Shown: positions 1 to 64,000 of the stretch, in pieces | Position numbering within the stretch: the first letter of the stretch is position 1 | How the letters are laid out: each line of letters begins with the position of its first letter | DNA from: Dehalococcoidia bacterium | Lineage (GTDB): Bacteria; Chloroflexota; Dehalococcoidia; Plut-88900 | Reading direction: 5' to 3' | Assembly: GCA_965197585.1 (NCBI GenBank) | Contig: OZ240215.1 | Coordinates: forward strand, 768,001-832,000 | Length of the DNA stretch: 64,000 bases | Notes under the pieces: model-generated | Database searches by the model: none | Seen by the model: only the letters and a program-made list of their open reading frames with translations | Told to the model about the DNA's origin: nothing | Translations under genes and position numbers: made by a program

Positions 1-944
1 GGAGGCTTCACTCATTCTCTATCTCCAGCTACGGGAGATGGCTACGAAACAATAGGCGCTGCACCCCATGACCATCTGCCTGGGGAGTACGTCAAACTTC
101 CCTGTTTGTACTGCGTACCAATCCAACAACGTTTGGTATTCGGAAAGTCCTTGCATAACTCAATGAGTGTTTCTTACTGCTTCTAGTCTTCTAAACCAAC
201 CTAATAAACGCGAACGAAAAGTCAATCTGCGGCTACCCTTTGTCAATCCCTATCAATTTGAGAGATAAACTTCCCCACTCATTACTCTCAAACTAGGCGA
301 ATTCCGCTGAGCTGTTTCCGTGAAGTGCCGTACTTCCTATGGTAGCAGGCTACATCTCAGCGCCATGCTTTCCAAGTAGGACAGCCGCTTTGTGAGAACC
401 TGGTATACGCCCAGTTATGGTTCCACAATGAGGTGGAGCCGTTGTTGCATCTAGCCTTATACATTGTAGGTGGAACCACCTTCTAGATGTGACTGAGAGA
501 TCTGAGACGTTTCGAATGATTTGGTTCAGTCCAGTCCTTCTCAACTCACTGGTGCCGTGCCATAAAGCGCACTTTTCACTGGGGGGCGTCCATCTAGGTT
601 GTTGCGGTTGAGTTGAGGAGATCACTTGGCAAGTTCGAGTTCAAGATGGTTGCTTGTCCTTACCTAAATTCTATGGCTCGGGCATAGGCATGGGCGATTG
701 CAAATGAACCTCATTCTACCGTCAGAGAGTAAGGCAACTCGCTGGAATTTGCTTACAGCTAGCCTGGAAGACGGATCTTGGGTGCCCCCTCTTGAATCTC
801 AACGTTCTATGGCACACTACGGCCAATTGCCCAGGATAATATTTCGACTTGTGATGCCACGATTGGGCTGGAGGCAAGGTTGGCGGTGAATTCAACTCTC
901 CTATACATCTCGCCGGTTATTGTGACCTACTTATGGGCTCCGAT

Positions 945-2105
945 TCAATTTGCCCCGTCTCCCCAGTCAATCCACTGCAGGGACTCGTGGGAGAAGCCCT
1001 TGTGCCAGACGCGAGTCTTGCTAGGATCGAGGAACGGTATGCCCTTGAGTGCAGACTCCCCCGAAGCACTCTTAGTTATAACCTGAATAGGCACTCGCCT
1101 TTGTCCCCACTTGGTTGTATCTCCTCCCTGCTGATAGCTGACAAATAGACTGCCCAGTGCTTCGTATGCGTAATTGTCATAGGAAGGCATTGAGTAACCG
1201 ATAATTATTATGGCCGAAAAGATATCCATTGTGTGATGGAGACTTTCCCAAAGATCCAAAATAGCGTCATGTCCGAGTAATTTGTCATGGGCTAGTGGAA
1301 GGACGAACGGTACTACGTGAGATCCGAAGCGCTCTTCGAATGGGAAGTGTTCCAAGTGATTTGGTACACGAAAGACTTGGGCTAGTATGCGTTGTCCAAG
1401 ACCTTCTACTGGAGCTCTAGAAAGCGGTTCGGGTTGGACCAACGGATTCGGCCCGAATATAGGGTCGCAATCTGGTACATGATTGCCTTGCTCGTAATGC
1501 CAGCGTGTAGCTTCATCGTGGTACTGGCGGGTGTACCAGTCTACGGATCCGTGCAACTTTAACAAGTCGACATATTTTTGCCCGGATTCCAGCCTCTCTC
1601 GGCTCAACCACCATTCGGGCGTCAGGGTGTAGGGCTTGATGACATCGTCAAGAGATTGCTCAAGCAACGTGTCGTAGTTGAAGGTAAGGACAAGGTCATT
1701 TGGAGACAAATTGTGGCAAAATTTCAAATAGAGTGGAGGAGGACTACTCGGTGTTGCCGCTATTAGGACTTGTTGGATTGCCCTCCTTGCTGCCACTATT
1801 GACCTACTGCCATGTTCAAAATACTCATCTGGGCCCAGCAGGCCTAGATAGTGCTTACGGTGACTGTAGGCCAGAACGCGTTCCAAGTCGACTGCCATAT
1901 CCGGATACAGCAAAGTCCACTCTCGAATTTCTTCTTCGAGAGTGCCTTCCCAACCACCGCCCCACTCAAAGTAGGTCTTGACTTCCTTGCGGACCTCTTT
2001 CAAGAGTTCCCCCGCTAGAGGGAGACCCGCAGGCTTGGAGAAGCCTGCGCCAAGTACGAATAAGCGGGAAAAGGGTAGACTAATGGTTGCACCTCCAACT
2101 CCCAT
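945..2105 (-). CDS. SIR2-like (SIR2_2) NADase domain protein, putative anti-phage effector
   Basis: Sirtuin-fold motifs FVLGAGFS, LTFNYDTLLE, LLKLHGSVDW, IIIGYS. Confidence 0.85.
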   Translation of the reverse strand: MGVGGATISLPFSRLFVLGAGFSKPAGLPLAGELLKEVRKEVKTYFEWGGGWEGTLEEEIREWTLLYPDMAVDLERVLAYSHRKHYLGLLGPDEYFEHGSRSIVAARRAIQQVLIAATPSSPPPLYLKFCHNLSPNDLVLTFNYDTLLEQSLDDVIKPYTLTPEWWLSRERLESGQKYVDLLKLHGSVDWYTRQYHDEATRWHYEQGNHVPDCDPIFGPNPLVQPEPLSRAPVEGLGQRILAQVFRVPNHLEHFPFEERFGSHVVPFVLPLAHDKLLGHDAILDLWESLHHTMDIFSAIIIIGYSMPSYDNYAYEALGSLFVSYQQGGDTTKWGQRRVPIQVITKSASGESALKGIPFLDPSKTRVWHKGFSHESLQWIDWGDGAN

Positions 2106-2321
2106 TTTACAGTTCTGAGAGGCCGCTGTTCAGGAGGGCATTGAAGAGCCTTGGAGCGGAGGAACACAGGCGGCCATTACGTTGGCTCAGTCCCTGCCTC
2201 CAACACATCCGCCGCTTCCTGTTACTCTTTACAGGACATCTGATAGCTGTCCCGAGGCTATTAATGTGGGCTAGAAACTCAACACAGACCGTAATCTGCA
2301 TTCGTGATGTTTGAGGAATCC

Positions 2322-3506
2322 TTAGAGTGTTTCCATTGCCCGCTTCACAGACTCATTCAAGTGAAGAATACGCTGTGCATCATCTTCAGAGGGAACTAAA
2401 TTGCGATGAACTATTTCATGCCGTTGCTTTTGCCTCTTGATCCACTCGGACCATAGACTGTTGTCTATGTGTGGAATTGCTTGTCCACAATGTTCTAGCA
2501 GCAGTTCCTTGAGTCGCACAGTGAGCTTCCAGTTATCTCCAGTACGAAGCAGGTAATCGATCTCGGTCGATGTCATAGTTTGGGTAAGTCTTTCGTAGAA
2601 GAACCGCTCGACGTACACTTCTAACGAAATAAAGCTTTCGATGACTGCCAGCTTTGCATCGTGCCGTTCTAACGCGGCCAAAGCACTCTGTCGGAGAAGT
2701 TCGTCAACAGGCGGTCGGAATCCGCTTTCTAGCAAGTACCTAAAGGAATCGACCACTTCCTTTGGCTTACTGACCATCGCCGGCCTGATGCCATACATTC
2801 CAAATGTGATGGGGTGATACCCGCATTTGTAGGTGAATGAGCCGCCGGGATATTGCTCGTGCTTTCGTATGCTGTAGTCATCGTGGATTCCAATGCGGAT
2901 GTCCTCAACACACAATTCAGGCAATCTCTCAAGGTATAAATCGTCGGTTACGGTCCGATAAACGTCGACGAAATGATTGACGAATGCGAGTACCATCGTC
3001 GATATCTCATCCACTACTTGACGCACGTCTTCTTGGGCTCTGCCGTCATTTCCTTCTTGGTACGGGTAGAATCCGTCGGGCACTTGCCAGTCAAATTCTA
3101 CAGTCAGGCGAGTGTAGCGGAAGTAGCCGCTGGGATCTCTCTCAAACTCCATATTGCGAGCCCGTAGTTCTTCCGCAAGCGGCTTCGGTTGGCCAATCGA
3201 TTGAGTGAGAATCTGAGCGTCGTTCAGGTATACAGGTTCGTTGGGTACCACAAGTTCGGATATCTCGATGTCCGAACCTTCAGATCTCTTTGTCCACACC
3301 TTTTGGGGATACACTCCTAAGAGTTCACCATCAATTGGGTAATTGAAAACATATCGAATGCTTGGGATATAGAGACAGTAGGGGAGACGCACCACTGCTT
3401 GGACCGTTTCAGTGGCTCCTAGCTCTTGACCGGAGACTGAGTAGGTGAGCACGAACCCTTCCAGCAGGGGTTGTTTTGACCCGATTACGAACTGCTTTGT
3501 ATTCAT
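2322..3506 (-). CDS. Hypothetical protein with C-terminal HEPN-like (ApeA-type) domain
   Basis: 394-aa ORF; C-terminal helical region AVIESFISLEVYVE ... RHEIVH fits the HEPN E...RxxxxH signature. Confidence 0.6.
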   Translation of the reverse strand: MNTKQFVIGSKQPLLEGFVLTYSVSGQELGATETVQAVVRLPYCLYIPSIRYVFNYPIDGELLGVYPQKVWTKRSEGSDIEISELVVPNEPVYLNDAQILTQSIGQPKPLAEELRARNMEFERDPSGYFRYTRLTVEFDWQVPDGFYPYQEGNDGRAQEDVRQVVDEISTMVLAFVNHFVDVYRTVTDDLYLERLPELCVEDIRIGIHDDYSIRKHEQYPGGSFTYKCGYHPITFGMYGIRPAMVSKPKEVVDSFRYLLESGFRPPVDELLRQSALAALERHDAKLAVIESFISLEVYVERFFYERLTQTMTSTEIDYLLRTGDNWKLTVRLKELLLEHCGQAIPHIDNSLWSEWIKRQKQRHEIVHRNLVPSEDDAQRILHLNESVKRAMETL

Positions 3507-3689
3507 ATCGTTAGTTTAGACCGGGTTGTCATCATCTGTGCTAGCTACGTGATTCTTTGTTAAGACACACCACCCTTTGGCCCCCTTTGTCAGACCTCAG
3601 CCACACCCGGCTTCTTAGCTCGCCACTATGCTCGTTGAACAGGTTACGTCCAACGGTGATTAGCTCGTCCCCTGTTTCAACCTCGATGC

Positions 3690-5588
3690 TCAAAGGTCCC
3701 CGAGGTCGCTCTCCCAGACCAGCATGGAGTCTTGAAGCAGCCCTATGTAGAATTCATCAACGCTTGCTTCACGGAGTTCATCGACAAACCTACCAAAGTT
3801 CCAAAAATCCGTACCGGGCTGCCTGGCGTCATCGGATAACTCAACGTCCTTCGCCATCGCTATGAATAGGCCGGACACGCTCTGGATGGGTTCTGTGCAA
3901 CCAAATGCATCCTCAATCAGTGACCTATGGGTGTTCAGTAAATGCATCGTTTTATAGAATTTCTGAATCTGTTTATCAAGATCGAACGCGGAATCAGACT
4001 GCCCCTTGACCTCGATGATTTTGCACTCACTTCCAGCGGTGCTGAACCGTATTCCGACCACATCGAGTTCTCTTTTGAAATCTGGTGGCGATGTCACCTT
4101 GAGTGATACTCTTACTTTATGGTAGCCGGATTGGGAGAGTAGCTGGCCAGCGAGCAACTCAGGGAATGCCCTTCTTATTTTCCCTGACACCTTTTCCAGC
4201 TCTTGGAATTTCTCTAGGAGACGTCGGAACGATCGAAAGTCACAGAGGGACAGCAAGTCACCTACGGGCACATTGATTAGTTCAATCCATTCAATGTCCC
4301 TGTTCAGTTTACTCGCGAGGTTGTTGATTCGGACCACCCTCTGGTCATCGCTCGGATCCAGTCCCTCAGCTCTATACGGGCGGTCGAACACCCACCAGTC
4401 TGAATAGGTACCCGAGGACATTCGCAGGGCCAGCGAGACTTCGTTTGGCCCATTCACCTCCGAACCGTGTACAATCCTCAGCATTTCGATTGGGTCCTCA
4501 TCCGGAAGCGTAATAGCCAGACCAGAGGCAACGGTTTCGATGTGCCTCCTGCTCGCTGAATCACGGGAAGCGATGAGAATCGGTCGCCTACCTAGGAGTG
4601 CTGCCAGTCTGTCTACCGGGTCGGCCGGCCTCACCCGAGTATACAGGGAGGGCAGGATTTTGGATGGCAGAACGGGAGGGCGTGACAGGCCGTAATCCAG
4701 TCCTGAAAGATCGAGGCCGGGAGTGACCCGAAACATGCGCTTTCCGGCTTCCCAACACCTATCTGGATCTGAGTTCTGTCGGAGCAGGGTGTGAGGATCC
4801 TCCAGCGCTTCACTCCACTGCCCGGTCTCCTGCAGCGATACTGTTATAGCGGATAGCTTTCCTATCAACCAATTGGGCTTGAATTCCTTGTGGTTGTATT
4901 CCGGCAACCCTCTCATGTGGTCGCGATGGGTCTGGACGTCGAACATCGACTGACCGAATAAATCCGGCTGCCTCCATACGGTGGGTTTGCGCCTGCCATA
5001 TCGGAACTTTGGAGAACCAACGTCTTCAAACCAGGAGTCTCGGAGTACATCCACCGTGCCCATCAGAAGAAGGCGGTCAGGGCCTTGATTCGGCCCGCTC
5101 TCGACTTGCTCTAAGGCACGACAGGTGTGCGCGATTTCCAGCAGTTCATCGGCGAGTTTCTCCGCCCTTTTGTTTGCCTCGGAGAGCCTTTCCCACCAAA
5201 CACCTGCTTGAAGATACACTGTTATCAGATCATCTATTCCACATGCCACCCTGGCTAGTTCGGAATCTGGATCGGATATGGCTGCATTCAACTTCGTCCC
5301 ATCGTCTCCTTGAACGATGCTCCACCACCTGAATAGATGGTAGTCAGGTTCCAATCCAAGGAGTGCCGGGGAGTAGATGATTCCGTCAAGGAGGCCCCAT
5401 AGTCCAGACTGGACGACAAACTCATAGCCAAGGGCTAAGTCATTCTCATTTAACTCAGTGCTTGAGAAGACGCGGTCGCGTATCTCCAGCATGCGGGCGA
5501 ATGCTGTCGGGCTGCACAAGGACTTAATCAGCAACGCATTCGACATCAATTTGAGACGGTCGACTTGCGTTAGTTGGTCTTCAATCAA
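3690..5588 (-). CDS. Hypothetical protein with C-terminal PD-(D/E)XK nuclease-like domain
   Basis: 632-aa ORF with a TTG start after GGAGAG; C-terminal PELLAGQLL...RELDVVG...IIEVKG matches the restriction-endonuclease-fold motif. Confidence 0.6.
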   Translation of the reverse strand: MIEDQLTQVDRLKLMSNALLIKSLCSPTAFARMLEIRDRVFSSTELNENDLALGYEFVVQSGLWGLLDGIIYSPALLGLEPDYHLFRWWSIVQGDDGTKLNAAISDPDSELARVACGIDDLITVYLQAGVWWERLSEANKRAEKLADELLEIAHTCRALEQVESGPNQGPDRLLLMGTVDVLRDSWFEDVGSPKFRYGRRKPTVWRQPDLFGQSMFDVQTHRDHMRGLPEYNHKEFKPNWLIGKLSAITVSLQETGQWSEALEDPHTLLRQNSDPDRCWEAGKRMFRVTPGLDLSGLDYGLSRPPVLPSKILPSLYTRVRPADPVDRLAALLGRRPILIASRDSASRRHIETVASGLAITLPDEDPIEMLRIVHGSEVNGPNEVSLALRMSSGTYSDWWVFDRPYRAEGLDPSDDQRVVRINNLASKLNRDIEWIELINVPVGDLLSLCDFRSFRRLLEKFQELEKVSGKIRRAFPELLAGQLLSQSGYHKVRVSLKVTSPPDFKRELDVVGIRFSTAGSECKIIEVKGQSDSAFDLDKQIQKFYKTMHLLNTHRSLIEDAFGCTEPIQSVSGLFIAMAKDVELSDDARQPGTDFWNFGRFVDELREASVDEFYIGLLQDSMLVWESDLGDL

Positions 5589-5994
5589 TTGGGCTCTCCA
5601 AACTCGATGTTGACTGCCTATTTGTTAACTTTATGGGAACCGACACAATAAGTATGCGGGACCAGCAGCTCCAACCGCAGATAGTGCACCCACAATGGTG
5701 ATTTTTGGATCCTAAAGAGGCCTGCTTGTCCTTTTTTGGTAAGCCCGCTCACATACGCCGATGGATGCCAAGAATCGACCTCCCGCTTATCCCTACGCTC
5801 CGGCTTTCTGCCACACTCGATGTCACCTAGCGTTTCTGCTCTGTGTCTAACTCCCTAGTCAAAGCGTGACACAATGGCGGGCTTGTCCGGTTCTCGAATC
5901 ATGAACTCGGCCCCGAATAGCAGCATCTGTCATGTGTGCATCGCAACTACAGTATCGGTAGGTCTTGCTAAGGAAGCTGCATCGTCGCCGAAGT

Positions 5995-6660
5995 TCATCT
6001 CAACCGAACTATGAGTTCGGGCCCATCGTTACGCGAAAAGTTCACCAGCGTAGAGACTTCGTATGCATCTAGGCCCCCACTGGGGCTGGGAACCAGCATG
6101 TGAGCAAGGGTCGCCGGTTCCTCAATGCTCGGGTTCAGCCATATCTCCTCTGACCCTCGGGGCAGGATTACGGGCATCCGGTTGTGGATTGGGCTTAGAA
6201 AGTCGTTGGTTGCAGTAGTGATGATGGTACAGGACGGCACTATGTTGCCCTGGTGGTCTTTCCACGTCTCCCACAACCCGGCCATTGCGAAGGGCTCCCC
6301 TGACTTCATGATGATGCGATAGGGCTTCTTGCCCACAGGAGTCTTCTGCCACTCATAGTATCCGTCTGCGAGGACGAGGCAGCGGCGTTTCTTGAGAGCG
6401 TTGCGGAAGGCCGGTTTCTCGGCGACGGTCTCGGCGCGGGCGTTGATCATGCGCGCCCCGATCTTAGGATCCTTGGCCCAGAAGGGGACGAGGCCCCAGC
6501 GCATAAGGGATGCTTCCCTACCCTTGACATTTCTGACTGTCAGGACAGATTCGGTGGGGGCTATGTTGTAGCCGGGATCGTAGCTGAAGTCGGCGCCGTC
6601 GAATTCGAACCGTTGGGCGAGGTCTCCGATGTCGGCTATCAGGGTGTATCTACCGCACAC
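5995..6660 (-). CDS. yedK: SOS response-associated peptidase (SRAP/YedK/HMCES family)
   Basis: N-terminal (M)CGRY, YNIAPT, RWGLVP, INARAET, GYYEW, IHNRMPVIL. Confidence 0.95.
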   Translation of the reverse strand: MCGRYTLIADIGDLAQRFEFDGADFSYDPGYNIAPTESVLTVRNVKGREASLMRWGLVPFWAKDPKIGARMINARAETVAEKPAFRNALKKRRCLVLADGYYEWQKTPVGKKPYRIIMKSGEPFAMAGLWETWKDHQGNIVPSCTIITTATNDFLSPIHNRMPVILPRGSEEIWLNPSIEEPATLAHMLVPSPSGGLDAYEVSTLVNFSRNDGPELIVRLR

Positions 6661-6707
6661 GTCAGTGATTCCTCCCGACCGATTATCCCACTCGTAGGGC
6701 GGTCACC

Positions 6708-9700
6708 TCAATGCCAGTCATGGGCGGCAGGCATCCGGGTCCCGACATCCAGCGTCTTCACGCTGGAGAGGGTCACGTTGGTGGTGCCGTCATGGCGGGA
6801 GACGACTCCCCTGGCCAAGAGTACGTGATTGCCCAACTCTCTCTTGTACCGGGCGAAGACCTTCGGCCAGACGATTAACTGCACGTCTCCCGTCTCGTCT
6901 TCTATTGTCACAAATACCGTGCCCTCTATGCCCCTGGGGTGCTGCCGGGCGACGGGCCAGCCGGCCACTAGTACCTTCTCGCCCTCGGGGAGGGTGTCGA
7001 TGTCACGGGCGGGCAGGACATCGGGACTCAGAGTCGGTCTCACGAACTCCATGACGTGTCCCCTGGGATAGATGTCCATGACGGCGTACTCGCCGGCCAT
7101 CTTCTCCTTTGGGGTGAAGTCGGGCAGGTTGGGAATGTTGGTTCCCGAGGAGATGGACATGGCTCTCTGGCCGTTTCTCGGGGGGCGAACGGGAAGGCCG
7201 ACATCCCACAAGGCCTCCCTGCGGTTGGGAGTAACCTCGTCGAAGGCCCCGGCCATAACGAGGGAGTGGATGGCCCGGGGTTTAAGCCCGGTCCTCCGCA
7301 CCAGGTCCCCGGCCCCCAAGTAGAAGCCGTTCCTATCCCTCTCCTCAACTATTGTCCTGGCCGACTCCCCACCCACATCCTTGACGATCCCCAGACCCAG
7401 CAATAAGGCATCATTATGAGGTACACACTTCACCTCGCTGTAGTTCACGCACGGGTTCAGGAAGGGTACCCCGAACCGCCGGGCGTCCTCCTTTATGGTC
7501 TCCATCGGGTAGAAGCCCATCGGCTGGTTGTTCATCAGCGCGACGAAGAACTCCAGCGGGTAGTGGCACTTGAGCCATGCGGCTTGGTAGGCGGTGACGG
7601 CAAAGGCATGGGAGTGGGACTCGGGGAACATGTAGTGGCCGTTGATCTTGGAGAATATCTTCCTCGCTGTCTCCTCTGGGACGCCGTTGCAACGAGCGCC
7701 CTCTACGAACCTCTCCCAGTGCCTGGCGATGAGGTGCTCGCTGTTGGGTCTGGCGAAGGCGCGGCGCACCTCGTCAGCCTGCGCCGCGGTCATGCCGGCC
7801 ACGTCCTCGATGAGCTGCACGACCTGCTCCTGCCAGACGATGATCCCGTAGCCCCGTTCCAGGGCGCGGGCTTCCAGTGGGTAGTCATAGTCCCACTCCG
7901 CCCCGTGCCTGTAGCGCTCGACGAACTGGGAGACGGCGCTGCCCTGTACGCCAACGCCGGGCCGGATGAGGGCGACCTGGTAGGCGAGGTCGAGGAGGTT
8001 CCGGGACTTCAGCCTCTGACCCATCTTGAGCTGCGCCGGGGACTGGAGCAGGAAGACTCCCTTAGAGAGGCCCCCGTTTATCATGTCGTACACGACCGCG
8101 TCATCAGGGTCTATACGGCTGATGTCGGGCCGCCTGCCCTCTCTCTTCTCCACCAGGTCGAGGGCCTCCTCTATCTGGTCAAGGACCGGCAGGGAGAGGA
8201 TGTCGATCTTGGCGAACCCGGCGTCGGCCACGCTGTCCTTGTTCCAGTCCATGATGTAGCGCCCGTCCATGGCCCCGGCCCTTATGGGGACCATCTCAGG
8301 GATGGGGGAACTGCTGAGCACCATGCCGCCGACGTGCTGGCTCAGTCCCCTGGGCGCGTCCATCAGCTGTGGAGCGAGATCAAGCAGGTCTCGCCAGCCC
8401 CGCACGTCCACCCTGTCCCTGAAGTCCGGGATCTGCTCCATCTCGTCCCGCAGGTCCGCGGCGTCGTGGGAGTGCAGCTGCTTCGACAGGAGGGAGAGTC
8501 GCTCCTTTGGAAGCCCCAGGGCCTTGCCCAGGTCCTGGAGGATGCCCTTGACCTTGTAGGTGGTGATGGCCCCGGTCAACACGGCGTACTCCGGCCCGAA
8601 ATGCCGGTGGACCCGCTCTATGAGCTCGTCCCTCAGACCCCTGGGGAAGTCGAGGTCGATGTCGGGAAGCGTCGTCATATCCTTGGAGATGAAGCGCTCA
8701 AGGGTGAGGTCCCACTTCAGGGGGTCGACGTGGCTGATTCCGATGAGGTAGCCGATGAGCAGCGCCACCGATGAGCCCCGTCCTCTTCCCGGCGGCCTCT
8801 CCTCTATAGGAGTCTCCGGGTTGACCAGCCCACGCTCCTCCATGATCGTCTGCGCCAAGAGCGCGATCTCCCTGTAGAGGAGCAGGAAGCCAGCAAGGTT
8901 CAGATGCTCGATCAGCTGGAACTCCTCGCGGAGACGCTCTTCGACGCGCTGGGGCACCGAGCCGTAGCGCCGCGCGGCCGCCTCGTAGCAGAGCCTCCGA
9001 AGGTAGCTCTCGGCCGTGTATCCCTCCGGCACCGAGGGACTGGGCTGGGTGTAACCAAGGTCCGTGCTGAGATCGAAGGCGCACCGCTCCGCCACCCGCA
9101 GGGTGCTGGAGACGGCCTCCGGCCATTCCCTGAAGAGCCGTTCCATCTGGTCATGGGACTTCAGATAGAAGTGGTGGTTGGGGCGAAGGTGCGGCAGGGC
9201 CTGGTCTACGGTGGTGTTGAGCTTTGCGGCCACGAGAGCGTCCTGTAGACGGGAGCGTTCGGGATGGTGGTAGAGGACGTTGTTGGAGGCGACCACCGGG
9301 ACGCCGGCCTCACCGGCGATCCTTGCCAGCCTCCTGTTGAGGTCGGTGTCCCCACGCAGGCGGTTCTGGTTGAGCTCGACGTACACCGAGCCGGACCCGT
9401 ACCAGTCCAGGTACCCCCTCAGCAGGTCATTGGCTTCTCTTATGCGGCCCTCCGCCGCCAGCCGTGAAAGCGGCCCGTCCCGACCGCCTGTCAGGAGCAC
9501 GACGCCCTCGGAGTGGTGGGGCAGATGAGCGGGGTCCAGCCTCGGCTCGCTGCGGTCAACGGAGTTGGCGTTGGTGAAGAGCTGGGAGATGTTGGAGTAG
9601 CCTGACCGCGTCGCGGCGAGAAGCGTGAGACGGGAGCCATCGGTCAGGGTCAACTCGCCGCCGGTGATGGGCCGGATGCCCAGGCTGTTGGCTAGCCGCG

Positions 9701-9854
9701 CGAACTCCAGCGCTCCACAGAGGTTCGTGTCGGTCAAGGCCAGGGCGGGGTAGCCGAGCTCCTTCGCCTGCGCCAGCAGCTCATGGGCATGGGAAGCCCC
9801 CATCCCGAAGGAGTGGAAGCTCTTGGCGTGAAGCTCGACGTAGCCATCCGTCAT
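6708..9854 (-). CDS. dnaE2: Error-prone DNA polymerase DnaE2 (ImuC)
   Basis: Start MTDGYVELHAKS (ATG at 9854 overlaps the imuB stop as TGATG); PHP domain, PGRGRGSS, PDIDLD, QHVGG, FPESHS, OB fold, C-terminal AHDWH resembling the DnaE2 SRDFH tail. Confidence 0.93.
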   Translation of the reverse strand: MTDGYVELHAKSFHSFGMGASHAHELLAQAKELGYPALALTDTNLCGALEFARLANSLGIRPITGGELTLTDGSRLTLLAATRSGYSNISQLFTNANSVDRSEPRLDPAHLPHHSEGVVLLTGGRDGPLSRLAAEGRIREANDLLRGYLDWYGSGSVYVELNQNRLRGDTDLNRRLARIAGEAGVPVVASNNVLYHHPERSRLQDALVAAKLNTTVDQALPHLRPNHHFYLKSHDQMERLFREWPEAVSSTLRVAERCAFDLSTDLGYTQPSPSVPEGYTAESYLRRLCYEAAARRYGSVPQRVEERLREEFQLIEHLNLAGFLLLYREIALLAQTIMEERGLVNPETPIEERPPGRGRGSSVALLIGYLIGISHVDPLKWDLTLERFISKDMTTLPDIDLDFPRGLRDELIERVHRHFGPEYAVLTGAITTYKVKGILQDLGKALGLPKERLSLLSKQLHSHDAADLRDEMEQIPDFRDRVDVRGWRDLLDLAPQLMDAPRGLSQHVGGMVLSSSPIPEMVPIRAGAMDGRYIMDWNKDSVADAGFAKIDILSLPVLDQIEEALDLVEKREGRRPDISRIDPDDAVVYDMINGGLSKGVFLLQSPAQLKMGQRLKSRNLLDLAYQVALIRPGVGVQGSAVSQFVERYRHGAEWDYDYPLEARALERGYGIIVWQEQVVQLIEDVAGMTAAQADEVRRAFARPNSEHLIARHWERFVEGARCNGVPEETARKIFSKINGHYMFPESHSHAFAVTAYQAAWLKCHYPLEFFVALMNNQPMGFYPMETIKEDARRFGVPFLNPCVNYSEVKCVPHNDALLLGLGIVKDVGGESARTIVEERDRNGFYLGAGDLVRRTGLKPRAIHSLVMAGAFDEVTPNRREALWDVGLPVRPPRNGQRAMSISSGTNIPNLPDFTPKEKMAGEYAVMDIYPRGHVMEFVRPTLSPDVLPARDIDTLPEGEKVLVAGWPVARQHPRGIEGTVFVTIEDETGDVQLIVWPKVFARYKRELGNHVLLARGVVSRHDGTTNVTLSSVKTLDVGTRMPAAHDWH

Positions 9855-11305
9855 CAGGCGCTCTGCCGGTACCAGCGTTCTTCCGTCCCGTCGCGGAACA
9901 GGGTGATCTGGCCGCCGCCGTCGGGCTCGATCCGGTAGTAGTCGCGGGCAACCGGCTCCGGGAGCCACCACAGGTCGAAGGTCCACATGTCGTCTATGCG
10001 GGCCACCCGCCGCCATCGTCTCCGAAGCAGCACCGACACAGGGTCGCCCTCCGTTCCCTCCCGCACCTCCACCGGCTGCGGCGGGTGGAGGGGCCTGATG
10101 GCGTCCCTGCCCGACGGGTCGATGGGCACCTGCAGGGCACGCATCTCCGGGGCGGGGTGCCACGGCGCGACCTCGGCGATCCGGTGGAGTGTGTGACCGC
10201 CTCCCATCACCGCCTGCAACCTGCGCTCCACCTCGACGAGCCTCCTGCGCCTGTCGTCCTGGAAGTCCTTCAGCAGCCCCATCTGGACGCCCGACTCGCC
10301 GGTGAAGCCAGACAGGGTGACCGTCACGTCCTCGACGGGGTTGTGCGGAGGGTCCGCCTCCAACTTGCTCCGGACGATTTCGGAGGCCCTCTCCCATGCG
10401 CCGACCGGCTGCTTGAACCTGACACTCTTCTCCCAGGGCGGCCAACCGGAAGCCGTGCAGAGGAGGTCCGCCGCGCCCGCGTACCGGCCCCTCATGTCCG
10501 ACCTGGCGTATGCCCGTCTTAGAAGGGCGTCCACGGCGACGAACAGAGCCTGTATGGAGGAGGAGTGGAACGGCAACGACGTGTGCTCGACGACTGACTC
10601 CTCCAACGCCAGGGGTATGACCGGGCTGTCGTCGACACCGTTGCAGAGCGACCACGCCCGCCTGCCTTCGGGCCCGAACCGGTCCGTGAGCACGTGGACG
10701 CTCATCTCTGCGACAGCGCCCACCGTGTGCAGGCCGAATCGATGCAGCTCGGCCTTCACGTCGGCGGAGACGGGCAGCAGGTCGGCGGCGTGCGGGGCCA
10801 GGAACGCCTCCACGTCGTCGGGGACCCTGAACGCCCCGTGCGCGCCGCACGTCAGGGCCGCTACATATGCGGGGAACTTGGCGTCTGCCAGCCCGACGCG
10901 GGGGCTCAGGTACGGAGGAACCGCGTTGAGCAGCGCCGAGACGACCCCAGCCTCGCCCTGGTACAGCCCTTCGAGGCCGTCGATGCGCACGTAGGCGATG
11001 CCGAGCTCTGTCCCCTCAACCCGGTCGCTGATACCCTGTAGGGAGGAGAGCACCCGGCCGAAGACCCGGCGGTAGTGCGGCTCGTCGGAGTCCAGCACGA
11101 CGGCGTTCGCGTGGCGGGACAAGCCCGCCTCCAGGGTCATCCCGGCCGTGACTCCCCAGGCTGAGCGAAAGCGGTCGACGACCAGTGGCCTCGTCCTCGA
11201 AGCGTTCCGGTCGACGATCAGTACGGGCCTGTCCTTCAGCTGGGGCTGCCGGCCCATCTGCACCTTTGCTCTCAGGTGAGTGACGAGCACGCAAGCGACT
11301 CTCAT
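9854..11305 (-). CDS. imuB: Y-family polymerase-like protein ImuB
   Basis: Y-polymerase fold (GVTAGMTL, AYVRIDG, RFGPEG), clamp-like QMGLL, C-terminal WW...RDYY...LFRD...WY region; translationally coupled to dnaE2. Confidence 0.88.
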   Translation of the reverse strand: MRVACVLVTHLRAKVQMGRQPQLKDRPVLIVDRNASRTRPLVVDRFRSAWGVTAGMTLEAGLSRHANAVVLDSDEPHYRRVFGRVLSSLQGISDRVEGTELGIAYVRIDGLEGLYQGEAGVVSALLNAVPPYLSPRVGLADAKFPAYVAALTCGAHGAFRVPDDVEAFLAPHAADLLPVSADVKAELHRFGLHTVGAVAEMSVHVLTDRFGPEGRRAWSLCNGVDDSPVIPLALEESVVEHTSLPFHSSSIQALFVAVDALLRRAYARSDMRGRYAGAADLLCTASGWPPWEKSVRFKQPVGAWERASEIVRSKLEADPPHNPVEDVTVTLSGFTGESGVQMGLLKDFQDDRRRRLVEVERRLQAVMGGGHTLHRIAEVAPWHPAPEMRALQVPIDPSGRDAIRPLHPPQPVEVREGTEGDPVSVLLRRRWRRVARIDDMWTFDLWWLPEPVARDYYRIEPDGGGQITLFRDGTEERWYRQSA

Positions 11306-11346
11306 AGGTCCTCCTCGATCCTTGAGTAGAGGGGTCAGGACGGGAA

Positions 11347-11375
11347 AGGATAGAGAACAGGTGTTCGTTTGTCAA
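11347..11375 (-). promoter_or_regulatory. Sigma70-type promoter with a LexA (SOS) box between -35 and -10
   Basis: Minus strand reads TTGACA-17 bp-TATCCT; the spacer holds CGAACACCTGTTCT (GAAC-N4-GTTC at 11355-11366), the Gram-positive/Dehalococcoides-type LexA box, about 50 bp upstream of imuB. Confidence 0.88.
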
Positions 11376-11554
11376 CCATTCGGCTGAATTCACAACGCTG
11401 TACGAGCGGCGGTGTACCGGGACCAGTGCAACCGAGCAACCATGACGAGTCGGTGGGACAATCCCATGCCGATACCCCGTCATTTGCGCGAGTGCTACCA
11501 TCAACGTCGCATAGCGGCTAGGATAGTTTCGAGCAATCGGAGGGTGTATGGCCG

Positions 11555-12358
11555 ATGGCGGAGCTAGGACCGGCAACGACACGACGGACGAGGACTGGGG
11601 TCAACTACGCCAGCCAGTGGAATCACTTCGTCGCGTGGTCCCGGGCTTCAGGGAAGTGTTCGCTGCCCGCTTCCCCCGAGGACGTGGCGGCATACCTCGA
11701 AGACCGGTCGGGGACGGGCGCGAGGCCATCGACCCTGCGGGTGGTGGCTGCGGCGATAGCCCGCAGCCACAGGGACGCCGGTTTCGACGTGCCGATCCAT
11801 AAAGGCCCCGCCCGGACCGCGCTGGAAGAGTTGACGCAGGAGGACTCCCACCGCCCGGCCAGGGCGCTCCCCCTGGACCTGGACTGCTATCTCGCCATCA
11901 GGAAGACGGCCCAACAGCCCCGTAGGGGAAGGGGCGGCCGGCTGGAACGCACCGCGAGCGCCCGCAGGCGGGGAGCGATGGACATTGCCATGATCGGCCT
12001 GATGCGGGATGCGAGGCTGAGGGTGAGCGAGGCGGCCGACCTGACCTGGGGCGACATCGAGCGTCAGCGCGGCGGCTCGGGACGCGTTCGCGTCGTGGGA
12101 GACGGGGAGACCAGCCACCGCGAGGTGAGCGCCGACACGATGAAGTTGCTCCTGCCGGTACGACGGGGCGCGGGCGACGACGAGCCCGTTCTCGGCATGA
12201 GGCCCAACCAGATAGCGAGACGGATAGACGCGGCGGCGAGACAGGCCGGCCTGGGCGAGGGCTACTCCGGCGACAGCCCCCGGCTGGGCATGATCCGGGA
12301 CATGGAGACCGTCGGCGTACACCTGCTGGGTGCCTACGCCGCAGAGAGCGCACGCTAG
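11555..12358 (+). CDS. Cre-like tyrosine recombinase paralog, predicted catalytically inactive
   Basis: Core-binding domain and MRDARLRVSE retained; HxxR is DSPR; RSKTD lysine loop missing; ends before the W/Y box. Confidence 0.75.
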   Translation: MAELGPATTRRTRTGVNYASQWNHFVAWSRASGKCSLPASPEDVAAYLEDRSGTGARPSTLRVVAAAIARSHRDAGFDVPIHKGPARTALEELTQEDSHRPARALPLDLDCYLAIRKTAQQPRRGRGGRLERTASARRRGAMDIAMIGLMRDARLRVSEAADLTWGDIERQRGGSGRVRVVGDGETSHREVSADTMKLLLPVRRGAGDDEPVLGMRPNQIARRIDAAARQAGLGEGYSGDSPRLGMIRDMETVGVHLLGAYAAESAR

Positions 12359-12763
12359 CCGTAGGCATCCCCCAATAGGGCGTTACGCCACGGGCCCGGA
12401 CGCCGGGCTCGCTCAAGGGTCCCTGTAGAGATCGGTACCCGCTCTCAGCCCCGACTCGCCGTGGGGGCCCCTGGAGCATCCTTCGAGCCCCCAAAATCGT
12501 TACACTATATATAGGAGACGAAATTTGTAGCCGCCTCGGGAGGGAAGGGATTCCCGGAGGGGTCTACGAGCAGCTCCGGCATAGCAGGGTCAACATCCGT
12601 CCCGGCCTGAAAAAATCGTATGTTTTCAATAGAGACGGCATCTCATAACGATGCGGCCATTGACGAGAAAAGAGGAGGTACAGCATGGGGTTAAATGGGA
12701 GCCCGGAAGGGGGCGGATAGGAGAGAGGGTTTCGTTCCAGCCGGCAGTCTCAGCCGCTAATGC

Positions 12764-12797
12764 TAAAGCGTGTATAAATACATTTATACACCCTGTA
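12764..12797. other. loxP-like recombination site 1 (13-8-13)
   Basis: TAAAGCGTGTATA-AATACATT-TATACACCCTGTA; arms are 11/13 inverted; immediately upstream of the intact recombinase. Confidence 0.7.
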
Positions 12798-12808
12798 GCT
12801 AAACGACA

Positions 12809-14089
12809 ATGAAAGCGGCTAGGAGACAAATGACACAGGGTAAGCCGGATCTCGAACAGTACTTTCCCGCCGGTCTGCGGCTACTCGAACACCGCCCGGC
12901 AGGCGGAGGCGAGAGCGAACGAGAGCAGGCCCGCGCCCTTCTTTCAGGACCTCAAGCCAGGATAAGCAGGCTCCGGGACTTTGCGGACTTCGACGAGCCT
13001 TCCCGGCCCGAGCCGGCCCGTGCAGCAGGCCGCACCCGGAACCGGGGCGGCTACCGGAGCGAGGCGGATGCGGGCGCTCTCATCACCGTCGCTCCCACCG
13101 ACCTCACGGGCGTGTTCGAGGTGGAACCGGACGATCCCTCTCGAAACGGCGCCAATCTTGCGGAGTCGGACCTGGACAACCTGACCGCGGTCCTCGGCCA
13201 CGAGGTCGCCCCCAATACGATGAAGAACTACCGGGTCCAGTGGAACAATTTCATAAACTGGGCGGCCGGCAAGGGCGTACGGGCGCTGCCCGCCGACCCG
13301 CGGCACGTCGCCGCATACCTGGCCGAGCGCATCGAAGAGCACGGCCACAAGCCCGCGACGCTGCGGGCCGCGGCGGCGGCCATAGCGTTCATCCACAGGT
13401 CCGCCGGGCAGGACGACCCCTGCGCCAGCCCCGAGGTCAAGCGAACGCTCAGGAGCGCAACGCGCAAGGCCGGCAGGGGCCAGAAGCAGGCTCAGGCGCT
13501 CACGGACGAGGCGCTCGTCGCCATCCGGTCGACCGCCTGCAGCCCTCGTCCCGGCCGGGGCGGCAGGCCGGAGGGCCGGGAGACCGCCAGGTGCAGGGGG
13601 AACCTGGACATAGCGCTGATCAGCCTGATGCGCGACGCCATGCTCAGAGTGTCCGAGGCCGCCGTCCTGACCTGGAGCGACATAGTGTCCGAGGCCGACG
13701 GCACGGGACGCCTGCTCATCCGGCGCTCCAAGACGGACTCCGAGGGAGAGGGGGCGGTGGGTTTCCTGTCCGTTCAGACGATGGAGGCGCTCAGGCTGAT
13801 ATGCGGCGCGAGGGTGTCCACGGACAGCGTGTTCGGGCTGCGCCCCAACCAGATCTCACGGCGCATCAAGCAGGCGGCGCAGGCGGCAGGCCTGGGGGAC
13901 GGCTTCAGCGGTCACTCGCCGAGGGTGGGCATGGCCCGGGACCTGGCGAGGGCCGGAATCGAGCTGCCCAGCCTGATGAACGCCGGACGCTGGCGCACCC
14001 CGGCCATGCCCGCTCACTACACCCGCAACGAGACAGCAGGCAAGGGAGCGGTGGCCCAGTTCCACGGCTACTGCCGCCGCGTCGCATGA
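12809..14089 (+). CDS. Cre-like tyrosine recombinase (intact active site); start may be 12830
   Basis: R (DAMLRVSE), K (RRSKTD), HxxR (SGHSPRVG), W (AGRW), Y (PAHY); SGHSxRVG and AGRW are Cre-family-like; AGGAGA precedes ATG 12830. Confidence 0.9.
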   Translation: MKAARRQMTQGKPDLEQYFPAGLRLLEHRPAGGGESEREQARALLSGPQARISRLRDFADFDEPSRPEPARAAGRTRNRGGYRSEADAGALITVAPTDLTGVFEVEPDDPSRNGANLAESDLDNLTAVLGHEVAPNTMKNYRVQWNNFINWAAGKGVRALPADPRHVAAYLAERIEEHGHKPATLRAAAAAIAFIHRSAGQDDPCASPEVKRTLRSATRKAGRGQKQAQALTDEALVAIRSTACSPRPGRGGRPEGRETARCRGNLDIALISLMRDAMLRVSEAAVLTWSDIVSEADGTGRLLIRRSKTDSEGEGAVGFLSVQTMEALRLICGARVSTDSVFGLRPNQISRRIKQAAQAAGLGDGFSGHSPRVGMARDLARAGIELPSLMNAGRWRTPAMPAHYTRNETAGKGAVAQFHGYCRRVA

Positions 14090-14130
14090 ACGGGGCTCTT
14101 AATTTAGGAAGAGAATCCTTGCAACGGGGA

Positions 14131-14158
14131 TTGACTTGACCTGGCGAATTGTGATAAT
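14131..14158 (+). promoter_or_regulatory. Putative sigma70 promoter pointing toward the surface sulfatase
   Basis: TTGACT-16 bp-GATAAT with TGn extension (TGTGATAAT), between the recombinase stop and lox-like site 2. Confidence 0.5.
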
Positions 14159-14212
14159 TTTTGGCCCATGAAGCGGTTAACCACCGCCTCCAGCGGTATT
14201 AGAGGAGACAAT

Positions 14213-14246
14213 AAAAGCGTGTATAAATGTATTTATACACCCTCTG
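14213..14246. other. loxP-like recombination site 2 (13-8-13)
   Basis: AAAAGCGTGTATA-AATGTATT-TATACACCCTCTG; the spacer is the exact reverse complement of the site 1 spacer. Confidence 0.7.
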
Positions 14247-14733
14247 GCTTGAGAAACTCCTACGGGTCGCCGCCTGCGCCTGCCCGTCGCGCCGGACGGA
14301 CCGGCGGGATGACAACGCTGACGGCCCATCACTCCCAATGGTGTGCTCACTGGGGAGAAATTACCCCATCCGGCGGGAACGAGGATACCGAGTACTACGG
14401 TGACGCCCGCAATGGAGAGGCACTGGCCCCTCCGATAACACTTCTCTCGTTTGTCTGTGGTGAAAGGAATACTGAGCCGGGCCTCACCTGCGCCGAGTTC
14501 ATCGATCCTCCTGCCCAATCACGACCGGGCCAGGTTCTCACCTCGGCGGCCGTAGAGCGCATCTCCCGCGGCATAGTGGTCTCGATCCCGCTCAAGTCAT
14601 CCCCGGCCGACTACACCGTGTTCATTATGAACAACGCTATTGCCCAAGCAGTGCCTATCTTCCACCGAACATACGAAAAAGTGGTGGCTTGTTGGCCCCC
14701 GACTAACGCGAATCGGCGAGCCGGAGGTAAGTC

Positions 14734-17700
14734 ATGAGAGCCTCCCGGAGTCTTGCGACGCTCCCACTGATTCTCCTCGGACTGACGGCCATCGCCGCCC
14801 TGGTGCTCATACCCTGGGTTGTCCAGGCACAGAGCCAGACGTCAGATGAGAATACAGTGGTTTGGTCGGCCGACATGTATGTCGTGGAATACACCTCCGT
14901 TTCCATTGGAGCTGCCAGCGCCGACCTTTTCTCCAACATAGGGGGCAGCGGAAACCTTAACATAAAGTCGCTTTGGTCCCATGTTCCTAACCGTGATATC
15001 CACCTGAGCTTCGAAGATGGGGTTCCCGATGCCGCGGACTATACGCTCAAAGTTGGCGACCTCACTCTGGAATTTCCAAAGGGAAGTTCCGAGAACAGTA
15101 GCTTCAAATGGGCGGATGTGGACGTCGATTGGGAGGACGGACAGACGATTCCTGTGAGCATCGTCCCAACGTCGGTGCTGGTGAAACCCACTCCCAACAG
15201 TGATGCCACCGGTCTGCCGACCATCAGCGGTACGCCCCAAGTGAGGGAGACCCTGACGGCGGATACGGCGGACATTGCCGACGGGGATGGGCTGAACAAC
15301 GTTGCTTACCGATACCAGTGGGTCGCCGGGGGTTCGGACATCAACGGGGCCACCGGTTCAACCTACACCCTGACTACCAGCGAGCAGGGCAAGACCATCA
15401 AGGTGAAGGTGTCCTTCACTGACGACGCCGATAACGAGGAGACCCTGACCAGCGAAGCTACGGTGGAGGTAGCTGCGGCGCCCAACCGTGATGCCACGGG
15501 CGCGCCGACCATCAGCGGGACGCCCCAGGTGAGGGAGACCCTGACGGCGGATACGGCGGACATTGCCGACGGGGACGGGCTGAGCAACGTTACTTACCGA
15601 TTCCAGTGGATCACGAATAACGGGTACGCCGACGCGGACATTGAGGACGCAACGGACTCCACCTATACCCTGTCCGACACCGATGTGGGCAAGACCATCA
15701 AGGTTCGGGTCTCATTCGCCGACGCCGCCGATAACGACGAGTCCCTGACCAGCGTGGGGACAACAGCAGTTCTCGCCACCGTACCCACACAGCCTTTGAG
15801 CCTGGCCGTGGCAACAGGAGACCAAATCCAGGAACTTGATGCGTCTTGGCAGGCCCCCTCATCCAACGGTGGTTCCGCCATCACTGGATACAAGGTGCAG
15901 TGGAAGGAGGCGGCCGACAGCTGGGACACCGCAGCGGACGTTTCCGAGGCCACGGTGACCGGGACTACGGACACTATCACCGGATTGACTGGAGGGGTGG
16001 CATACGCCGTTCGGGTCATAGCCAGCAACGTCATGGGCTACGGTCCGGCATCTACCGAGGCGGCGGGCACGCCTAGCGGAGGCATCTCGGAGCAGAACAC
16101 CGAGTCTGAGAACTCTGCGCCCGCCGGCCTGCCCACCATCAGCGGGACGCCCGAGGCGGAACAGACGCTGACGGCGGACACCTCGGCCATTACCGACGGG
16201 GACGGGTTGACCAATGTTTCCTACGGCTACCAGTGGATCAGGAACGACGGGAACGCCGACGCCGACATTGAGGATGCAACGGACTCGACCTACAAGCTGT
16301 CCGACGCCGACGTGGGCAAGACCATCAAGGTGAAGGTGAGCTTCACCGATGACGCTGACAACCAGGAGACCCTCACCAGCGCGGCTACTGACGAAGTGGT
16401 GGCGGCCCAGGCAAGCAGTCAAGGCACCACTCTTCCTACCGTCATCGGACCTGCCGTGGTCGACCAGACGCTGACCGTGTCCACGTCGGACATCGCCGAC
16501 GACGACGGACTGACCAACGTTTCCTACAGTTACCAGTGGATTCGCAGCGGCACCAACGGTGACACCGACATAGCGGGCCAGACAGCATCCACGTACACGC
16601 TGGTCGCCGCAGATGTGGGCAACGCAATCAAGGTCAAGGTGTCCTTCGATGACGACGCCAACAACCAGGAGACTCGCACCAGCGAGGCGACCGCGACCGT
16701 GGTGGCCAAGCCGAACGTGATTGTTATTCTAGTGGATGACCTGGGGTACAACGACGTCAGCTACAACGGCGCCACGCAGATTCAGACGACAAACATAGAC
16801 CGCCTGGCCAGCCGCGGCGTTACATTCACGAATGGATATGTGCCCTACTCAACTTGCACTCCGTCCCGAGCTGGCCTTCTGACCGGTCGTTACCCGTCAA
16901 GGTTCGGTTTGGAAGGCAACCTGGCGTACGCTCCCTTTGACGATAACCATGGGCTTCCACTAGAGGAAACGCTCTTTCCCGAAAGACTTCAAGACGAAGG
17001 CTATCGGACTGGTATCGTGGGCAAGTGGCAGCTTGGAGCCGCACGGAGATTCAACCCGCTTAACCGGGGATTCGACTACTTCTTCGGTTTCCTGGGCGGT
17101 GGGCACAGCTATTGGCACTCAAATACGACGTCCCCGCACGACCACATGCAACTCCCGCTCATCGAGAACACCGGTTACGGAGAGTTCGACGGATATTTGA
17201 CGGACGTCCTCACCGACAGAGCAATAGACTTTATCGAGAAACCAACGGACGAACCCTTTTTCCTCTACCTGGCCTACAACGCGCCACACACTCCACTACA
17301 GGCCCCGCAGGAACTCATCGACAAGTACTCCACCGTTGAAGACCGCAAGCGGCGCATCTACCTCGCAATGGTGGACTCGCTCGACCAGAACATCGGCAGA
17401 GTGCTGGACGCCCTGGACGAATCCTCCCTCGCCGACAACACCGTCATCTTCTTCCTCAGCGACAACGGCGGCCGGTCCGGCAAGCCTCCGGAATCAGACC
17501 ACGCCGACAACAACCCGCTCCGCGGCGCGAAAGACAGTTTCTACGAAGGCGGAATACACGTACCTTTTGTCGCTTCATGGCCAGCCATGTGGCCCGAAGG
17601 GCACACCTACGATCCTATGGTCATCAGCCTGGACATAGCCTCTACCGTCCTGAAGCTGGCAAACGCCACCTCCGAAGACCCCGACAGGCCGATCGACGGA

Positions 17701-19923
17701 GTCGACCTTGACCCATTTCTCCGAGGCGCAGAAGAAGGCCCCCCGCATCAGGCATTGTTCTGGCGCGACTGGAGAAGCGGAGGCTACGCAGTCCGCTCCG
17801 GCGATGACAAACTGATCAAAGAAAGGCGCATTCACGGAAAACCCCAACCCATCCTGGACACAGGTGAAAGCCCCGAGCTATTCGACCTCGAGAACGACAT
17901 CAGCGAGTCACAAGACCTGCTGGCCGAGCAGCCGAAGACAGCACAAGAGCTTGCAGCGCTGTGGAACGCATGGAACGCAGACAACGCCATCGGCAACCTG
18001 TTCTACGGCATCAGTTCCTACAACGACAACCTCAAGGCATACCTGCAAGGCTATTACGACCAAAGGTTCCTCACTGCGACACAATTGCCGAAGTATGAAA
18101 TAGATTTACCTCTTGTGCAGCCACCCGTAGCCGACGGCAATGCCACGGGCTTGCCGACCATCAGCGGGACGCCACAGGTGAGGGAGACCCTGACGGCGGA
18201 TACGGCGGACATTGCCGACGAGGACGGGCTGACCAACGTTGCTTACCGATACCAGTGGAGCGCCGGGGGTTCGGACATCAACGGGGCCACCAGTTCCACC
18301 TACATCCTGACCGCCAGCGAGCAGGGCAAGACCATCAAGGTGAAGGTGTCCTTCACCGACGACGCCGATAACGAGGAGACCCTGACCAGTGAAGCGACAG
18401 TGGCCGTAGCTGCGGCGCCCAACCGTGATGCCACGGGCTTGCCGACCATCAGCGGGACGCCACAGGTGAGGGAGACCCTCACGGCGGATACGGCGGACAT
18501 TGCCGACGAGGACGGGCTGACCAACGTTGCTTACCGATACCAGTGGAGCGCCGGGGGTTCGGACATCAACGAGGCCACCAGTTCCACCTACATCCTGACC
18601 GCCAGCGAGCAGGGCAAGACCATCAAGGTGAAGGTGTCCTTCACCGACGACGCCGATAACGAGGAGACTCTGACCAGCGAAACGACAGTGGCCGTAGCTG
18701 CAGCTGCCAACCGCGGGGCCACGGGCCAGCCCACCATCAGCGGTACGCCCCAGGTGAGGGAGACCCTCACGACGGATACGGCGGACATTGCCGACGAGGA
18801 CGGGCTGACCAACGTCTCATACAGCTACCAGTGGATCGCGGGAGGGACGGACATCGGCGGGGCCACCGGCTCCACCCACACCCTGACCGCCAGCGAACAG
18901 GGCAAGACCATCAAGGTGAAGGTGTCCTTCACCGACGACGCCGATAACGAGGAGACTCTGACCAGCGAAACGACAGTGGCCGTAGCTGCAGCTGCCAACC
19001 GCGGGGCCACGGGCCAGCCCACCATCAGCGGTACGCCCCAGGTGGGCCAGACGCTGACGGCGGATACGGCAAACATCGTCGACCAAGACGGGCTGACCAA
19101 CGTCTCATACAGCTACCAGTGGATCGCGGGAGGGACGGACATCGGCGGGGCCACCGGCTCCACCCACACCCTGACCACCAGCGAGCAGGGACAGACCATC
19201 CAGGTGCGGGTGACCTTCACCGACGACGCCGATAATGAAGAGACCCTGACCAGCATTGCTACCGTCGCCGTTACGGCGGCCGCTGCCCAAGCCAACAACC
19301 CGCCCACCGGCCTGCCCGGCATCAGCGGGACCCCCCAGGTGAGAGAGACGCTGACGGCGGACACCTCGCCCATAGACGACCAGGACGGGCTGACCAACGT
19401 TGCCTACCGTTACCAGTGGACCGCCGGAGGGTCGGACATCAACGGGGCCACCAGTTCCACCTACATCCTGACCGCCAGCGAGCAGGGCAAGACCATCAAG
19501 GTGAAGGTGTCCTTCACCGACGACGCCGATAACGAGGAGTCCCTGACCAGCGAAGCGACAGTGGCCGTAGCTGCGGCGCCAGTTCCGCTCACCGTCAGCC
19601 TGACCGTCACGGCCCCGGCGACCCATGACGGATCGTCAGAGTTCACCTTTGACATCGAGTTCAGCGAGGAGTTCGGCCTGAGCTACGTGACCCTGAAGAC
19701 CCATGCCTTCAATGTGACGGGAGGCACGGTCGAGACTGCGCAGAGAACGGACAAGCCCAGCAACATCTCCTGGCGCATCACGGTAAAGCCGCAAGGCAAC
19801 GGGGACGTGACCATCGTTCTGCCCGTCACCACGGACTGCGACGCCGACGGGGCCATCTGCACCGCGGACGGCAGGAAACTGTCCAACTCGCTGAGCTTCA
19901 CTGTATCGGGGCCGGGCCAATAG
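14734..19923 (+). CDS. Large secreted protein: signal peptide, Ig-like repeats, FN3 domain, S1 (formylglycine) sulfatase, further repeats
   Basis: N-terminal hydrophobic segment ending VQA-Q; about nine PTISGTPQVRETLTADT repeats; FN3 (SWQAPSSNGGSAITGYKVQW); sulfatase PNVIVILVDDLG, CTPSRAGLLTG, GKWQLG, YNAPHTP, SDNGG, YEGGIHVP; GGAGG RBS. Confidence 0.9.
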   Translation: MRASRSLATLPLILLGLTAIAALVLIPWVVQAQSQTSDENTVVWSADMYVVEYTSVSIGAASADLFSNIGGSGNLNIKSLWSHVPNRDIHLSFEDGVPDAADYTLKVGDLTLEFPKGSSENSSFKWADVDVDWEDGQTIPVSIVPTSVLVKPTPNSDATGLPTISGTPQVRETLTADTADIADGDGLNNVAYRYQWVAGGSDINGATGSTYTLTTSEQGKTIKVKVSFTDDADNEETLTSEATVEVAAAPNRDATGAPTISGTPQVRETLTADTADIADGDGLSNVTYRFQWITNNGYADADIEDATDSTYTLSDTDVGKTIKVRVSFADAADNDESLTSVGTTAVLATVPTQPLSLAVATGDQIQELDASWQAPSSNGGSAITGYKVQWKEAADSWDTAADVSEATVTGTTDTITGLTGGVAYAVRVIASNVMGYGPASTEAAGTPSGGISEQNTESENSAPAGLPTISGTPEAEQTLTADTSAITDGDGLTNVSYGYQWIRNDGNADADIEDATDSTYKLSDADVGKTIKVKVSFTDDADNQETLTSAATDEVVAAQASSQGTTLPTVIGPAVVDQTLTVSTSDIADDDGLTNVSYSYQWIRSGTNGDTDIAGQTASTYTLVAADVGNAIKVKVSFDDDANNQETRTSEATATVVAKPNVIVILVDDLGYNDVSYNGATQIQTTNIDRLASRGVTFTNGYVPYSTCTPSRAGLLTGRYPSRFGLEGNLAYAPFDDNHGLPLEETLFPERLQDEGYRTGIVGKWQLGAARRFNPLNRGFDYFFGFLGGGHSYWHSNTTSPHDHMQLPLIENTGYGEFDGYLTDVLTDRAIDFIEKPTDEPFFLYLAYNAPHTPLQAPQELIDKYSTVEDRKRRIYLAMVDSLDQNIGRVLDALDESSLADNTVIFFLSDNGGRSGKPPESDHADNNPLRGAKDSFYEGGIHVPFVASWPAMWPEGHTYDPMVISLDIASTVLKLANATSEDPDRPIDGVDLDPFLRGAEEGPPHQALFWRDWRSGGYAVRSGDDKLIKERRIHGKPQPILDTGESPELFDLENDISESQDLLAEQPKTAQELAALWNAWNADNAIGNLFYGISSYNDNLKAYLQGYYDQRFLTATQLPKYEIDLPLVQPPVADGNATGLPTISGTPQVRETLTADTADIADEDGLTNVAYRYQWSAGGSDINGATSSTYILTASEQGKTIKVKVSFTDDADNEETLTSEATVAVAAAPNRDATGLPTISGTPQVRETLTADTADIADEDGLTNVAYRYQWSAGGSDINEATSSTYILTASEQGKTIKVKVSFTDDADNEETLTSETTVAVAAAANRGATGQPTISGTPQVRETLTTDTADIADEDGLTNVSYSYQWIAGGTDIGGATGSTHTLTASEQGKTIKVKVSFTDDADNEETLTSETTVAVAAAANRGATGQPTISGTPQVGQTLTADTANIVDQDGLTNVSYSYQWIAGGTDIGGATGSTHTLTTSEQGQTIQVRVTFTDDADNEETLTSIATVAVTAAAAQANNPPTGLPGISGTPQVRETLTADTSPIDDQDGLTNVAYRYQWTAGGSDINGATSSTYILTASEQGKTIKVKVSFTDDADNEESLTSEATVAVAAAPVPLTVSLTVTAPATHDGSSEFTFDIEFSEEFGLSYVTLKTHAFNVTGGTVETAQRTDKPSNISWRITVKPQGNGDVTIVLPVTTDCDADGAICTADGRKLSNSLSFTVSGPGQ
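18135..19580 (+). repeat. Five tandem ~288-bp intragenic repeats (96-aa Ig-like units); related copies at about 15200-15770 and 16120-16700
   Basis: Near-identical blocks such as gggcaagaccatcaaggtgaaggtgtccttcaccgacgacgccgataac recur; antisense ORF starts at 18236, 18524, 18812, 19100 and 19397 show the period. Confidence 0.92.
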
Positions 19924-20077
19924 GAGGCTACGGGAAAAGCAAACACATATAGACAGACGAGTGAGGCAAGCGTACGAAGGGGATCTGGACCGCCCAAGGT
20001 CTAAGTCGTACGGGAGATGAGTCGCCTCCGCTCGTATAGAAAAGAGCCTCCGGCTGTGCTCTAGGAGGGCTTGCTCG

Positions 20078-20323
20078 ATGCCCCGACAGCGCACTCGCTA
20101 CAGCACCACAACCCACGCCTTCACCGAAGACTTCCCGGAGCGGCTGAAGCGTTTCCAGAGGGAGTCTGGGCTGTCGTGGTCGGAGATCTCCCGGCGTCTG
20201 GCAACCTACCGCCACACCGTATGGCGTTGGAAGGAAGGCAGAGGTCGACCCAACGCCGAGCACATGATCGCCCTCCTCGACCTGGCCGAAGACCTGGGTC
20301 TCCTCCACCTGTTCACCGAGTAA
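20078..20323 (+). CDS. XRE-family HTH protein
   Basis: FPERLKRFQRESGLSWSEISRRLATYRHTVWRWKEG; AGGAGG upstream. Confidence 0.75.
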   Translation: MPRQRTRYSTTTHAFTEDFPERLKRFQRESGLSWSEISRRLATYRHTVWRWKEGRGRPNAEHMIALLDLAEDLGLLHLFTE

Positions 20324-20418
20324 TAGGGCGACGCGGGCGCAGGGGCCTACTGCAACGCAAAAAGGGCCGCACACATAGATGGGCCATGCTCCTACCGGCC
20401 TGACGGTTTCGGTTCGGT

Positions 20419-20739
20419 CTACTTTGGCAGCAGCCGGGCGCTCTCACGATATTCCTTCGCCTCGCCCGGCTGACCCTCGGCCTCAAGGTCCCGGCTGGTC
20501 TTCACGGCGAAGGGCGCCGCCCGGGACTTGCACCCCTCACAGACGACCCCGACCGGATTGCCGTACAAGCGGTCCTCCAGGTCGCCGTTCACGCCTCTCC
20601 GGTCGTTGGCTGGGGCGTCGGCCCCGCAGAGAGCCCTCTCGCGGGCCGCGTTCTCGTCGAACAGGTGCATCTCCATCACTTCATACCTCCTGCTGGTATC
20701 TACTCCCACCGTCAATGACTCGTCCCTTCGGATTCTCAT
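20419..20739 (-). CDS. Hypothetical protein with Cys motifs (ALCG, CEGC)
   Basis: AAGGAGGAG RBS; last gene of the minus-strand backbone. Confidence 0.5.
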   Translation of the reverse strand: MRIRRDESLTVGVDTSRRYEVMEMHLFDENAARERALCGADAPANDRRGVNGDLEDRLYGNPVGVVCEGCKSRAAPFAVKTSRDLEAEGQPGEAKEYRESARLLPK

Positions 20740-20911
20740 TCCAACTCTCCTCCTTTATAGCTGTGCCTGAAATGCAAAAAGACCCCATACATGGACGCGC
20801 AAATGGCGCTAAACGCAAAAAGGACTGTATACATGAATGGGCGGGGGAGACCGTCGCCCTGCGACGACCTCCCCCGTATCTCTGCGGTCTGCAGCCGCGT
20901 CGGTCGGCCCC

Positions 20912-21427
20912 CTAGAACAGCCTCAGCGTCTGCTGTTGTGCCTGCGACTCCTCTGCCGAGCCGGTTGCGTCCTGGGCCGCCCCCTGCCCGCGCCGGTTCC
21001 GGCGTCCGGTGGGGGGATCGGGCCTCACGTGGGCCGGGTGCTTGGGGTTGTCTTCCCACCTGGCCCTCGCCCTCTCGACCACCGCCAGGGTCTCCTGCGT
21101 CAGGCCACTCAGGTCGCCTTCATCGAACGTCTCGATGTGGGGGTCCGACGAGGGCTGCTGCACCCCTATGGTGCCCCTGCCAGCCTTGATTAGGACGACG
21201 ATCTTGAGGTCCTCCGGCGGAGCGTCCTGCTCTCCGGTGTCGTCAGAACCCTGTCCGTCCCGTTCGGCCTCCCTGTTGGTGTCCTGCTCACCGGCAGCCG
21301 CATCGTTGGAGTCTCCCTCCTCCACGATAGTCGCAGGAGCGGTGTCGTCCGCCTTGTCTCCGAAGAGACTGTCGTCTGCGCCGGGCGCATCCGATTGGGT
21401 TGCTTCCGTTCTCTTCTCGTCAGCCAT
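20912..21427 (-). CDS. Hypothetical protein, possibly PRTRC protein E-like
   Basis: AAGGAG RBS; acidic N-terminus, short beta/alpha core, C-terminal QTLRLF; lies downstream of the PRTRC genes. Confidence 0.5.
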   Translation of the reverse strand: MADEKRTEATQSDAPGADDSLFGDKADDTAPATIVEEGDSNDAAAGEQDTNREAERDGQGSDDTGEQDAPPEDLKIVVLIKAGRGTIGVQQPSSDPHIETFDEGDLSGLTQETLAVVERARARWEDNPKHPAHVRPDPPTGRRNRRGQGAAQDATGSAEESQAQQQTLRLF

Positions 21428-21462
21428 GGTCTTCTCCTTTACTCATTGGTTCTCCGATTGGG

Positions 21463-21849
21463 TTATGCCGCGAGCCTCGCCTCCCTCCTGATCTCGCCCA
21501 GGGTCTTCGGCTCCCAATACAGGTCGCGCTCCACGGCGGGGACTTGGCCGAAAACCGTCACCTCCGCCAGCTCGTCGAGAGCGAAGTAACCGAGCTCGGT
21601 CTCGAAGCCCTCGACGAGGCCGAAGCAGAGCCCGGTCTCGGCCTCCCACTCGGTGACGTACCAGCGCCATCCGTTGTAGGGGGAGAACAGTTTCACTCTT
21701 GCGACCACGGCGTCGGGGTCGTCCGCGCCGTCATTGGCGTACAGGGGCGGGATCGTGGCCCCGAGCTCTTTCGTCATGAGCTTGTGCCTGCGGAGGCCGC
21801 TGTGGGCGTCCTGCCACATGGTCTTGGTGGTCCCGTTCTTGTCAGTCAT
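21463..21849 (-). CDS. DUF2958 family protein
   Basis: VKLFSPY..WRWYVTE...CFGLV.GFETELGYF.LDEL...VERDLYW. Confidence 0.85.
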   Translation of the reverse strand: MTDKNGTTKTMWQDAHSGLRRHKLMTKELGATIPPLYANDGADDPDAVVARVKLFSPYNGWRWYVTEWEAETGLCFGLVEGFETELGYFALDELAEVTVFGQVPAVERDLYWEPKTLGEIRREARLAA

Positions 21850-21908
21850 GGTTTCTCCTCTCGTTGTTGCTTCTCAAGGTGTATCCGTTGGCGTTGTTCC
21901 CTAGGCTG

Positions 21909-22718
21909 CTAATTCCCCCATTCGGAGTCGGGCCCCACCACCCGCTCCACCGCCTCCGGGGTGGCGTAGCTTGGCGTGACCGTCCCCTGCTCCATGTCCA
22001 GGTAGAGGCCCATGAAGGGGCAGGATCCCGCCACCATGCGGCGGACCACCTGTAAGACCAGCGACGCCATCATCTGGTTGATGGTCGGGTCCTGGTCGGT
22101 GAGGTCGAGGGCGGCGGCGCAGTCCACGTCGGGCGGCCTAATCGAGACAGCCGTGAGCAGGTCGGGACGCTGGAGCGCGGGAGCGGGCAGCAGGTGACAG
22201 GTCTCGCCGACGAAGGCAGGTTCGTCCCAGCTAACCTTGCCGGATACGTTGCCGACGAGGACCTGTCCCCAGTTGGTGTCGTTGCCCGCGTCGATGAGCC
22301 ACCGGCGCGGGTCTCCCGGCAGGCACTCCGCCATAGCCCGCCGTGCGGCGGCGTTGTCGGCGCAGCCGATGATGAGGCTGTCGCCGTAGGGCGGGAGGCC
22401 CGGGTAGCAGTGCCCGTAGGGGCGGGAGTCGCCCTCCCGGAAGGGGTAGACCGAGTAGCCGACGGGACGGTTGAAGGCCCTGGCCAGCCGGTCGGCCAGG
22501 GCCTGGCTCTTAAAGCGGCCCACGTCCTCCGGGTAGAAATTCTGGCGCAGCAGGTTGTGGGGCTCCACCCGGTCGTGGTCGACCAGGACGATGGTGGCCT
22601 CCCGCCCCTGAAAGAGGCGGCAGAGGCCCTCGGCGACGAAGCCGCCGGTCCCCCCGCAGCCGACCACGGTGATCCACGGGTTGTCGAGCAGGAATGCGTT
22701 GTCCAGGTAGTAGGGCAT
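21909..22718 (-). CDS. ThiF/E1-like protein (PRTRC type)
   Basis: VVGCGGTGG, DHDRVEPHNLLRQNF, IGCADN..ARR, IDAGN...GQV, DCAAAL...Q..TIN. Confidence 0.9.
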   Translation of the reverse strand: MPYYLDNAFLLDNPWITVVGCGGTGGFVAEGLCRLFQGREATIVLVDHDRVEPHNLLRQNFYPEDVGRFKSQALADRLARAFNRPVGYSVYPFREGDSRPYGHCYPGLPPYGDSLIIGCADNAAARRAMAECLPGDPRRWLIDAGNDTNWGQVLVGNVSGKVSWDEPAFVGETCHLLPAPALQRPDLLTAVSIRPPDVDCAAALDLTDQDPTINQMMASLVLQVVRRMVAGSCPFMGLYLDMEQGTVTPSYATPEAVERVVGPDSEWGN

Positions 22719-22778
22719 CTTCAGTTCACCTCCTTGTCTTTGGATTGTTGTCTCGTGTCTCCTCCGGCTCCTAGCGCA

Positions 22779-23375
22779 TCAGCCGGAGGCCCCGATCCGG
22801 CCGGCGATCACCTGGGACCAATGCGCGGGTGCGAAATGGCCGTAGACGCCGACCCGCAGGCTCAGCTCGGGCAGGTCCGTGTCGAGGCGTCCGACGACGC
22901 CGTAGATTCGGAACCCCTGCTCGTCCCGGTCGTCGGTATCCGAGAAGAAGGCGGGGGAGGTTCCGTGGGAGTGGAACTCGGCGACCACTCCGGTGGGCGG
23001 CCGGTAGGTGAGGGATGTAGTGGTCCCGGTCTGCGGGGGCACCACCAGCCCATAAGCCTGCCCGTCCCAGCGCACTGCAAAGAACCGCTCGGTGTCCGGG
23101 ACGATCCGGAACCAGCGCAGACCCAGCTCTAAGACCTCAGCCGGGATCGGGCCGTGACCCAACACCACCTTCTCGGCCACGGGAGCGAGCCCCCGCACCT
23201 CGCAGGGGGCGACCAGAACCCGTGCCGCCAGATGGGGGCTCTCGGACTGGACGTAGACGCCTCCGGCCCCCAGCACGTAGTCGTAGCCGATTCCCTGGAC
23301 TCCGGAGAGTCCGGCGGGGTGGTTGACCAGGTAGCCTACCGGCTCCGGTCCTGCGTTAGCGGTAGCGGTAGCCAA
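22779..23375 (-). CDS. JAB/MPN metallo-isopeptidase (PRTRC protein A-like)
   Basis: EFHSHGTSPAFFSDTDDRDE (HxH...S..D); probable TTG start at 23375 after GAGGG. Confidence 0.88.
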   Translation of the reverse strand: MATATANAGPEPVGYLVNHPAGLSGVQGIGYDYVLGAGGVYVQSESPHLAARVLVAPCEVRGLAPVAEKVVLGHGPIPAEVLELGLRWFRIVPDTERFFAVRWDGQAYGLVVPPQTGTTTSLTYRPPTGVVAEFHSHGTSPAFFSDTDDRDEQGFRIYGVVGRLDTDLPELSLRVGVYGHFAPAHWSQVIAGRIGASG

Positions 23376-24066
23376 GTCTACCCTCGGAGACCGCCATGGC
23401 GTGGGACACCGTGCACTGGGGAACAAGGTCCTCGGTTGGGTATTCGTTCTTTCCATCGATCTCCTCCCATAGCGCTAGCAGGTTGCCGGGGTGCTTCTTC
23501 GAGCGGTCCCGGGAGTCACCGGTGAGCGAGAAGTAGGACTGGAAGAAGGACTCCGGCATCAGCCCGACCTCATCGGGGAACCTATGGCTACCCGGACAGA
23601 CCCTGCCGTCGCCGAAGACGTTGAAGGCCGGGGCCCGGTAGAGTTGTTGCTCGACGTCGCTGGGTCTGTTCAGGGACGCGTAGACCCAGGGAGCGCGGCC
23701 CGGCGAGCAGACGAAGACCAGGCCGGGCATGGGGATCCTGAGCCTTGAGGGAGGCTTGAACGCCTCCCGCCCGAGGGCTACCGGCCAGACCTGGGGCGGC
23801 CTCCAGAGGGCCACCACCTGTCCGGCCTCCCCCTGGTTCCACCAGAGGGCATTCTCCGGCAGGAGCCCCGAGGAGAACCCCAGGTGTCTCGTGAGCGCGC
23901 CCGAGATCTCGTCCGCCGAGACGGTCCTGACCCAATTGGAATCGTTCTCGAAGCCCCGCAGCAGGATGGTCTCGCCGTAGACCTCCATCTGCAATTTGAG
24001 GTCGTCCTTGGGGACCTCAGCCGGGCCCGGCAGGGACCATTGGGTCGCATCGGGTTCATTGCTCAT
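23356..24066 (-). CDS. Prokaryotic E2 family D protein (PRTRC protein B-like)
   Basis: PMPGLVF, LYRAPAFNVFGDGRVCPGS, ESFFQSYFS; start MSNEPD after AAGGAGG. Confidence 0.85.
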   Translation of the reverse strand: MSNEPDATQWSLPGPAEVPKDDLKLQMEVYGETILLRGFENDSNWVRTVSADEISGALTRHLGFSSGLLPENALWWNQGEAGQVVALWRPPQVWPVALGREAFKPPSRLRIPMPGLVFVCSPGRAPWVYASLNRPSDVEQQLYRAPAFNVFGDGRVCPGSHRFPDEVGLMPESFFQSYFSLTGDSRDRSKKHPGNLLALWEEIDGKNEYPTEDLVPQCTVSHAMAVSEGRLGYRYR

Positions 24067-24901
24067 GGTCGTTGTCCTCCTTGTCTTGCTGTTGTTCGGG
24101 TAGCCGCTCCAGGACGAAGTCCAGCATCTCGGCGAAGCGGCCGGGGAGGTCACCCTCCAGCCACTCGGTCAGCCGGTTCACCGAGTCCATGACGGACTCG
24201 GCCCGGCGCCACTCCTGGGTTCCCTGCTCGATGACCTCGGCCTCCCAGGGGTCGGCGAACCCCTCGTACATCCCGTCGTCGTAGCAGTAGTCGAGGAAGA
24301 AGTTGCCGGTCTCGGCAAAGACCCAGGCGCAGGCCTGGGCCGCCCCCTCGAACCGGGTCCCCTTCAGCGCACTGGTGAGGGCGTCCAGGGGTATGCCGCA
24401 CTTAGGGAGTCTTAGCAGGATCTCTTGCGGGATGCGGTGGCCGGCCGACTCGAGCCAGGCCACCCGCAGCCCGTCGGGTTCCTCGTAGTAGGAATCGGGG
24501 GGCTTTACCAGCAGGACGAGGGCCGAGAGGCCGTCGCGGTAGCCGTCCCAATTCTCGTGGAGGCCGTCGTAGCCGAAGCCCATCAACTCGAAGGGGATGC
24601 CCCTTCGCAGCCAGGACCAGGGAGGCTCATCTCCATTCTCCATGTAGTAGTCGAAGAACGGGGCGTAGAGGGGGAAGTGCCGCTCCCCGAAGAGATTGGC
24701 GAAGCGCTCCACTCTTTTGGCTGCGTCGGGGCCGGCCAGCACCGACTCCGCGTCCTGGGGAAAGAGGCGGCGCACCAGCCCCGCGAACCAGGCGTAGTCG
24801 TCGGCGTATCCGACCAGGGTGACCAGCTCCCGCAGCGACGGCGGACGCCACAGGAGCAGTTTTGCCAGGCCATTCAGTAGCGGCGGGGACGCAGCATGCA
24901 T
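24056..24901 (-). CDS. Hypothetical protein in the PRTRC operon (occupies the protein F position)
   Basis: 281-aa ORF overlapping its neighbours, between the Ubl and E2 genes. Confidence 0.6.
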   Translation of the reverse strand: MHAASPPLLNGLAKLLLWRPPSLRELVTLVGYADDYAWFAGLVRRLFPQDAESVLAGPDAAKRVERFANLFGERHFPLYAPFFDYYMENGDEPPWSWLRRGIPFELMGFGYDGLHENWDGYRDGLSALVLLVKPPDSYYEEPDGLRVAWLESAGHRIPQEILLRLPKCGIPLDALTSALKGTRFEGAAQACAWVFAETGNFFLDYCYDDGMYEGFADPWEAEVIEQGTQEWRRAESVMDSVNRLTEWLEGDLPGRFAEMLDFVLERLPEQQQDKEDNDHEQ

Positions 24902-25104
24902 CTCAGGGCCTCCGCCATGCGGCCCGTGGCCGCGGCGTAGTCCTGCGCCTGGACACAGGCCATCTCCACGTCTGCCTGCCGTGCGGCCGCGGCGTCCAGG
25001 TCGAGGGAGCCGTCGGGCCGTGTGAGCTCCGCCGTGAGCTCAAGGATCTTCAGGTCTGCCGGCGGCGTTGCCGCCAGCAGACCCGCGAACGTCCGGTTGT
25101 CCAT
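24874..25104 (-). CDS. Small hypothetical protein
   Basis: AAGGAGAG RBS; inside the operon. Confidence 0.55.
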   Translation of the reverse strand: MDNRTFAGLLAATPPADLKILELTAELTRPDGSLDLDAAAARQADVEMACVQAQDYAAATGRMAEALRCMLRPRRY

Positions 25105-25117
25105 GGGGCTCTCTCCT

Positions 25118-25324
25118 TCAGTTTCGGGCGCAGGTGGAGGCGCCCTTGGTGCCCACCCGCCGCTGGAACTCGTAAATGGTGTCTTCTCCCCTCTTGGTCT
25201 CCTTCACCGAGGCGTTGGCTATCTCCCCGTAGAAGTCGCTCAGGGTTGCTTTCACCTGCTCGACGCTCATCTCGGGGTCCGGGTCGGGGAACTCGCGGTT
25301 GTCGTATACGAAGATTCTTGCCAT
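25118..25324 (-). CDS. Ubiquitin-like PRTRC protein C
   Basis: MARIFVY...FPDPDPEMSVEQVKATLS.FYGEIANA...YEFQRRVGTKG followed by the tail ASTCARN; AAGGAG RBS. Confidence 0.85.
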   Translation of the reverse strand: MARIFVYDNREFPDPDPEMSVEQVKATLSDFYGEIANASVKETKRGEDTIYEFQRRVGTKGASTCARN

Positions 25325-25418
25325 CGTATTTCTCCTTTGTGACGGTTCTGTCTTGCTGCTTTGCCGTGTGCGGGGAGGCCGCCGTTCCATAGGCGGCCTT
25401 CCCCCGTGCATCTGCGGT

Positions 25419-27791
25419 CTAGCGCCCGGCGCCGACCGGCTCTTTCTCGCGCTGCTCTTCCTGCGTCATTGCCCACTCGAACATCGATAGAGTCGCGGAC
25501 TGGGGTTTGCTCTTGCGGCCCCTGGAACCGACAGGTTCCTCGACTAGGAACTCCGCCCAGGAGAACAGTGATTGCTGCGGCTCCGGCGCCTTGCTGTCGT
25601 GATGGCCGTTGCCGTTGGCGCCATTGCCGTTTGCGGGTGCGTGTCGGTTGGCCGGGAACAAATCCACCGTCGGCCCGATGCCCTCGATGGCGTCGTGGTG
25701 ACCGTTGGCGTGCTTACCGTTCCCGTTGGCCGTGACGGCCTCCGGCTCGATCACGACGGCCTTCCAGCCGTCGTCCACCAGGTATTCCTCGGCGGTGGTC
25801 TCGGCGTCCCTGGCCCGGGAGAAGACCTCCTCCACCGTCTCTGCCTCGGCGTCGTCGCCGCTCACGATTCTGCGGGCCAGGGCCATCATCAGGTCGTCGC
25901 CGTCGTCGCCGTAGGCGGCAAGGCCGTCCTCGGGCAGCTCTCCCTCCACCGCAAGCGATGATTGGAGCTTCTTCGCCACCAGCTTCAGGGCGTCGGCCTG
26001 CAGCGTGTTCCGGTAGGACATGAACACCACCTTCACGGGGCGGGTCTGCCCGATGCGCCACGACCGGCGGGACGCCTGCCGCATGACGTAGACCGAGTAG
26101 TCGGTCTCGTACCAGCAGATGGTGGGGAAGTCGATGAGGTCGAGGCCGGTCTGCACCAGCCTGGGGTGGCAGATCATCACGTCGATGCCTTGCTTCACCT
26201 TTTCCGCCACCCACGCCTCCCTGCGGTCCGGGGCCACGGCGTCGGCCTTCATCACGGCTACCCGGAACCCGTGCCGGGTGAGGATGTCTTCCATCCGCCC
26301 GGTGATGTCCCTTGTGCCCGTGTGGGTCGCGTAGACCAGCACCCTGCGGCCCTCCAGCCGCTCGGCGGCCACCAGGTCGACCAGCGCCTTCTCCTTGGGG
26401 TAGAGCCTCTCCTCGGTGAGGGGCGGCACCTGGACCAGGGGGTTGCCGGTCTGGGGGTCGAAGACCGTCTCCCCCCTGGTGCAGCCGTCGGGGTAGGCCA
26501 GCAGGGTCTGCAGGTATGTGGCCAGCAGTTTCTTGGATCCCTTCTTGAGCGCATCGGCCAGGGCCTTGCGGAGCTTCTCGAACACGGCGTTGTAGGCGCT
26601 GCGCTGGGAGTAGCCCGTGGAGTCCTCCTCGGAGTCCATGGAGGAGAGGAGGATCTGCTCGTCGTAGACGGGCAGCCCCGATGCCACGTCGGAGAGCCGT
26701 AGGAAGACCGAGTTGCCTATGAGGTGGAAGAGGGCGGCAGGAGCAAGGCCGGGCCTCTCCCTGGTCACCTTGCGGTAACTCTTCCTCCTGCTGAACCTGC
26801 CGTCCTCCGTGGAGTCGTCGTCGGGCTTCCCCATGGAGTGTTCGAGGAACCCGTACCGCTGTATCCACCTTCCCTCCTCGGAGCGGCCGAACTCCGTCCT
26901 GATCTCCGGGGAGAACCTGTAGAGCAGGTGGAAGATGGTTGAGGAGTAGCCGCCGAGCAGCGTGCCCGTCAGGCTGAGGGACTTGCCGCAGGCGTCGGCC
27001 AGGACCCCGGCGGCGATGCCCTGGGCCGATCCCCTTCCCTTGTACTCGTGAATCTCGTCCCCGATCAGCAGGTCGAAGAAGCCCCTCATCCTGTGTTTCA
27101 CGTAGTCCGACAGGGGGTAGCGCCTGGGACCCGAGTGATCGGCCTGCCAGAGGGGAGAGCCGCAGTGGTCGCAGGTGTGCTTACGGCGGCTCAGCCCTGC
27201 GTCGGTGAGGGGAACGCCGTCCCTGTCCACGATCTGCGCGGCACAGCCGGGGCAGCAGGGGACCCGGAAGGGCTCACCCGTCTCCTCGTCCCGCACCAAC
27301 CTTCCCGCCGCCGCGGCCCACCGCCGGACGGCGGCGGCCTTCCACCGGTACGAGAGCTTGGCCCGCTCCCTGGACATGACGGCGAACAGCGGGCCGATGC
27401 CGGCGGAGAGGCGGAGCCGCTCAAGGTCGGTGATGGAGGTGACGATGGCCGCCCGGGCGAAGGGAACGGTCTGCTCCACCTCCCTTTTCCACTTTTTGGT
27501 CAGGTGGGGCGGGCAGAGGATCAGTATCCTCCTGAACCCCGCCATGTGGGCGGCCGCAGCCCCGATGAACGTCTTTCCCGTGCCCATCTCCCCGACCACG
27601 GTGGTGCCCCGGTGGGTCCTGAGGGACAGGGCCGCGCCCCGGATGGCGTCCTCCTGGGCGCCCAGGGGCGTGCGGAGCAGGTGGGGCAGCTTTCGCCCGT
27701 TCTCCGAGGGACGGTAGAGGGGTGGGTAGGACTCCACCACCCTCTGGGCGATGGCCTCCCTGTAGCTGTCTATGAACTCTCCAAGGTTCAT
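25419..27791 (-). CDS. SF2 (SNF2/DEAD-like) helicase with Zn ribbon
   Basis: GEMGTGKT, LIGDEIH, LTGT, QTGLDL, QASRRSWRIGQ; CPGC...CDHC. Confidence 0.9.
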   Translation of the reverse strand: MNLGEFIDSYREAIAQRVVESYPPLYRPSENGRKLPHLLRTPLGAQEDAIRGAALSLRTHRGTTVVGEMGTGKTFIGAAAAHMAGFRRILILCPPHLTKKWKREVEQTVPFARAAIVTSITDLERLRLSAGIGPLFAVMSRERAKLSYRWKAAAVRRWAAAAGRLVRDEETGEPFRVPCCPGCAAQIVDRDGVPLTDAGLSRRKHTCDHCGSPLWQADHSGPRRYPLSDYVKHRMRGFFDLLIGDEIHEYKGRGSAQGIAAGVLADACGKSLSLTGTLLGGYSSTIFHLLYRFSPEIRTEFGRSEEGRWIQRYGFLEHSMGKPDDDSTEDGRFSRRKSYRKVTRERPGLAPAALFHLIGNSVFLRLSDVASGLPVYDEQILLSSMDSEEDSTGYSQRSAYNAVFEKLRKALADALKKGSKKLLATYLQTLLAYPDGCTRGETVFDPQTGNPLVQVPPLTEERLYPKEKALVDLVAAERLEGRRVLVYATHTGTRDITGRMEDILTRHGFRVAVMKADAVAPDRREAWVAEKVKQGIDVMICHPRLVQTGLDLIDFPTICWYETDYSVYVMRQASRRSWRIGQTRPVKVVFMSYRNTLQADALKLVAKKLQSSLAVEGELPEDGLAAYGDDGDDLMMALARRIVSGDDAEAETVEEVFSRARDAETTAEEYLVDDGWKAVVIEPEAVTANGNGKHANGHHDAIEGIGPTVDLFPANRHAPANGNGANGNGHHDSKAPEPQQSLFSWAEFLVEEPVGSRGRKSKPQSATLSMFEWAMTQEEQREKEPVGAGR

Positions 27792-28068
27792 GGGGCGTCT
27801 CCTTTCTTGAGAGCACCCCACGGAACCTCAGAGCGTCCGCCTCCCAACGTCGGGCGCACGTGGCCCATTGACGCAAGGCGCACCTCGCCCACTACTTCCC
27901 CAGGGGGACGAGTTTGTGAGAGGGTGCCTGGGCGGAAAGCCCTGGGGAGTGCCGTGAGGCACCCTTCGCTGTCTGCGTTCTCCTGGATGTTGCATTTCCA
28001 AAGCTGCGAAGCCCTGTCCTTCGATAGAGCAGGGCGGGGCCTGGTTTGCGGCTCTCGGTGCGAGTGGT

Positions 28069-28263
28069 CTATGCGGCGTTCGGGAATTCCTCCCGCCGCC
28101 CTGCCTCGTCGTAGCAGCGGCCCCGCAGGTGGTAGGACTTCACCCGGGAGGAGACCGCCCGTCCGCCGATGATGTCCACCGAGGCGGTCTGTATGGCGGG
28201 TTCGCCGGGGGCGATGGGCTGCCCACACCGGCCGCAGGCGTCGAGGGTCATGGTCGACTGCAT
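28069..28263 (-). CDS. Small zinc-finger-like protein
   Basis: CGRCGQPI...YH..RC; RBS-like AGGAAG. Confidence 0.5.
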   Translation of the reverse strand: MQSTMTLDACGRCGQPIAPGEPAIQTASVDIIGGRAVSSRVKSYHLRGRCYDEAGRREEFPNAA

Positions 28264-28378
28264 CTTCCTGCCTCTCTTTCATCAGTAGGGTCTTGTGTCC
28301 AAACAAAGCGAGGCCCCGCGGTTCCCGGTGGAGGGATGGCGGGGCCTTCGTGGTGCGGCTCGGATGGGGGGAGCCGTC

Positions 28379-29419
28379 TTATGCTGCGATGTCGGCTATC
28401 TCGCCGTCATCCAGGTCAAGGGCCGTAACGGTGGTTGTAAGCCTCTCCCGGTAGACCTCTTTTTGAGGGGTGTCCTCCACCAGGACCGTGTCCTTGGAGG
28501 TGCGGCCCTTGACCAGGATGCGCCTGCCGTCGGCCTCCAGCACCAAGTTGTCCAGGAACCCCGCCGCCACCAGCATGGCCATGTGGCCCCGCCGCAGGGG
28601 CATGAGGGGCCGGGTGCGGCTGTCCCCGGCGGGCCACAGGACGTCGGTTACTGCTGGGCTGGCCCACAGCCCCGATGTTCGGGCCTCCCTGGCCGCCGCC
28701 ACCGGGTCCACCGTGCGGGTGGCGAACAGGATGTCGCCAGCGGGGGTAATGGTGGGGGAGTAGACCGGGTAGTCGTGGGGGTAGAGCTCCTCGGGCTCTC
28801 CATATGCCCACTCCCTCACCCGGTTCTCTGCATAGGAGTTGGGGGATGGCTCCGACTTCCGGTACCCCATGAGCACCACCTGGTCGAAGGCTTCCCTCTC
28901 GGGCCTGGGGAAGGCCCAGCAGCGGAGCGTTGCGTAGTGGGTGGCCAGATAGCGGGCAGAGACGGCCAGCCGGGCCCTGGGGACGATGAAGACCAGCAGG
29001 CCGTCCCCGGCCAGGTAGCGGGTGCAGTGGGTGAGGAAGCGGTGCTCCACCCTCTTCTCGTTCCCAGCATCCCAGTCGTAGGGGGGGTTGAGGTATAGGA
29101 GGCCGAAGGCGCCGTTGGCCATGGAGGTGCCGAAGAGGTCGGAGGCCAGGGCATGGTCTAGCCAGACCTTGGCCTCTTCGGCCCGCTCCTTGTGCAGCTC
29201 CACGCCGAAGGTCTCGACGGGCACGGCGTTGGGCCTGCCCAGGCGCCCGGCCAACTGCGCCACGGCCTCACCGGCCCCGCAGCAGGGGTCGAGGATGCGC
29301 AGCGTATTCCCCCTGCTGTAGTAGGACAACCTCGGGGTCTCTATCAGGGTTGCCATCAACTCCACAACCCGGTCGGGAGTGGGGTAAAAGCCCCCTTTGG
29401 CCTGTGCTGCAAGTCTCAT
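28379..29419 (-). CDS. N6-adenine DNA methyltransferase (DUF6094-like)
   Basis: GFYPTP, LDPCCGAG (motif I), LYLNPPY (motif IV). Confidence 0.88.
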   Translation of the reverse strand: MRLAAQAKGGFYPTPDRVVELMATLIETPRLSYYSRGNTLRILDPCCGAGEAVAQLAGRLGRPNAVPVETFGVELHKERAEEAKVWLDHALASDLFGTSMANGAFGLLYLNPPYDWDAGNEKRVEHRFLTHCTRYLAGDGLLVFIVPRARLAVSARYLATHYATLRCWAFPRPEREAFDQVVLMGYRKSEPSPNSYAENRVREWAYGEPEELYPHDYPVYSPTITPAGDILFATRTVDPVAAAREARTSGLWASPAVTDVLWPAGDSRTRPLMPLRRGHMAMLVAAGFLDNLVLEADGRRILVKGRTSKDTVLVEDTPQKEVYRERLTTTVTALDLDDGEIADIAA

Positions 29420-29811
29420 GTCGTATCTCCTTTCGCTATCGTGTCGATGCCCCGCACCTCGCCCGTGGCCAGGGTGGCTTGGAAGCAGAGTTCCTCGTCT
29501 ATCCTCTTGCCCTCGGCGCCGACGGTGCAGAGAGCCGTGACTATCGCTGTTTCCGGCGCAGCGACGACCCGCCGGACCAGCGTAGAGCCACCCTGGGGCA
29601 GGTCATACCTGTAGAGTGGAACCGTCCGGTCTCTGACGTCCTCCTCCGTCGCTTTCTCGTAGAAGTGGGGTTGACCGAACTGGCAGACGTGACTGGAGGG
29701 GCCGTGCAGACAGAGAGGGCAGGCCTCGCCGTCCAGGCAGTAGTGCCGCCAGGCCCTGTTATCCTCATCGCTCCACTGCTCGGCGGTCTTGAGGAATCTA
29801 TCCATCGTCAC
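29416..29811 (-). CDS. Hypothetical protein (CxxCxH motif)
   Basis: Coupled to both neighbours; AGGAGG RBS. Confidence 0.55.
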   Translation of the reverse strand: MTMDRFLKTAEQWSDEDNRAWRHYCLDGEACPLCLHGPSSHVCQFGQPHFYEKATEEDVRDRTVPLYRYDLPQGGSTLVRRVVAAPETAIVTALCTVGAEGKRIDEELCFQATLATGEVRGIDTIAKGDTT

Positions 29812-30436
29812 CCTCCTCCTTCAGGGTGAGAGTGCCCAGGGCCACGGCGTCCGACAGGTCGTCCCTGAGCTTCTCCGAGTCGGGCGAGCAGACCCAGGCC
29901 CATATCCCGGAGGACTGGAGGGGTGCGATTTCCCCGTTGCGCAGGCCCCGGCGCCAGAGCCAGGGGGCCCAGGAGCGGTGCAGCGGCAGGGGGCTGCGCC
30001 GGTCGAGGAACCGGTGGTGGAGGGCCGGGGCTTCCTCCTTCGAGCGAGCCAACAGCAGGAAATCCTCCCTCTCGAAGGCGAACTCCGCCAGGCGGGTGTA
30101 GACCATCGCGTGCCAGCCGCCGGTGGTGTGGAGACGGGATATCTTCGTGGTCCAGGTTCCGATGGTCTGGTGGGGTATCGAGCAGCGCAGGAAGCCCCCG
30201 GTGAGCTCTCCCCCGTCGGCGCCCCGTATCAGGTGGGCCGCCTCGGGGGGCTGCTTCAGCAGGGATGCCCATATGGCCTTGAGGGCAGTCTGGGGCCCGA
30301 CCATGGAGAGGAACCACAGCTCTTGTGAGTCGGGGTCCCGGGCGAAGGCGTCGGAGGTGGCGGAGAACCCCGCGGCACTCACGGTGTAGAGGTCCTGGGC
30401 ATTCATGGGCTCGGTTGCGGTTTGGGTTGCGGCCAT
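29798..30436 (-). CDS. Hypothetical ICE backbone protein
   Basis: AAAGGAGG RBS; globular-looking 212-aa ORF inside the operon. Confidence 0.65.
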   Translation of the reverse strand: MAATQTATEPMNAQDLYTVSAAGFSATSDAFARDPDSQELWFLSMVGPQTALKAIWASLLKQPPEAAHLIRGADGGELTGGFLRCSIPHQTIGTWTTKISRLHTTGGWHAMVYTRLAEFAFEREDFLLLARSKEEAPALHHRFLDRRSPLPLHRSWAPWLWRRGLRNGEIAPLQSSGIWAWVCSPDSEKLRDDLSDAVALGTLTLKEEGDDG

Positions 30437-30475
30437 GTCGGCCTCCTTTCTGATGATGGAGGGGTGCGGCGAGAG

Positions 30476-30988
30476 TCATAGGGCCGGAAAACAGCCCAAC
30501 TCCTTGAGGCTGGCGAACCCCTCGTGGCCTATTACCACGTGGTCCAGCAGGTCGATGTCCAGCATCTTCGCCGCCCGGTAGAGGTCGCCGGTGAGGGCCC
30601 TGTCCTGGGAGCTGGGAGTGGGATCGCCGCTGGGGTGGTTATGAACCAGGATGAAGTGGGGAGCGGACTCGGCCACGGCGGGGCGCAGCACCTCGGCGGG
30701 CCTCACCACCACCGAGTTCACGTTCCCCTGGTAGACCACCCTCTGTCCCACGACCCGGTTCTTGACGTCGAGGAGGAGCACCCTGAGCTGCTCCTGGGCC
30801 AGGGGCGTCATCTCAGGTCCAAGGAGCCGGTGCACGTCCCCGGGGCAGTTGATGGATGGAGCGTCGTCATTGTGCGGGGGCCTGGTCTCGACCTGGTAGC
30901 GGACGGCCAGCTCGGAGAGGATGCCCAGGTTGCTCCTCAGGGCCGCCAGCAGGACGTCGTTCTCGGTGGATGCTTTGCGTTGTTTCAT
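30476..30988 (-). CDS. radC: RadC-like JAB domain protein
   Basis: QEQLRVLLLD, ILVHNHPSGDPTPS.QD, LLDHVVIG. Confidence 0.92.
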   Translation of the reverse strand: MKQRKASTENDVLLAALRSNLGILSELAVRYQVETRPPHNDDAPSINCPGDVHRLLGPEMTPLAQEQLRVLLLDVKNRVVGQRVVYQGNVNSVVVRPAEVLRPAVAESAPHFILVHNHPSGDPTPSSQDRALTGDLYRAAKMLDIDLLDHVVIGHEGFASLKELGCFPAL

Positions 30989-31112
30989 TTTGGTTCTCCT
31001 GTAGGGTTGATGGGGCCGGGAACAGCAACGGGGCCGCTCTCCTGCGTGGAGAGCGGCCCCGTCATGCACCCGCTTCAGACGGGTGTCATCGTGCGGCTGA
31101 AAGTTGCATCGG

Positions 31113-31475
31113 CTAGAAGGGCAACTCCTCGTCGCCCTTGTCCTTTGACCCGTTGTGGGAGTCGAGGAAGACGACCTCCCGGGCGTGTACCTCGGTGCGG
31201 CGGCGCCGCTGCCCGTCTTCGGTTTCCCAGCAGTTCTGCACCAGGCGGCCCGCCACGTAGATGCGGTTGCCCTTCTCCACGTACTCGTTCACCGCTTCGG
31301 CCTGACGACCCCAGCAGACCACGTCGTGCCAGTCGGTTTCGCTGTTCCCGTCCTGCTTGCGCCGGTCTGTGGCCAGGTTGATCCGGGTTATGGCGGTGCC
31401 GCCTGGGGTGTAGCGCATCTCCGGCTGGGCGCCGACGCGTCCCAGCAGCTCCACTTTGTTCACTGTCCTGCTCAT
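31113..31475 (-). CDS. ssb: Single-stranded DNA-binding protein
   Basis: VNKVELLGRVG, TDWHDVVCWG, C-terminal DEELPF; start MSRTVN after AAGGAGG. Confidence 0.93.
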   Translation of the reverse strand: MSRTVNKVELLGRVGAQPEMRYTPGGTAITRINLATDRRKQDGNSETDWHDVVCWGRQAEAVNEYVEKGNRIYVAGRLVQNCWETEDGQRRRRTEVHAREVVFLDSHNGSKDKGDEELPF

Positions 31476-31597
31476 CTCGGTCCTCCTTGTCGTAAAGGGG
31501 GGTTCGAGCTGAGCTCGAACCCGGCGTGGAACACGGCGAGGCCGTCCTTCCCATAGGGGAAGAGACGGCCCCGTGGTGCGCTCCCCTGGGGGAGCGT

Positions 31598-32041
31598 CTA
31601 TGCGACCCGAACGAACTCGGCGTCGTGCTCGGCCACGGAGGGCCGTACCACGCTTACGGGTAGCGTCTTCTCCATCGCTTGGACATCCTCCTTCACAAAA
31701 CCCTTGAGGATGTGGGCGATGCCGTCTCCCAGGCCCTGGACGAATACCGATCTGCCGCCGGGCAGCCGGTTCAGCCGGGGCTCCATGCCGCCGACGCCCC
31801 GGCACTGGTCGACCACGTCCTCGATGGGTGTGCCCCGCCGCAGGTGCAGCGATATGAGCCTGCAGGCAAGCTCCGTCACCCCCTGTTCGAAGGCGCCGGA
31901 CTTGCCCATCCTGCCGAAGACCTCGAAGGGATCGCCGCCGCCGTCCAGGGCCACGGTCAGGTAGAGGTCTCCGTGGGAGGTGGCCAGCGCCGTGGTGCTG
32001 CTGGGCAGGACCCTCGGCCGTGGTCTCAACGTTTCAGTCAT
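31598..32041 (-). CDS. Stand-alone TSCPD-like domain (NrdJ C-terminal/NrdJb-like)
   Basis: RPRVL...GDLYLTV...PFEVF..MGKSG...RLISLHLR.G.PIEDVVDQ.RG...DGIAH.L. Confidence 0.7.
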   Translation of the reverse strand: MTETLRPRPRVLPSSTTALATSHGDLYLTVALDGGGDPFEVFGRMGKSGAFEQGVTELACRLISLHLRRGTPIEDVVDQCRGVGGMEPRLNRLPGGRSVFVQGLGDGIAHILKGFVKEDVQAMEKTLPVSVVRPSVAEHDAEFVRVA

Positions 32042-32324
32042 TCTTGTTGTCCTCCTCTCTCAGGCAGTGGGGGCACCGGACGAGCCGCAGCCCCAGCCGG
32101 GCCTGTATTTCGGGGGTGTACTTGGAGTGGACCCTTCGGAAGAGGTCATGGGCCCTCTCGATGTCCTTGTCACCGATGGGCGTGTCGCCAGGGAACATGA
32201 ACCGGTCGGCCACCTCCTCGATCTCCCTCCGCAGGCCGTGGTCGCCGACCCGGTCGACCTGGTACCAGAGCATGGCAAGGCGTTCGTCCACCAAGTCGAC
32301 TAACGTCGCGCTTGTTTCCGTCAT
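32034..32324 (-). CDS. Hypothetical protein (C-terminal CPHC)
   Basis: AAAGGAG RBS; overlaps the next gene. Confidence 0.55.
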   Translation of the reverse strand: MTETSATLVDLVDERLAMLWYQVDRVGDHGLRREIEEVADRFMFPGDTPIGDKDIERAHDLFRRVHSKYTPEIQARLGLRLVRCPHCLREEDNKND

Positions 32325-32402
32325 TGACAGTCTCCTTTCATCCGGTAGGGAAAGAGCGGGCGCCTCCCACGAAGGGACGTGCCCGCTCCGAGCGCCGGGC
32401 CC

Positions 32403-33182
32403 CTAGGCCGCCTTCTGCTCCTGCTGCCTCTCCTTGAGCTTCCGGGCTGCGCTCTTCACCAGGGGCTCCAGCTCGTCCACGGTGAGCTCCTCAAGCCCCT
32501 TGCCCGTCCTGCTCCTGGTGGCCTCCCTCACCTGCTCCTCGCCGAACCCCTGCTCGGCCCCCAGGTTGATGAGACCCGTCTTCAGGGCCGCCAGCTGGGG
32601 CTCGCCGGAGTTGTCATCCCGGCTCTGGGGGGCTTCTCGTGAATCCCTTGCCGGAGCCCGCTTTGCCGGGTCGCCGTAGAGAGCGTTCCCAAACTGGTCG
32701 CCGAAGCTCCTGAGCGCCCTCTTGAGAGCGTCAGTGACTGCCCCCTTGTATGCGGTCTCGTGGTCATCGATGGTCTCCCCGTTCACGGCGTGGAACCCCA
32801 CGTCGGTGCGGGAGGGGGCGCCGGGGACGTCAACCCTGACCGTGGCGGCGTAGGCGTGGGAGGTCCTCAGGTCTCCGGTCTCGGCGTTTATCATCTGGAC
32901 GTCCCGGAGGTTCACGCCACCCACCACCTCGTAGCCCCAACCCCCGTGTCCGAATATCCGGTTGGCCTGGGCGATGGCGGTGTGGCCTTCCAGGTAGGAG
33001 TAGGTGCGGTTCTTCCGGCCTGTGCGGCGTGACACAAGGGAGGGGTCGAGGGGGTGGGACAGCTCTTTGGTCACCCGGGGTGGGAGGCTGTCCCAGAGAA
33101 GGTCCAGTTCCCTGTCGCCCAGTGGGGCGGCGTCGGGCTGGACGCCGCCTGAGCTTCCATTTCTTTGGGTTCCGTTGGTCAT
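32403..33182 (-). CDS. Rad52/Rad22-family (Sak-like) ssDNA annealing protein
   Basis: YLEGH.AI.QANRIFGHGGW, DVGF, AYKGAVTDALKRALRSFGDQFGNALY. Confidence 0.9.
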   Translation of the reverse strand: MTNGTQRNGSSGGVQPDAAPLGDRELDLLWDSLPPRVTKELSHPLDPSLVSRRTGRKNRTYSYLEGHTAIAQANRIFGHGGWGYEVVGGVNLRDVQMINAETGDLRTSHAYAATVRVDVPGAPSRTDVGFHAVNGETIDDHETAYKGAVTDALKRALRSFGDQFGNALYGDPAKRAPARDSREAPQSRDDNSGEPQLAALKTGLINLGAEQGFGEEQVREATRSRTGKGLEELTVDELEPLVKSAARKLKERQQEQKAA

Positions 33183-33463
33183 GTCGAATCTCCTTTGCAG
33201 TGCTCATCTGGGTTGTTCCAATGGACCGAGGCGGGCCCACGATGGGTCCGTAAGCGGCGCCTGTACCGGTGTAATCGGTACAGGCGCCGGCGTGGAGCGG
33301 GCATAGGTCTTCCCGTGCAGGGCGCGCATGGGCGCGGACCGACAGGGAGGAGAGGGGGAAGAGCTATGCAAAGGGGCGGGTGGGGATTGGAAAAGGGGGA
33401 TTTGAGAAAGGGGTAGTGGGAGAGGGCCGGGGCTTTAGCGCAGTGCGGGGCAGGGGTGGCCCC

Positions 33464-34528
33464 CTACCGGGCGGCTTGTGCCGCCCTTTCCAGCAGGCGC
33501 AGGAACAGGTCCCTTCCGGTGGCAAGGGACGCGAGCTCGGCCATGTCGTCCATGCCCCTGGGCAAGACTACGGCGGCGGCCCTGGGGCCCAGCAAGTACG
33601 CAAGGCGGGCCGTTGCCTCCCTGCCCGCATCGTCGGCGTCGAAGGCGAGGAAGACCTGGGGGCAGCCCATGAGGGCTCCGGCCACCCGTTCCAGGCCCCG
33701 TGTGCCCAGGGCGGCACAGGCGGGGATGCCCCAGTGGGCAAGGACAAGCCAGTCGACAAGGCCCTCGGTGAGGACGACCCACCGGGGTGCGCGTCCCAGC
33801 CTTCCCAGTCCAAGCACCGGCTTGGGGCCGGGAGGGGCCTGGAACCGGGGCACGGCGCCGGGGTCAAGGGCCCGGCCCCCAAGCCAGCGGACAAGCCCGT
33901 CGGAAAAGTCAGGCACGACGATCATGCCGGCGAACCGCTCGGTGTCCCGGCCCAGGAACAGGCCCGAGTCCCGCAAGCCGGCCTCTCCGAAACCCGCAAG
34001 CTCAAGGTGGCGGCGAAGCCCGCGGCCCGGAACGTAGCCGACGCCAAGCCGCAAGGCACCGTCCAGGCCGATGCCCCGGGACGCAAGGCATCCCCGGCCC
34101 TCGGGGCGGCGCCTGAGCTCCCGGGCGTAGAACCGGGCTGCCGCCGTAAGCAGGCCCGGGTCCCGGTGTGGGAGTGGGAGTTGCCGAGCACTCCCTGAAC
34201 CGGGGCCCCGCCTAGGCCGCCTGGGGGCGGAAGGGTTGGCGGGTTGAGGGGCTCCGCCCAGCCTTCGTATCGCCTCGGGCAGGCTCAGGCCCTCGACCCT
34301 CTGCACGAAGTCCAGGACGTCTCCCCCGGCGCCGCAGCCGAAGCAGTAGTATCGCTCCGTGTCGCCGTACACCGTGAAGCTGCCCTCGACCTCTTCGTGG
34401 AAGGGGCAGACGCCCTGTCGAACCCGGCCCCTGCCCCGGAGCCTCACACCCGACTCCTCCACGACGGCGCCCAGCGAGTGCCGGGCCTTGAGAGCCGGGA
34501 TGTCCACGGGAGCAGTGGCTAGGACCAT
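33464..34528 (-). CDS. DNA primase (CHC2 zinc finger + TOPRIM)
   Basis: CPFHEE...YYCFGCGAGGD, LTEGLVD, LAFDADDAG; start MVLATAP after GGGAGG. Confidence 0.9.
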   Translation of the reverse strand: MVLATAPVDIPALKARHSLGAVVEESGVRLRGRGRVRQGVCPFHEEVEGSFTVYGDTERYYCFGCGAGGDVLDFVQRVEGLSLPEAIRRLGGAPQPANPSAPRRPRRGPGSGSARQLPLPHRDPGLLTAAARFYARELRRRPEGRGCLASRGIGLDGALRLGVGYVPGRGLRRHLELAGFGEAGLRDSGLFLGRDTERFAGMIVVPDFSDGLVRWLGGRALDPGAVPRFQAPPGPKPVLGLGRLGRAPRWVVLTEGLVDWLVLAHWGIPACAALGTRGLERVAGALMGCPQVFLAFDADDAGREATARLAYLLGPRAAAVVLPRGMDDMAELASLATGRDLFLRLLERAAQAAR

Positions 34529-34992
34529 GACCCACCTCCCTTCTCCAGGGTCTTCAACCCCCGGAGGCTGCCGCGGGAGACCACCTTGCCGGGCAGCCAG
34601 CGCATCCCCAGCACGGCGACAACTTCCAGAGCGGAACCATTCCGGGAGACCAGGGCCGCTGCCCGGCCGGTGCCGGGGCTGTAGACCAGGACCCCCTTCT
34701 TTCCAAACCGCCGCCGGACCAGGTCCAGCCACTCGGAGTACGCCCAACAGGCGTCCCTCACCGGGGCATTGGGGGTATCCACCTCGGACAGGACCGCCAG
34801 GGCCCCGTCCAGGTCCGCGGCCTTCCTCAACCTCCGGGCATCGTGGATGATCTTCGCCACCGTCGGCGCCGGCACAGCGCTCTCTTCTTCCCGCACTCCG
34901 AACAGAGCCTCGATCACCCTGTCCACCAGCTCTTCCAGGCTGTGCCGTGTCCTCACCGCCCCACCGTTCATCGTTATCGCTTGCGTTGTCAT
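34519..34992 (-). CDS. Hypothetical protein
   Basis: Start MTTQAI after AAGGAG; overlaps the primase start. Confidence 0.55.
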   Translation of the reverse strand: MTTQAITMNGGAVRTRHSLEELVDRVIEALFGVREEESAVPAPTVAKIIHDARRLRKAADLDGALAVLSEVDTPNAPVRDACWAYSEWLDLVRRRFGKKGVLVYSPGTGRAAALVSRNGSALEVVAVLGMRWLPGKVVSRGSLRGLKTLEKGGGSWS

Positions 34993-35027
34993 ATCGAACT
35001 CCTTTCCTTCCTGCTTTTGCTTACTTA

Positions 35028-35240
35028 CTACTTCCTGCCTGCGAGCCTCAGCACCTGCCGCACCACCACGAAACCCGAGAAGATGCCCAGCCCATTGAGG
35101 GCGAAGACCTCCAGGCTCCAGGTGATGGCCAGCGGCGCTAGCAAAAGGACTCCCAGGACCGGCCACTTGAACCTCACCAGGCACCGGGCAACCCTGAGGG
35201 CGGCGCTCATGACCATGGAGAGCACTACGAGAACTTGCAT
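35028..35240 (-). CDS. Small membrane protein
   Basis: AAAGGAGG RBS; hydrophobic 70-aa ORF heading the backbone operon. Confidence 0.55.
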   Translation of the reverse strand: MQVLVVLSMVMSAALRVARCLVRFKWPVLGVLLLAPLAITWSLEVFALNGLGIFSGFVVVRQVLRLAGRK

Positions 35241-35795
35241 GTGAACCTCCTTTGCTTTTGTTCACACCGGCATCCACGGTGCGAGACTCGACCTGACTAA
35301 CGAACGGAAATTGACGCGGCTTCCCCCCGGACCGGATGCAGGCATGGAGGAGAGATGAGGGGGACTATGTGTGTTCCTGCGAAGACAACGGCGGTCGGGA
35401 AGTGGGTAAACTACCGCTGTTTCTGAGACCGGGGCCTTGGTTGCTCCTGGCGGAACAGTGCGTGACGAACCGGCCGGGGCACGGGGCTTACCTCGACGTT
35501 TACTGATGTGTCCCTGCGGGGAGACCTTCGGGAGAGCAAGGCTCGATCCTTCCGGTCATGACCCCTGGGCGGCTGTTCGGAGAGCGAGGCTCGATCCTAT
35601 GCAGCCTGTCCCGGATTCGGGGGACGGTAATCCTCCAAGTTTCTAAGGCGTGAAACGCTGGAAAAAGCCAGACAACAATTTCAGTATTGCCGAACAGAGA
35701 GGCTTTGGAAAGGGATTCGGGGAGCATTTTGCGGGCGCTGGCACCGATCACTTGCTCCGTGGCCATACCCCACCTTCATCCCGCCGCCGGGCTCT

Positions 35796-36611
35796 CTATC
35801 TCCACCAGAGGCCCAGGGTGAGGGATCGGCGGATCCAGCGCAGCAGTCTCCGCCTGTGCAACGCCCTCCGGGTGTCGTGGAGGGCCGTGTGACGCCAGCC
35901 GGTCTGGCCCCGGCGCCCGAACCCCCGCAACGGCTGGGTCTCGGGAGGGAGGGTCAACCCGTGCTCCTCCAGCATTGCCAGCTCCAGGACCAGCAGCCTC
36001 TCCGCCGTCACCAACCACGACAGGCTCCGTCCTCGGTGGGGATGCCCTGCCCGCAGCCGGCGCCACTCCTCCACCAGGGGCCACGCAGGGCCGTAGACCT
36101 CGGGATCGTCCTCGGTGGGACCCTCGGTGACAACCTCGGGGTCCGTACGCCGCATGGCACCCTGGCTTTGGGGACGCAACCCCTCCACTGAGGGGGCCCC
36201 GTCTTCTTCCTCGTTCCCTGCACCCCACCCCTCCTCGGCCCCCGGGTGGTCGGCGTCCCCGCCTTCGGCAACCGGTTCTAGTGCCTCCACCCTGTCCCGC
36301 AACTCCCCCACCTCCCCCTCCAGCCGCTCGATGCGGTCCTCCAACGTCCCACCCCCTGGGGCCTCGGCGCCTTCATCGTCCCCCAGCAGCTTATCCAGGG
36401 CCTGGCCCACGTGGTCCGTGATACGGCCCGTCTCCTCGGCCCTCACCACAGTCTTGTAGTTGACGCCCAGCAGCCTGGCCGCCCCCGTGCGGCCCTTCCG
36501 TTTCACCAGGTCCCCCAGCAGGGCGCTCAATCGGCTGCGCCTCTCGCCATCTTCCAGGGCCTCTTCATTCTCATTCACCGGCATATCCGTCATAACCCGA
36601 TCCTCCTTCAT
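35796..36611 (-). CDS. Hypothetical protein with N-terminal HTH and coiled coil
   Basis: GRTGAARLLGVNYKTVVRA; LEDRIERLEGEVGELRDRVEALE. Confidence 0.6.
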   Translation of the reverse strand: MKEDRVMTDMPVNENEEALEDGERRSRLSALLGDLVKRKGRTGAARLLGVNYKTVVRAEETGRITDHVGQALDKLLGDDEGAEAPGGGTLEDRIERLEGEVGELRDRVEALEPVAEGGDADHPGAEEGWGAGNEEEDGAPSVEGLRPQSQGAMRRTDPEVVTEGPTEDDPEVYGPAWPLVEEWRRLRAGHPHRGRSLSWLVTAERLLVLELAMLEEHGLTLPPETQPLRGFGRRGQTGWRHTALHDTRRALHRRRLLRWIRRSLTLGLWWR

Positions 36612-37020
36612 TGACTTCCTGTAGGGGGCCTTCCGGGAGGGTTCTTGGCTCCCCTGTCACCGCTTCGCTTGCTCGCCTGCAAACACCCAACCCCGCTTCG
36701 CATCACAAAACCGGGTTCCCGCACGGGAACTTTTGGCCCAAATCCGTGGAACAGACCCGCACCAAAAACCGCTTGCTGCGTTGTCCCGGAGCTCCCTCTT
36801 TTTCACCGTTTTCAGCCACGGAAAGACTCTTTACTTCCCATGCGGGAACTCAACCAAATCCCTGTACACCCCAATGACATCACAAAACGCCCTTTTGAGG
36901 TCAGGGCCCGTGGGGCGGGCTCGTCCGCAGGCCCCCCTCACAGACCATTCCTGGACCGGCCCGGAGCTCCCAGACTCGACGGAGAACTTTCGACCCGTTT
37001 ACGGACAAGGAGACGACGGT

Positions 37021-37614
37021 TTGTCACCCCGGTCAAAACTGAAGTGCATTGGACGGCTGGTACTCCCGGCCATCACCGTGTTTATGGCAACACTCCTTGT
37101 GTTGACCGCCATTGCTCCGGTCCTGTCGCAGGACACGGGCCTCACCCTGGTCAACAAAGACCGGGACCTGGTGGAGCGGAAGAAGGATGGGCGGTTCATA
37201 GCCCGTCCCGTCTTCAGCCGGGAGCTGGACGCCCTCTACTACGCCATCCGTGACGCCGACAACGGCGACTGGGTGACCCTCATGTACAGGGTGCAGGGCG
37301 GCGAGAAAAAGCTGAAGGACGGCTGGGAGTATTCCTGGGAGTACCCGGCCCTGTCCGAGCAGCCCGACCTGGACCCCGGGAAGGCCTACCTGCTGGTCAT
37401 CGGCGTCCCCGCCGACGCCCAGGGCGGCCCCTACGTCTTCCACACCCTTGTACCCGTGTACCAGCCCAGCGGGATTTTCGACCGGATCCTGGCGGCCCTG
37501 AACCCGGCCAGGTGGGCAAAGGCCTTCGCCCGCTGGGTGATAGAGGGAGTGCACGGAGGCCTGTGCGGGGTGGTGGAGCGGGCCACGAGGACCGAGATCG
37601 ACAACTGCGACTAA
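37021..37614 (+). CDS. Secreted hypothetical protein, first gene of the tra operon
   Basis: TTG at 37021 after AAGGAG, in the frame of the 36733 ORF, yields a basic-hydrophobic signal peptide. Confidence 0.6.
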   Translation: MSPRSKLKCIGRLVLPAITVFMATLLVLTAIAPVLSQDTGLTLVNKDRDLVERKKDGRFIARPVFSRELDALYYAIRDADNGDWVTLMYRVQGGEKKLKDGWEYSWEYPALSEQPDLDPGKAYLLVIGVPADAQGGPYVFHTLVPVYQPSGIFDRILAALNPARWAKAFARWVIEGVHGGLCGVVERATRTEIDNCD

Positions 37615-37626
37615 GGACTCTATGCC

Positions 37627-38616
37627 ATGAACGACATCCTCACCGGAACTCCCCCCGAGCTGACCTATCTGCACCCCATGGTGCGGGAGGCCTGGACCGT
37701 GGTCTGGGGCATCACCTCCGGGGCCCTCATCGTAATCCTGGGCTGGATGGGTCTGAGTCTCATCATGCAGAACCTCCTGGGCCATACCAGCACCGGATGG
37801 CGGGAGACGGTCCCCCGGCTGGTGCTGGGCCTGGTCGCCGCCGCCACCTCCTACTGGTGGTGCGCCCTGGTCATCGACGTGGCGCACGTCGTCTCCAAGT
37901 ACATCGCCGCGGAACTGGACGTCACCCCGGGCGACCTGCTGAGAGCGCCCCTGGAGACGTTCCTCAGGACGGTGGAGGCGGGGAGCGTGGGCATGGCCCA
38001 GCTCGTAGCCCTCCTCTACGTGGTCTACGGGTTCTTCGTCCTCTACGTCCTGGTGCAGCTGGTATTGAGGCTGGCCCTCATAGACATCCTGCTGGCCCTG
38101 GCCCCCATAGCGTTGGGCCTCTGGATACTGCCCCATACGGCGGGCTGGGGACGTCATTGGCTGAGGCTCTTCCTGACCACGGTGTTCCAGCAGTCGATCC
38201 AGCTGATAGCCCTGGCATTGGGGTTCGGGTTCCTGAGGCAGTACGCCGCCATAGAGGCCTTCGAGCCTGCCCAGGACCTGGTGTGGAAGCTGCTGATGTC
38301 GGTGGCCTTCGTCTACATGGCGACGAGAGTGCCCTCAATGCTGGGCAACGCCGGCACGTTCGACTCGTGGGTGAGCACCCTCTACTTCGGCCTCAACCTT
38401 CCGGGGACCCTGATGCGCTCCGCCAAGACGATTGGGCTGCTCTCCGGGGGAGTGGGAGGAGGGCCTGCGGCTGCTGCGGTGGGAGCGGTGGCTGCCACGG
38501 CGGCGGGTACCGGTGCGGGTGCGGCGGCCTCGGGCCTGAGATCGGCGGCGGAAGCGGCAACCTCTGGCGCAGATGCGACCGGGGCCGGGACTGCCCCGAG
38601 GAGCAGCGGCGAGTGA
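37627..38616 (+). CDS. VirB6/TrbL-like polytopic membrane protein
   Basis: Multiple TM segments, LRLALIDILLALAPIALGLWILP.T.GWG..W, Gly/Ala-rich tail. Confidence 0.8.
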   Translation: MNDILTGTPPELTYLHPMVREAWTVVWGITSGALIVILGWMGLSLIMQNLLGHTSTGWRETVPRLVLGLVAAATSYWWCALVIDVAHVVSKYIAAELDVTPGDLLRAPLETFLRTVEAGSVGMAQLVALLYVVYGFFVLYVLVQLVLRLALIDILLALAPIALGLWILPHTAGWGRHWLRLFLTTVFQQSIQLIALALGFGFLRQYAAIEAFEPAQDLVWKLLMSVAFVYMATRVPSMLGNAGTFDSWVSTLYFGLNLPGTLMRSAKTIGLLSGGVGGGPAAAAVGAVAATAAGTGAGAAASGLRSAAEAATSGADATGAGTAPRSSGE

Positions 38617-38781
38617 GCCCACTTGTTTCGATAGACGGGACTTCGACAGATACACGAGACGAACAGATAGACGAGAAGGCACGAGGAGGTCAAGAGATGT
38701 GCAGCTAGGCAAGCTAAGGCGACGTGACCCCTGGACCAGGGAGAAAGACTCCCAAACAGCAACGGAAACAGGAGAAAGCGA

Positions 38782-39075
38782 ATGGAACAGCTGACCCAGA
38801 CCATATCGAACATAGTGGGGATCATGATGGGGGTCGTGGGCGCCGTGGGCGTAGCCTACTTCGTCTACGGGGCCTTCCTGTACATGACGGCAGGCGGCGG
38901 GCCCCAGCAGATGGACCGGGGGAAGAGCGCCATGCTCACCGCCCTGGCGGGTGTCGTGCTGGCCCTGCTGGCCTACGTGGTCGTTGAGGTGGTGACCGGT
39001 GCAATTGTAGACCCGGGCGTCGAGGTGGATATCCCAGAGCCCGGCACCCCCACGCCAACACCAGACGGGGGATAG
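38782..39075 (+). CDS. VirB2/TrbC-like pilin
   Basis: Two TM segments around YMTAGG.PQQMDRGK. Confidence 0.75.
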   Translation: MEQLTQTISNIVGIMMGVVGAVGVAYFVYGAFLYMTAGGGPQQMDRGKSAMLTALAGVVLALLAYVVVEVVTGAIVDPGVEVDIPEPGTPTPTPDGG

Positions 39076-39100
39076 GCAAAGCAGAAGTGGAGGAAGAGTC

Positions 39101-40777
39101 ATGAGAGAACACGAGGTGCCAACCCACCTGCAGGCCGAGGACCGGGTGCTGCTGTGGTTCACCTTCCAACAGCTGGTGGCCATCACCGCCGTGGCCGCGC
39201 TGTCCTACGGAGCGTACCGCTACGCTCCCGTGGGCCCCTCCGAGGTGAGGATAGTGCTGGCCGTCCTAATGGGGCTGGCGGGAATGGCCATGATCGTGGG
39301 TAAGGTGGGAGGCCGTCGGCTGCCCCTGGTGGCCGCCGACCTCCTGCGGTTCCGGCTGGGTCCCCGGCGCTACGCCGGCCCCCCTGCCCAGCTGGTGCGC
39401 CCCGAAGCGCCGACGCCGGTCAGGACTGCGCCGAGCCCTCTAACCCTATTGGTCAGGAAGGCCAGACGGATCATCATGCGCCGCCGCAACGGCAGGATGC
39501 CGCTCCGTCCCCGCGGCCGCTCCGGCAAGGGCCGCCGCCGGCGCCGGGGGAAGCGCAAGTACCCAAAGCAGGACAGGAAGAAGACTGGGAGGAGCAGGGG
39601 CCGGAGGAACCTGCTGGCCGTCCTGGCCGTCACCCTTACGGCGGCGGCCGGGGCGGTGTCCCCCGTTGCCCTGGCTGACGACCATCATCCCGAGGAGATC
39701 GGCTTCGAACTGAGGGAGCCCGTCCCCGGAAGAAGGATATACGTCGAGAGATTGCATGTGTCGGGCGACTCCGCCGGGGTAACCGTCAGGGCCGCCGCTG
39801 ACATCGACCTGCAGGTGAGAGGCTACGGCGGACCCGGGGGCCGGATATCCGTGTTCCGGGCGGCGGCCAGGCTGCAGAGGGGAGAGACCAGGAGCTACAC
39901 ATTCCCACTCTCCGGTGACTCGCCCTCCCTCACCCTCTCCTGGCGGGACGGGCTGGGGCAGGCGGGCGCTCTCAGCCTGAAGGGAGACCAGATCCCCTAC
40001 CCTCTGCCATCCGTCGAGGGAGAGCTGTGCGACCTGGAACTCGATTACCTGCTTTGGACGCCTGGGCGGGTGGATGGAGCCATAGACTCCATCTGCGAGG
40101 ACTCCGTCGAAGAACCGGTGTCCCTTACGACGGTGTCCGGGCACGAGAGCGTGACGGTGACGGCGCTGATGGATGCGGATGTCACCGCAGTTGCCGGGAC
40201 TGTAATAGTCACCGTCGGCGGGGCCCAGGGACCGGTCCCCTTCGTTCCGAACGGGTTCACGGCCTTCCGGGTCAATGTGCCCGCTGGCGAGGCGGTCCAC
40301 AAGGTCACCTTGCAAGCCGCCCTGGAAGGGGCCCTGCGGATCGACCTTCCTCCCCTGGTTGCCCTGACCCACCACCCCAAGAGGGACGAGGAGATAACCA
40401 CGAGAGTCAAGCTGTACCGTCCCGGAACCAGCAGGACGGTCTCCGAGACGGTGACTCTCTCCCACCCCGACGGGACAACCACCCAGCACGTCATCTCGGC
40501 CACCCTGTCCGTACCCGGCACAACGGTGGCAAAGGACGTGACCGTCACCGTGGAACATGAGGAGCACGTGAGGGCTGAGGTCATGGAACGGGGGCCCCTG
40601 GCCCGAACGAGGATAGAGGCTCTGGACATGGCGTTGACCATCGGCGCCGACGACAACTTCGAGCTCCTCACCCTGCCCGAGCCGGAGCCCACCCCCGAGC
40701 CCGCCGAGCAGACCCCGGCGGATACCGATGAGCTGAGGCGGCTGTTCGAGTTGCTGGGCTGGAGTTGGCCGTGGTGA
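39101..40777 (+). CDS. PrgI (VirB3-like) domain fused to a large extracytoplasmic beta-rich domain
   Basis: HEVPTHLQAEDRVLLWFTFQQL plus two TM segments, an Arg/Lys-rich loop, a third hydrophobic segment and a Thr/Val-rich domain. Confidence 0.7.
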   Translation: MREHEVPTHLQAEDRVLLWFTFQQLVAITAVAALSYGAYRYAPVGPSEVRIVLAVLMGLAGMAMIVGKVGGRRLPLVAADLLRFRLGPRRYAGPPAQLVRPEAPTPVRTAPSPLTLLVRKARRIIMRRRNGRMPLRPRGRSGKGRRRRRGKRKYPKQDRKKTGRSRGRRNLLAVLAVTLTAAAGAVSPVALADDHHPEEIGFELREPVPGRRIYVERLHVSGDSAGVTVRAAADIDLQVRGYGGPGGRISVFRAAARLQRGETRSYTFPLSGDSPSLTLSWRDGLGQAGALSLKGDQIPYPLPSVEGELCDLELDYLLWTPGRVDGAIDSICEDSVEEPVSLTTVSGHESVTVTALMDADVTAVAGTVIVTVGGAQGPVPFVPNGFTAFRVNVPAGEAVHKVTLQAALEGALRIDLPPLVALTHHPKRDEEITTRVKLYRPGTSRTVSETVTLSHPDGTTTQHVISATLSVPGTTVAKDVTVTVEHEEHVRAEVMERGPLARTRIEALDMALTIGADDNFELLTLPEPEPTPEPAEQTPADTDELRRLFELLGWSWPW

Positions 40778-41088
40778 TACCCGTTCTGTGGGCAGTCTTA
40801 ATGGCAGGTGCGGGGTTTGCCTCCTTGGGTGCGGGGACAGACATCGAGAAGGGGAACATGCTTCTCAAGTTCGTCGAGGTGGTGGACGCCATGGCCTATG
40901 CCGCTGCAGGACTCTGCCTATTTGCCGTCGTTTGGGCCGGGTTCCTGCTCATGGCCGAGGGGGCTGAGGAGCGAAGCTCGGGCAGGGCCAGGAGCGCGGT
41001 GGTCCTGGCGATTACGGGCCTGGTCCTCACGCTCTCGGCCAAAGGGATAGCCCTGGCCTTGTTGAAAGTTACGCCAGCAGCCCCGTAG
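40765..41088 (+). CDS. Second pilin-like membrane protein
   Basis: VVWAGFLLM....ERSSGRARSAVVLAITGL pattern resembles VirB2. Confidence 0.6.
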   Translation: MAVVIPVLWAVLMAGAGFASLGAGTDIEKGNMLLKFVEVVDAMAYAAAGLCLFAVVWAGFLLMAEGAEERSSGRARSAVVLAITGLVLTLSAKGIALALLKVTPAAP

Positions 41089-41109
41089 TCGCGGGAAAAG
41101 GATACCGAT

Positions 41110-43362
41110 TTGAAACGTGTATTTGGAAAACTTATCCGGATGATTCTCAGGCCCGGGAAAACGGGGGCCACTGCGGCCCCGAAGAAGAATGCCGCCCCGG
41201 CCAAACCGCCCGTCCCCCTGCCATCGTTCTACATGCTGTCCCACCTGGAGGAGGACGGGCCCGTGAGGCTGGACGGTGTCAAGCTGGGCATCTGCGAGGT
41301 GATGGGCCTGGAACTGGACGAGCCGAGGCTCGGCTCCTTCGCGGGGGCCCTGAACGCCCTGGACTTCCCCGTCCAGCTCCTCGTCAGGCAGCACCCTCCG
41401 GTGCTGGACCGGCTGAGGGATGCCCTAAAGAAAGCCCAGCCCGAAGACCTGCCACCGAAGACCGAACAAGCCGCCGAGTCCCTTCGTGGCCTGCTCAGGG
41501 ACCTCGAGACCCGGGAGGGGGTGCTGGACCGGCGGTTCTACGTTGTATGCAAACACGATAGGGCCGAGGACGTGGCTTCCCTTCTGTCGCGGGTCGGCCT
41601 CTTCGTCCAGCCCCTTAAGGGCCGGACCCTGAGGATGTTCATCCTCGCATGCGCACTTGGCGGCTCTCCCAGGGACATGGACGAGGACAAGCCGGTGGAG
41701 GTGGAGATCAACCGCCGGGACCTGCGCAACGGCGACGGGCTCACCCGATCCCTCCACCTGGGGCGATGGCCCCGCACCCTTGTTCCCGGGTTCCTGCAGG
41801 CCCTCATGAACTCGGGCATCCCCATGGACATATCCGTCCACCTTGCCCCCATCACGGCTGACCAAGCGGCCCGCACACTGGAGTGGCAGAAGGTGAGGTT
41901 CGAATCGGCCCGCTCCATGTCCTTCCGCAAGGGCCGCAGCCTCTCCCCGGAGGCGGAGATAGCCCTGGAGGACGTCACCCGCCTCAGAGACGACGTTCAG
42001 CGGGGCCGGGAGCGTCTCTTCCACTCTTCCCTTTCCCTGACCCTTCATGCAGACGATCAGAAGAGTTTGAAGGAGATGACCCAGAGGACCAGGGCCCACT
42101 TTGCCGCCACCCTGGGTAAGCTGGACACCCTCCCCTTCCGCCAGAGGGAGGGGCTCCTCTCAACGCTGCCCCTGAATATCAACTCCGTGGCAATGTGGAG
42201 GAACCTGGACACCTCCTCCCTGGCGCGGCTGTTTCCCTTCTCGCCCCCCGACATGGACACGCGCAGCGGCACTCTCTACGGCCTGGACCTCAGGGCCCGG
42301 GCGCCCATCGTATACGACCCCTGGGACGGCACCCACCTGAACGCCAACACCGCCGTCCTGGCACGCTCGGGCAGCGGAAAGTCCTTCGCGACAAAGCTGG
42401 GAGTATTGCGGGGTATATGCCGCGGAATAACCGCCTACGTCATAGACCCCGAGGGGGAGTACGCCGACATGGCCAGGGCGGCGGGTGGCAGGGTGCTGTC
42501 GCCGGGCGTACCGGGACAGGGCATGAACCCCTTCGTCATGGACCGGAGGGACTCGGAGGAGCTGCTGCAGCGCATCGGAAGCCTGAGGAGGCTGATAGAG
42601 GTGATGGTGGGTGAGAAGCTCGGTGCGGAGCGTCGCGCTGACCTGGACCACGCCCTGGCCGGCTACTACGCCGAGCCCCGGGAGCGCACCGGGTTCCGTG
42701 ACTTCTACGGTTATCTGCAGAGCGGGGAGAACGACGACCCGGAGCTCGATTCGGGGCGGGCCCTGGCCAGGCTGCTGCGGCCCTTCGCCACCGGCAGCCT
42801 CCGCTACCTGCTCTCCGACGAGGGGGACGACCTGCTCCACAACGAGGCCCTGGTCACCGTATTCGACCTGAGGCTCCTTGAGCCCGAGCTCCGGCCCGCC
42901 GCCGCCATGGTCTGCACCGAGACGGTATGGGCCGCCGCGGCCCGGGACCCCAAGCCGAGGCTCCTTGTGGTGGACGAGGTGTGGAGCATCATGCAGCACC
43001 CCGAGGGAGCGGCCTTCATGGTCTCCATGGCCAAGAGGGCCCGCAAGCACCGGTTGGGGCTGCAGTTCATCACCCAGGACGTCCAGGACCTGCTCAGCGA
43101 GGACACCTCCCGCACCATCACCGGCCACTCCGGACGGGCTCTGCTGCAGAACGCCGCCTTCAAGCTGCTGCTCCAGCAGGACGCCGCCGCCATCAGTACG
43201 GTGGGGGATGCCTTCGACCTGCCCCAGGACCTGCAGAAGTGGCTTCTCTCCTGTCCCAGGGGAGACGGCCTGCTGCTGGCCAGGGGAAACCGGTTCCCGG
43301 TCCGCATCGAGGCCACGGCGGAGGAAGCCGAGATCATCGAGTGGAGGCCGGGGAGCCATTAG
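41110..43362 (+). CDS. virB4: VirB4-like conjugation ATPase
   Basis: ARSGSGKS, IDPEGEY, LVVDEVW, KRARKH, ITQD. Confidence 0.92.
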   Translation: MKRVFGKLIRMILRPGKTGATAAPKKNAAPAKPPVPLPSFYMLSHLEEDGPVRLDGVKLGICEVMGLELDEPRLGSFAGALNALDFPVQLLVRQHPPVLDRLRDALKKAQPEDLPPKTEQAAESLRGLLRDLETREGVLDRRFYVVCKHDRAEDVASLLSRVGLFVQPLKGRTLRMFILACALGGSPRDMDEDKPVEVEINRRDLRNGDGLTRSLHLGRWPRTLVPGFLQALMNSGIPMDISVHLAPITADQAARTLEWQKVRFESARSMSFRKGRSLSPEAEIALEDVTRLRDDVQRGRERLFHSSLSLTLHADDQKSLKEMTQRTRAHFAATLGKLDTLPFRQREGLLSTLPLNINSVAMWRNLDTSSLARLFPFSPPDMDTRSGTLYGLDLRARAPIVYDPWDGTHLNANTAVLARSGSGKSFATKLGVLRGICRGITAYVIDPEGEYADMARAAGGRVLSPGVPGQGMNPFVMDRRDSEELLQRIGSLRRLIEVMVGEKLGAERRADLDHALAGYYAEPRERTGFRDFYGYLQSGENDDPELDSGRALARLLRPFATGSLRYLLSDEGDDLLHNEALVTVFDLRLLEPELRPAAAMVCTETVWAAAARDPKPRLLVVDEVWSIMQHPEGAAFMVSMAKRARKHRLGLQFITQDVQDLLSEDTSRTITGHSGRALLQNAAFKLLLQQDAAAISTVGDAFDLPQDLQKWLLSCPRGDGLLLARGNRFPVRIEATAEEAEIIEWRPGSH

Positions 43363-43378
43363 TCAAAGGAAGAACGCT

Positions 43379-45976
43379 ATGCGATTCAACCCGATAAAGT
43401 TATTTTCAGACAAGTCCCCTGATGTCCAGCCGGTTCTGTTGGCCATCACACCACCCCGCACCGGTGAGCGCACCCTGCTTGGGGTGGAGAACATGCTCTC
43501 CTCGCTGGCCGTACCGGAACCTTTCTCGCTGGAGCTGGCCGGAGAGGCCCACGGTGTGACCCTCCTGACCCGATGCCTCCGCGACCAGGTGGTGAGGGCT
43601 CAGGTAGCCGCCCACTATCCCCAGGCACGCATCCGGGAGGTGGTCCCCGAAGAAGACCCTCTGAGACTCCGGGATGGCGAGCAGGCCTGGGGCATGACGT
43701 TGCGGTCCTCGGGCCCCGAGTACGTGCCGCTGCGGGTGTTCAGGGACGGCGACCTGCTCGATCCCGGCTCCGACCCCCTCATTGCCCTGCTGGGTGCCCT
43801 CTCGGACCTCAACGAGGGAGAGCGGGTCGTAACCCGGCTACTGCTGCGCTCCCTGGGCCCCGAGTGGTCGCTGCACCACGCGGAGATGGCCCACGCCGCG
43901 CCCTCCGCCCGGGCCGGGCCCGCATCCCGCTCCCAAGAAGCAGGGACGTCTCAAGGGCCGGGCTGGGGGACGGCCGTCCTGGGCGTCGGGGCCCTGGCCG
44001 CCTACCAGGGTTATACCTGGGTGCAGGCCGGAGAGACATGGAAGACGGTTCTCCTGGGGCTGGGGGCTGCCGTCCTCCTGGCAGTCGGAGGCTGGGCATG
44101 GCGCCGCTGGAAGGCGTCCCGGTCCCGGGTCTTCGACCCCCTGCTCATCAGGGAGAAGGTCTCCCGCATCGCCTTCGATGCCGAGATACGCGTCGTTGCA
44201 GTTCTGCCTGAAAGCACCGGGCCGCAGCGTGCCGAGGAGCTGTTGGGGCAGGTCGTAGCCGCCTACCGCCACTACGATAACCCCGCCGGGGCCCGGTTCC
44301 GCGTGGGGAAGGCCGGGCCCACGCATCCGACCTTAGACCTCCAACCGTCGGGGCCGGGGCTGTTCGGAAGGCGAAGCGTCATGGGGGTGCGGGAGGCCGC
44401 GTGCCTCTGGCACCCGCCCGGGGAGGGGGACGAGACCCCTCTCGTGGCCCGCGCCGGGTCGAAGGTGCTGATGCCCGCGGCCCGCAGCGTCAGGGAGGGC
44501 GCCCACGTCGGAGAGACCACGGCGGGGACTCCCCGGAAGATCCATTTCCCCGGAGACCTGCTGCGGCGGCACCACCTCTACGTGGCCCGGACCCGCATGG
44601 GCAAGTCCACCCTCATGCACCACGTGGTTGCCCACAAGATGTGGGAGAAGGCCGCAGGCAGGGATACGGACGCCATAGTCGTCATTGATCCCCACGCCGA
44701 CCTGGTGAGCGGCCTGCTGGATCACGTGCCCGAGACCCTCGTCGACCGGGTGCGGCTCATAGACTTGGCGGACGAACGGGGAGCGCCCGGAATCAACCTG
44801 CTGGACACCCGGGTGTTTACCGACCGGGACCGCACCGCCGACTCGGTGGTACGCGTGGCAAAGGGCCTGTGGGAGCAGTGGGGGCCCAGGATGCAGTCGA
44901 TCCTGGAGCAGACGGTCAAGAGCCTCCACGAGGCCAACGAGCACCGGGAGTCCGGGGAGCAGTACACGATCCTCGACGGGCTGAGGATCCTCTCCGACGA
45001 CAAGTTCCGCAGCGAGGTGCTGGCCAGGGTAGACGACCCGTATCTCCTGGAGTGGTGGGCGAGGGACTTCGGCGGCTGGCGCCGGGAGTACAGGGCCGAG
45101 GCCCTGGCTCCCGTGCAGACCCGTCTCTCCTACTACGCTACCTCCAAGCGTGCGCGGGCCGTGCTTGGCCAGTCCCGGTCCACCATCGACATGCGCCGTA
45201 CGATCCATGACGGAGGCGTCCTGCTGGTCTCCACCGCCCAGGGGAGCGTGGGCAGGGACGTGGCCGCCCTGGTCGGCGCATCCCTCCTCAACCTGGTAGA
45301 CGCCGTCATCCGGGAGCAGGGGCGCCTGCCCCCGGAGAGGAGACGGGGCGCCCTCGTGGTCGTGGACGAGATGCAGTCGATGCCCGGCGTGGACTACGAG
45401 GGGATGCTGTCGGAGCTGGGCAAGTTCGGGGCCTCGTTCATCCTGGCCACCCAGAGCCTCGCCAAGCTGGACGACCTCTCCCGCACCATGCGGGACACCC
45501 TGCTGGCCAACGTGGGCTGCCTGACCGTGTTCCAGGTGGCGGGCAACGACGCAAGGCAACTGGTCTGGGAGTTGGGCCGGGACAGGGTCTCGGAGGAGGA
45601 TATCACCTCCCTGCCGGTGCACCACTGCTACGTCAGGGGCACGGTGGGCAAGGAGCGGATGCCCGCGTTCTCCATGATGGTCAGAAAGCCCGAGCCGGGA
45701 GACCCCGGGACCGGTGTGCGCATACGCTCCGAATCCGAGAGTTACGCCACCGCAGCCCGCGACATCGCTGAGAGGAACTCGGACCAGCAGGATTTGGTTG
45801 AGAAGTACCGGGGGGACCTGGGGGAGTTGAGGAACGGCGAGAACCTCCCAACGGCAGATGACGATCATGGGACTGGCCCGTCGAAGGGTGATGCCCGGCG
45901 CAAAGTGCGCACCAAGAGGGACAGGACGGACGGGGCCGTCGCACCTGAGGTGGCTGAAGAGGACGGCGGCCAATGA
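43379..45976 (+). CDS. virD4: VirD4/TraD-like type IV coupling protein
   Basis: Start MRFNPIK after AAGGAAG; two TM segments; ARTRMGKS, IDPHADL, VVDEMQ, LATQSL. Confidence 0.88.
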   Translation: MRFNPIKLFSDKSPDVQPVLLAITPPRTGERTLLGVENMLSSLAVPEPFSLELAGEAHGVTLLTRCLRDQVVRAQVAAHYPQARIREVVPEEDPLRLRDGEQAWGMTLRSSGPEYVPLRVFRDGDLLDPGSDPLIALLGALSDLNEGERVVTRLLLRSLGPEWSLHHAEMAHAAPSARAGPASRSQEAGTSQGPGWGTAVLGVGALAAYQGYTWVQAGETWKTVLLGLGAAVLLAVGGWAWRRWKASRSRVFDPLLIREKVSRIAFDAEIRVVAVLPESTGPQRAEELLGQVVAAYRHYDNPAGARFRVGKAGPTHPTLDLQPSGPGLFGRRSVMGVREAACLWHPPGEGDETPLVARAGSKVLMPAARSVREGAHVGETTAGTPRKIHFPGDLLRRHHLYVARTRMGKSTLMHHVVAHKMWEKAAGRDTDAIVVIDPHADLVSGLLDHVPETLVDRVRLIDLADERGAPGINLLDTRVFTDRDRTADSVVRVAKGLWEQWGPRMQSILEQTVKSLHEANEHRESGEQYTILDGLRILSDDKFRSEVLARVDDPYLLEWWARDFGGWRREYRAEALAPVQTRLSYYATSKRARAVLGQSRSTIDMRRTIHDGGVLLVSTAQGSVGRDVAALVGASLLNLVDAVIREQGRLPPERRRGALVVVDEMQSMPGVDYEGMLSELGKFGASFILATQSLAKLDDLSRTMRDTLLANVGCLTVFQVAGNDARQLVWELGRDRVSEEDITSLPVHHCYVRGTVGKERMPAFSMMVRKPEPGDPGTGVRIRSESESYATAARDIAERNSDQQDLVEKYRGDLGELRNGENLPTADDDHGTGPSKGDARRKVRTKRDRTDGAVAPEVAEEDGGQ

Positions 45977-47601
45977 GTTCCCTGGATGGTGAGCTGTTGG
46001 GGCTCCTGGCCCGGATGCCCTTTCTCGACCGGTTGGAGGCGGCCATATTCTCCGGCTGGTCCAGGGGCGCAGTCTACGGCGCCATGTCCCGGATGGAGGA
46101 CGCCGGGCTGATCTCCGCAGTCCCCCACGCCACCAGCATCACCGCCGCAACCCGCAGGTTCCACCTCACCTCCGCCGGGCTGGCCTGTCTGGCGCAACGG
46201 GAGGGAACTACAGTGGACGAATTGCTGCGGACCCGTCCCGTCCCAGCCTGGTGGCGGCGCCTCCTCCTGGAGCGCCTTGACGCCGCGGCCGTCATCTACC
46301 GGCTGGCCTCCGCCGTCGCCCAGATCGCCCACCCCGTGGGATTTAGGTGGTATCGGGCCATGCCGATGGACGCTGGACTCACTCTCCCCAGCGGCTGCAC
46401 TGTAGCCGTGGTAAGGCAGGGACATACCTCCGACAGGACGGGCTTCTCCAAACGCCTCTGGAGGCTCCGTGAGGGGCCCCGGCCTGACGGCATCCTCCTG
46501 CTGGCCCCCGACGAGACCCGGCTGCGCCACTCCCGCAGGCTGCTGGCGGGAACCCCCGCGGTCCTTGCCCTTGAGTCCGATGCAGCCGCCGCCGGAGTGG
46601 ATGACCCGGTGTGGAGGCTGCCCTCGGTAAACGCCTCAGTCGACCTCCGCACCGCCCTTGACCGCATGGGCTACGGCGGAGATCTTCCGGTTGAGCGGGC
46701 CCTTACGCGGCTGTCTCCGCCCCAGGACCTCGTTACGGAGGCCCGGGGTGGAGACGTTCCCGACTTCATGCTCCCGGCCCTGCTCAAGCCCACCGAGAAA
46801 TGCGCCCTCGATCTCCTATCCGACTGGCCCTGGATCGCCCTGGACGACCTGGCCGGGTTACTGGGCCTGTCCCGCACCCGCACCTACCGCCTCACCTCCA
46901 CCCTGGAGACCTTCGGACTGGTGACCCGGGTCCCGGCGGGAGGGCGCCGCCTGACCCTCACGGACCGGGGGCTGGCCGTCCTGGCCCGCAGGGACCGCAC
47001 GTCCGTGGGCTGGGCAAGGAAGCGGTGGAGTTCCGCCCCCAGGGATGCCGACGACTGGCGCAGCGTATCGGGGAGGCGGAGCCGCCAGCTCCTGCGCAAC
47101 ATGGAGCACACTGGGGCCGTTCACGGGTTCATGGCGGCGCTGGCCCGCCAGGCACGCGCCCTCGGCTGGGAAACCCTCCAGTTGGACCCGCCCCGCAGGG
47201 CATCCCGCTACTTCCAGCACTTTGGCGGGATGCGCTCCATCCAACCCGACGCCTTCGGCATACTGCGACGGAAGGGAGGGATACGGCCCTTCTTCCTGGA
47301 GTGGGAGCGCAGGGCGGTGCGTCCGAGTACCATGGCAGATCGCCTGGCCCCCTACCTCCGCTACTACTCTTCACACCGGCCCGTAGACGACCACGGCGCA
47401 AGGCCCGTCGTGCTGGTGGTACTCCACGAAGACCTGGCAGCCATCCACTTCCTGCGGGTGGCGTCCGGGGAGATGGAACGCACAAGGACCATCCTTCCCC
47501 TGCTGGTATCCCACGGGAGCCTGCTCAAGCGGGAGGAGCCACTGGGCCGGGCATGGCTCACCCCAGGCGGCGAGACGACGAGAATGATACCAGCGGGCTG
47601 A
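45973..47601 (+). CDS. Replication-relaxation (Replic_Relax) family relaxase with an apparent internal duplication
   Basis: wHTH followed by EHTGAVHGF...IQPDAFG...FFLEWER...YLRYY; ATGA-coupled to the coupling protein. Confidence 0.75.
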   Translation: MSSLDGELLGLLARMPFLDRLEAAIFSGWSRGAVYGAMSRMEDAGLISAVPHATSITAATRRFHLTSAGLACLAQREGTTVDELLRTRPVPAWWRRLLLERLDAAAVIYRLASAVAQIAHPVGFRWYRAMPMDAGLTLPSGCTVAVVRQGHTSDRTGFSKRLWRLREGPRPDGILLLAPDETRLRHSRRLLAGTPAVLALESDAAAAGVDDPVWRLPSVNASVDLRTALDRMGYGGDLPVERALTRLSPPQDLVTEARGGDVPDFMLPALLKPTEKCALDLLSDWPWIALDDLAGLLGLSRTRTYRLTSTLETFGLVTRVPAGGRRLTLTDRGLAVLARRDRTSVGWARKRWSSAPRDADDWRSVSGRRSRQLLRNMEHTGAVHGFMAALARQARALGWETLQLDPPRRASRYFQHFGGMRSIQPDAFGILRRKGGIRPFFLEWERRAVRPSTMADRLAPYLRYYSSHRPVDDHGARPVVLVVLHEDLAAIHFLRVASGEMERTRTILPLLVSHGSLLKREEPLGRAWLTPGGETTRMIPAG

Positions 47602-47632
47602 GCTCCCGCACCAATCAAGGAGAACGAAAGAC

Positions 47633-48388
47633 ATGAGGCTGTACTACATCGCTGATTCCGAAGGGTCTGACCACTACGTACGATCAGCCTTGGGCGTTGA
47701 TGCCGAGCGTTGGAACGACCTATACCGACGGGTGTTTGACTGGCGTATGTGCCTGCAGGAACGATGCACCGTCCCGGTCGACCGGGAACTCAACGCCGGA
47801 GACCTGCTGACGGGCAGGGGGATGCTGGCACGCTGCTGCGGGGCAAACCGTAACCTGACACCGGAACATGGGGCTCAAATCTTCCTGGACGGACTGCGAG
47901 TCATCGAGACCGCCGCCGGTACCGTGGGAGGGGTTGAGGTTATCAATGTTTGTCTCTGGAAGCAGGATGTTCAGCGGTATGAACAGGTCAGCCTCGACCG
48001 GCTCCTGAACCGCATCAATGCGTCGGTTGCAGCAACGGGACGCCTTGCCCTCCTCATCTTTGACGAGGACGTGGCGGAAGCGCAAGCACAACTCTACCAC
48101 AGGCTCAGGAGCCGCAAACCCGTGCCAAGCAGGTACGAGGCCTGGGAGGACGGCGAGAGGACGAAGGACATCCCCATAGACAGGATCATCGGCGGCCCAG
48201 CCTTCCGAAGCTCCCACTCCGACCACCTGCTACAGATGGCTGACCTCATCGGCCACGCCCTCCTTAAGCCGGAGGAGCCGTCGCCCAGGGTGGTGCGTCT
48301 GGGCATCGACCGGGCCTTCGGGATCCTCGGCCGCGCCCTCAACCGCAGGGCGTCCAGGCGATACCTCCAGGGCGTCGTCAGGAGATGA
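47633..48388 (+). CDS. DUF3800-like (RNase H fold) protein
   Basis: LLIFDE and S.SDHLLQMADLIGHAL; AAGGAG RBS. Confidence 0.65.
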   Translation: MRLYYIADSEGSDHYVRSALGVDAERWNDLYRRVFDWRMCLQERCTVPVDRELNAGDLLTGRGMLARCCGANRNLTPEHGAQIFLDGLRVIETAAGTVGGVEVINVCLWKQDVQRYEQVSLDRLLNRINASVAATGRLALLIFDEDVAEAQAQLYHRLRSRKPVPSRYEAWEDGERTKDIPIDRIIGGPAFRSSHSDHLLQMADLIGHALLKPEEPSPRVVRLGIDRAFGILGRALNRRASRRYLQGVVRR

Positions 48389-48488
48389 GTGGACAGGGCA
48401 TTTGGCCCTGCGTACAGGCTCCGTAGTCGTGACGGTCGATGCTCGACAAAGGTAGAATGATGGCCAGTACCATGAGTAGAGAGAACTT

Positions 48489-51400
48489 GTGGTAGAAACC
48501 TCGGGGCATCTAAGTGACAATTTGCTCCGTTGGGTTTCGGAAGCAAAGAGAGATGTCAACCAAATAGAAGAGTGGAAATCAAAAGTGATTAGTAAAGATG
48601 AGATTAAAGACCGGGTACTGACTGAGAATACCGCACAGGGAATTCTCAACCACCTGAGAGAACTCGAATCTAATCGGGCACGTATGCAAAGGCGATGGAT
48701 ATGGGAGCTCTTGCAGAACGCCCGTGATGCTGCCGCCGACGATGATACTCACCTCGTCGCCTCCGTTGAGCTTGGCCGTGGTGAGCTTGTTTTTCAGCAC
48801 AACGGTCGCGGATTTACTATGGAGGAAGTAGCTCACCTCATCTATCACGGCTCCACCAAATTAGAGGATGAGAAGGCCATCGGGCAATACGGTAGCGGCT
48901 TTCTGACAACTCACCTGCTATCACCCGAGATCGATGTCTCCGGGCAACTCAGCGATGAGAGACATTTCAACTTTCGCTTGAGGCGTGAAATCGTATCCAC
49001 CAAGGCACTCAGTGACTCTATGGATAGAGCATGGGATGAGTTTGATGCATCTACCGAAGCCTTAGCAGATAGTTTCACGACCCGGTTCCGCTACCCCGTG
49101 GCTGAAGAATCGGTCGGCGCTGTAGAAGAAGGAATCGAAACACTGAAGCAATGCGCCCCGTTCGTGGTCGTTTTCAATCGTCAATTTCGGCGCATCAACA
49201 TCAAGTCCCTGGAAGAGACTACGACTTTCGAAGTGGTCGAACGCGTCCCCTTAGAAGCGGGATTGCAGACAGTCACAGTCGGAGTAAGCGAACATGGGTC
49301 TTTGAGAGAACGAAAATACCTTCTGGCGGAAGGCGAGCTAGCATCTGTGACCATTCCAATGGCGCCGATTGATAATGGGGCAATCTGCTTACCTCTTGAA
49401 GGTATACCGAGACTCTTCCTAGGATTTCCCCTGGTGGGGACTGAAACTTTCAGCTTTCCAGCCGTCACAAACAGCTTTGCATTCACTCCAACCGAAAACA
49501 GAGATGGCGTCTTTCTCGGACAGAGCGATGACGAGGCAAACCACACGAATCAAGCCGTCATGGAAGAAGCCTGCGACTTGCACGTCAAGTTGGTTGAATT
49601 CGTGGCCAAATCTCGTTGGGCAAACACCCATACGCTGGCGGCCATCCCTCCAATCAGTGAGCAGACTTGGCTAAGTAGAGACTGGATTCATGACCGACTC
49701 GGACACCTCGTGACTCAAATTCGCCAAACCCTCGCCGTTATCAGTGCAGATGCCGCCTTCTCTCCCAAAGACTCTATTGTACCGCTCGCGGGTGAAGTCA
49801 TGGCCACGGAAGCTCTTTGGGACCTGCTATGCGAGATCAAGACTTTCCGACCAAAGTTACCAGCAAGGAATGAGGCCGATGGATGGCGCGCGGCGGTCGA
49901 GAGCTGGGCGGCCATTACAGGTCGCGACACGACATCATTCGGGGAGGGATATGACGGCAGCAAATTGGTGTCCTTTCTTGAAGAGGCGACCAAAGGTGAT
50001 GACACCGACTCTGGCACGTTTGAAGGACTCGAGAATGTACTTCAACACGAGGTTGATGCAGTCGAATGGCTTGACCGGCTTTATCGATTCCTTAAGGACG
50101 AGGGCTTTGATAACTTGATTCGCGAGAGTCACGTTGTTCTTGACCAGGCTGGCTATCTCGATAAGCTCTCCAACCTGTATCGTGACAACGACATAGGCGA
50201 GGAGTTGAAGGCTATCGGGGATGATGTCCTCGATATGGGGATTCGAGGTCGCCTTCGTGACACTCGCCTTACTTCTCTTGCCGATGAAATAGGCAAAGGA
50301 GAACTTGGCAATAAGGATGTGATCCAAGAGATAACCGACAACCTTGAAGAGCTTTGCAGTGAAGGAACTCTCGGGGACAAATTCACTCAGGCTAGCCCGC
50401 GTCTCCTAGCCTGGCTCGTTACTAACAAGCAATGGAATTATCTGACGGGTTTTCCCGCATTCTCAACTAGGCCCGAAGACGGAAGCTGTGAGGTGCTATG
50501 GCTAGGTCAAAAGGGAGGCGAAGACGTTGAGGTGCCCCTAGCCCCAATTAAAGCATGGACGGAGGACCTTCAGCAGTACGCAGACCTCTTCCCGTGGCGA
50601 TACATCATGGCGGAAGAGTTTTTTGCTCTACTGCCTGAGGCCGATGTCTGGCCCATGCTGAGCGGGCAAGGGTATGTGAGAACGGATGTGGTGGTCAGCG
50701 GCAACAAATCCCGTGGAGACTTCCTTCCAGATGAACCATTAGCAGACGGCGAACACAAGACCGTTGACGCCGTTGCTCTGACTGACCTGATCCTCTTTAC
50801 TAGGGACAGAGTAGGGGTCATGGCACGCGTTCGCGACAGTCAAGCCCGCGCTCGACTCTTCTGGCGATTCTTAACAGAATGGTTGATCAAACGCGATCCG
50901 AAAGGCTTGGAGCTTAAGACAGCAGACTGTGAATGTGGAGCCAGTCACAGGTACTATTCGGCGATGTGGCTGGTGCCAGTCGTCAGGAACAGTTGGGTTC
51001 CCCAAGGAAATGATATACGCGACCGCGCTACGGCGCAGTCCCTTGCCAAGCTTCTTAGAGGCAGTGGGTGGACCCCCAATGCTCTAGGTGATACCTCTGC
51101 TGCTCTCAAACTTTTGGAAGCAATTCGAGTGACCCGCTTTGACTTAATGAGGCATTTCGTCGTCAGCGACGATGCATCCCGATCTGCCTTGGACGACACA
51201 ATGACCAATATTCTGGTTTCGACTGGTGGAGATCTCAGCCATGTCCGCGACTTTGTGGAAGATATGAAGACGGACAAGGACCTGCCTCAGCATCTCGCAG
51301 ACCGCCGGGAACGGAGGCGGGTCGTGCATGAGAATCAACGATTGGGAGGTCTCGTGGAAGACTTGGTGAAGGAGGGGTTGGAAGACGAGGGGTTCACTGT

Positions 51401-51860
51401 CAAGCGTACTGGCATTGGCTCCGACTTCGAGATTGAGTATGACATGCTCGAAGAAGATGAAGAGATAGGTATCGAGTTATCACGGAATGGCCGAACCTGG
51501 CTGGTTGAAGTCAAAGCCACCCGAGAACACAGAGTTCGGATGACAGCGAGGCAGGCTGAAACTGCCGTGAAGAGAGGGGATGGATTCCTGCTCTGTGTGG
51601 TTCCTGTGGGGCATAGCGGATCCAAGCTGCAGAAAGACGACGTACGCACCAAAATGCGGTTCGTGCAAAACATCGGCCCCCGCGTAGAGCCGCTATGCGC
51701 AGAGCTGGATGCACTCAACGATCTGCGCGACGACGCCACAACCCCCAGTGACAGTGACATTCAACTGGAAATCGAGGCTGGCACGGCGCGCATACGTGTA
51801 GATAACGCCGCTTGGCAGAACGGAATCTGTCTGACAGACCTCCCAACTCAGCTCAAGTGA
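48489..51860 (+). CDS. Hsp90/sacsin-like GHKL ATPase fused to a C-terminal DUF3883/NOV_C nuclease (Tiamat-like architecture); start uncertain
   Basis: WELLQNARDA, FQHNGRGF, GQYGSGFLTTH; C-terminal GIGSDFEI...LVEVKAT...MTARQ. Confidence 0.8.
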   Translation: MVETSGHLSDNLLRWVSEAKRDVNQIEEWKSKVISKDEIKDRVLTENTAQGILNHLRELESNRARMQRRWIWELLQNARDAAADDDTHLVASVELGRGELVFQHNGRGFTMEEVAHLIYHGSTKLEDEKAIGQYGSGFLTTHLLSPEIDVSGQLSDERHFNFRLRREIVSTKALSDSMDRAWDEFDASTEALADSFTTRFRYPVAEESVGAVEEGIETLKQCAPFVVVFNRQFRRINIKSLEETTTFEVVERVPLEAGLQTVTVGVSEHGSLRERKYLLAEGELASVTIPMAPIDNGAICLPLEGIPRLFLGFPLVGTETFSFPAVTNSFAFTPTENRDGVFLGQSDDEANHTNQAVMEEACDLHVKLVEFVAKSRWANTHTLAAIPPISEQTWLSRDWIHDRLGHLVTQIRQTLAVISADAAFSPKDSIVPLAGEVMATEALWDLLCEIKTFRPKLPARNEADGWRAAVESWAAITGRDTTSFGEGYDGSKLVSFLEEATKGDDTDSGTFEGLENVLQHEVDAVEWLDRLYRFLKDEGFDNLIRESHVVLDQAGYLDKLSNLYRDNDIGEELKAIGDDVLDMGIRGRLRDTRLTSLADEIGKGELGNKDVIQEITDNLEELCSEGTLGDKFTQASPRLLAWLVTNKQWNYLTGFPAFSTRPEDGSCEVLWLGQKGGEDVEVPLAPIKAWTEDLQQYADLFPWRYIMAEEFFALLPEADVWPMLSGQGYVRTDVVVSGNKSRGDFLPDEPLADGEHKTVDAVALTDLILFTRDRVGVMARVRDSQARARLFWRFLTEWLIKRDPKGLELKTADCECGASHRYYSAMWLVPVVRNSWVPQGNDIRDRATAQSLAKLLRGSGWTPNALGDTSAALKLLEAIRVTRFDLMRHFVVSDDASRSALDDTMTNILVSTGGDLSHVRDFVEDMKTDKDLPQHLADRRERRRVVHENQRLGGLVEDLVKEGLEDEGFTVKRTGIGSDFEIEYDMLEEDEEIGIELSRNGRTWLVEVKATREHRVRMTARQAETAVKRGDGFLLCVVPVGHSGSKLQKDDVRTKMRFVQNIGPRVEPLCAELDALNDLRDDATTPSDSDIQLEIEAGTARIRVDNAAWQNGICLTDLPTQLK

Positions 51861-51917
51861 CCCAACTCAGCAACGATATTGGGTGTTGGCAAACGCCCGA
51901 GACAAAGGATGATGGCG

Positions 51918-53114
51918 TCAGGCGGCGATGCGAGTTAACCACGATGCCGCCCGGGCCAGCTCATCGTGGGGCATGAACCCCTCGCGATGCCACCATCCGA
52001 AAGCTCGACTACCTGGCATTAGCAGATCAATCTCCATTGCCTTTCTTCCTCCGCGTCCATGGTTGTTTGAAATTCCTGCGTGAGGAGCGGTCGTTCGCCG
52101 TACGAGGAGTTGCCTATTAGGCCACACTTCTTTCATTGCGGCGACACACATCTCTGCTGTACTTCGCCGCTGGTCACTCCTAATAAGAATCGCAGCACCT
52201 TTCTTCAGATGCTTCTTGGATTCCTGAAAAACCTGAGTGACTAAATCCTGGTAATCCTTCTGGTTTTCGAAGCGTGCTGACTTCGTCCAATTCTTACGCA
52301 ATGGGTATCCAAGCATCCACAGCCTGATCCAATGGTCATTCCAATAGTCAGTCACACCACAATATGGTGGTGACGTAACCAATAGGGCGGCATCAGCGTT
52401 GTGCTGCTGTGGAAGTTCCTGCCGTGAATCACCCAAAAGCACCGTCCCAGAAGCCTGAGCCGGGACTCCATGCTGATAGCGGCGCCTGATTTTGTCTTCC
52501 AGCATTGCTACCGGGTTAACGTCTGGCGGTCGAAGGAATCCTTTCTCTGTCCACCATTTCACGGCATACGTGGGCGAATAAGCAATGGTAGGGGACATGA
52601 CATTCGATAAACCGGCCCCTTGTTTGTCCTGCATGTGCAAGGTTATGAATGCCATGAGAGTGCGATCTACGATCGAGTCCCGCCAGTCGAGTTCACGACG
52701 CGCTGCTTTCAATAGCGCTCGCACTGCAGGGGCCCAAGCCATAGTCTCGAACCGGCTGCGGCTTCGCCTGTCACTGGGACGGCACGCCTTGGCAACTTCG
52801 TCAAGTCGAGCTGTAACGTGCGTGTCTTTAGGAGCGGGATGGAGTTTGGCCGCAGCGAATAACCACGCAATGGGGTTGATATCGATTCCCAGTGCATTTC
52901 TGCCCAGCACCGTGGCGGAGAAGGGTGCATTACCTCGCCCACAGAAGGGGTCGAGAACTGTTTCCTCCGGCTTGGTCAGGTTGATCACTACGTCGTGGAT
53001 GAAGGACTGCGGGAACATGGCATAGTAGCGTCCGAATCCGTACCATCGTCCGGCGGCTGTGCTACGGCTCCAAACACTTTTGTCCGACAATTCCGTCTGT
53101 GCTTGTTTGATCAT
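51918..53114 (-). CDS. Amino-DNA methyltransferase, probably N4-cytosine
   Basis: YYAMFP, VLDPFCGRG, GIDINP, LVTSPPY; ATG at 53114 overlaps the NurA stop (ATGA). Confidence 0.85.
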   Translation of the reverse strand: MIKQAQTELSDKSVWSRSTAAGRWYGFGRYYAMFPQSFIHDVVINLTKPEETVLDPFCGRGNAPFSATVLGRNALGIDINPIAWLFAAAKLHPAPKDTHVTARLDEVAKACRPSDRRSRSRFETMAWAPAVRALLKAARRELDWRDSIVDRTLMAFITLHMQDKQGAGLSNVMSPTIAYSPTYAVKWWTEKGFLRPPDVNPVAMLEDKIRRRYQHGVPAQASGTVLLGDSRQELPQQHNADAALLVTSPPYCGVTDYWNDHWIRLWMLGYPLRKNWTKSARFENQKDYQDLVTQVFQESKKHLKKGAAILIRSDQRRSTAEMCVAAMKEVWPNRQLLVRRTTAPHAGISNNHGRGGRKAMEIDLLMPGSRAFGWWHREGFMPHDELARAASWLTRIAA

Positions 53115-54424
53115 GTCACTAGGCTGTGGATCAGATCGGTGCCGGCCTTTAGTGGTATGGATGCCCAACGGTGAGCCCGACGCAATGCAAGAAATTGGTC
53201 ACTCCCCACGCCCAATGGTCCAGCTGTGCTGATAGCGTCTCCTAACGCACGCGGGTCGGACCGGTCTGTAAGCGGTGGTTCTGCTTCCGGCTGCGCGATG
53301 TTGAGAACCAGCCGCTGTCCTCTTGCAGTCTTCAGCACCAAGGGCCGCCCGTAGTGCGTAAGTTCACCCCAAGGCTTAGGGTAATCGGAATGTCCAGCAA
53401 TTATGTTTTCTCTAATGTACTGGTTGCTGGGCAACCAGACATGGTCAGGGGGGATACGTCTATTTGGTTCAGGTGCTCTGTCGAGTTCCTCTGCATGCTG
53501 GACAAATGGCCCACTCTTAACTCCGGACATGACCAGCAGCTGTGCGTCCGGACGAAAGTCCTGTAGCCTGTCTTGCACGCTCTTCAGTTCTCTACGAATT
53601 GCCTGAGCTAGTACGGCTATGGTACCAAACGCAGCGAGTTGGCCGTCCATCACGAATGCCGTGTTGGCCAAGGCGGTCAAGCCCTCATCGGATTGGACCA
53701 AGTAGCGGAGACTGTTGACCAAAGCGAGCATTTCTAGGGTTTGCATGACCCGGATGTGACACTCCACAGCTGATTGGTTTTCAATGAACTGCTCGTGAAC
53801 TCTGAGCGCATCGGTAGTAACGATTGTCGTTTCACAAGTGGGGCAAGTGTCATCAATGTTTGGTTTAGGTATCGATAGCTGAGTGCCATCACAATCGGGG
53901 TTTGGACATTGGCGAATCCTGTGATCGGCCCCCAGTACGTGATAAAGACTCTCAGCGAAAGTTTCACCCCCCAATGAGACTTTGTTTAATGTGTCGTTGA
54001 AGGAGCGACGAAACCATTCTCGTGGACCTATTCCATCAACCGTTTTGGCATTGGTCCCCGGTAGCAAAGCGCCTAAGCTACGTCCATCTTCGGTCTCCCT
54101 GAGTTCTCTGGGACTGACTGCACCGCTGACAGGTAGCTTTACCAGCGACGACAGCTTGCTGAGCTTGATGACCACTACCCCGAGGGATACGATTCCAGCT
54201 TGCGTATCCGGAAGTCTTCCTGGGAAGTTGTCATAGACCTGCGACCCGTCTATGGCGACCAAATGAGTCCTGGCATTCCCGGATGGACTCGGCCGGAAAG
54301 GTGGCAGGGCCAACACAGTTTCCTGGCTAGGCGGTTGTAACTGAGCACGGAATTCGGCGAACTCCGAGCTGTCGGCAATAGCCTGTATTGCGGCCAGACC
54401 TGCTCTCTCATCGGGGTAAGGCAT
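53111..54424 (-). CDS. NurA-like nuclease with a Zn-ribbon insert
   Basis: LVAIDGS, FVMDGQLA, GVKSG, CPNPDC...CPTC, LRRAH; directly downstream of HerA. Confidence 0.78.
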   Translation of the reverse strand: MPYPDERAGLAAIQAIADSSEFAEFRAQLQPPSQETVLALPPFRPSPSGNARTHLVAIDGSQVYDNFPGRLPDTQAGIVSLGVVVIKLSKLSSLVKLPVSGAVSPRELRETEDGRSLGALLPGTNAKTVDGIGPREWFRRSFNDTLNKVSLGGETFAESLYHVLGADHRIRQCPNPDCDGTQLSIPKPNIDDTCPTCETTIVTTDALRVHEQFIENQSAVECHIRVMQTLEMLALVNSLRYLVQSDEGLTALANTAFVMDGQLAAFGTIAVLAQAIRRELKSVQDRLQDFRPDAQLLVMSGVKSGPFVQHAEELDRAPEPNRRIPPDHVWLPSNQYIRENIIAGHSDYPKPWGELTHYGRPLVLKTARGQRLVLNIAQPEAEPPLTDRSDPRALGDAISTAGPLGVGSDQFLALRRAHRWASIPLKAGTDLIHSLVT

Positions 54425-54450
54425 GTTGAACCCTGTAGTCAGCTATGAGT

Positions 54451-56634
54451 CTACGGTTGTCCGCTATCGGACTGCGCCGGTGGCGCGGAGTCATCTGGAA
54501 TCTGGAACTTGTCCAGTTGGACTGGCACGGTATACGCTTGGGATAGCGTGCGGATCCGCACGAATCCGCGCTCACTGACCTTCCCAATTTGCTCGATAAA
54601 GTCAGAGAAGTCCATATATCCCGCTACTACGCGGCGCTCAGCCTCTGAGTTAAGATAGGACAGTACCCAGTTGTCTGTTTCACTCAGGATTTCCGGCATC
54701 ACGGAACTCGGCGCCTGTGTGGCCAACACCATACCAATATTCAGCTTGCTTCCCTCCTTAGCGGCTCTCGCCCACACAGATGTCAGGTTATCGCGGGCAT
54801 TGACCCGTGGCAGGAGATTGTGAGCCTCCTCTATATAGACAATTATGTGCCCCTTCGTGGCCTGTGATTCGTCGGGAGGGGCGGTGGGGTCGTATTGCGC
54901 TAGGATGGATCGGAAGCGCTCCTGCTGCGACCTGAATATCCGCCACATGACCCGCTCTGCAGCGGCTTGGTTCTGTTCTGACTCCCCGGCTGATTGATCA
55001 ATGATGACCAGTTTGCCTTCGCGCAAGTCGTTCACAACGGCCTCTGCGAAGTCATTGGTGGTGTTGGGATTGTGTTGTTCTTGGGCAACTTGGAAGAACC
55101 TGGGACCGTTGCGTGACTCAAAGATGCGAAGGACGGCTCGAAACCTGGGATCGGCCCATGACTCATGGCTCGAGCTGTTGCTAATGTAGTTCTGCTCGAA
55201 CGTGGCGAAATAGCTTTTGCCATCGTCTATGAAACGAGAAAGTGCTGTGAAGACAGTTACAAGCTGGTCCCAAGTGATTCTAAATTGATTCTGTCTAGCT
55301 GATTCTAAGATGACCGCAGCTTGATGGTAGTCTGTTCGATGGTCGCTGTTGGCGTTGTTGTTCGCTCTCATGGCATTGATGAGGTCTTGCGAGAATAGAG
55401 AGTTCGGTCCAGGTCCTTGTATGGACGGCTGCCAACTCGGTGGCTGCAGCCCAGCAGCGATCAGTGCGGTTCTGTAGGCTAGAATCGCACGGAAATACCG
55501 GGTCTGTGCTCCCATATCTCCGGCACCGCTGGGCTCGACAGCGAGGTCCACATCCCGGAATGCTCGCATGTATTGGGACGGTGCAGTCGCCATGATGCCT
55601 TTGATTATCTCTTTGCCAGCCAACAACTGATCCAGGGCCTGCTCCACTCGTATGGTGTCCTGCTGTGTTTGCCAGGGCCTTGGAATCGGGTCTCCAAAGA
55701 AGTTCAGTTTCATGATTTTACGACCTCGGTCCCAGGGTACGGATATCAGTCCATAAGTCGCCACCTCAGCCTGTCGCGACAAGCCGATGGTCTCGTGGAC
55801 TCGGTGTAGCCCCTTGCCGTCTTGGTAGTTGTCTTGGGCATATTCACCGCTCAGATCAAAGATAATCTGGCCTATCCGATGTTCGGGATTATCTTGGCGT
55901 AACTTATAGATGCACTCAGCTACAATCTTTAGACCGTTGGATTTCCCAGAGCGAGACATACCGAAGTAAACGGTGCGCCTTTTCATGATGTCAGTGGGGT
56001 TGATTTGGAAGGCAACCTTGGTGCTATGCTCGGGTTCAGCGGCTGCAAATCGCGTACGCCCTATCCTAGTAGCCTTCTTGGCAATAGGTATGTCATTTGT
56101 GCGATGCTGATGATTTACGATCAAGTCCAGAGTGGCAGCATCTGGTTTCCACACCATCAATTGGTTGACGGAGTAGTAGTTGTCTATGTCCTCTGCATAG
56201 CGGTACTTGCTATCTTCCCATATGAAGGTGCCCAACACCGAACATTCCAGTCCGTGCAAGGATATCTTGTCCCTCACCCAGTCAGGGAGCCGATCAGCCC
56301 AGGGGCCTTGGTTTCCCGAGTCCTCAATGCTCTCTTGTCTTGTCTGGTCGTTCGCAGCTGTTGCAGGAAGCCGTGCTTCCTTTTGAATGCGAAGCAGAAT
56401 GAACGATTCGTCACCGTCGGGCTTGGCAGCTAAGAGAAAAGCATTCTTTGGTAGTCCACCCGCTTGCTCACGGTCGTAATCGTATACGGCCACTATGGCA
56501 CTGCTGTAGGAGATTGTGTAAACCGCACCCACCTTGAGAACCCGTTCACGGAACGGTCTGTTATCTAGTTGACCAGCACTTTGTATCAGACTGTCTATTA
56601 CTGTGTTGGGAGAGTCTTGGCTGTTCTCTTGCAT
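54451..56634 (-). CDS. HerA/DUF87-family helicase-translocase
   Basis: FGMSRSGKSN, IIFDLSGEY, YIEEAHNL, AKEGSK, LATQAPS; N-terminal barrel-like region; AGGAGA RBS. Confidence 0.88.
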   Translation of the reverse strand: MQENSQDSPNTVIDSLIQSAGQLDNRPFRERVLKVGAVYTISYSSAIVAVYDYDREQAGGLPKNAFLLAAKPDGDESFILLRIQKEARLPATAANDQTRQESIEDSGNQGPWADRLPDWVRDKISLHGLECSVLGTFIWEDSKYRYAEDIDNYYSVNQLMVWKPDAATLDLIVNHQHRTNDIPIAKKATRIGRTRFAAAEPEHSTKVAFQINPTDIMKRRTVYFGMSRSGKSNGLKIVAECIYKLRQDNPEHRIGQIIFDLSGEYAQDNYQDGKGLHRVHETIGLSRQAEVATYGLISVPWDRGRKIMKLNFFGDPIPRPWQTQQDTIRVEQALDQLLAGKEIIKGIMATAPSQYMRAFRDVDLAVEPSGAGDMGAQTRYFRAILAYRTALIAAGLQPPSWQPSIQGPGPNSLFSQDLINAMRANNNANSDHRTDYHQAAVILESARQNQFRITWDQLVTVFTALSRFIDDGKSYFATFEQNYISNSSSHESWADPRFRAVLRIFESRNGPRFFQVAQEQHNPNTTNDFAEAVVNDLREGKLVIIDQSAGESEQNQAAAERVMWRIFRSQQERFRSILAQYDPTAPPDESQATKGHIIVYIEEAHNLLPRVNARDNLTSVWARAAKEGSKLNIGMVLATQAPSSVMPEILSETDNWVLSYLNSEAERRVVAGYMDFSDFIEQIGKVSERGFVRIRTLSQAYTVPVQLDKFQIPDDSAPPAQSDSGQP

Positions 56635-56701
56635 ACAAAGTTCTCCTACGACAAACGTGTGACAACGAGGGAGTCGGTAAGGGTTAGTTCCACCATGGGC
56701 G

Positions 56702-56710
56702 ATTATAACA
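56702..56710 (-). promoter_or_regulatory. Extended -10 promoter element for the herA operon
   Basis: Minus strand TGTTATAAT about 70 bp upstream of the herA ATG. Confidence 0.5.
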
Positions 56711-57366
56711 AAGTCGGTGATTCTTCAGCCAATGCAGGGCACCTCAATAGAGGATACGCCGTTGCTACAACGGTTGTCATAATAGCCTGCGGTATTGACA
56801 TGTGACCCCAAGGTGCCTGCATAATCGGACAAGCGCTACGTTTGCGCCTCGTTCAATCCCTCTGAGCACAAGGTTTACTTTCGCTCTCTACCCACATGCA
56901 TGATGATTAGCCCATTGCATTACTTATCTGCTAGTGTGACTCAGTTCTCTCCCGGATGGGCCTGTGTGCAAAATCGACAAGATGTGAGTCCATAGCTACC
57001 TCGGACGGCCTAGCTAGCCTGGAACAGCCCGACGGCATCCCGACGGCCTACTTGGCATCACTCGAAGTTTTGTTATCTCATACTCTTGCTTTCAGCAACA
57101 CCTAGATATCAATATTCCTCAAAAGGTCTGAGTGGTTGGGTAGGAAGATAATGCTTTCGGGAAGATTTTGAGAGTCATCCCTGATGTCTAATGAGAAACG
57201 GATTTGGTACCGCATTCAATAGAGGCGCGTAAAGATGCTCAGCGGCTCGCAGCGACCGTCGGCAATATAGCTCGGTCAAGCATCGCACCTAAGTAGTCCT
57301 CGCCAGCCATCAACTGCAGAATTGAGTACTGCACATTTCCACCCAGACCACCAATGGCTAATTGTT

Positions 57367-57681
57367 TCATCGGGAAAATGCCTCCAGGCCCACTCCATCG
57401 GGCACGTCCCGGTCGGGACACATCAAGATCCCGTCCCGGAGTCCCATGCTCTCGGCCAAGGTCAAAAGATAGAATAGACGGGCGGAACCTGGTACGACGC
57501 CCTTGCATCGCCACTCCCTGAGCCGGTAAGGGCTGACACCCAGTAGCCGTGCCATCGACCCCCAGGACATCCGGCTGGCCTCTTTGAAGTGCGCGAGCCG
57601 TTCAGGGAAGTCCTCAGGAAAGTCAACCTTGACGGGCCTGTGAACCCTCTGCTGCACCCCCAAGACGTTAGTTCTTCCCAT
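57367..57681 (-). CDS. XRE-family HTH protein
   Basis: FPEDFPERLAHFKEASRMSWGSMARLLGVSPYRLREWR; the true start is well downstream of the listed ORF start. Confidence 0.7.
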   Translation of the reverse strand: MGRTNVLGVQQRVHRPVKVDFPEDFPERLAHFKEASRMSWGSMARLLGVSPYRLREWRCKGVVPGSARLFYLLTLAESMGLRDGILMCPDRDVPDGVGLEAFSR

Positions 57682-58039
57682 TCTTAGCATCAGGGATCGA
57701 TGCAACGCGGGGCATGAACGCCTCCCTGAAATCTGCCCCTTCGGCCAGGGCTGACAACACATCCGGCTTTGGAAGGAGGATGTCGACCCCCAGCAGTATG
57801 TGGACGCCTCCCGGGAACCGGGCCGCCAGGGTAAGGAGGGCAAACAGCGTGTCTCCGCAGGGCTTGGTGCCGTGACGCCAGCGGCGGACCTGCCGGGGGT
57901 CCACACCCATGCAGTAGGCCATGCCATCCCAGGTGAGACCACTGACCCTCTTGAAGTATTCCAGGCGCTCGACGAAGTCATCCGGCAGGAAGGGCAGGCA
58001 ATACAGGGTTTCAAGGGGAAGTAGGGAGCAGCGGCTCAC
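57668..58039 (-). CDS. XRE-family HTH protein
   Basis: DDFVERLEYFKRVSGLTWDGMAYCMGVDPRQVRRWRHG; GTG at 58039 overlaps the upstream stop (GTGA). Confidence 0.7.
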   Translation of the reverse strand: MSRCSLLPLETLYCLPFLPDDFVERLEYFKRVSGLTWDGMAYCMGVDPRQVRRWRHGTKPCGDTLFALLTLAARFPGGVHILLGVDILLPKPDVLSALAEGADFREAFMPRVASIPDAKNGKN

Positions 58040-58275
58040 TGGACAAGCTCCAAGATGAACAGGTCGTCGAAACTGTCGATCCCAAGGACATCCTGAAGGC
58101 GCTTTCGCATCTCGGCCGACGGGCAGCGGGTGCCGCTCATCAGCTGGGAGAGATATCCGGAGGTGATGCCAACCGTCCGCGCCAGTTCGTTCTGGCTCAT
58201 GTTCAGCTGGTCGAGACGGTCCCACACGCCGCGTTGCTTGAGCCTTACCCTCGATGCAGGGCGTCGTCCTTTCAT
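58036..58275 (-). CDS. Cro/XRE-like HTH regulator
   Basis: MSQNELARTVGITSGYLSQLMSGTRCPS; AAGGAGG RBS. Confidence 0.85.
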   Translation of the reverse strand: MKGRRPASRVRLKQRGVWDRLDQLNMSQNELARTVGITSGYLSQLMSGTRCPSAEMRKRLQDVLGIDSFDDLFILELVQ

Positions 58276-58472
58276 TTCCCATCCTCCTTCTCGCCGTTGC
58301 CCTCCTCTACCGGGGCTGCGCGAACCCTACCTGCGGCATCCCCGGGATACAGTTCGGGGTTGGACATGTAGTGGCGGGCTATGATGCGTGCCAGGATTCT
58401 TAGGCTTTGCAGCCACATCTCCTCCTGTTCCCTAGTGAGTCGGACCTTGCTCATTGCGATTTCATCTCCCAC
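58272..58472 (-). CDS. Small hypothetical protein
   Basis: ATGA overlap with the Cro-like gene; SLRILARIIAR helix. Confidence 0.55.
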   Translation of the reverse strand: MGDEIAMSKVRLTREQEEMWLQSLRILARIIARHYMSNPELYPGDAAGRVRAAPVEEGNGEKEDGK

Positions 58473-58675
58473 GGCAATCCTGCTTTACAAGAGACTAGTG
58501 TCCCAGCACATACTGTTGTATGATTCCGATAATAGAACATCTAAGCCATGATATGGCAGTCTAACAAAAGCGCTCTAACAATTGCAATCACTTCATAACT
58601 ACATAGCAAGCACTTCTTGGATAACGCTTGCAATAGTGTAACAACTAGTATCAGTTATGCTTTATAATGTGATCC

Positions 58676-59119
58676 ATGAGTGAAAGGGCACAGTTGAATC
58701 GGGGGGCTTCTATGAACGGGGAAATCGACCGCCGCGACGAGGACATCGGCCAGATGTTGAAGAGACTGAGAGCAGATACCAGCCTGCGGGGCGTCCAGCG
58801 CCTCACCGGCATCTCCAACGCCTACCTCTCCCAGATAGAGAAGGGCCTCCGCCAGCCTGGGCCGAAGGTCCTCAGGAGGCTGGCTGCCCTCTACGGGGTG
58901 GGCGTGCAGGAGCTGTTTAAGAGGGCCGGGTACCTGGAAGCGGAGAAAGAGGAGCCCAAGGCCAACGAGGCCACGGAGGTTGAGAGGGCCTACCAGTACG
59001 TCCTCTCCGACCCCGTCTTTCGGGTTGGCACCCGTCCCAGGGGGCCTCTCTCCGTCGAGTCCAAGCGATTCATAGTCGAGTTGTACGAACGATACACGGG
59101 AAAGAGGCTTCTCCAATGA
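58676..59119 (+). CDS. XRE-family repressor (ImmR-like)
   Basis: SLRGVQRLTGISNAYLSQIEKG.RQP...LRRLAALYGV; divergent from the Cro-like operon. Confidence 0.88.
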   Translation: MSERAQLNRGASMNGEIDRRDEDIGQMLKRLRADTSLRGVQRLTGISNAYLSQIEKGLRQPGPKVLRRLAALYGVGVQELFKRAGYLEAEKEEPKANEATEVERAYQYVLSDPVFRVGTRPRGPLSVESKRFIVELYERYTGKRLLQ

Positions 59120-60075
59120 ACAGCACCATGCTTGACGACTTCTGCAATTCCCTCAAGGCTGGCCGGACTCCCCCGGAAAGGCTCATGCCTGGGGAGGTGG
59201 CCCGGAGGTTCGTGGGCCACTTTGGTTTCTCTCCCTTTCCACGCATGGGAGAGATGGTCCGGTTGCTGAGGGGAGCGGGAATAGAGACGGCACCGGACGC
59301 CGACCTCGACAAAGGACTCAGAGGTATGCACCTGGGCACCAGCAATGGAACCTACGTCATCCGATACGACGCCTCCGAGACCGATGGGACGCAGGAGCAC
59401 ACGGTGTTCCACGAGACCTACGAGATCATCCGGGAGCGCCTAACCGACCTCCATCCCGAAGTACAACGACCCCAGGGCCAGCCTCTATGCCGCCAGGCTG
59501 ACCGTTTCGCCGCCGCAGCTTTGATGCAGCCCGGGTTCTTCGCCCTCTTCGCCGAGACCACGGGTCTGGACGTGGTGGCCCTACAGCGCACCTATGGACG
59601 TGCCTACTCCTCCCTGACAATCAGGCTGGCCGAGGTGATGCGGAATCAGCCCCTCTTGGCAGTGCTGTACGAGCGGCAAGGCCACCGTAACCCGCAAGAA
59701 TGGGCTGAACGCCCTTCGCCGGAGGAGTTCACGGCCACCGTCGTGGCGAGGACACCCGGGTTCAGGTTGAGAACAGTCAAGAGGCCCCTATCGACTCTCC
59801 GAGGGATGCTGCCCCGTCGTGGCTATGCCCCCGCTCAGTACTCGGTGGCGGAACGGGTCATTCTCACGGGCGAACCCGTACACGTGGAACGGGTAACCGG
59901 CTACGACCTGTGGAATGCCGACGACATCACTGTAGCCGCCAGGCTGGTGAAATGGCATGGCCGCCTGGCCAAGATCGCCCTCGTAGCCGTGCCCTACAGG
60001 GACCGCAAGGTCTTGGGCCCGCAGCTCGGCCGTGTCTCCTTCGAGCACATCTCACATGCACACCAGGTTATCTAG
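59116..60075 (+). CDS. ImmA/IrrE-family (Peptidase_M78) protein with an atypical metal motif
   Basis: YVIRYD...QEHTVFHETYE...CRQADRFAAAALMQP; ATGA-coupled to the repressor. Confidence 0.75.
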   Translation: MNSTMLDDFCNSLKAGRTPPERLMPGEVARRFVGHFGFSPFPRMGEMVRLLRGAGIETAPDADLDKGLRGMHLGTSNGTYVIRYDASETDGTQEHTVFHETYEIIRERLTDLHPEVQRPQGQPLCRQADRFAAAALMQPGFFALFAETTGLDVVALQRTYGRAYSSLTIRLAEVMRNQPLLAVLYERQGHRNPQEWAERPSPEEFTATVVARTPGFRLRTVKRPLSTLRGMLPRRGYAPAQYSVAERVILTGEPVHVERVTGYDLWNADDITVAARLVKWHGRLAKIALVAVPYRDRKVLGPQLGRVSFEHISHAHQVI

Positions 60076-60261
60076 CCGTGAAATCAATCAAAGGAGCCCG
60101 GATGTTTCTACCGGTTCACTACCCCGTACCAGAGGACTGCTTGCTACCCCGGGCCAAGGAGCACTCGGCCTTTGGATGGACACCGAACGACAAGACCAGG
60201 CTGCACGACGACCTTCTGGAAAACCGACACTTCGCTACCACCAATTGAACTACATGAATAG

Positions 60262-60486
60262 GTGATGACAATGCAAGACAGACTATTGAGACGTCGACAG
60301 GTCGAGGAGATCACGGGCATGAGCCGCTCGTCGATCTACAAGATGATGCAGAACGGTGAATTCCCCAGACCCGTAAGAATCGGCCCCGCAGCCGTCAGGT
60401 GGAGGGCCAGCGACATCAGGGCATGGGTGGAGTCTCGACCGGTGGCTAGGGGAGAGTTCGACAGGACCAGCGCCGCCTTGTTGTAG
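60262..60486 (+). CDS. alpA: AlpA-family excisionase/regulator
   Basis: LLRRRQVEEITGMSRSSIYKMMQNGEFPRPVRIG..AVRW. Confidence 0.92.
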   Translation: MMTMQDRLLRRRQVEEITGMSRSSIYKMMQNGEFPRPVRIGPAAVRWRASDIRAWVESRPVARGEFDRTSAALL

Positions 60487-60489
60487 CGG

Positions 60490-61686
60490 TTAGGACTGGA
60501 GTACGAGCTGGGAGTGGCCGTTCCGGCTCCGGTAAGAGTTGCCGGCCAGATAGTCCGCCCACTGCTGCATGAGAGTGCGACGGCGCTCGAAGAGGTCGGA
60601 CCTGGCATATGCCTGCTCTGTGGAATTGCCCAGGCTGTGGGCAAGGGCAGCCTCCGAGACGACCCAGGGGGTGTCTGTCTGCTCCAGCGCCCAGTTCTTG
60701 AAGCTGCTGCGGAATCCGTGGACAGTGGCATGTTCTGCCAGGCCGACGGAACGGAGGACCTTCGTGAGCGTCATGTCGGACATCGGAGCCCCCTGCTTTA
60801 GCGGTGAAGGGAACACCAGACCTGAATCCTCCCGCAGAACGGATGCTTCGTCGAGAACTTCGAGGGCCTCGTCGCTAAGAGGAACCCGGTGTTCAACGCC
60901 CGCTTTCATCCGCTGAGAGGGAATCCTCCACATCCGATCTTCGAGGTCGATCTCGTCCCAGGTTGTACCCCGTGCCTCACCGGAGCGGGCCGCAGTGAGG
61001 ACCAGGAACCGGAAGCACAGCTTCGCGGACATCGAGGCCCGAGAGGCTGCAACCGTCTCAACGGCCGAGCCGACTTCCTGGTAGGGTAGGGCCCTGAAAT
61101 GGGCCTTCACCTTCGGCATTGGAGGCAGGGCGCCATCGATGGCTTCACCCGCCGGGTTGGATTCCATGAAACCGTGAGCCATTGCCCACCGGAAGATGGT
61201 CCTCATCCGCTGCCGCACCCGCCGAGCAGTCTCCGGCCGGCTTGTCCATATGGGGGTCAGCACCCGCAGCACGTCTCCGCGATCTATCCGGTCCAGGGGT
61301 GTGTTCCCCAGGACTGGCGTTGCATGACGCTCCAGGGTCTGTATCCAACCTGCCATGTGCCTGGGATTGCGCCAGCGGGGCTTGTTAGCCTCATGGACGG
61401 CATAGGCAGCTTCTTTGAAGGTCGGCATGGCAGGTGCGTGCTTTTCTGCCACTGGATCCCGACCATATGCGAAAGCATTCCGGTAGTCCGCCGCCTTTTC
61501 CCGGGCTCGGGCCAGGCTTACGGACGGGTATCCGCCCAGCCCGATATCGCGTCGGCGCACATCAACCGTGATGCGCAGCACCCACGATTTCCGTCCCGCT
61601 TTGCTGATGAAGAGGTGGAGACCACCGCCATCGGAATAACGCCCCGGTTCCCTGAGGGCTTTCACTTTTGTTGCTGAAAGAGTCAT
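60490..61686 (-). CDS. int: P4-type tyrosine integrase with arm-binding domain
   Basis: YSDGGGLHL, IGLGGYPSVSLARARE, LTAARSGE, RMKAG.EH, VHGFRSSF, LAH, QAYARSD. Confidence 0.95.
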   Translation of the reverse strand: MTLSATKVKALREPGRYSDGGGLHLFISKAGRKSWVLRITVDVRRRDIGLGGYPSVSLARAREKAADYRNAFAYGRDPVAEKHAPAMPTFKEAAYAVHEANKPRWRNPRHMAGWIQTLERHATPVLGNTPLDRIDRGDVLRVLTPIWTSRPETARRVRQRMRTIFRWAMAHGFMESNPAGEAIDGALPPMPKVKAHFRALPYQEVGSAVETVAASRASMSAKLCFRFLVLTAARSGEARGTTWDEIDLEDRMWRIPSQRMKAGVEHRVPLSDEALEVLDEASVLREDSGLVFPSPLKQGAPMSDMTLTKVLRSVGLAEHATVHGFRSSFKNWALEQTDTPWVVSEAALAHSLGNSTEQAYARSDLFERRRTLMQQWADYLAGNSYRSRNGHSQLVLQS

Positions 61687-61845
61687 CGAAGTCTCAATTC
61701 ATCTCAGAATGTTCCCACAAATTTTACCACACTTAATGCGAGATACCAAAGGAAATAGACGGCCTAAACAAGCACTTGAGAAGTGTTAGTTAGCTACGAA
61801 GCAAGCGTAAAACGGGAAAACGGCGGCCAATGAAAAAGAGGTTAG

Positions 61846-61937
61846 TGGCGGAGAGGATGGGATTCGAACCCACGAGAGAGCTTTCACCCCCTACGCGATT
61901 TCCAGTCGCGCCTGTTCGGCCACTCCAGCACCTCTCC
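61846..61937 (-). tRNA. tRNA-Ser (anticodon GGA), ICE insertion site
   Basis: GGAGAGG acceptor stem, CGCGA-CTGGAAA-TCGCG anticodon arm, long variable arm, GGTTCGAATCC, 3' GCCA. Confidence 0.96.
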
Positions 61938-62221
61938 GGGACCCGTAGCCTGAGCTTCGAACTTAGCTCCGGCGATAAATGATAGCATCGAGCGGGCGGA
62001 ATGATAAGGTGTCACGGCGGAATGGGCTCGAAACCGACGGCCTATTCGATGATATTGCGAACACTAACAACAGCAAGCGTTTGCATCTATAATCCCACCC
62101 ATGGCCTCGACTGACGGGTAGACCCGCATGTCGGACGAGAGAATTGCGAAGGTATGCGGGATAGCCGGACGAGGCAAGTTGGCAAGCAGCACGGGTTTCG
62201 AGCAATGATGGAGAGTTAAGG

Positions 62222-63532
62222 ATGGCACACCACCACGGGTCTCCCTTCGACCACGCCGAGAAAGATACGCCTGTCAGAAAGACGGCTAGCTTTATCCTGG
62301 CGGGGCTGAGTGGGGGACACGGCATATTCCACTGGTTCAACCAGAGCTTCCTGGTAATGCTGCCGGAAATCGAAGCGACATTTGGCCTTAACAAGGTGCA
62401 GGTCGGGGCGATAACGGCGACGAGGGAGATAGCGGGGGGCCTGGTGATGCTCCCCAGCGGGGTAATCCTGGACATTCTCCGTCCTTACTGGGGAATCGTG
62501 CTGAGCCTGTGCATGTTGGTGTTCGGGCTGGGTTGGATCCTGACAGGACTGTCACCGGTCTATCCGGTGATCCTGATCGGGATGGTTATCGTATCGGTTG
62601 CCAGCTCGATATGGCACCTGCCGGCTATGGGGGCGTTATCGCACCACTTCCAACACCGGAAAGGTACGGCGCTGTCCTTCCACGGGATAGGCGGCAACCT
62701 CGGCGATTTTGTCGGGCCATTGGCTACAGGGGCAATCCTGACGGTCATGAGCTGGCGGGGCATCATAAGCGTGTATGCGGTGGTCCCTCTGTTGCTCACA
62801 TTCATCGTGTTCTGGGCGTTCAGGGACATCGGGTCTCGGGGGGTGGAGAAGCACCGGGAAAGAGGCTTGCGGGAGCAGCTGCAAATGACCCGGCTGCTGC
62901 TGAAGAACGTCACACTGTGGGTCGTGATGCTGGTAGCGGGGTTGAGGGGCATGGCCTACCTGCCGCTGGTGACGTTTCTACCCAGCTACATGACAGACGA
63001 ACTGGGATTCAACACGTTCTGGGTCGGGTTCCACATGGGGATGCTGGTCTTCATAGGGATAGTGGCGACACCGACGCTGGGCTACATATCGGACCGCATA
63101 GGCCGGAAGATCGTGATAATACCGTCACTTCTGGCGATGACTGCTCTGACGTTCCTTCTGGCGCCCTACGGAGAAGGGATACTGTTCTCGGTGCTGCTCG
63201 CGATGCTGGGGTTCTTCCTGTACAGCGACCAGCCGATATTGACGGCGGCGGTGCTCGATATGGTAGACCCCGAGAGCCAAGGGTCGGCCCTCGGGATCCT
63301 TTCGTTCGAGAGGATAGCTATGGGAGGGGTCTCGCCGATATTCGCAGGGCTGATATATGAACATTGGGGAATGGACTGGGTATTCGTCTATGCGGCAGCG
63401 CTACTGATCGCCGCGGCAGCGCTGTTGATGACGGTGAGGTTGGGGAAGCGGGACAAATTTGAGGGGCCGGGGCACGGAGACTCCCATGATCATGATCATG
63501 CTCACGAACACGAACACGGGCATGGGCACTAG
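62222..63532 (+). CDS. MFS transporter with His-rich termini (host chromosome)
   Basis: About 12 TM segments, GYISDRIGRK motif A, C-terminal HGDSHDHDHAHEHEHGHGH. Confidence 0.9.
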   Translation: MAHHHGSPFDHAEKDTPVRKTASFILAGLSGGHGIFHWFNQSFLVMLPEIEATFGLNKVQVGAITATREIAGGLVMLPSGVILDILRPYWGIVLSLCMLVFGLGWILTGLSPVYPVILIGMVIVSVASSIWHLPAMGALSHHFQHRKGTALSFHGIGGNLGDFVGPLATGAILTVMSWRGIISVYAVVPLLLTFIVFWAFRDIGSRGVEKHRERGLREQLQMTRLLLKNVTLWVVMLVAGLRGMAYLPLVTFLPSYMTDELGFNTFWVGFHMGMLVFIGIVATPTLGYISDRIGRKIVIIPSLLAMTALTFLLAPYGEGILFSVLLAMLGFFLYSDQPILTAAVLDMVDPESQGSALGILSFERIAMGGVSPIFAGLIYEHWGMDWVFVYAAALLIAAAALLMTVRLGKRDKFEGPGHGDSHDHDHAHEHEHGHGH

Positions 63533-63556
63533 GGCGCGGTGTGGTCGGGGCCGGAA

Positions 63557-64000
63557 TCAGCGGGCGGTGTAGCCGCCGTCTACGGCCAGCTCTGCGCCGG
63601 TTATGAAAGAGGCGTCGTCGGAGGCCAGGAATAGGACGGCGTTGGCGACGTCTTCATATGCGGTAAGACGGCCCAATGGAGTGTCGGCGATGCGCCTGGT
63701 GTCTTCGTCCTTGCCCCGCTTGGAGCCGATCATGGGTGGCGCAAAGCCCGGGTGGACGGAGTTGGCACGAATGCCGTCGGGGCCGTGTTTGAGGGCGAGG
63801 TCCTTGGTGAGCAGTCTTACGGCGCCCTTGGAGGCGACGTAACCTGAGTGTCCGACACCGAGGCCGACGAAGCCCATGATGGACGAAATGTTCACCATGA
63901 CGCCCCCGCCAGCCTTGCGCATCTCGGGAACGGCCCACTTTGCGCCCAGGAAAACTCCCTTAGCATTGATGTCGAGGAGCCGGTCCCAGTCCTCGGTGCT
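63557..64000 (-). CDS. Short-chain dehydrogenase/reductase (5' end outside the window)
   Basis: VNISS, YVASKG (YxxxK), IRANSVHPG, FITGAELAVDGG. Confidence 0.92.
   Translation of the reverse strand, partial: STEDWDRLLDINAKGVFLGAKWAVPEMRKAGGGVMVNISSIMGFVGLGVGHSGYVASKGAVRLLTKDLALKHGPDGIRANSVHPGFAPPMIGSKRGKDEDTRRIADTPLGRLTAYEDVANAVLFLASDDASFITGAELAVDGGYTAR

What the first reader, a model, noticed from the sequence alone, without database searches (positions are those of the whole stretch)
12764..14246. Natural Cre/lox-like invertible cassette: recombinase flanked by 13-8-13 sites with inverted spacers
Seen: TAAAGCGTGTATA-AATACATT-TATACACCCTGTA and AAAAGCGTGTATA-AATGTATT-TATACACCCTCTG, 1449 bp apart, bracketing an intact Cre-like gene. 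Established: loxP is 13-8-13 with arms ending GTATA and starting TATAC, and spacer orientation sets the outcome. The spacers here are exact reverse complements, which predicts inversion. The arms are in direct order, so flipping would create two more symmetric sites (AAAGCGTGTATA-8-TATACACGCTTT and AGGGTGTATA-8-TATACACCCT), as if the present state were the recombined product. Inference: a self-inverting switch and a new recombinase/target pair, possibly orthogonal to Cre.
Basis: partly seen in the sequence, partly recalled or inferred. Interest (0 to 1): 0.88.

Follow-up and report, generated by a model that had tools for sequence, protein, structure and literature searches.

The report
Self-flipping Cre/lox-like gene switch
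A Cre-like recombinase gene sits between two lox-like sites that point at each other, so the enzyme can flip its own 1.45-kb cassette, and the cassette carries an outward-facing promoter next to a giant secreted-protein gene, which makes it a likely on/off switch of a new design.

Summary
Two 34-bp 13-8-13 sites (12764-12797, 14213-14246) flank an intact Cre-type recombinase gene, and their spacers are exact reverse complements.

- Flipping window 12781-14229 in silico turns three mixed-strand matches into one collinear 2.9-kb alignment (about 90% identity) with three related loci.
- A same-genus genome carries the cassette flipped relative to both flanks.
- A decayed second copy in the same genome keeps the predicted symmetric junction site.

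In relatives, the two flanking sites match best in inverted orientation in 37 of 78 loci and in direct orientation in 1. Spacer pairs are exact reverse complements in 37 of 46, using 19 different 8-mers.

The cassette holds a near-consensus promoter (14131-14158) that points out over site 2 toward a 1729-aa secreted protein gene. The motif recurs at this position and strand in 21 of 46 cassettes and in 0 of 46 in each control region.

In 57 of 80 loci the cassette abuts the 5' end of a very large gene. Of the eleven neighbours scanned (this window's included), seven are repeat-rich adhesin-like proteins and four are restriction or defence enzymes.

Switching within one population, promoter activity and orthogonality to Cre remain untested.

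The parts
12764..12797 (.). Site 1: lox-like 13-8-13 site. Left arm TAAAGCGTGTATA, spacer AATACATT (12777-12784), right arm TATACACCCTGTA. The outer (left) half stays with the A-side flank; the inner (right) half travels with the cassette.
   Evidence: The same outer half-site and flank are found at L003 and L013, joined there to the other end of the cassette.
14213..14246 (.). Site 2: lox-like 13-8-13 site. Left arm AAAAGCGTGTATA, spacer AATGTATT (14226-14233, the exact reverse complement of the site 1 spacer), right arm TATACACCCTCTG.
12781..14229 (.). Invertible segment (1449 bp), taken from spacer midpoint to spacer midpoint
   Evidence: Flipping exactly this stretch in silico gives a single collinear alignment of 2909-2914 bp at 89.8-90.9% identity with L014, L015 and L016. 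Unflipped, the same comparison gives three pieces on mixed strands.
12830..14089 (+). Recombinase B: Cre-type tyrosine recombinase, 419 aa from ATG 12830 (the ORF is open from 12809). Residues 1-115 form a variable N-terminal extension, predicted disordered. The core keeps R280, E283, K308, H369, R372, W395 and Y404 (numbering of the 426-aa ORF).
   Evidence: Pfam Phage_integrase 1.5e-13. Aligned to Cre over the catalytic motifs. These residues are invariant in 16 homologues of 61-94% identity. More than 1000 homologues were found.
14131..14158 (+). P_out: promoter-like site TTGACT-16-GATAAT with an upstream TG. It lies inside the cassette, 55 bp before site 2, and points out of the cassette toward the giant gene.
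   Evidence: It is the only + strand promoter-like match in 11300-15000. The -35 and extended -10 are conserved in an otherwise diverged spacer. The motif is present on this strand at this place in 21 of 46 cassettes and in 0 of 46 in each of seven control regions or strands.
11555..12358 (+). Gene A: conserved, catalytically dead Cre-like paralogue (267 aa, 44% identical to B residues 132-386). It lacks the beta-hairpin Lys, has Asp in place of the first catalytic His, and ends before the Trp and the Tyr nucleophile.
   Evidence: It is intact with the same C-terminal end in 15 other loci at 53-93% identity. The AlphaFold model (pLDDT 73) matches Cre chains best (Foldseek E 5e-9). Its profile against PDB sequences also matches Cre best (2.4e-9).
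11490..14392 (.). The 2.9-kb module shared with other loci: gene A, about 400 bp of A-side spacer, the invertible cassette, and about 150 bp of giant-side flank
   Evidence: Homology to L014, L015 and L016 (87-93%) begins and ends at these coordinates. L014 and L016 lie in one genome, and L003 is a decayed copy in this genome.
14734..19923 (+). Giant neighbour gene: 1729-aa protein with a signal peptide-like N-terminus, a sulfatase domain, FN3 and Ig-like repeats. In the present orientation it lies downstream of P_out.
   Evidence: Internal 288-300 bp repeats were seen.
12638..12654 (-). Weak terminator-like hairpin on the minus strand in the A-side flank. In the flipped state it would lie about 110 bp downstream of P_out.
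   Evidence: The same hairpin lies on the P_out strand in L015, which is in the other orientation. It has only 5 pairs and is conserved only among close relatives, so this is weak evidence.

Best explanation
The 1449-bp stretch between the two sites is a self-contained invertible element. Recombinase B, a Cre-type tyrosine recombinase, would bind the four 13-bp half-sites, synapse site 1 with site 2, and exchange strands within the 8-bp spacers. Because the spacers are reverse complements, the outcome is inversion of the recombinase's own gene.

The genome in the window sits in the state reached by one inversion from the arrangement seen in most relatives. In that common arrangement the upstream site has two AGGG-type arms, the downstream site has two AGCG-type arms, and B and A converge.

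The cassette carries an outward promoter (P_out) at its 3' end. In the window's orientation P_out reads across site 2 into the giant secreted sulfatase/FN3 gene, which is probably the 'on' state. In the other orientation it reads into the A-side flank, antisense to A.

Shown here:
- the anatomy of the sites and cassette;
- that an inversion with breakpoints in the spacers separates this locus from its relatives;
- that inverted, matched spacers are maintained across the family;
- that the promoter motif is conserved in place and strand;
- that the cassette lies at the 5' end of very large genes.

Inferred:
- that B is the enzyme;
- that flipping is frequent and reversible within a population;
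- that P_out is active and drives the neighbour gene;
- that the dead paralogue A modulates the reaction.

The confidence given (0.7) blends about 0.9 for inversion at these sites with about 0.55 for the expression-switch role.
For: 1. B is Cre-type. All 17 best PDB sequence matches are Cre or Tre. The motifs LRVSE, RSKT, GHSPRVG, GRW and HY align to Cre's catalytic residues and are invariant in 16 homologues.

2. One inversion explains the locus. As it stands, the window matches L014, L015 and L016 in three pieces on mixed strands. After flipping 12781-14229 in silico it matches each in one piece of about 2.9 kb.

3. Both orientations exist.
- In same-genus genome G001 the cassette is on the opposite strand relative to A and to the giant repeat gene.
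- The decayed copy L003 in the same genome preserves the flipped left junction, with the symmetric site AAAGCGTGTATA-AATACAGT-TATACACGCTTT.
- A is upstream and co-directional only in the window. It is downstream and convergent in 14 other loci, L025 included, which has A on both sides.

4. Sites are maintained as an inverted pair.
- Of 78 loci, 37 have their best flank-to-flank 24-mer match in inverted orientation, 1 in direct orientation and 40 in neither. A shuffled control reached the threshold in 1 of 78.
- Spacer pairs are exact reverse complements in 23 of 46 by independent centring (12 distinct 8-mers; random pairing gave mean 2.4, maximum 9 in 10,000 shuffles).
- After anchoring mis-centred sites, 37 of 46 are exact (19 distinct 8-mers, none palindromic; shuffles gave mean 3.4, maximum 12).
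- Compared with L016 (AATACAGT / ACTGTATT), the window has changed both spacers at matching positions (AATACATT / AATGTATT).
- An independent metagenome set repeats the rule in 6 of 26 loci scored (27 listed; L098's downstream flank was too short): L093, L094, L097, L099, L100 and L101. All six are at least 63% identical to B.

5. P_out: as described under parts.

6. Neighbours.
- 49 of 80 loci have an ORF of at least 700 aa diverging from the 5' end of B within 1.5 kb, and 11 of 80 have one downstream and co-directional, as in the window. That is 57 of 80 with one or the other.
- Eleven neighbour proteins were scanned (seven of the 49 divergent ones, the window's own, and three more from the Ca. 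Poriferisodalis/Acidimicrobiia loci). Seven are FN3, cadherin, Ig or LRR-RTX giants, the window's sulfatase/FN3 protein among them. One is a type IIG restriction-modification enzyme (PADLOC 1.6e-180), one is an HmaC-like defence ATPase (1.8e-80), and two are ResIII-family proteins.
- Surface proteins and restriction or defence genes are the classic cargo of phase-variable switches (general knowledge).
Against: - No direct evidence of two orientations within one strain. Only assembled short contigs of four runs could be laid. The single contig joining 12759 to 14250 on opposite strands (run X4, depth 7.5) and the three contigs joining 12791 to 14090/14091 may come from related organisms that sit in the other orientation.
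- Most assemblies (49 of 80) have the cassette with P_out pointing away from the large gene. Either 'off' is the common state, or P_out is not what controls that gene.
- The P_out motif is absent from 25 of 46 cassettes with sites.
- 40 of 78 loci showed no site pair at the threshold used, and homologues at or below 50% identity showed none.
- One close relative (L014, 94% identical) has spacers that match better in direct orientation (7 of 8) than inverted (5 of 8).
- Related genomes are not independent samples, so the counts overstate the number of independent events.
- The AlphaFold model of B was too poor to use (pLDDT 49).
- No RNA run holds the stretch.
Confidence: 0.7

Rival explanations
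1. The cassette really inverts, but only rarely and without a regulatory role. It would be a selfish or neutral invertible recombinase element, and its position beside large genes would reflect where the 2.9-kb module tends to be duplicated or tolerated. The promoter-like motif would serve the element itself, for example through antisense control of A.
For: - The module is a repeated unit with defined ends. L014 and L016 lie in one genome and L003 is a decayed copy in this one.
- The family is spread over MAGs labelled as several phyla, often with 3 copies per genome.
- Some cassettes lie next to large serine recombinases.
- Most assemblies have P_out pointing at A or at unrelated genes.
Against: - Matched inverted spacers are kept through 19 different sequences, so recombination competence is under continuing selection.
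- The neighbour at the 5' side is a very large gene in 49 of 80 loci, drawn from many unrelated protein clusters. Co-duplication with one gene family does not easily explain this.
- The neighbour classes are those typical of phase variation.
Confidence: 0.17
2. The two sites are the terminal inverted repeats of a small transposable cassette (site, recombinase, site) that moves as a unit. On this view inversion is incidental.
For: The family is multi-copy and spread across MAGs labelled as several phyla. The sites bound exactly the recombinase gene.
Against: - The flanks outside the sites (A with its 400-bp spacer, and about 150 bp on the other side) are co-conserved with the cassette at different loci. 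The repeated unit is therefore larger than site-to-site.
- The outer half-sites belong to the flanks and stay with them when the cassette is flipped.
- No target-site duplication abuts the sites in the window (reading).
- By the standard Cre-type mechanism (general knowledge), integration of a one-site circle gives direct sites, not inverted ones.
Confidence: 0.06
3. The sites are operators for autoregulation, or one site duplicated with a chance 2-bp change, and no recombination occurs between them.
For: Each site is a near-palindrome containing TATAAA-like sequence close to the start of B. In the window the two spacers differ at only two central bases.
Against: - In G001 the spacers are AATCCAGT and ACTGGATT, which differ at 4 of 8 positions yet are exact reverse complements.
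- 19 different spacers follow the same rule.
- The cassette is found flipped relative to both flanks, with breakpoints inside the spacers.
Confidence: 0.02
4. B and one site form a resolution or integration system of a plasmid, prophage or integrative element, as Cre/loxP does in phage P1. The second site would be a by-product.
For: Cre-type relatives occur on plasmids and in P1/P7 phages. Mobile-element-like genes lie 6-9 kb downstream (DUF2958, ThiF-family).
Against: - No relative was found in 2.9 million viral contigs.
- Plasmid matches are at most 38% identical, and phage matches are 28-29%.
- A single site suffices for resolution, yet both sites are conserved in inverted orientation with matched spacers.
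- The locus is chromosomal, on a 3.43-Mb single contig.
Confidence: 0.05

Closest known systems
Cre/loxP of phage P1 and the mined Cre-type systems (Vika/vox and others; Jelicic et al. 2023, PMC10250229, passages read)
   Same: All catalytic residues align to Cre. The target is 34 bp, with 13-bp inverted arms and an 8-bp asymmetric spacer. The rule that spacer orientation decides the outcome is stated in the introduction of PMC10250229.
   Different: - B is only 28-29% identical to Cre over part of its length and carries a 115-aa extra N-terminus.
- Two sites flank the enzyme's own gene in inverted orientation on a chromosome.
- The mining study searched for palindromes within 1 kb of recombinase genes as engineering tools. 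The passages returned by a term search for 'lox-like', 'vicinity', 'flanking', 'inverted' and 'metagenom' do not describe natural self-inverting cassettes.
- P1 Cre's own roles (cyclisation and dimer resolution) are recalled, not checked here.
Hin/hix H-segment of Salmonella, a serine invertase (recalled; abstract of PMC3798978 seen in a listing)
   Same: The recombinase gene lies inside the invertible segment, together with an outward promoter that drives the adjacent gene in one orientation only.
   Different: Hin is a serine recombinase that needs Fis and an enhancer. Its hix sites are not lox-like, and it shares no homology with B.
Tyrosine-recombinase invertons: FimB/FimE-fimS, C. difficile RecV switches, Bacteroides promoters, pneumococcal PsrA hsdS inversions (recalled; abstracts seen in the listings)
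   Same: A tyrosine recombinase flips a short DNA segment bounded by inverted repeats to switch surface proteins or restriction-modification specificity.
   Different: In those systems the recombinase gene lies outside the flipped DNA, often acts on several loci, and uses inverted repeats that are not 13-8-13 lox-type sites. Here the flipped DNA consists of the recombinase gene plus a promoter, with one enzyme per switch.
FLP/FRT of the yeast 2-micron plasmid (recalled)
   Same: A tyrosine recombinase with 13-8-13 sites in inverted orientation. The FLP gene lies in a segment that its own reaction inverts.
   Different: It is a eukaryotic plasmid, the sites sit within 599-bp repeats, and its role is copy-number amplification rather than gene switching. 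No sequence relation was tested.

Membership tests
Cre-type tyrosine recombinase system | Catalytic residues Arg-Glu-Lys-His-Arg-Trp plus the Tyr nucleophile in the Cre arrangement | tested here: met
   HMMER alignment to Cre chains: LRVSE/LRIAE, RSKT/RTKT, GHSPRVG/GHSARVG, GRW/GGW, HY/NY. These residues are invariant in 16 homologues.
Cre-type tyrosine recombinase system | Closer to Cre than to Xer or lambda-integrase-type enzymes | tested here: met
   The top 17 PDB sequences are Cre or Tre (E 3e-14 to 3e-13), with XerD at 3.4e-4. For paralogue A, the Foldseek top 20 are Cre chains, with Xer and lambda Int at E of 5e-5 or weaker.
Cre-type tyrosine recombinase system | 34-bp target of two 13-bp inverted arms around an 8-bp asymmetric spacer | tested here: met
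   The arms are palindromic at 9 of 10 bases at each window site, the spacer is not palindromic, and the first and last spacer bases (A and T) are constant across the family.
Cre-type tyrosine recombinase system | Recombines its sites without accessory proteins | not testable with these tools
   Needs an E. coli or in vitro assay. The conserved dead paralogue A next door raises the question of whether a partner is involved.
Cre-type tyrosine recombinase system | Two-domain Cre fold of B itself | tested here: inconclusive
   The AlphaFold model of B had mean pLDDT 49 and was not searched.
Invertible promoter switch (inverton) | A segment bounded by inverted recombination sites | tested here: met
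   plus (37 of 78 loci inverted-best, 1 direct-best).
Invertible promoter switch (inverton) | Both orientations occur | tested here: met
   Met between genomes and between paralogous loci. Within one population the result is inconclusive, because only short contigs were available and they gave one to three opposite-strand joints of uncertain origin.
Invertible promoter switch (inverton) | A promoter inside the segment reading outward | tested here: met
   Met as a motif only: 10 of 12 consensus bases plus TG, and position and strand conserved in 21 of 46 cassettes against 0 of 46 in each control. Promoter activity was not tested.
Invertible promoter switch (inverton) | Expression of the neighbouring gene depends on orientation | not testable with these tools
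   No RNA run holds the stretch. Only the genomic association is shown.
Transposon bounded by terminal inverted repeats | Target-site duplication, and flanks unrelated between copies | tested here: not met
   No duplication lies next to the sites (reading). The flanks are co-conserved with the cassette at L014, L015, L016 and L003.
Tandem tyrosine-recombinase elements (recombinase-in-trio and bipartite modules; definition recalled) | Two or three adjacent intact tyrosine recombinase genes moving as a unit with long terminal repeats | tested here: not met
   Only B is catalytically intact. A lacks Lys, His, Trp and Tyr in all 17 A-like copies aligned, 16 from other loci plus the window's. The repeats are 34-bp lox-type sites around B alone.

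The most novel reading that the evidence does not exclude
This would be one member of a widespread, undescribed class of autonomous lox-type invertons: one Cre-like enzyme per switch, with the enzyme's own gene plus an outward promoter as the flipped cargo. Uncultured symbiont-type bacteria labelled as several phyla would use them to phase-vary giant adhesin-like surface proteins and anti-phage defence genes.

The conserved catalytically dead Cre paralogue A would set or lock the orientation. The family would also offer a natural series of at least 19 spacer variants and several half-site variants of Cre-type recombinase/target pairs.
Probability: 0.45. Interest if true: 0.85.

Novelty: new variant of a known kind. 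Interest (0 to 1): 0.8.

Why it matters
Site-specific inversion switches are textbook biology, and Cre/lox is a textbook tool. A natural element that combines the two has not turned up in the literature I could search. By that I mean a minimal 13-8-13 lox-type pair in inverted orientation whose only cargo is the recombinase gene and an outward promoter.

If it works as proposed, three things follow.
1. It would show phase variation of giant eukaryote-like surface proteins and of restriction and defence genes in uncultured Dehalococcoidia and Acidimicrobiia, where no genetic system exists.
2. It would give a compact, self-contained genetic toggle.
3. It would supply a family of Cre-type enzymes with covarying natural targets, and a naturally dead Cre-like partner protein whose role can be tested.

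All of this is directly testable in E. coli.

Tried and rejected
- **Reads.** Only four runs held part of the stretch, all as assembled short contigs and none as RNA. No piece spanned the cassette. The opposite-strand joints (12759/14250 in X4; 12791/14090 or 14091 in X3 and X1; 14090/14245 in X1) fit the flipped form or near-palindrome alignment effects, but they may belong to related organisms. I do not count them as evidence of switching. Parts without cover say nothing.
- **Structure of B.** Mean pLDDT was 49, so I did not run a fold search on it.
- **Metagenome scans.** The scan with A found nothing. The scan with the B alignment found 40 loci, none closer than 76%, so same-locus orientation polymorphism in close relatives could not be tested.
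- **Other scans.** The viral contig scan found nothing. Rfam and tRNA scans of the region found nothing.
- **ORF 14168-14737**, which runs across site 2, has an unconvincing composition and no Pfam match. I treat it as non-coding.
- **A promoter for B** in or beside site 1 was looked for by eye and with the scanner. None was convincing, and the giant-side flank is conserved only in a subset of loci (WIN, L014-L016, L022, L027).
- **The sites as intrinsic terminators.** The scanner flags some sites in L018 and L023. This is not supported for the window's own sites.
- **Complex prediction for A with B** was not run. A pass would mostly reflect likeness to solved Cre assemblies.
Full report
**What is there**

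Two 34-bp sites lie 1449 bp apart:
- 12764-12797: TAAAGCGTGTATA-AATACATT-TATACACCCTGTA
- 14213-14246: AAAAGCGTGTATA-AATGTATT-TATACACCCTCTG

The 22-bp core occurs nowhere else in the window, with 0 expected by chance. In the 3.43-Mb genome it occurs only once more, with one mismatch.

Between the sites lies one intact gene, B (12809-14089). Its likely start is ATG 12830 behind AGGAG, which gives the 419 aa that most homologues have. B matches Pfam Phage_integrase. Its 17 best matches among solved structures are all Cre or its engineered variant Tre, with XerD far behind. The alignment places LRVSE, RSKT, GHSPRVG, GRW and HY on Cre's Arg, Glu, Lys, His, Arg, Trp and Tyr. These residues are invariant in 16 homologues of 61-94% identity, whereas the first 115 residues are variable.

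**The present state is one inversion away from the family's usual state**

By blastn, L003 carries the following:
- on its left, a decayed copy of the upstream gene A and of site 1's left flank, in the same strand as in the window;
- on its right, the reverse complement of window 14243-13919, which is site 2's inner side and the 3' end of B.

That is the left junction of the flipped state, fossilised.

Same-genus genome G001 has an intact cassette (B 71% identical) whose strand is opposite to that of A and of the giant repeat gene, while both flanks keep the window's order. Its sites are AAAGGCTGTATA-AATCCAGT-TATACACGTTAT and AAAGCGTGTATA-ACTGGATT-TATACACGCTTT.

Three loci in two other genomes (L014, L015, L016) share a 2.9-kb module with the window (11490-14392) at 87-93% identity, but in three pieces on mixed strands. 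After reverse-complementing window 12781-14229 in a script, each comparison collapses to one collinear alignment of 2909-2914 bp. The inner half-sites travel with B, and the outer half-sites stay with the flanks. This is why both sites in the window read AGCG...CCCT, while relatives have AGGG...CCCT upstream and AGCG...CGCT downstream.

**The sites are kept as a matched inverted pair**

A scan of one genome per species found 137 relatives, of which 79 loci were kept. I compared the upstream and downstream flanks of each B gene with a 24-mer match, in both orientations:

| Result | Loci (of 78) |
|---|---|
| Best match inverted (at least 20 of 24, and above direct) | 37 |
| Best match direct (L014) | 1 |
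| Neither | 40 |
| Shuffled control reaching 20 | 1 |

Spacer pairs were then extracted from 46 loci:

| Method | Exact reverse complements | Distinct 8-mers | Random pairing, 10,000 shuffles |
|---|---|---|---|
| Each site centred independently | 23 of 46 | 12 | mean 2.4, maximum 9 |
| Mis-centred sites placed by the inverted alignment | 37 of 46 | 19 (none palindromic) | mean 3.4, maximum 12 |

- In the second analysis, 5 further pairs matched at 7 of 8 positions. Its placement step leans toward the result for 17 loci.
- Two remaining failures (L055, L058) look like centring errors when read by eye.
- L014 and L077 are real exceptions.
- The spacer keeps one orientation relative to B throughout: A....GT-like upstream and AC....T-like downstream.
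- The window's pair (AATACATT / AATGTATT) differs from L016's (AATACAGT / ACTGTATT) by matching changes in both sites.
- An independent metagenome set repeats the pattern in 6 of 26 loci scored (27 listed; one had too short a downstream flank). All six are at least 63% identical to B, and homologues at or below 50% identity show nothing.

Related genomes are not independent, so these counts overstate the number of separate events. Even so, the variety of spacers rules out a single inherited accident. Operators or a duplicated site would not covary this way. Sites that must recombine with each other would.

**What the cassette carries besides B**

Fifty-five bp inside site 2 lies TTGACT-16-GATAAT preceded by TG. 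It is on the + strand, pointing out of the cassette, and it is the only + strand promoter-like match in 11300-15000. In an alignment of the stop-to-site regions, the -35 TTGAC and a TGnTAnnnT element are conserved while the bases between them drift.

A pattern search found TTGACN-N16-19-TANNNT on the outward strand within the last 160 bp of 21 of 46 cassettes, always 58-90 bp from the site and 19 times with the TG. It found the pattern in 0 of 46 in each of seven control regions or strands. I call this promoter P_out.

In the window, P_out faces the 1729-aa gene at 14734-19923. That gene encodes a signal peptide-like start, a sulfatase domain, and FN3 and Ig-like repeats. No + strand terminator-like site lies between them. 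In the other orientation P_out would face the A-side flank, where a weak hairpin-plus-T-run lies on the appropriate strand (12654-12638; the same element follows P_out in L015).

**Gene A**

Upstream gene A (11555-12358) is 44% identical to the core of B. It lacks the hairpin Lys, has Asp for the first His, and stops about 12 residues after the helix that precedes Cre's Trp and Tyr. It is not a local wreck. Fifteen other loci (16 gene copies, because L025 has two) carry an A-like gene, intact with that C-terminal end in all but the N-terminally shortened L021 copy, at 53-93% identity. Its AlphaFold model (pLDDT 73) and its profile both match Cre best.

A converges on B in 14 of those loci; L025 has an A on each side. 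Only in the window is A upstream and co-directional, which is what one flip of the cassette produces. A is thus a conserved, catalytically dead Cre-like protein tied to the outer AGCG half-site. That it regulates, blocks or locks the reaction is my inference.

**Neighbours**

- In 49 of 80 loci an ORF of at least 700 aa (often over 1400 aa and cut by the locus edge) starts within 1.5 kb of the 5' end of B and diverges from it.
- In 11 of 80 a large ORF lies downstream and co-directional, as in the window.
- Together, 57 of 80 have one or the other. Some long ORFs in this GC-rich DNA could be shadows.
- The large ORFs belong to many different clusters.
- Eleven neighbour proteins were scanned: seven of the 49 divergent ones, the window's own gene, and three more from the Ca. 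Poriferisodalis/Acidimicrobiia loci. Seven are secreted-looking FN3, cadherin, Ig, LRR-RTX or sulfatase giants in the Dehalococcoidia loci. In the other group, one is a type IIG restriction-modification enzyme (PADLOC 1.6e-180), one is an HmaC-like defence ATPase (1.8e-80), and two are ResIII-family proteins.
- Genes on the other side are heterogeneous: A, NmrA-like reductases, large serine recombinases.

**Mechanism proposed, and its weak points**

B binds the four half-sites and inverts its own gene by Cre-type strand exchange within the spacers. P_out is thereby connected either to the large neighbour gene or to the A-side flank. The window would be in the 'on' state.

My confidence that an inversion at these sites happened, and that the pair is maintained for recombination, is about 0.9. 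My confidence that it serves as an expression switch through P_out is about 0.55.

Against the switch reading:
- Most assemblies have P_out facing away from the large gene.
- The motif is missing from over half of the cassettes with sites.
- No within-population heterogeneity could be shown.
- There is no RNA evidence.

**Comparison with what is known**

The enzyme and its target meet the sequence-level definition of a Cre-type system.

| Known system | Shared with this cassette | Different |
|---|---|---|
| Salmonella Hin segment | Recombinase inside the flipped DNA, with an outward promoter | Serine recombinase |
| Tyrosine-recombinase invertons | Tyrosine recombinase flips a short segment | Recombinase kept outside the flipped DNA; repeats not lox-type |
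| FLP/FRT of the yeast 2-micron plasmid | Inverted 13-8-13 sites, and the gene lies in the flipped DNA | Plasmid copy-number device |

These comparisons are recalled, apart from the abstracts seen in the listings and passages of PMC10250229. That paper mined Cre-type genes with nearby palindromes as engineering tools.

Five searches found no description of a natural self-inverting Cre/lox-type cassette, nor any paper holding both 'Poriferisodalis' and 'recombinase'. Subscription journals and supplements were not covered.

No relatives were found in viral contigs. Plasmid and phage relatives are at most 38% identical.

**Verdict**

This is a real and well-supported feature, and a new variant of a known kind. 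Still open are switching within a population, promoter activity, the role of A, and orthogonality to Cre.

Noticed in passing
window 6708-11582 (- strand): An error-prone polymerase cassette lies directly upstream of gene A. It has DnaE2-type Pol III alpha (6708-10850; PHP, DNA_pol3_alpha, HHH_6, OB) and an ImuB-like IMS-family gene (9854-11305), plus a 188-aa ORF (11016-11582) with no Pfam match that could be the ImuA-like partner.
   Followed up: partly
window 15193-19575: The giant gene contains long tandem repeats of 288-300 bp (76-91% identical copies), which encode repeated Ig-like modules on both sides of the sulfatase domain.
   Followed up: no
window 20078-22718: Downstream of the giant gene lie a small HTH protein (20078-20323), a DUF2958 protein (21463-21849, -) and a ThiF-family protein (21909-22718, -). 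This set is reminiscent of integrative or conjugative elements. In G001 the HTH gene's homologue lies between the cassette and the giant gene (L013 2881-3129).
   Followed up: partly
L003 (G000:C1:2593205-2596226): A second, decayed copy of the A-plus-cassette module in the same genome. A is full of stops, and only the last roughly 60 codons of B remain, in flipped orientation. B is cut off where an NmrA-like reductase gene begins. NmrA-like genes also neighbour the cassette in L022 and L027.
   Followed up: partly
L025 3353-7405: This locus has an A-like gene on both sides of the cassette, in inverted orientation, with a perfect 24-bp inverted match in the flanks (4551 / 6297). The whole region is therefore a larger inverted duplication around the switch.
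   Followed up: no
L014 4959-6435: In the closest relative (B 94% identical), the downstream spacer AATATAGT matches the upstream AATACAGT better in direct orientation (7 of 8) than inverted (5 of 8). It could be a locked or decaying switch, or a pair that would excise rather than invert.
   Followed up: partly
L037 6456-8285, L072 6305-8086: Large serine recombinases (Resolvase, Recombinase, Zn_ribbon_recom) lie just beyond the downstream site in several loci. Some cassettes may therefore sit at the edge of integrated mobile elements.
   Followed up: no
L042 1259-4444, L083 1260-4547, L040 and L064: In the Candidatus Poriferisodalis/Acidimicrobiia loci the large neighbour is a defence gene rather than a surface protein: a type IIG restriction-modification enzyme, an HmaC-like ATPase, or a ResIII-family protein. 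The sites there use a different half-site (GGGATA-type arms, spacer ATTGCCGT / ACGGCAAT).
   Followed up: partly
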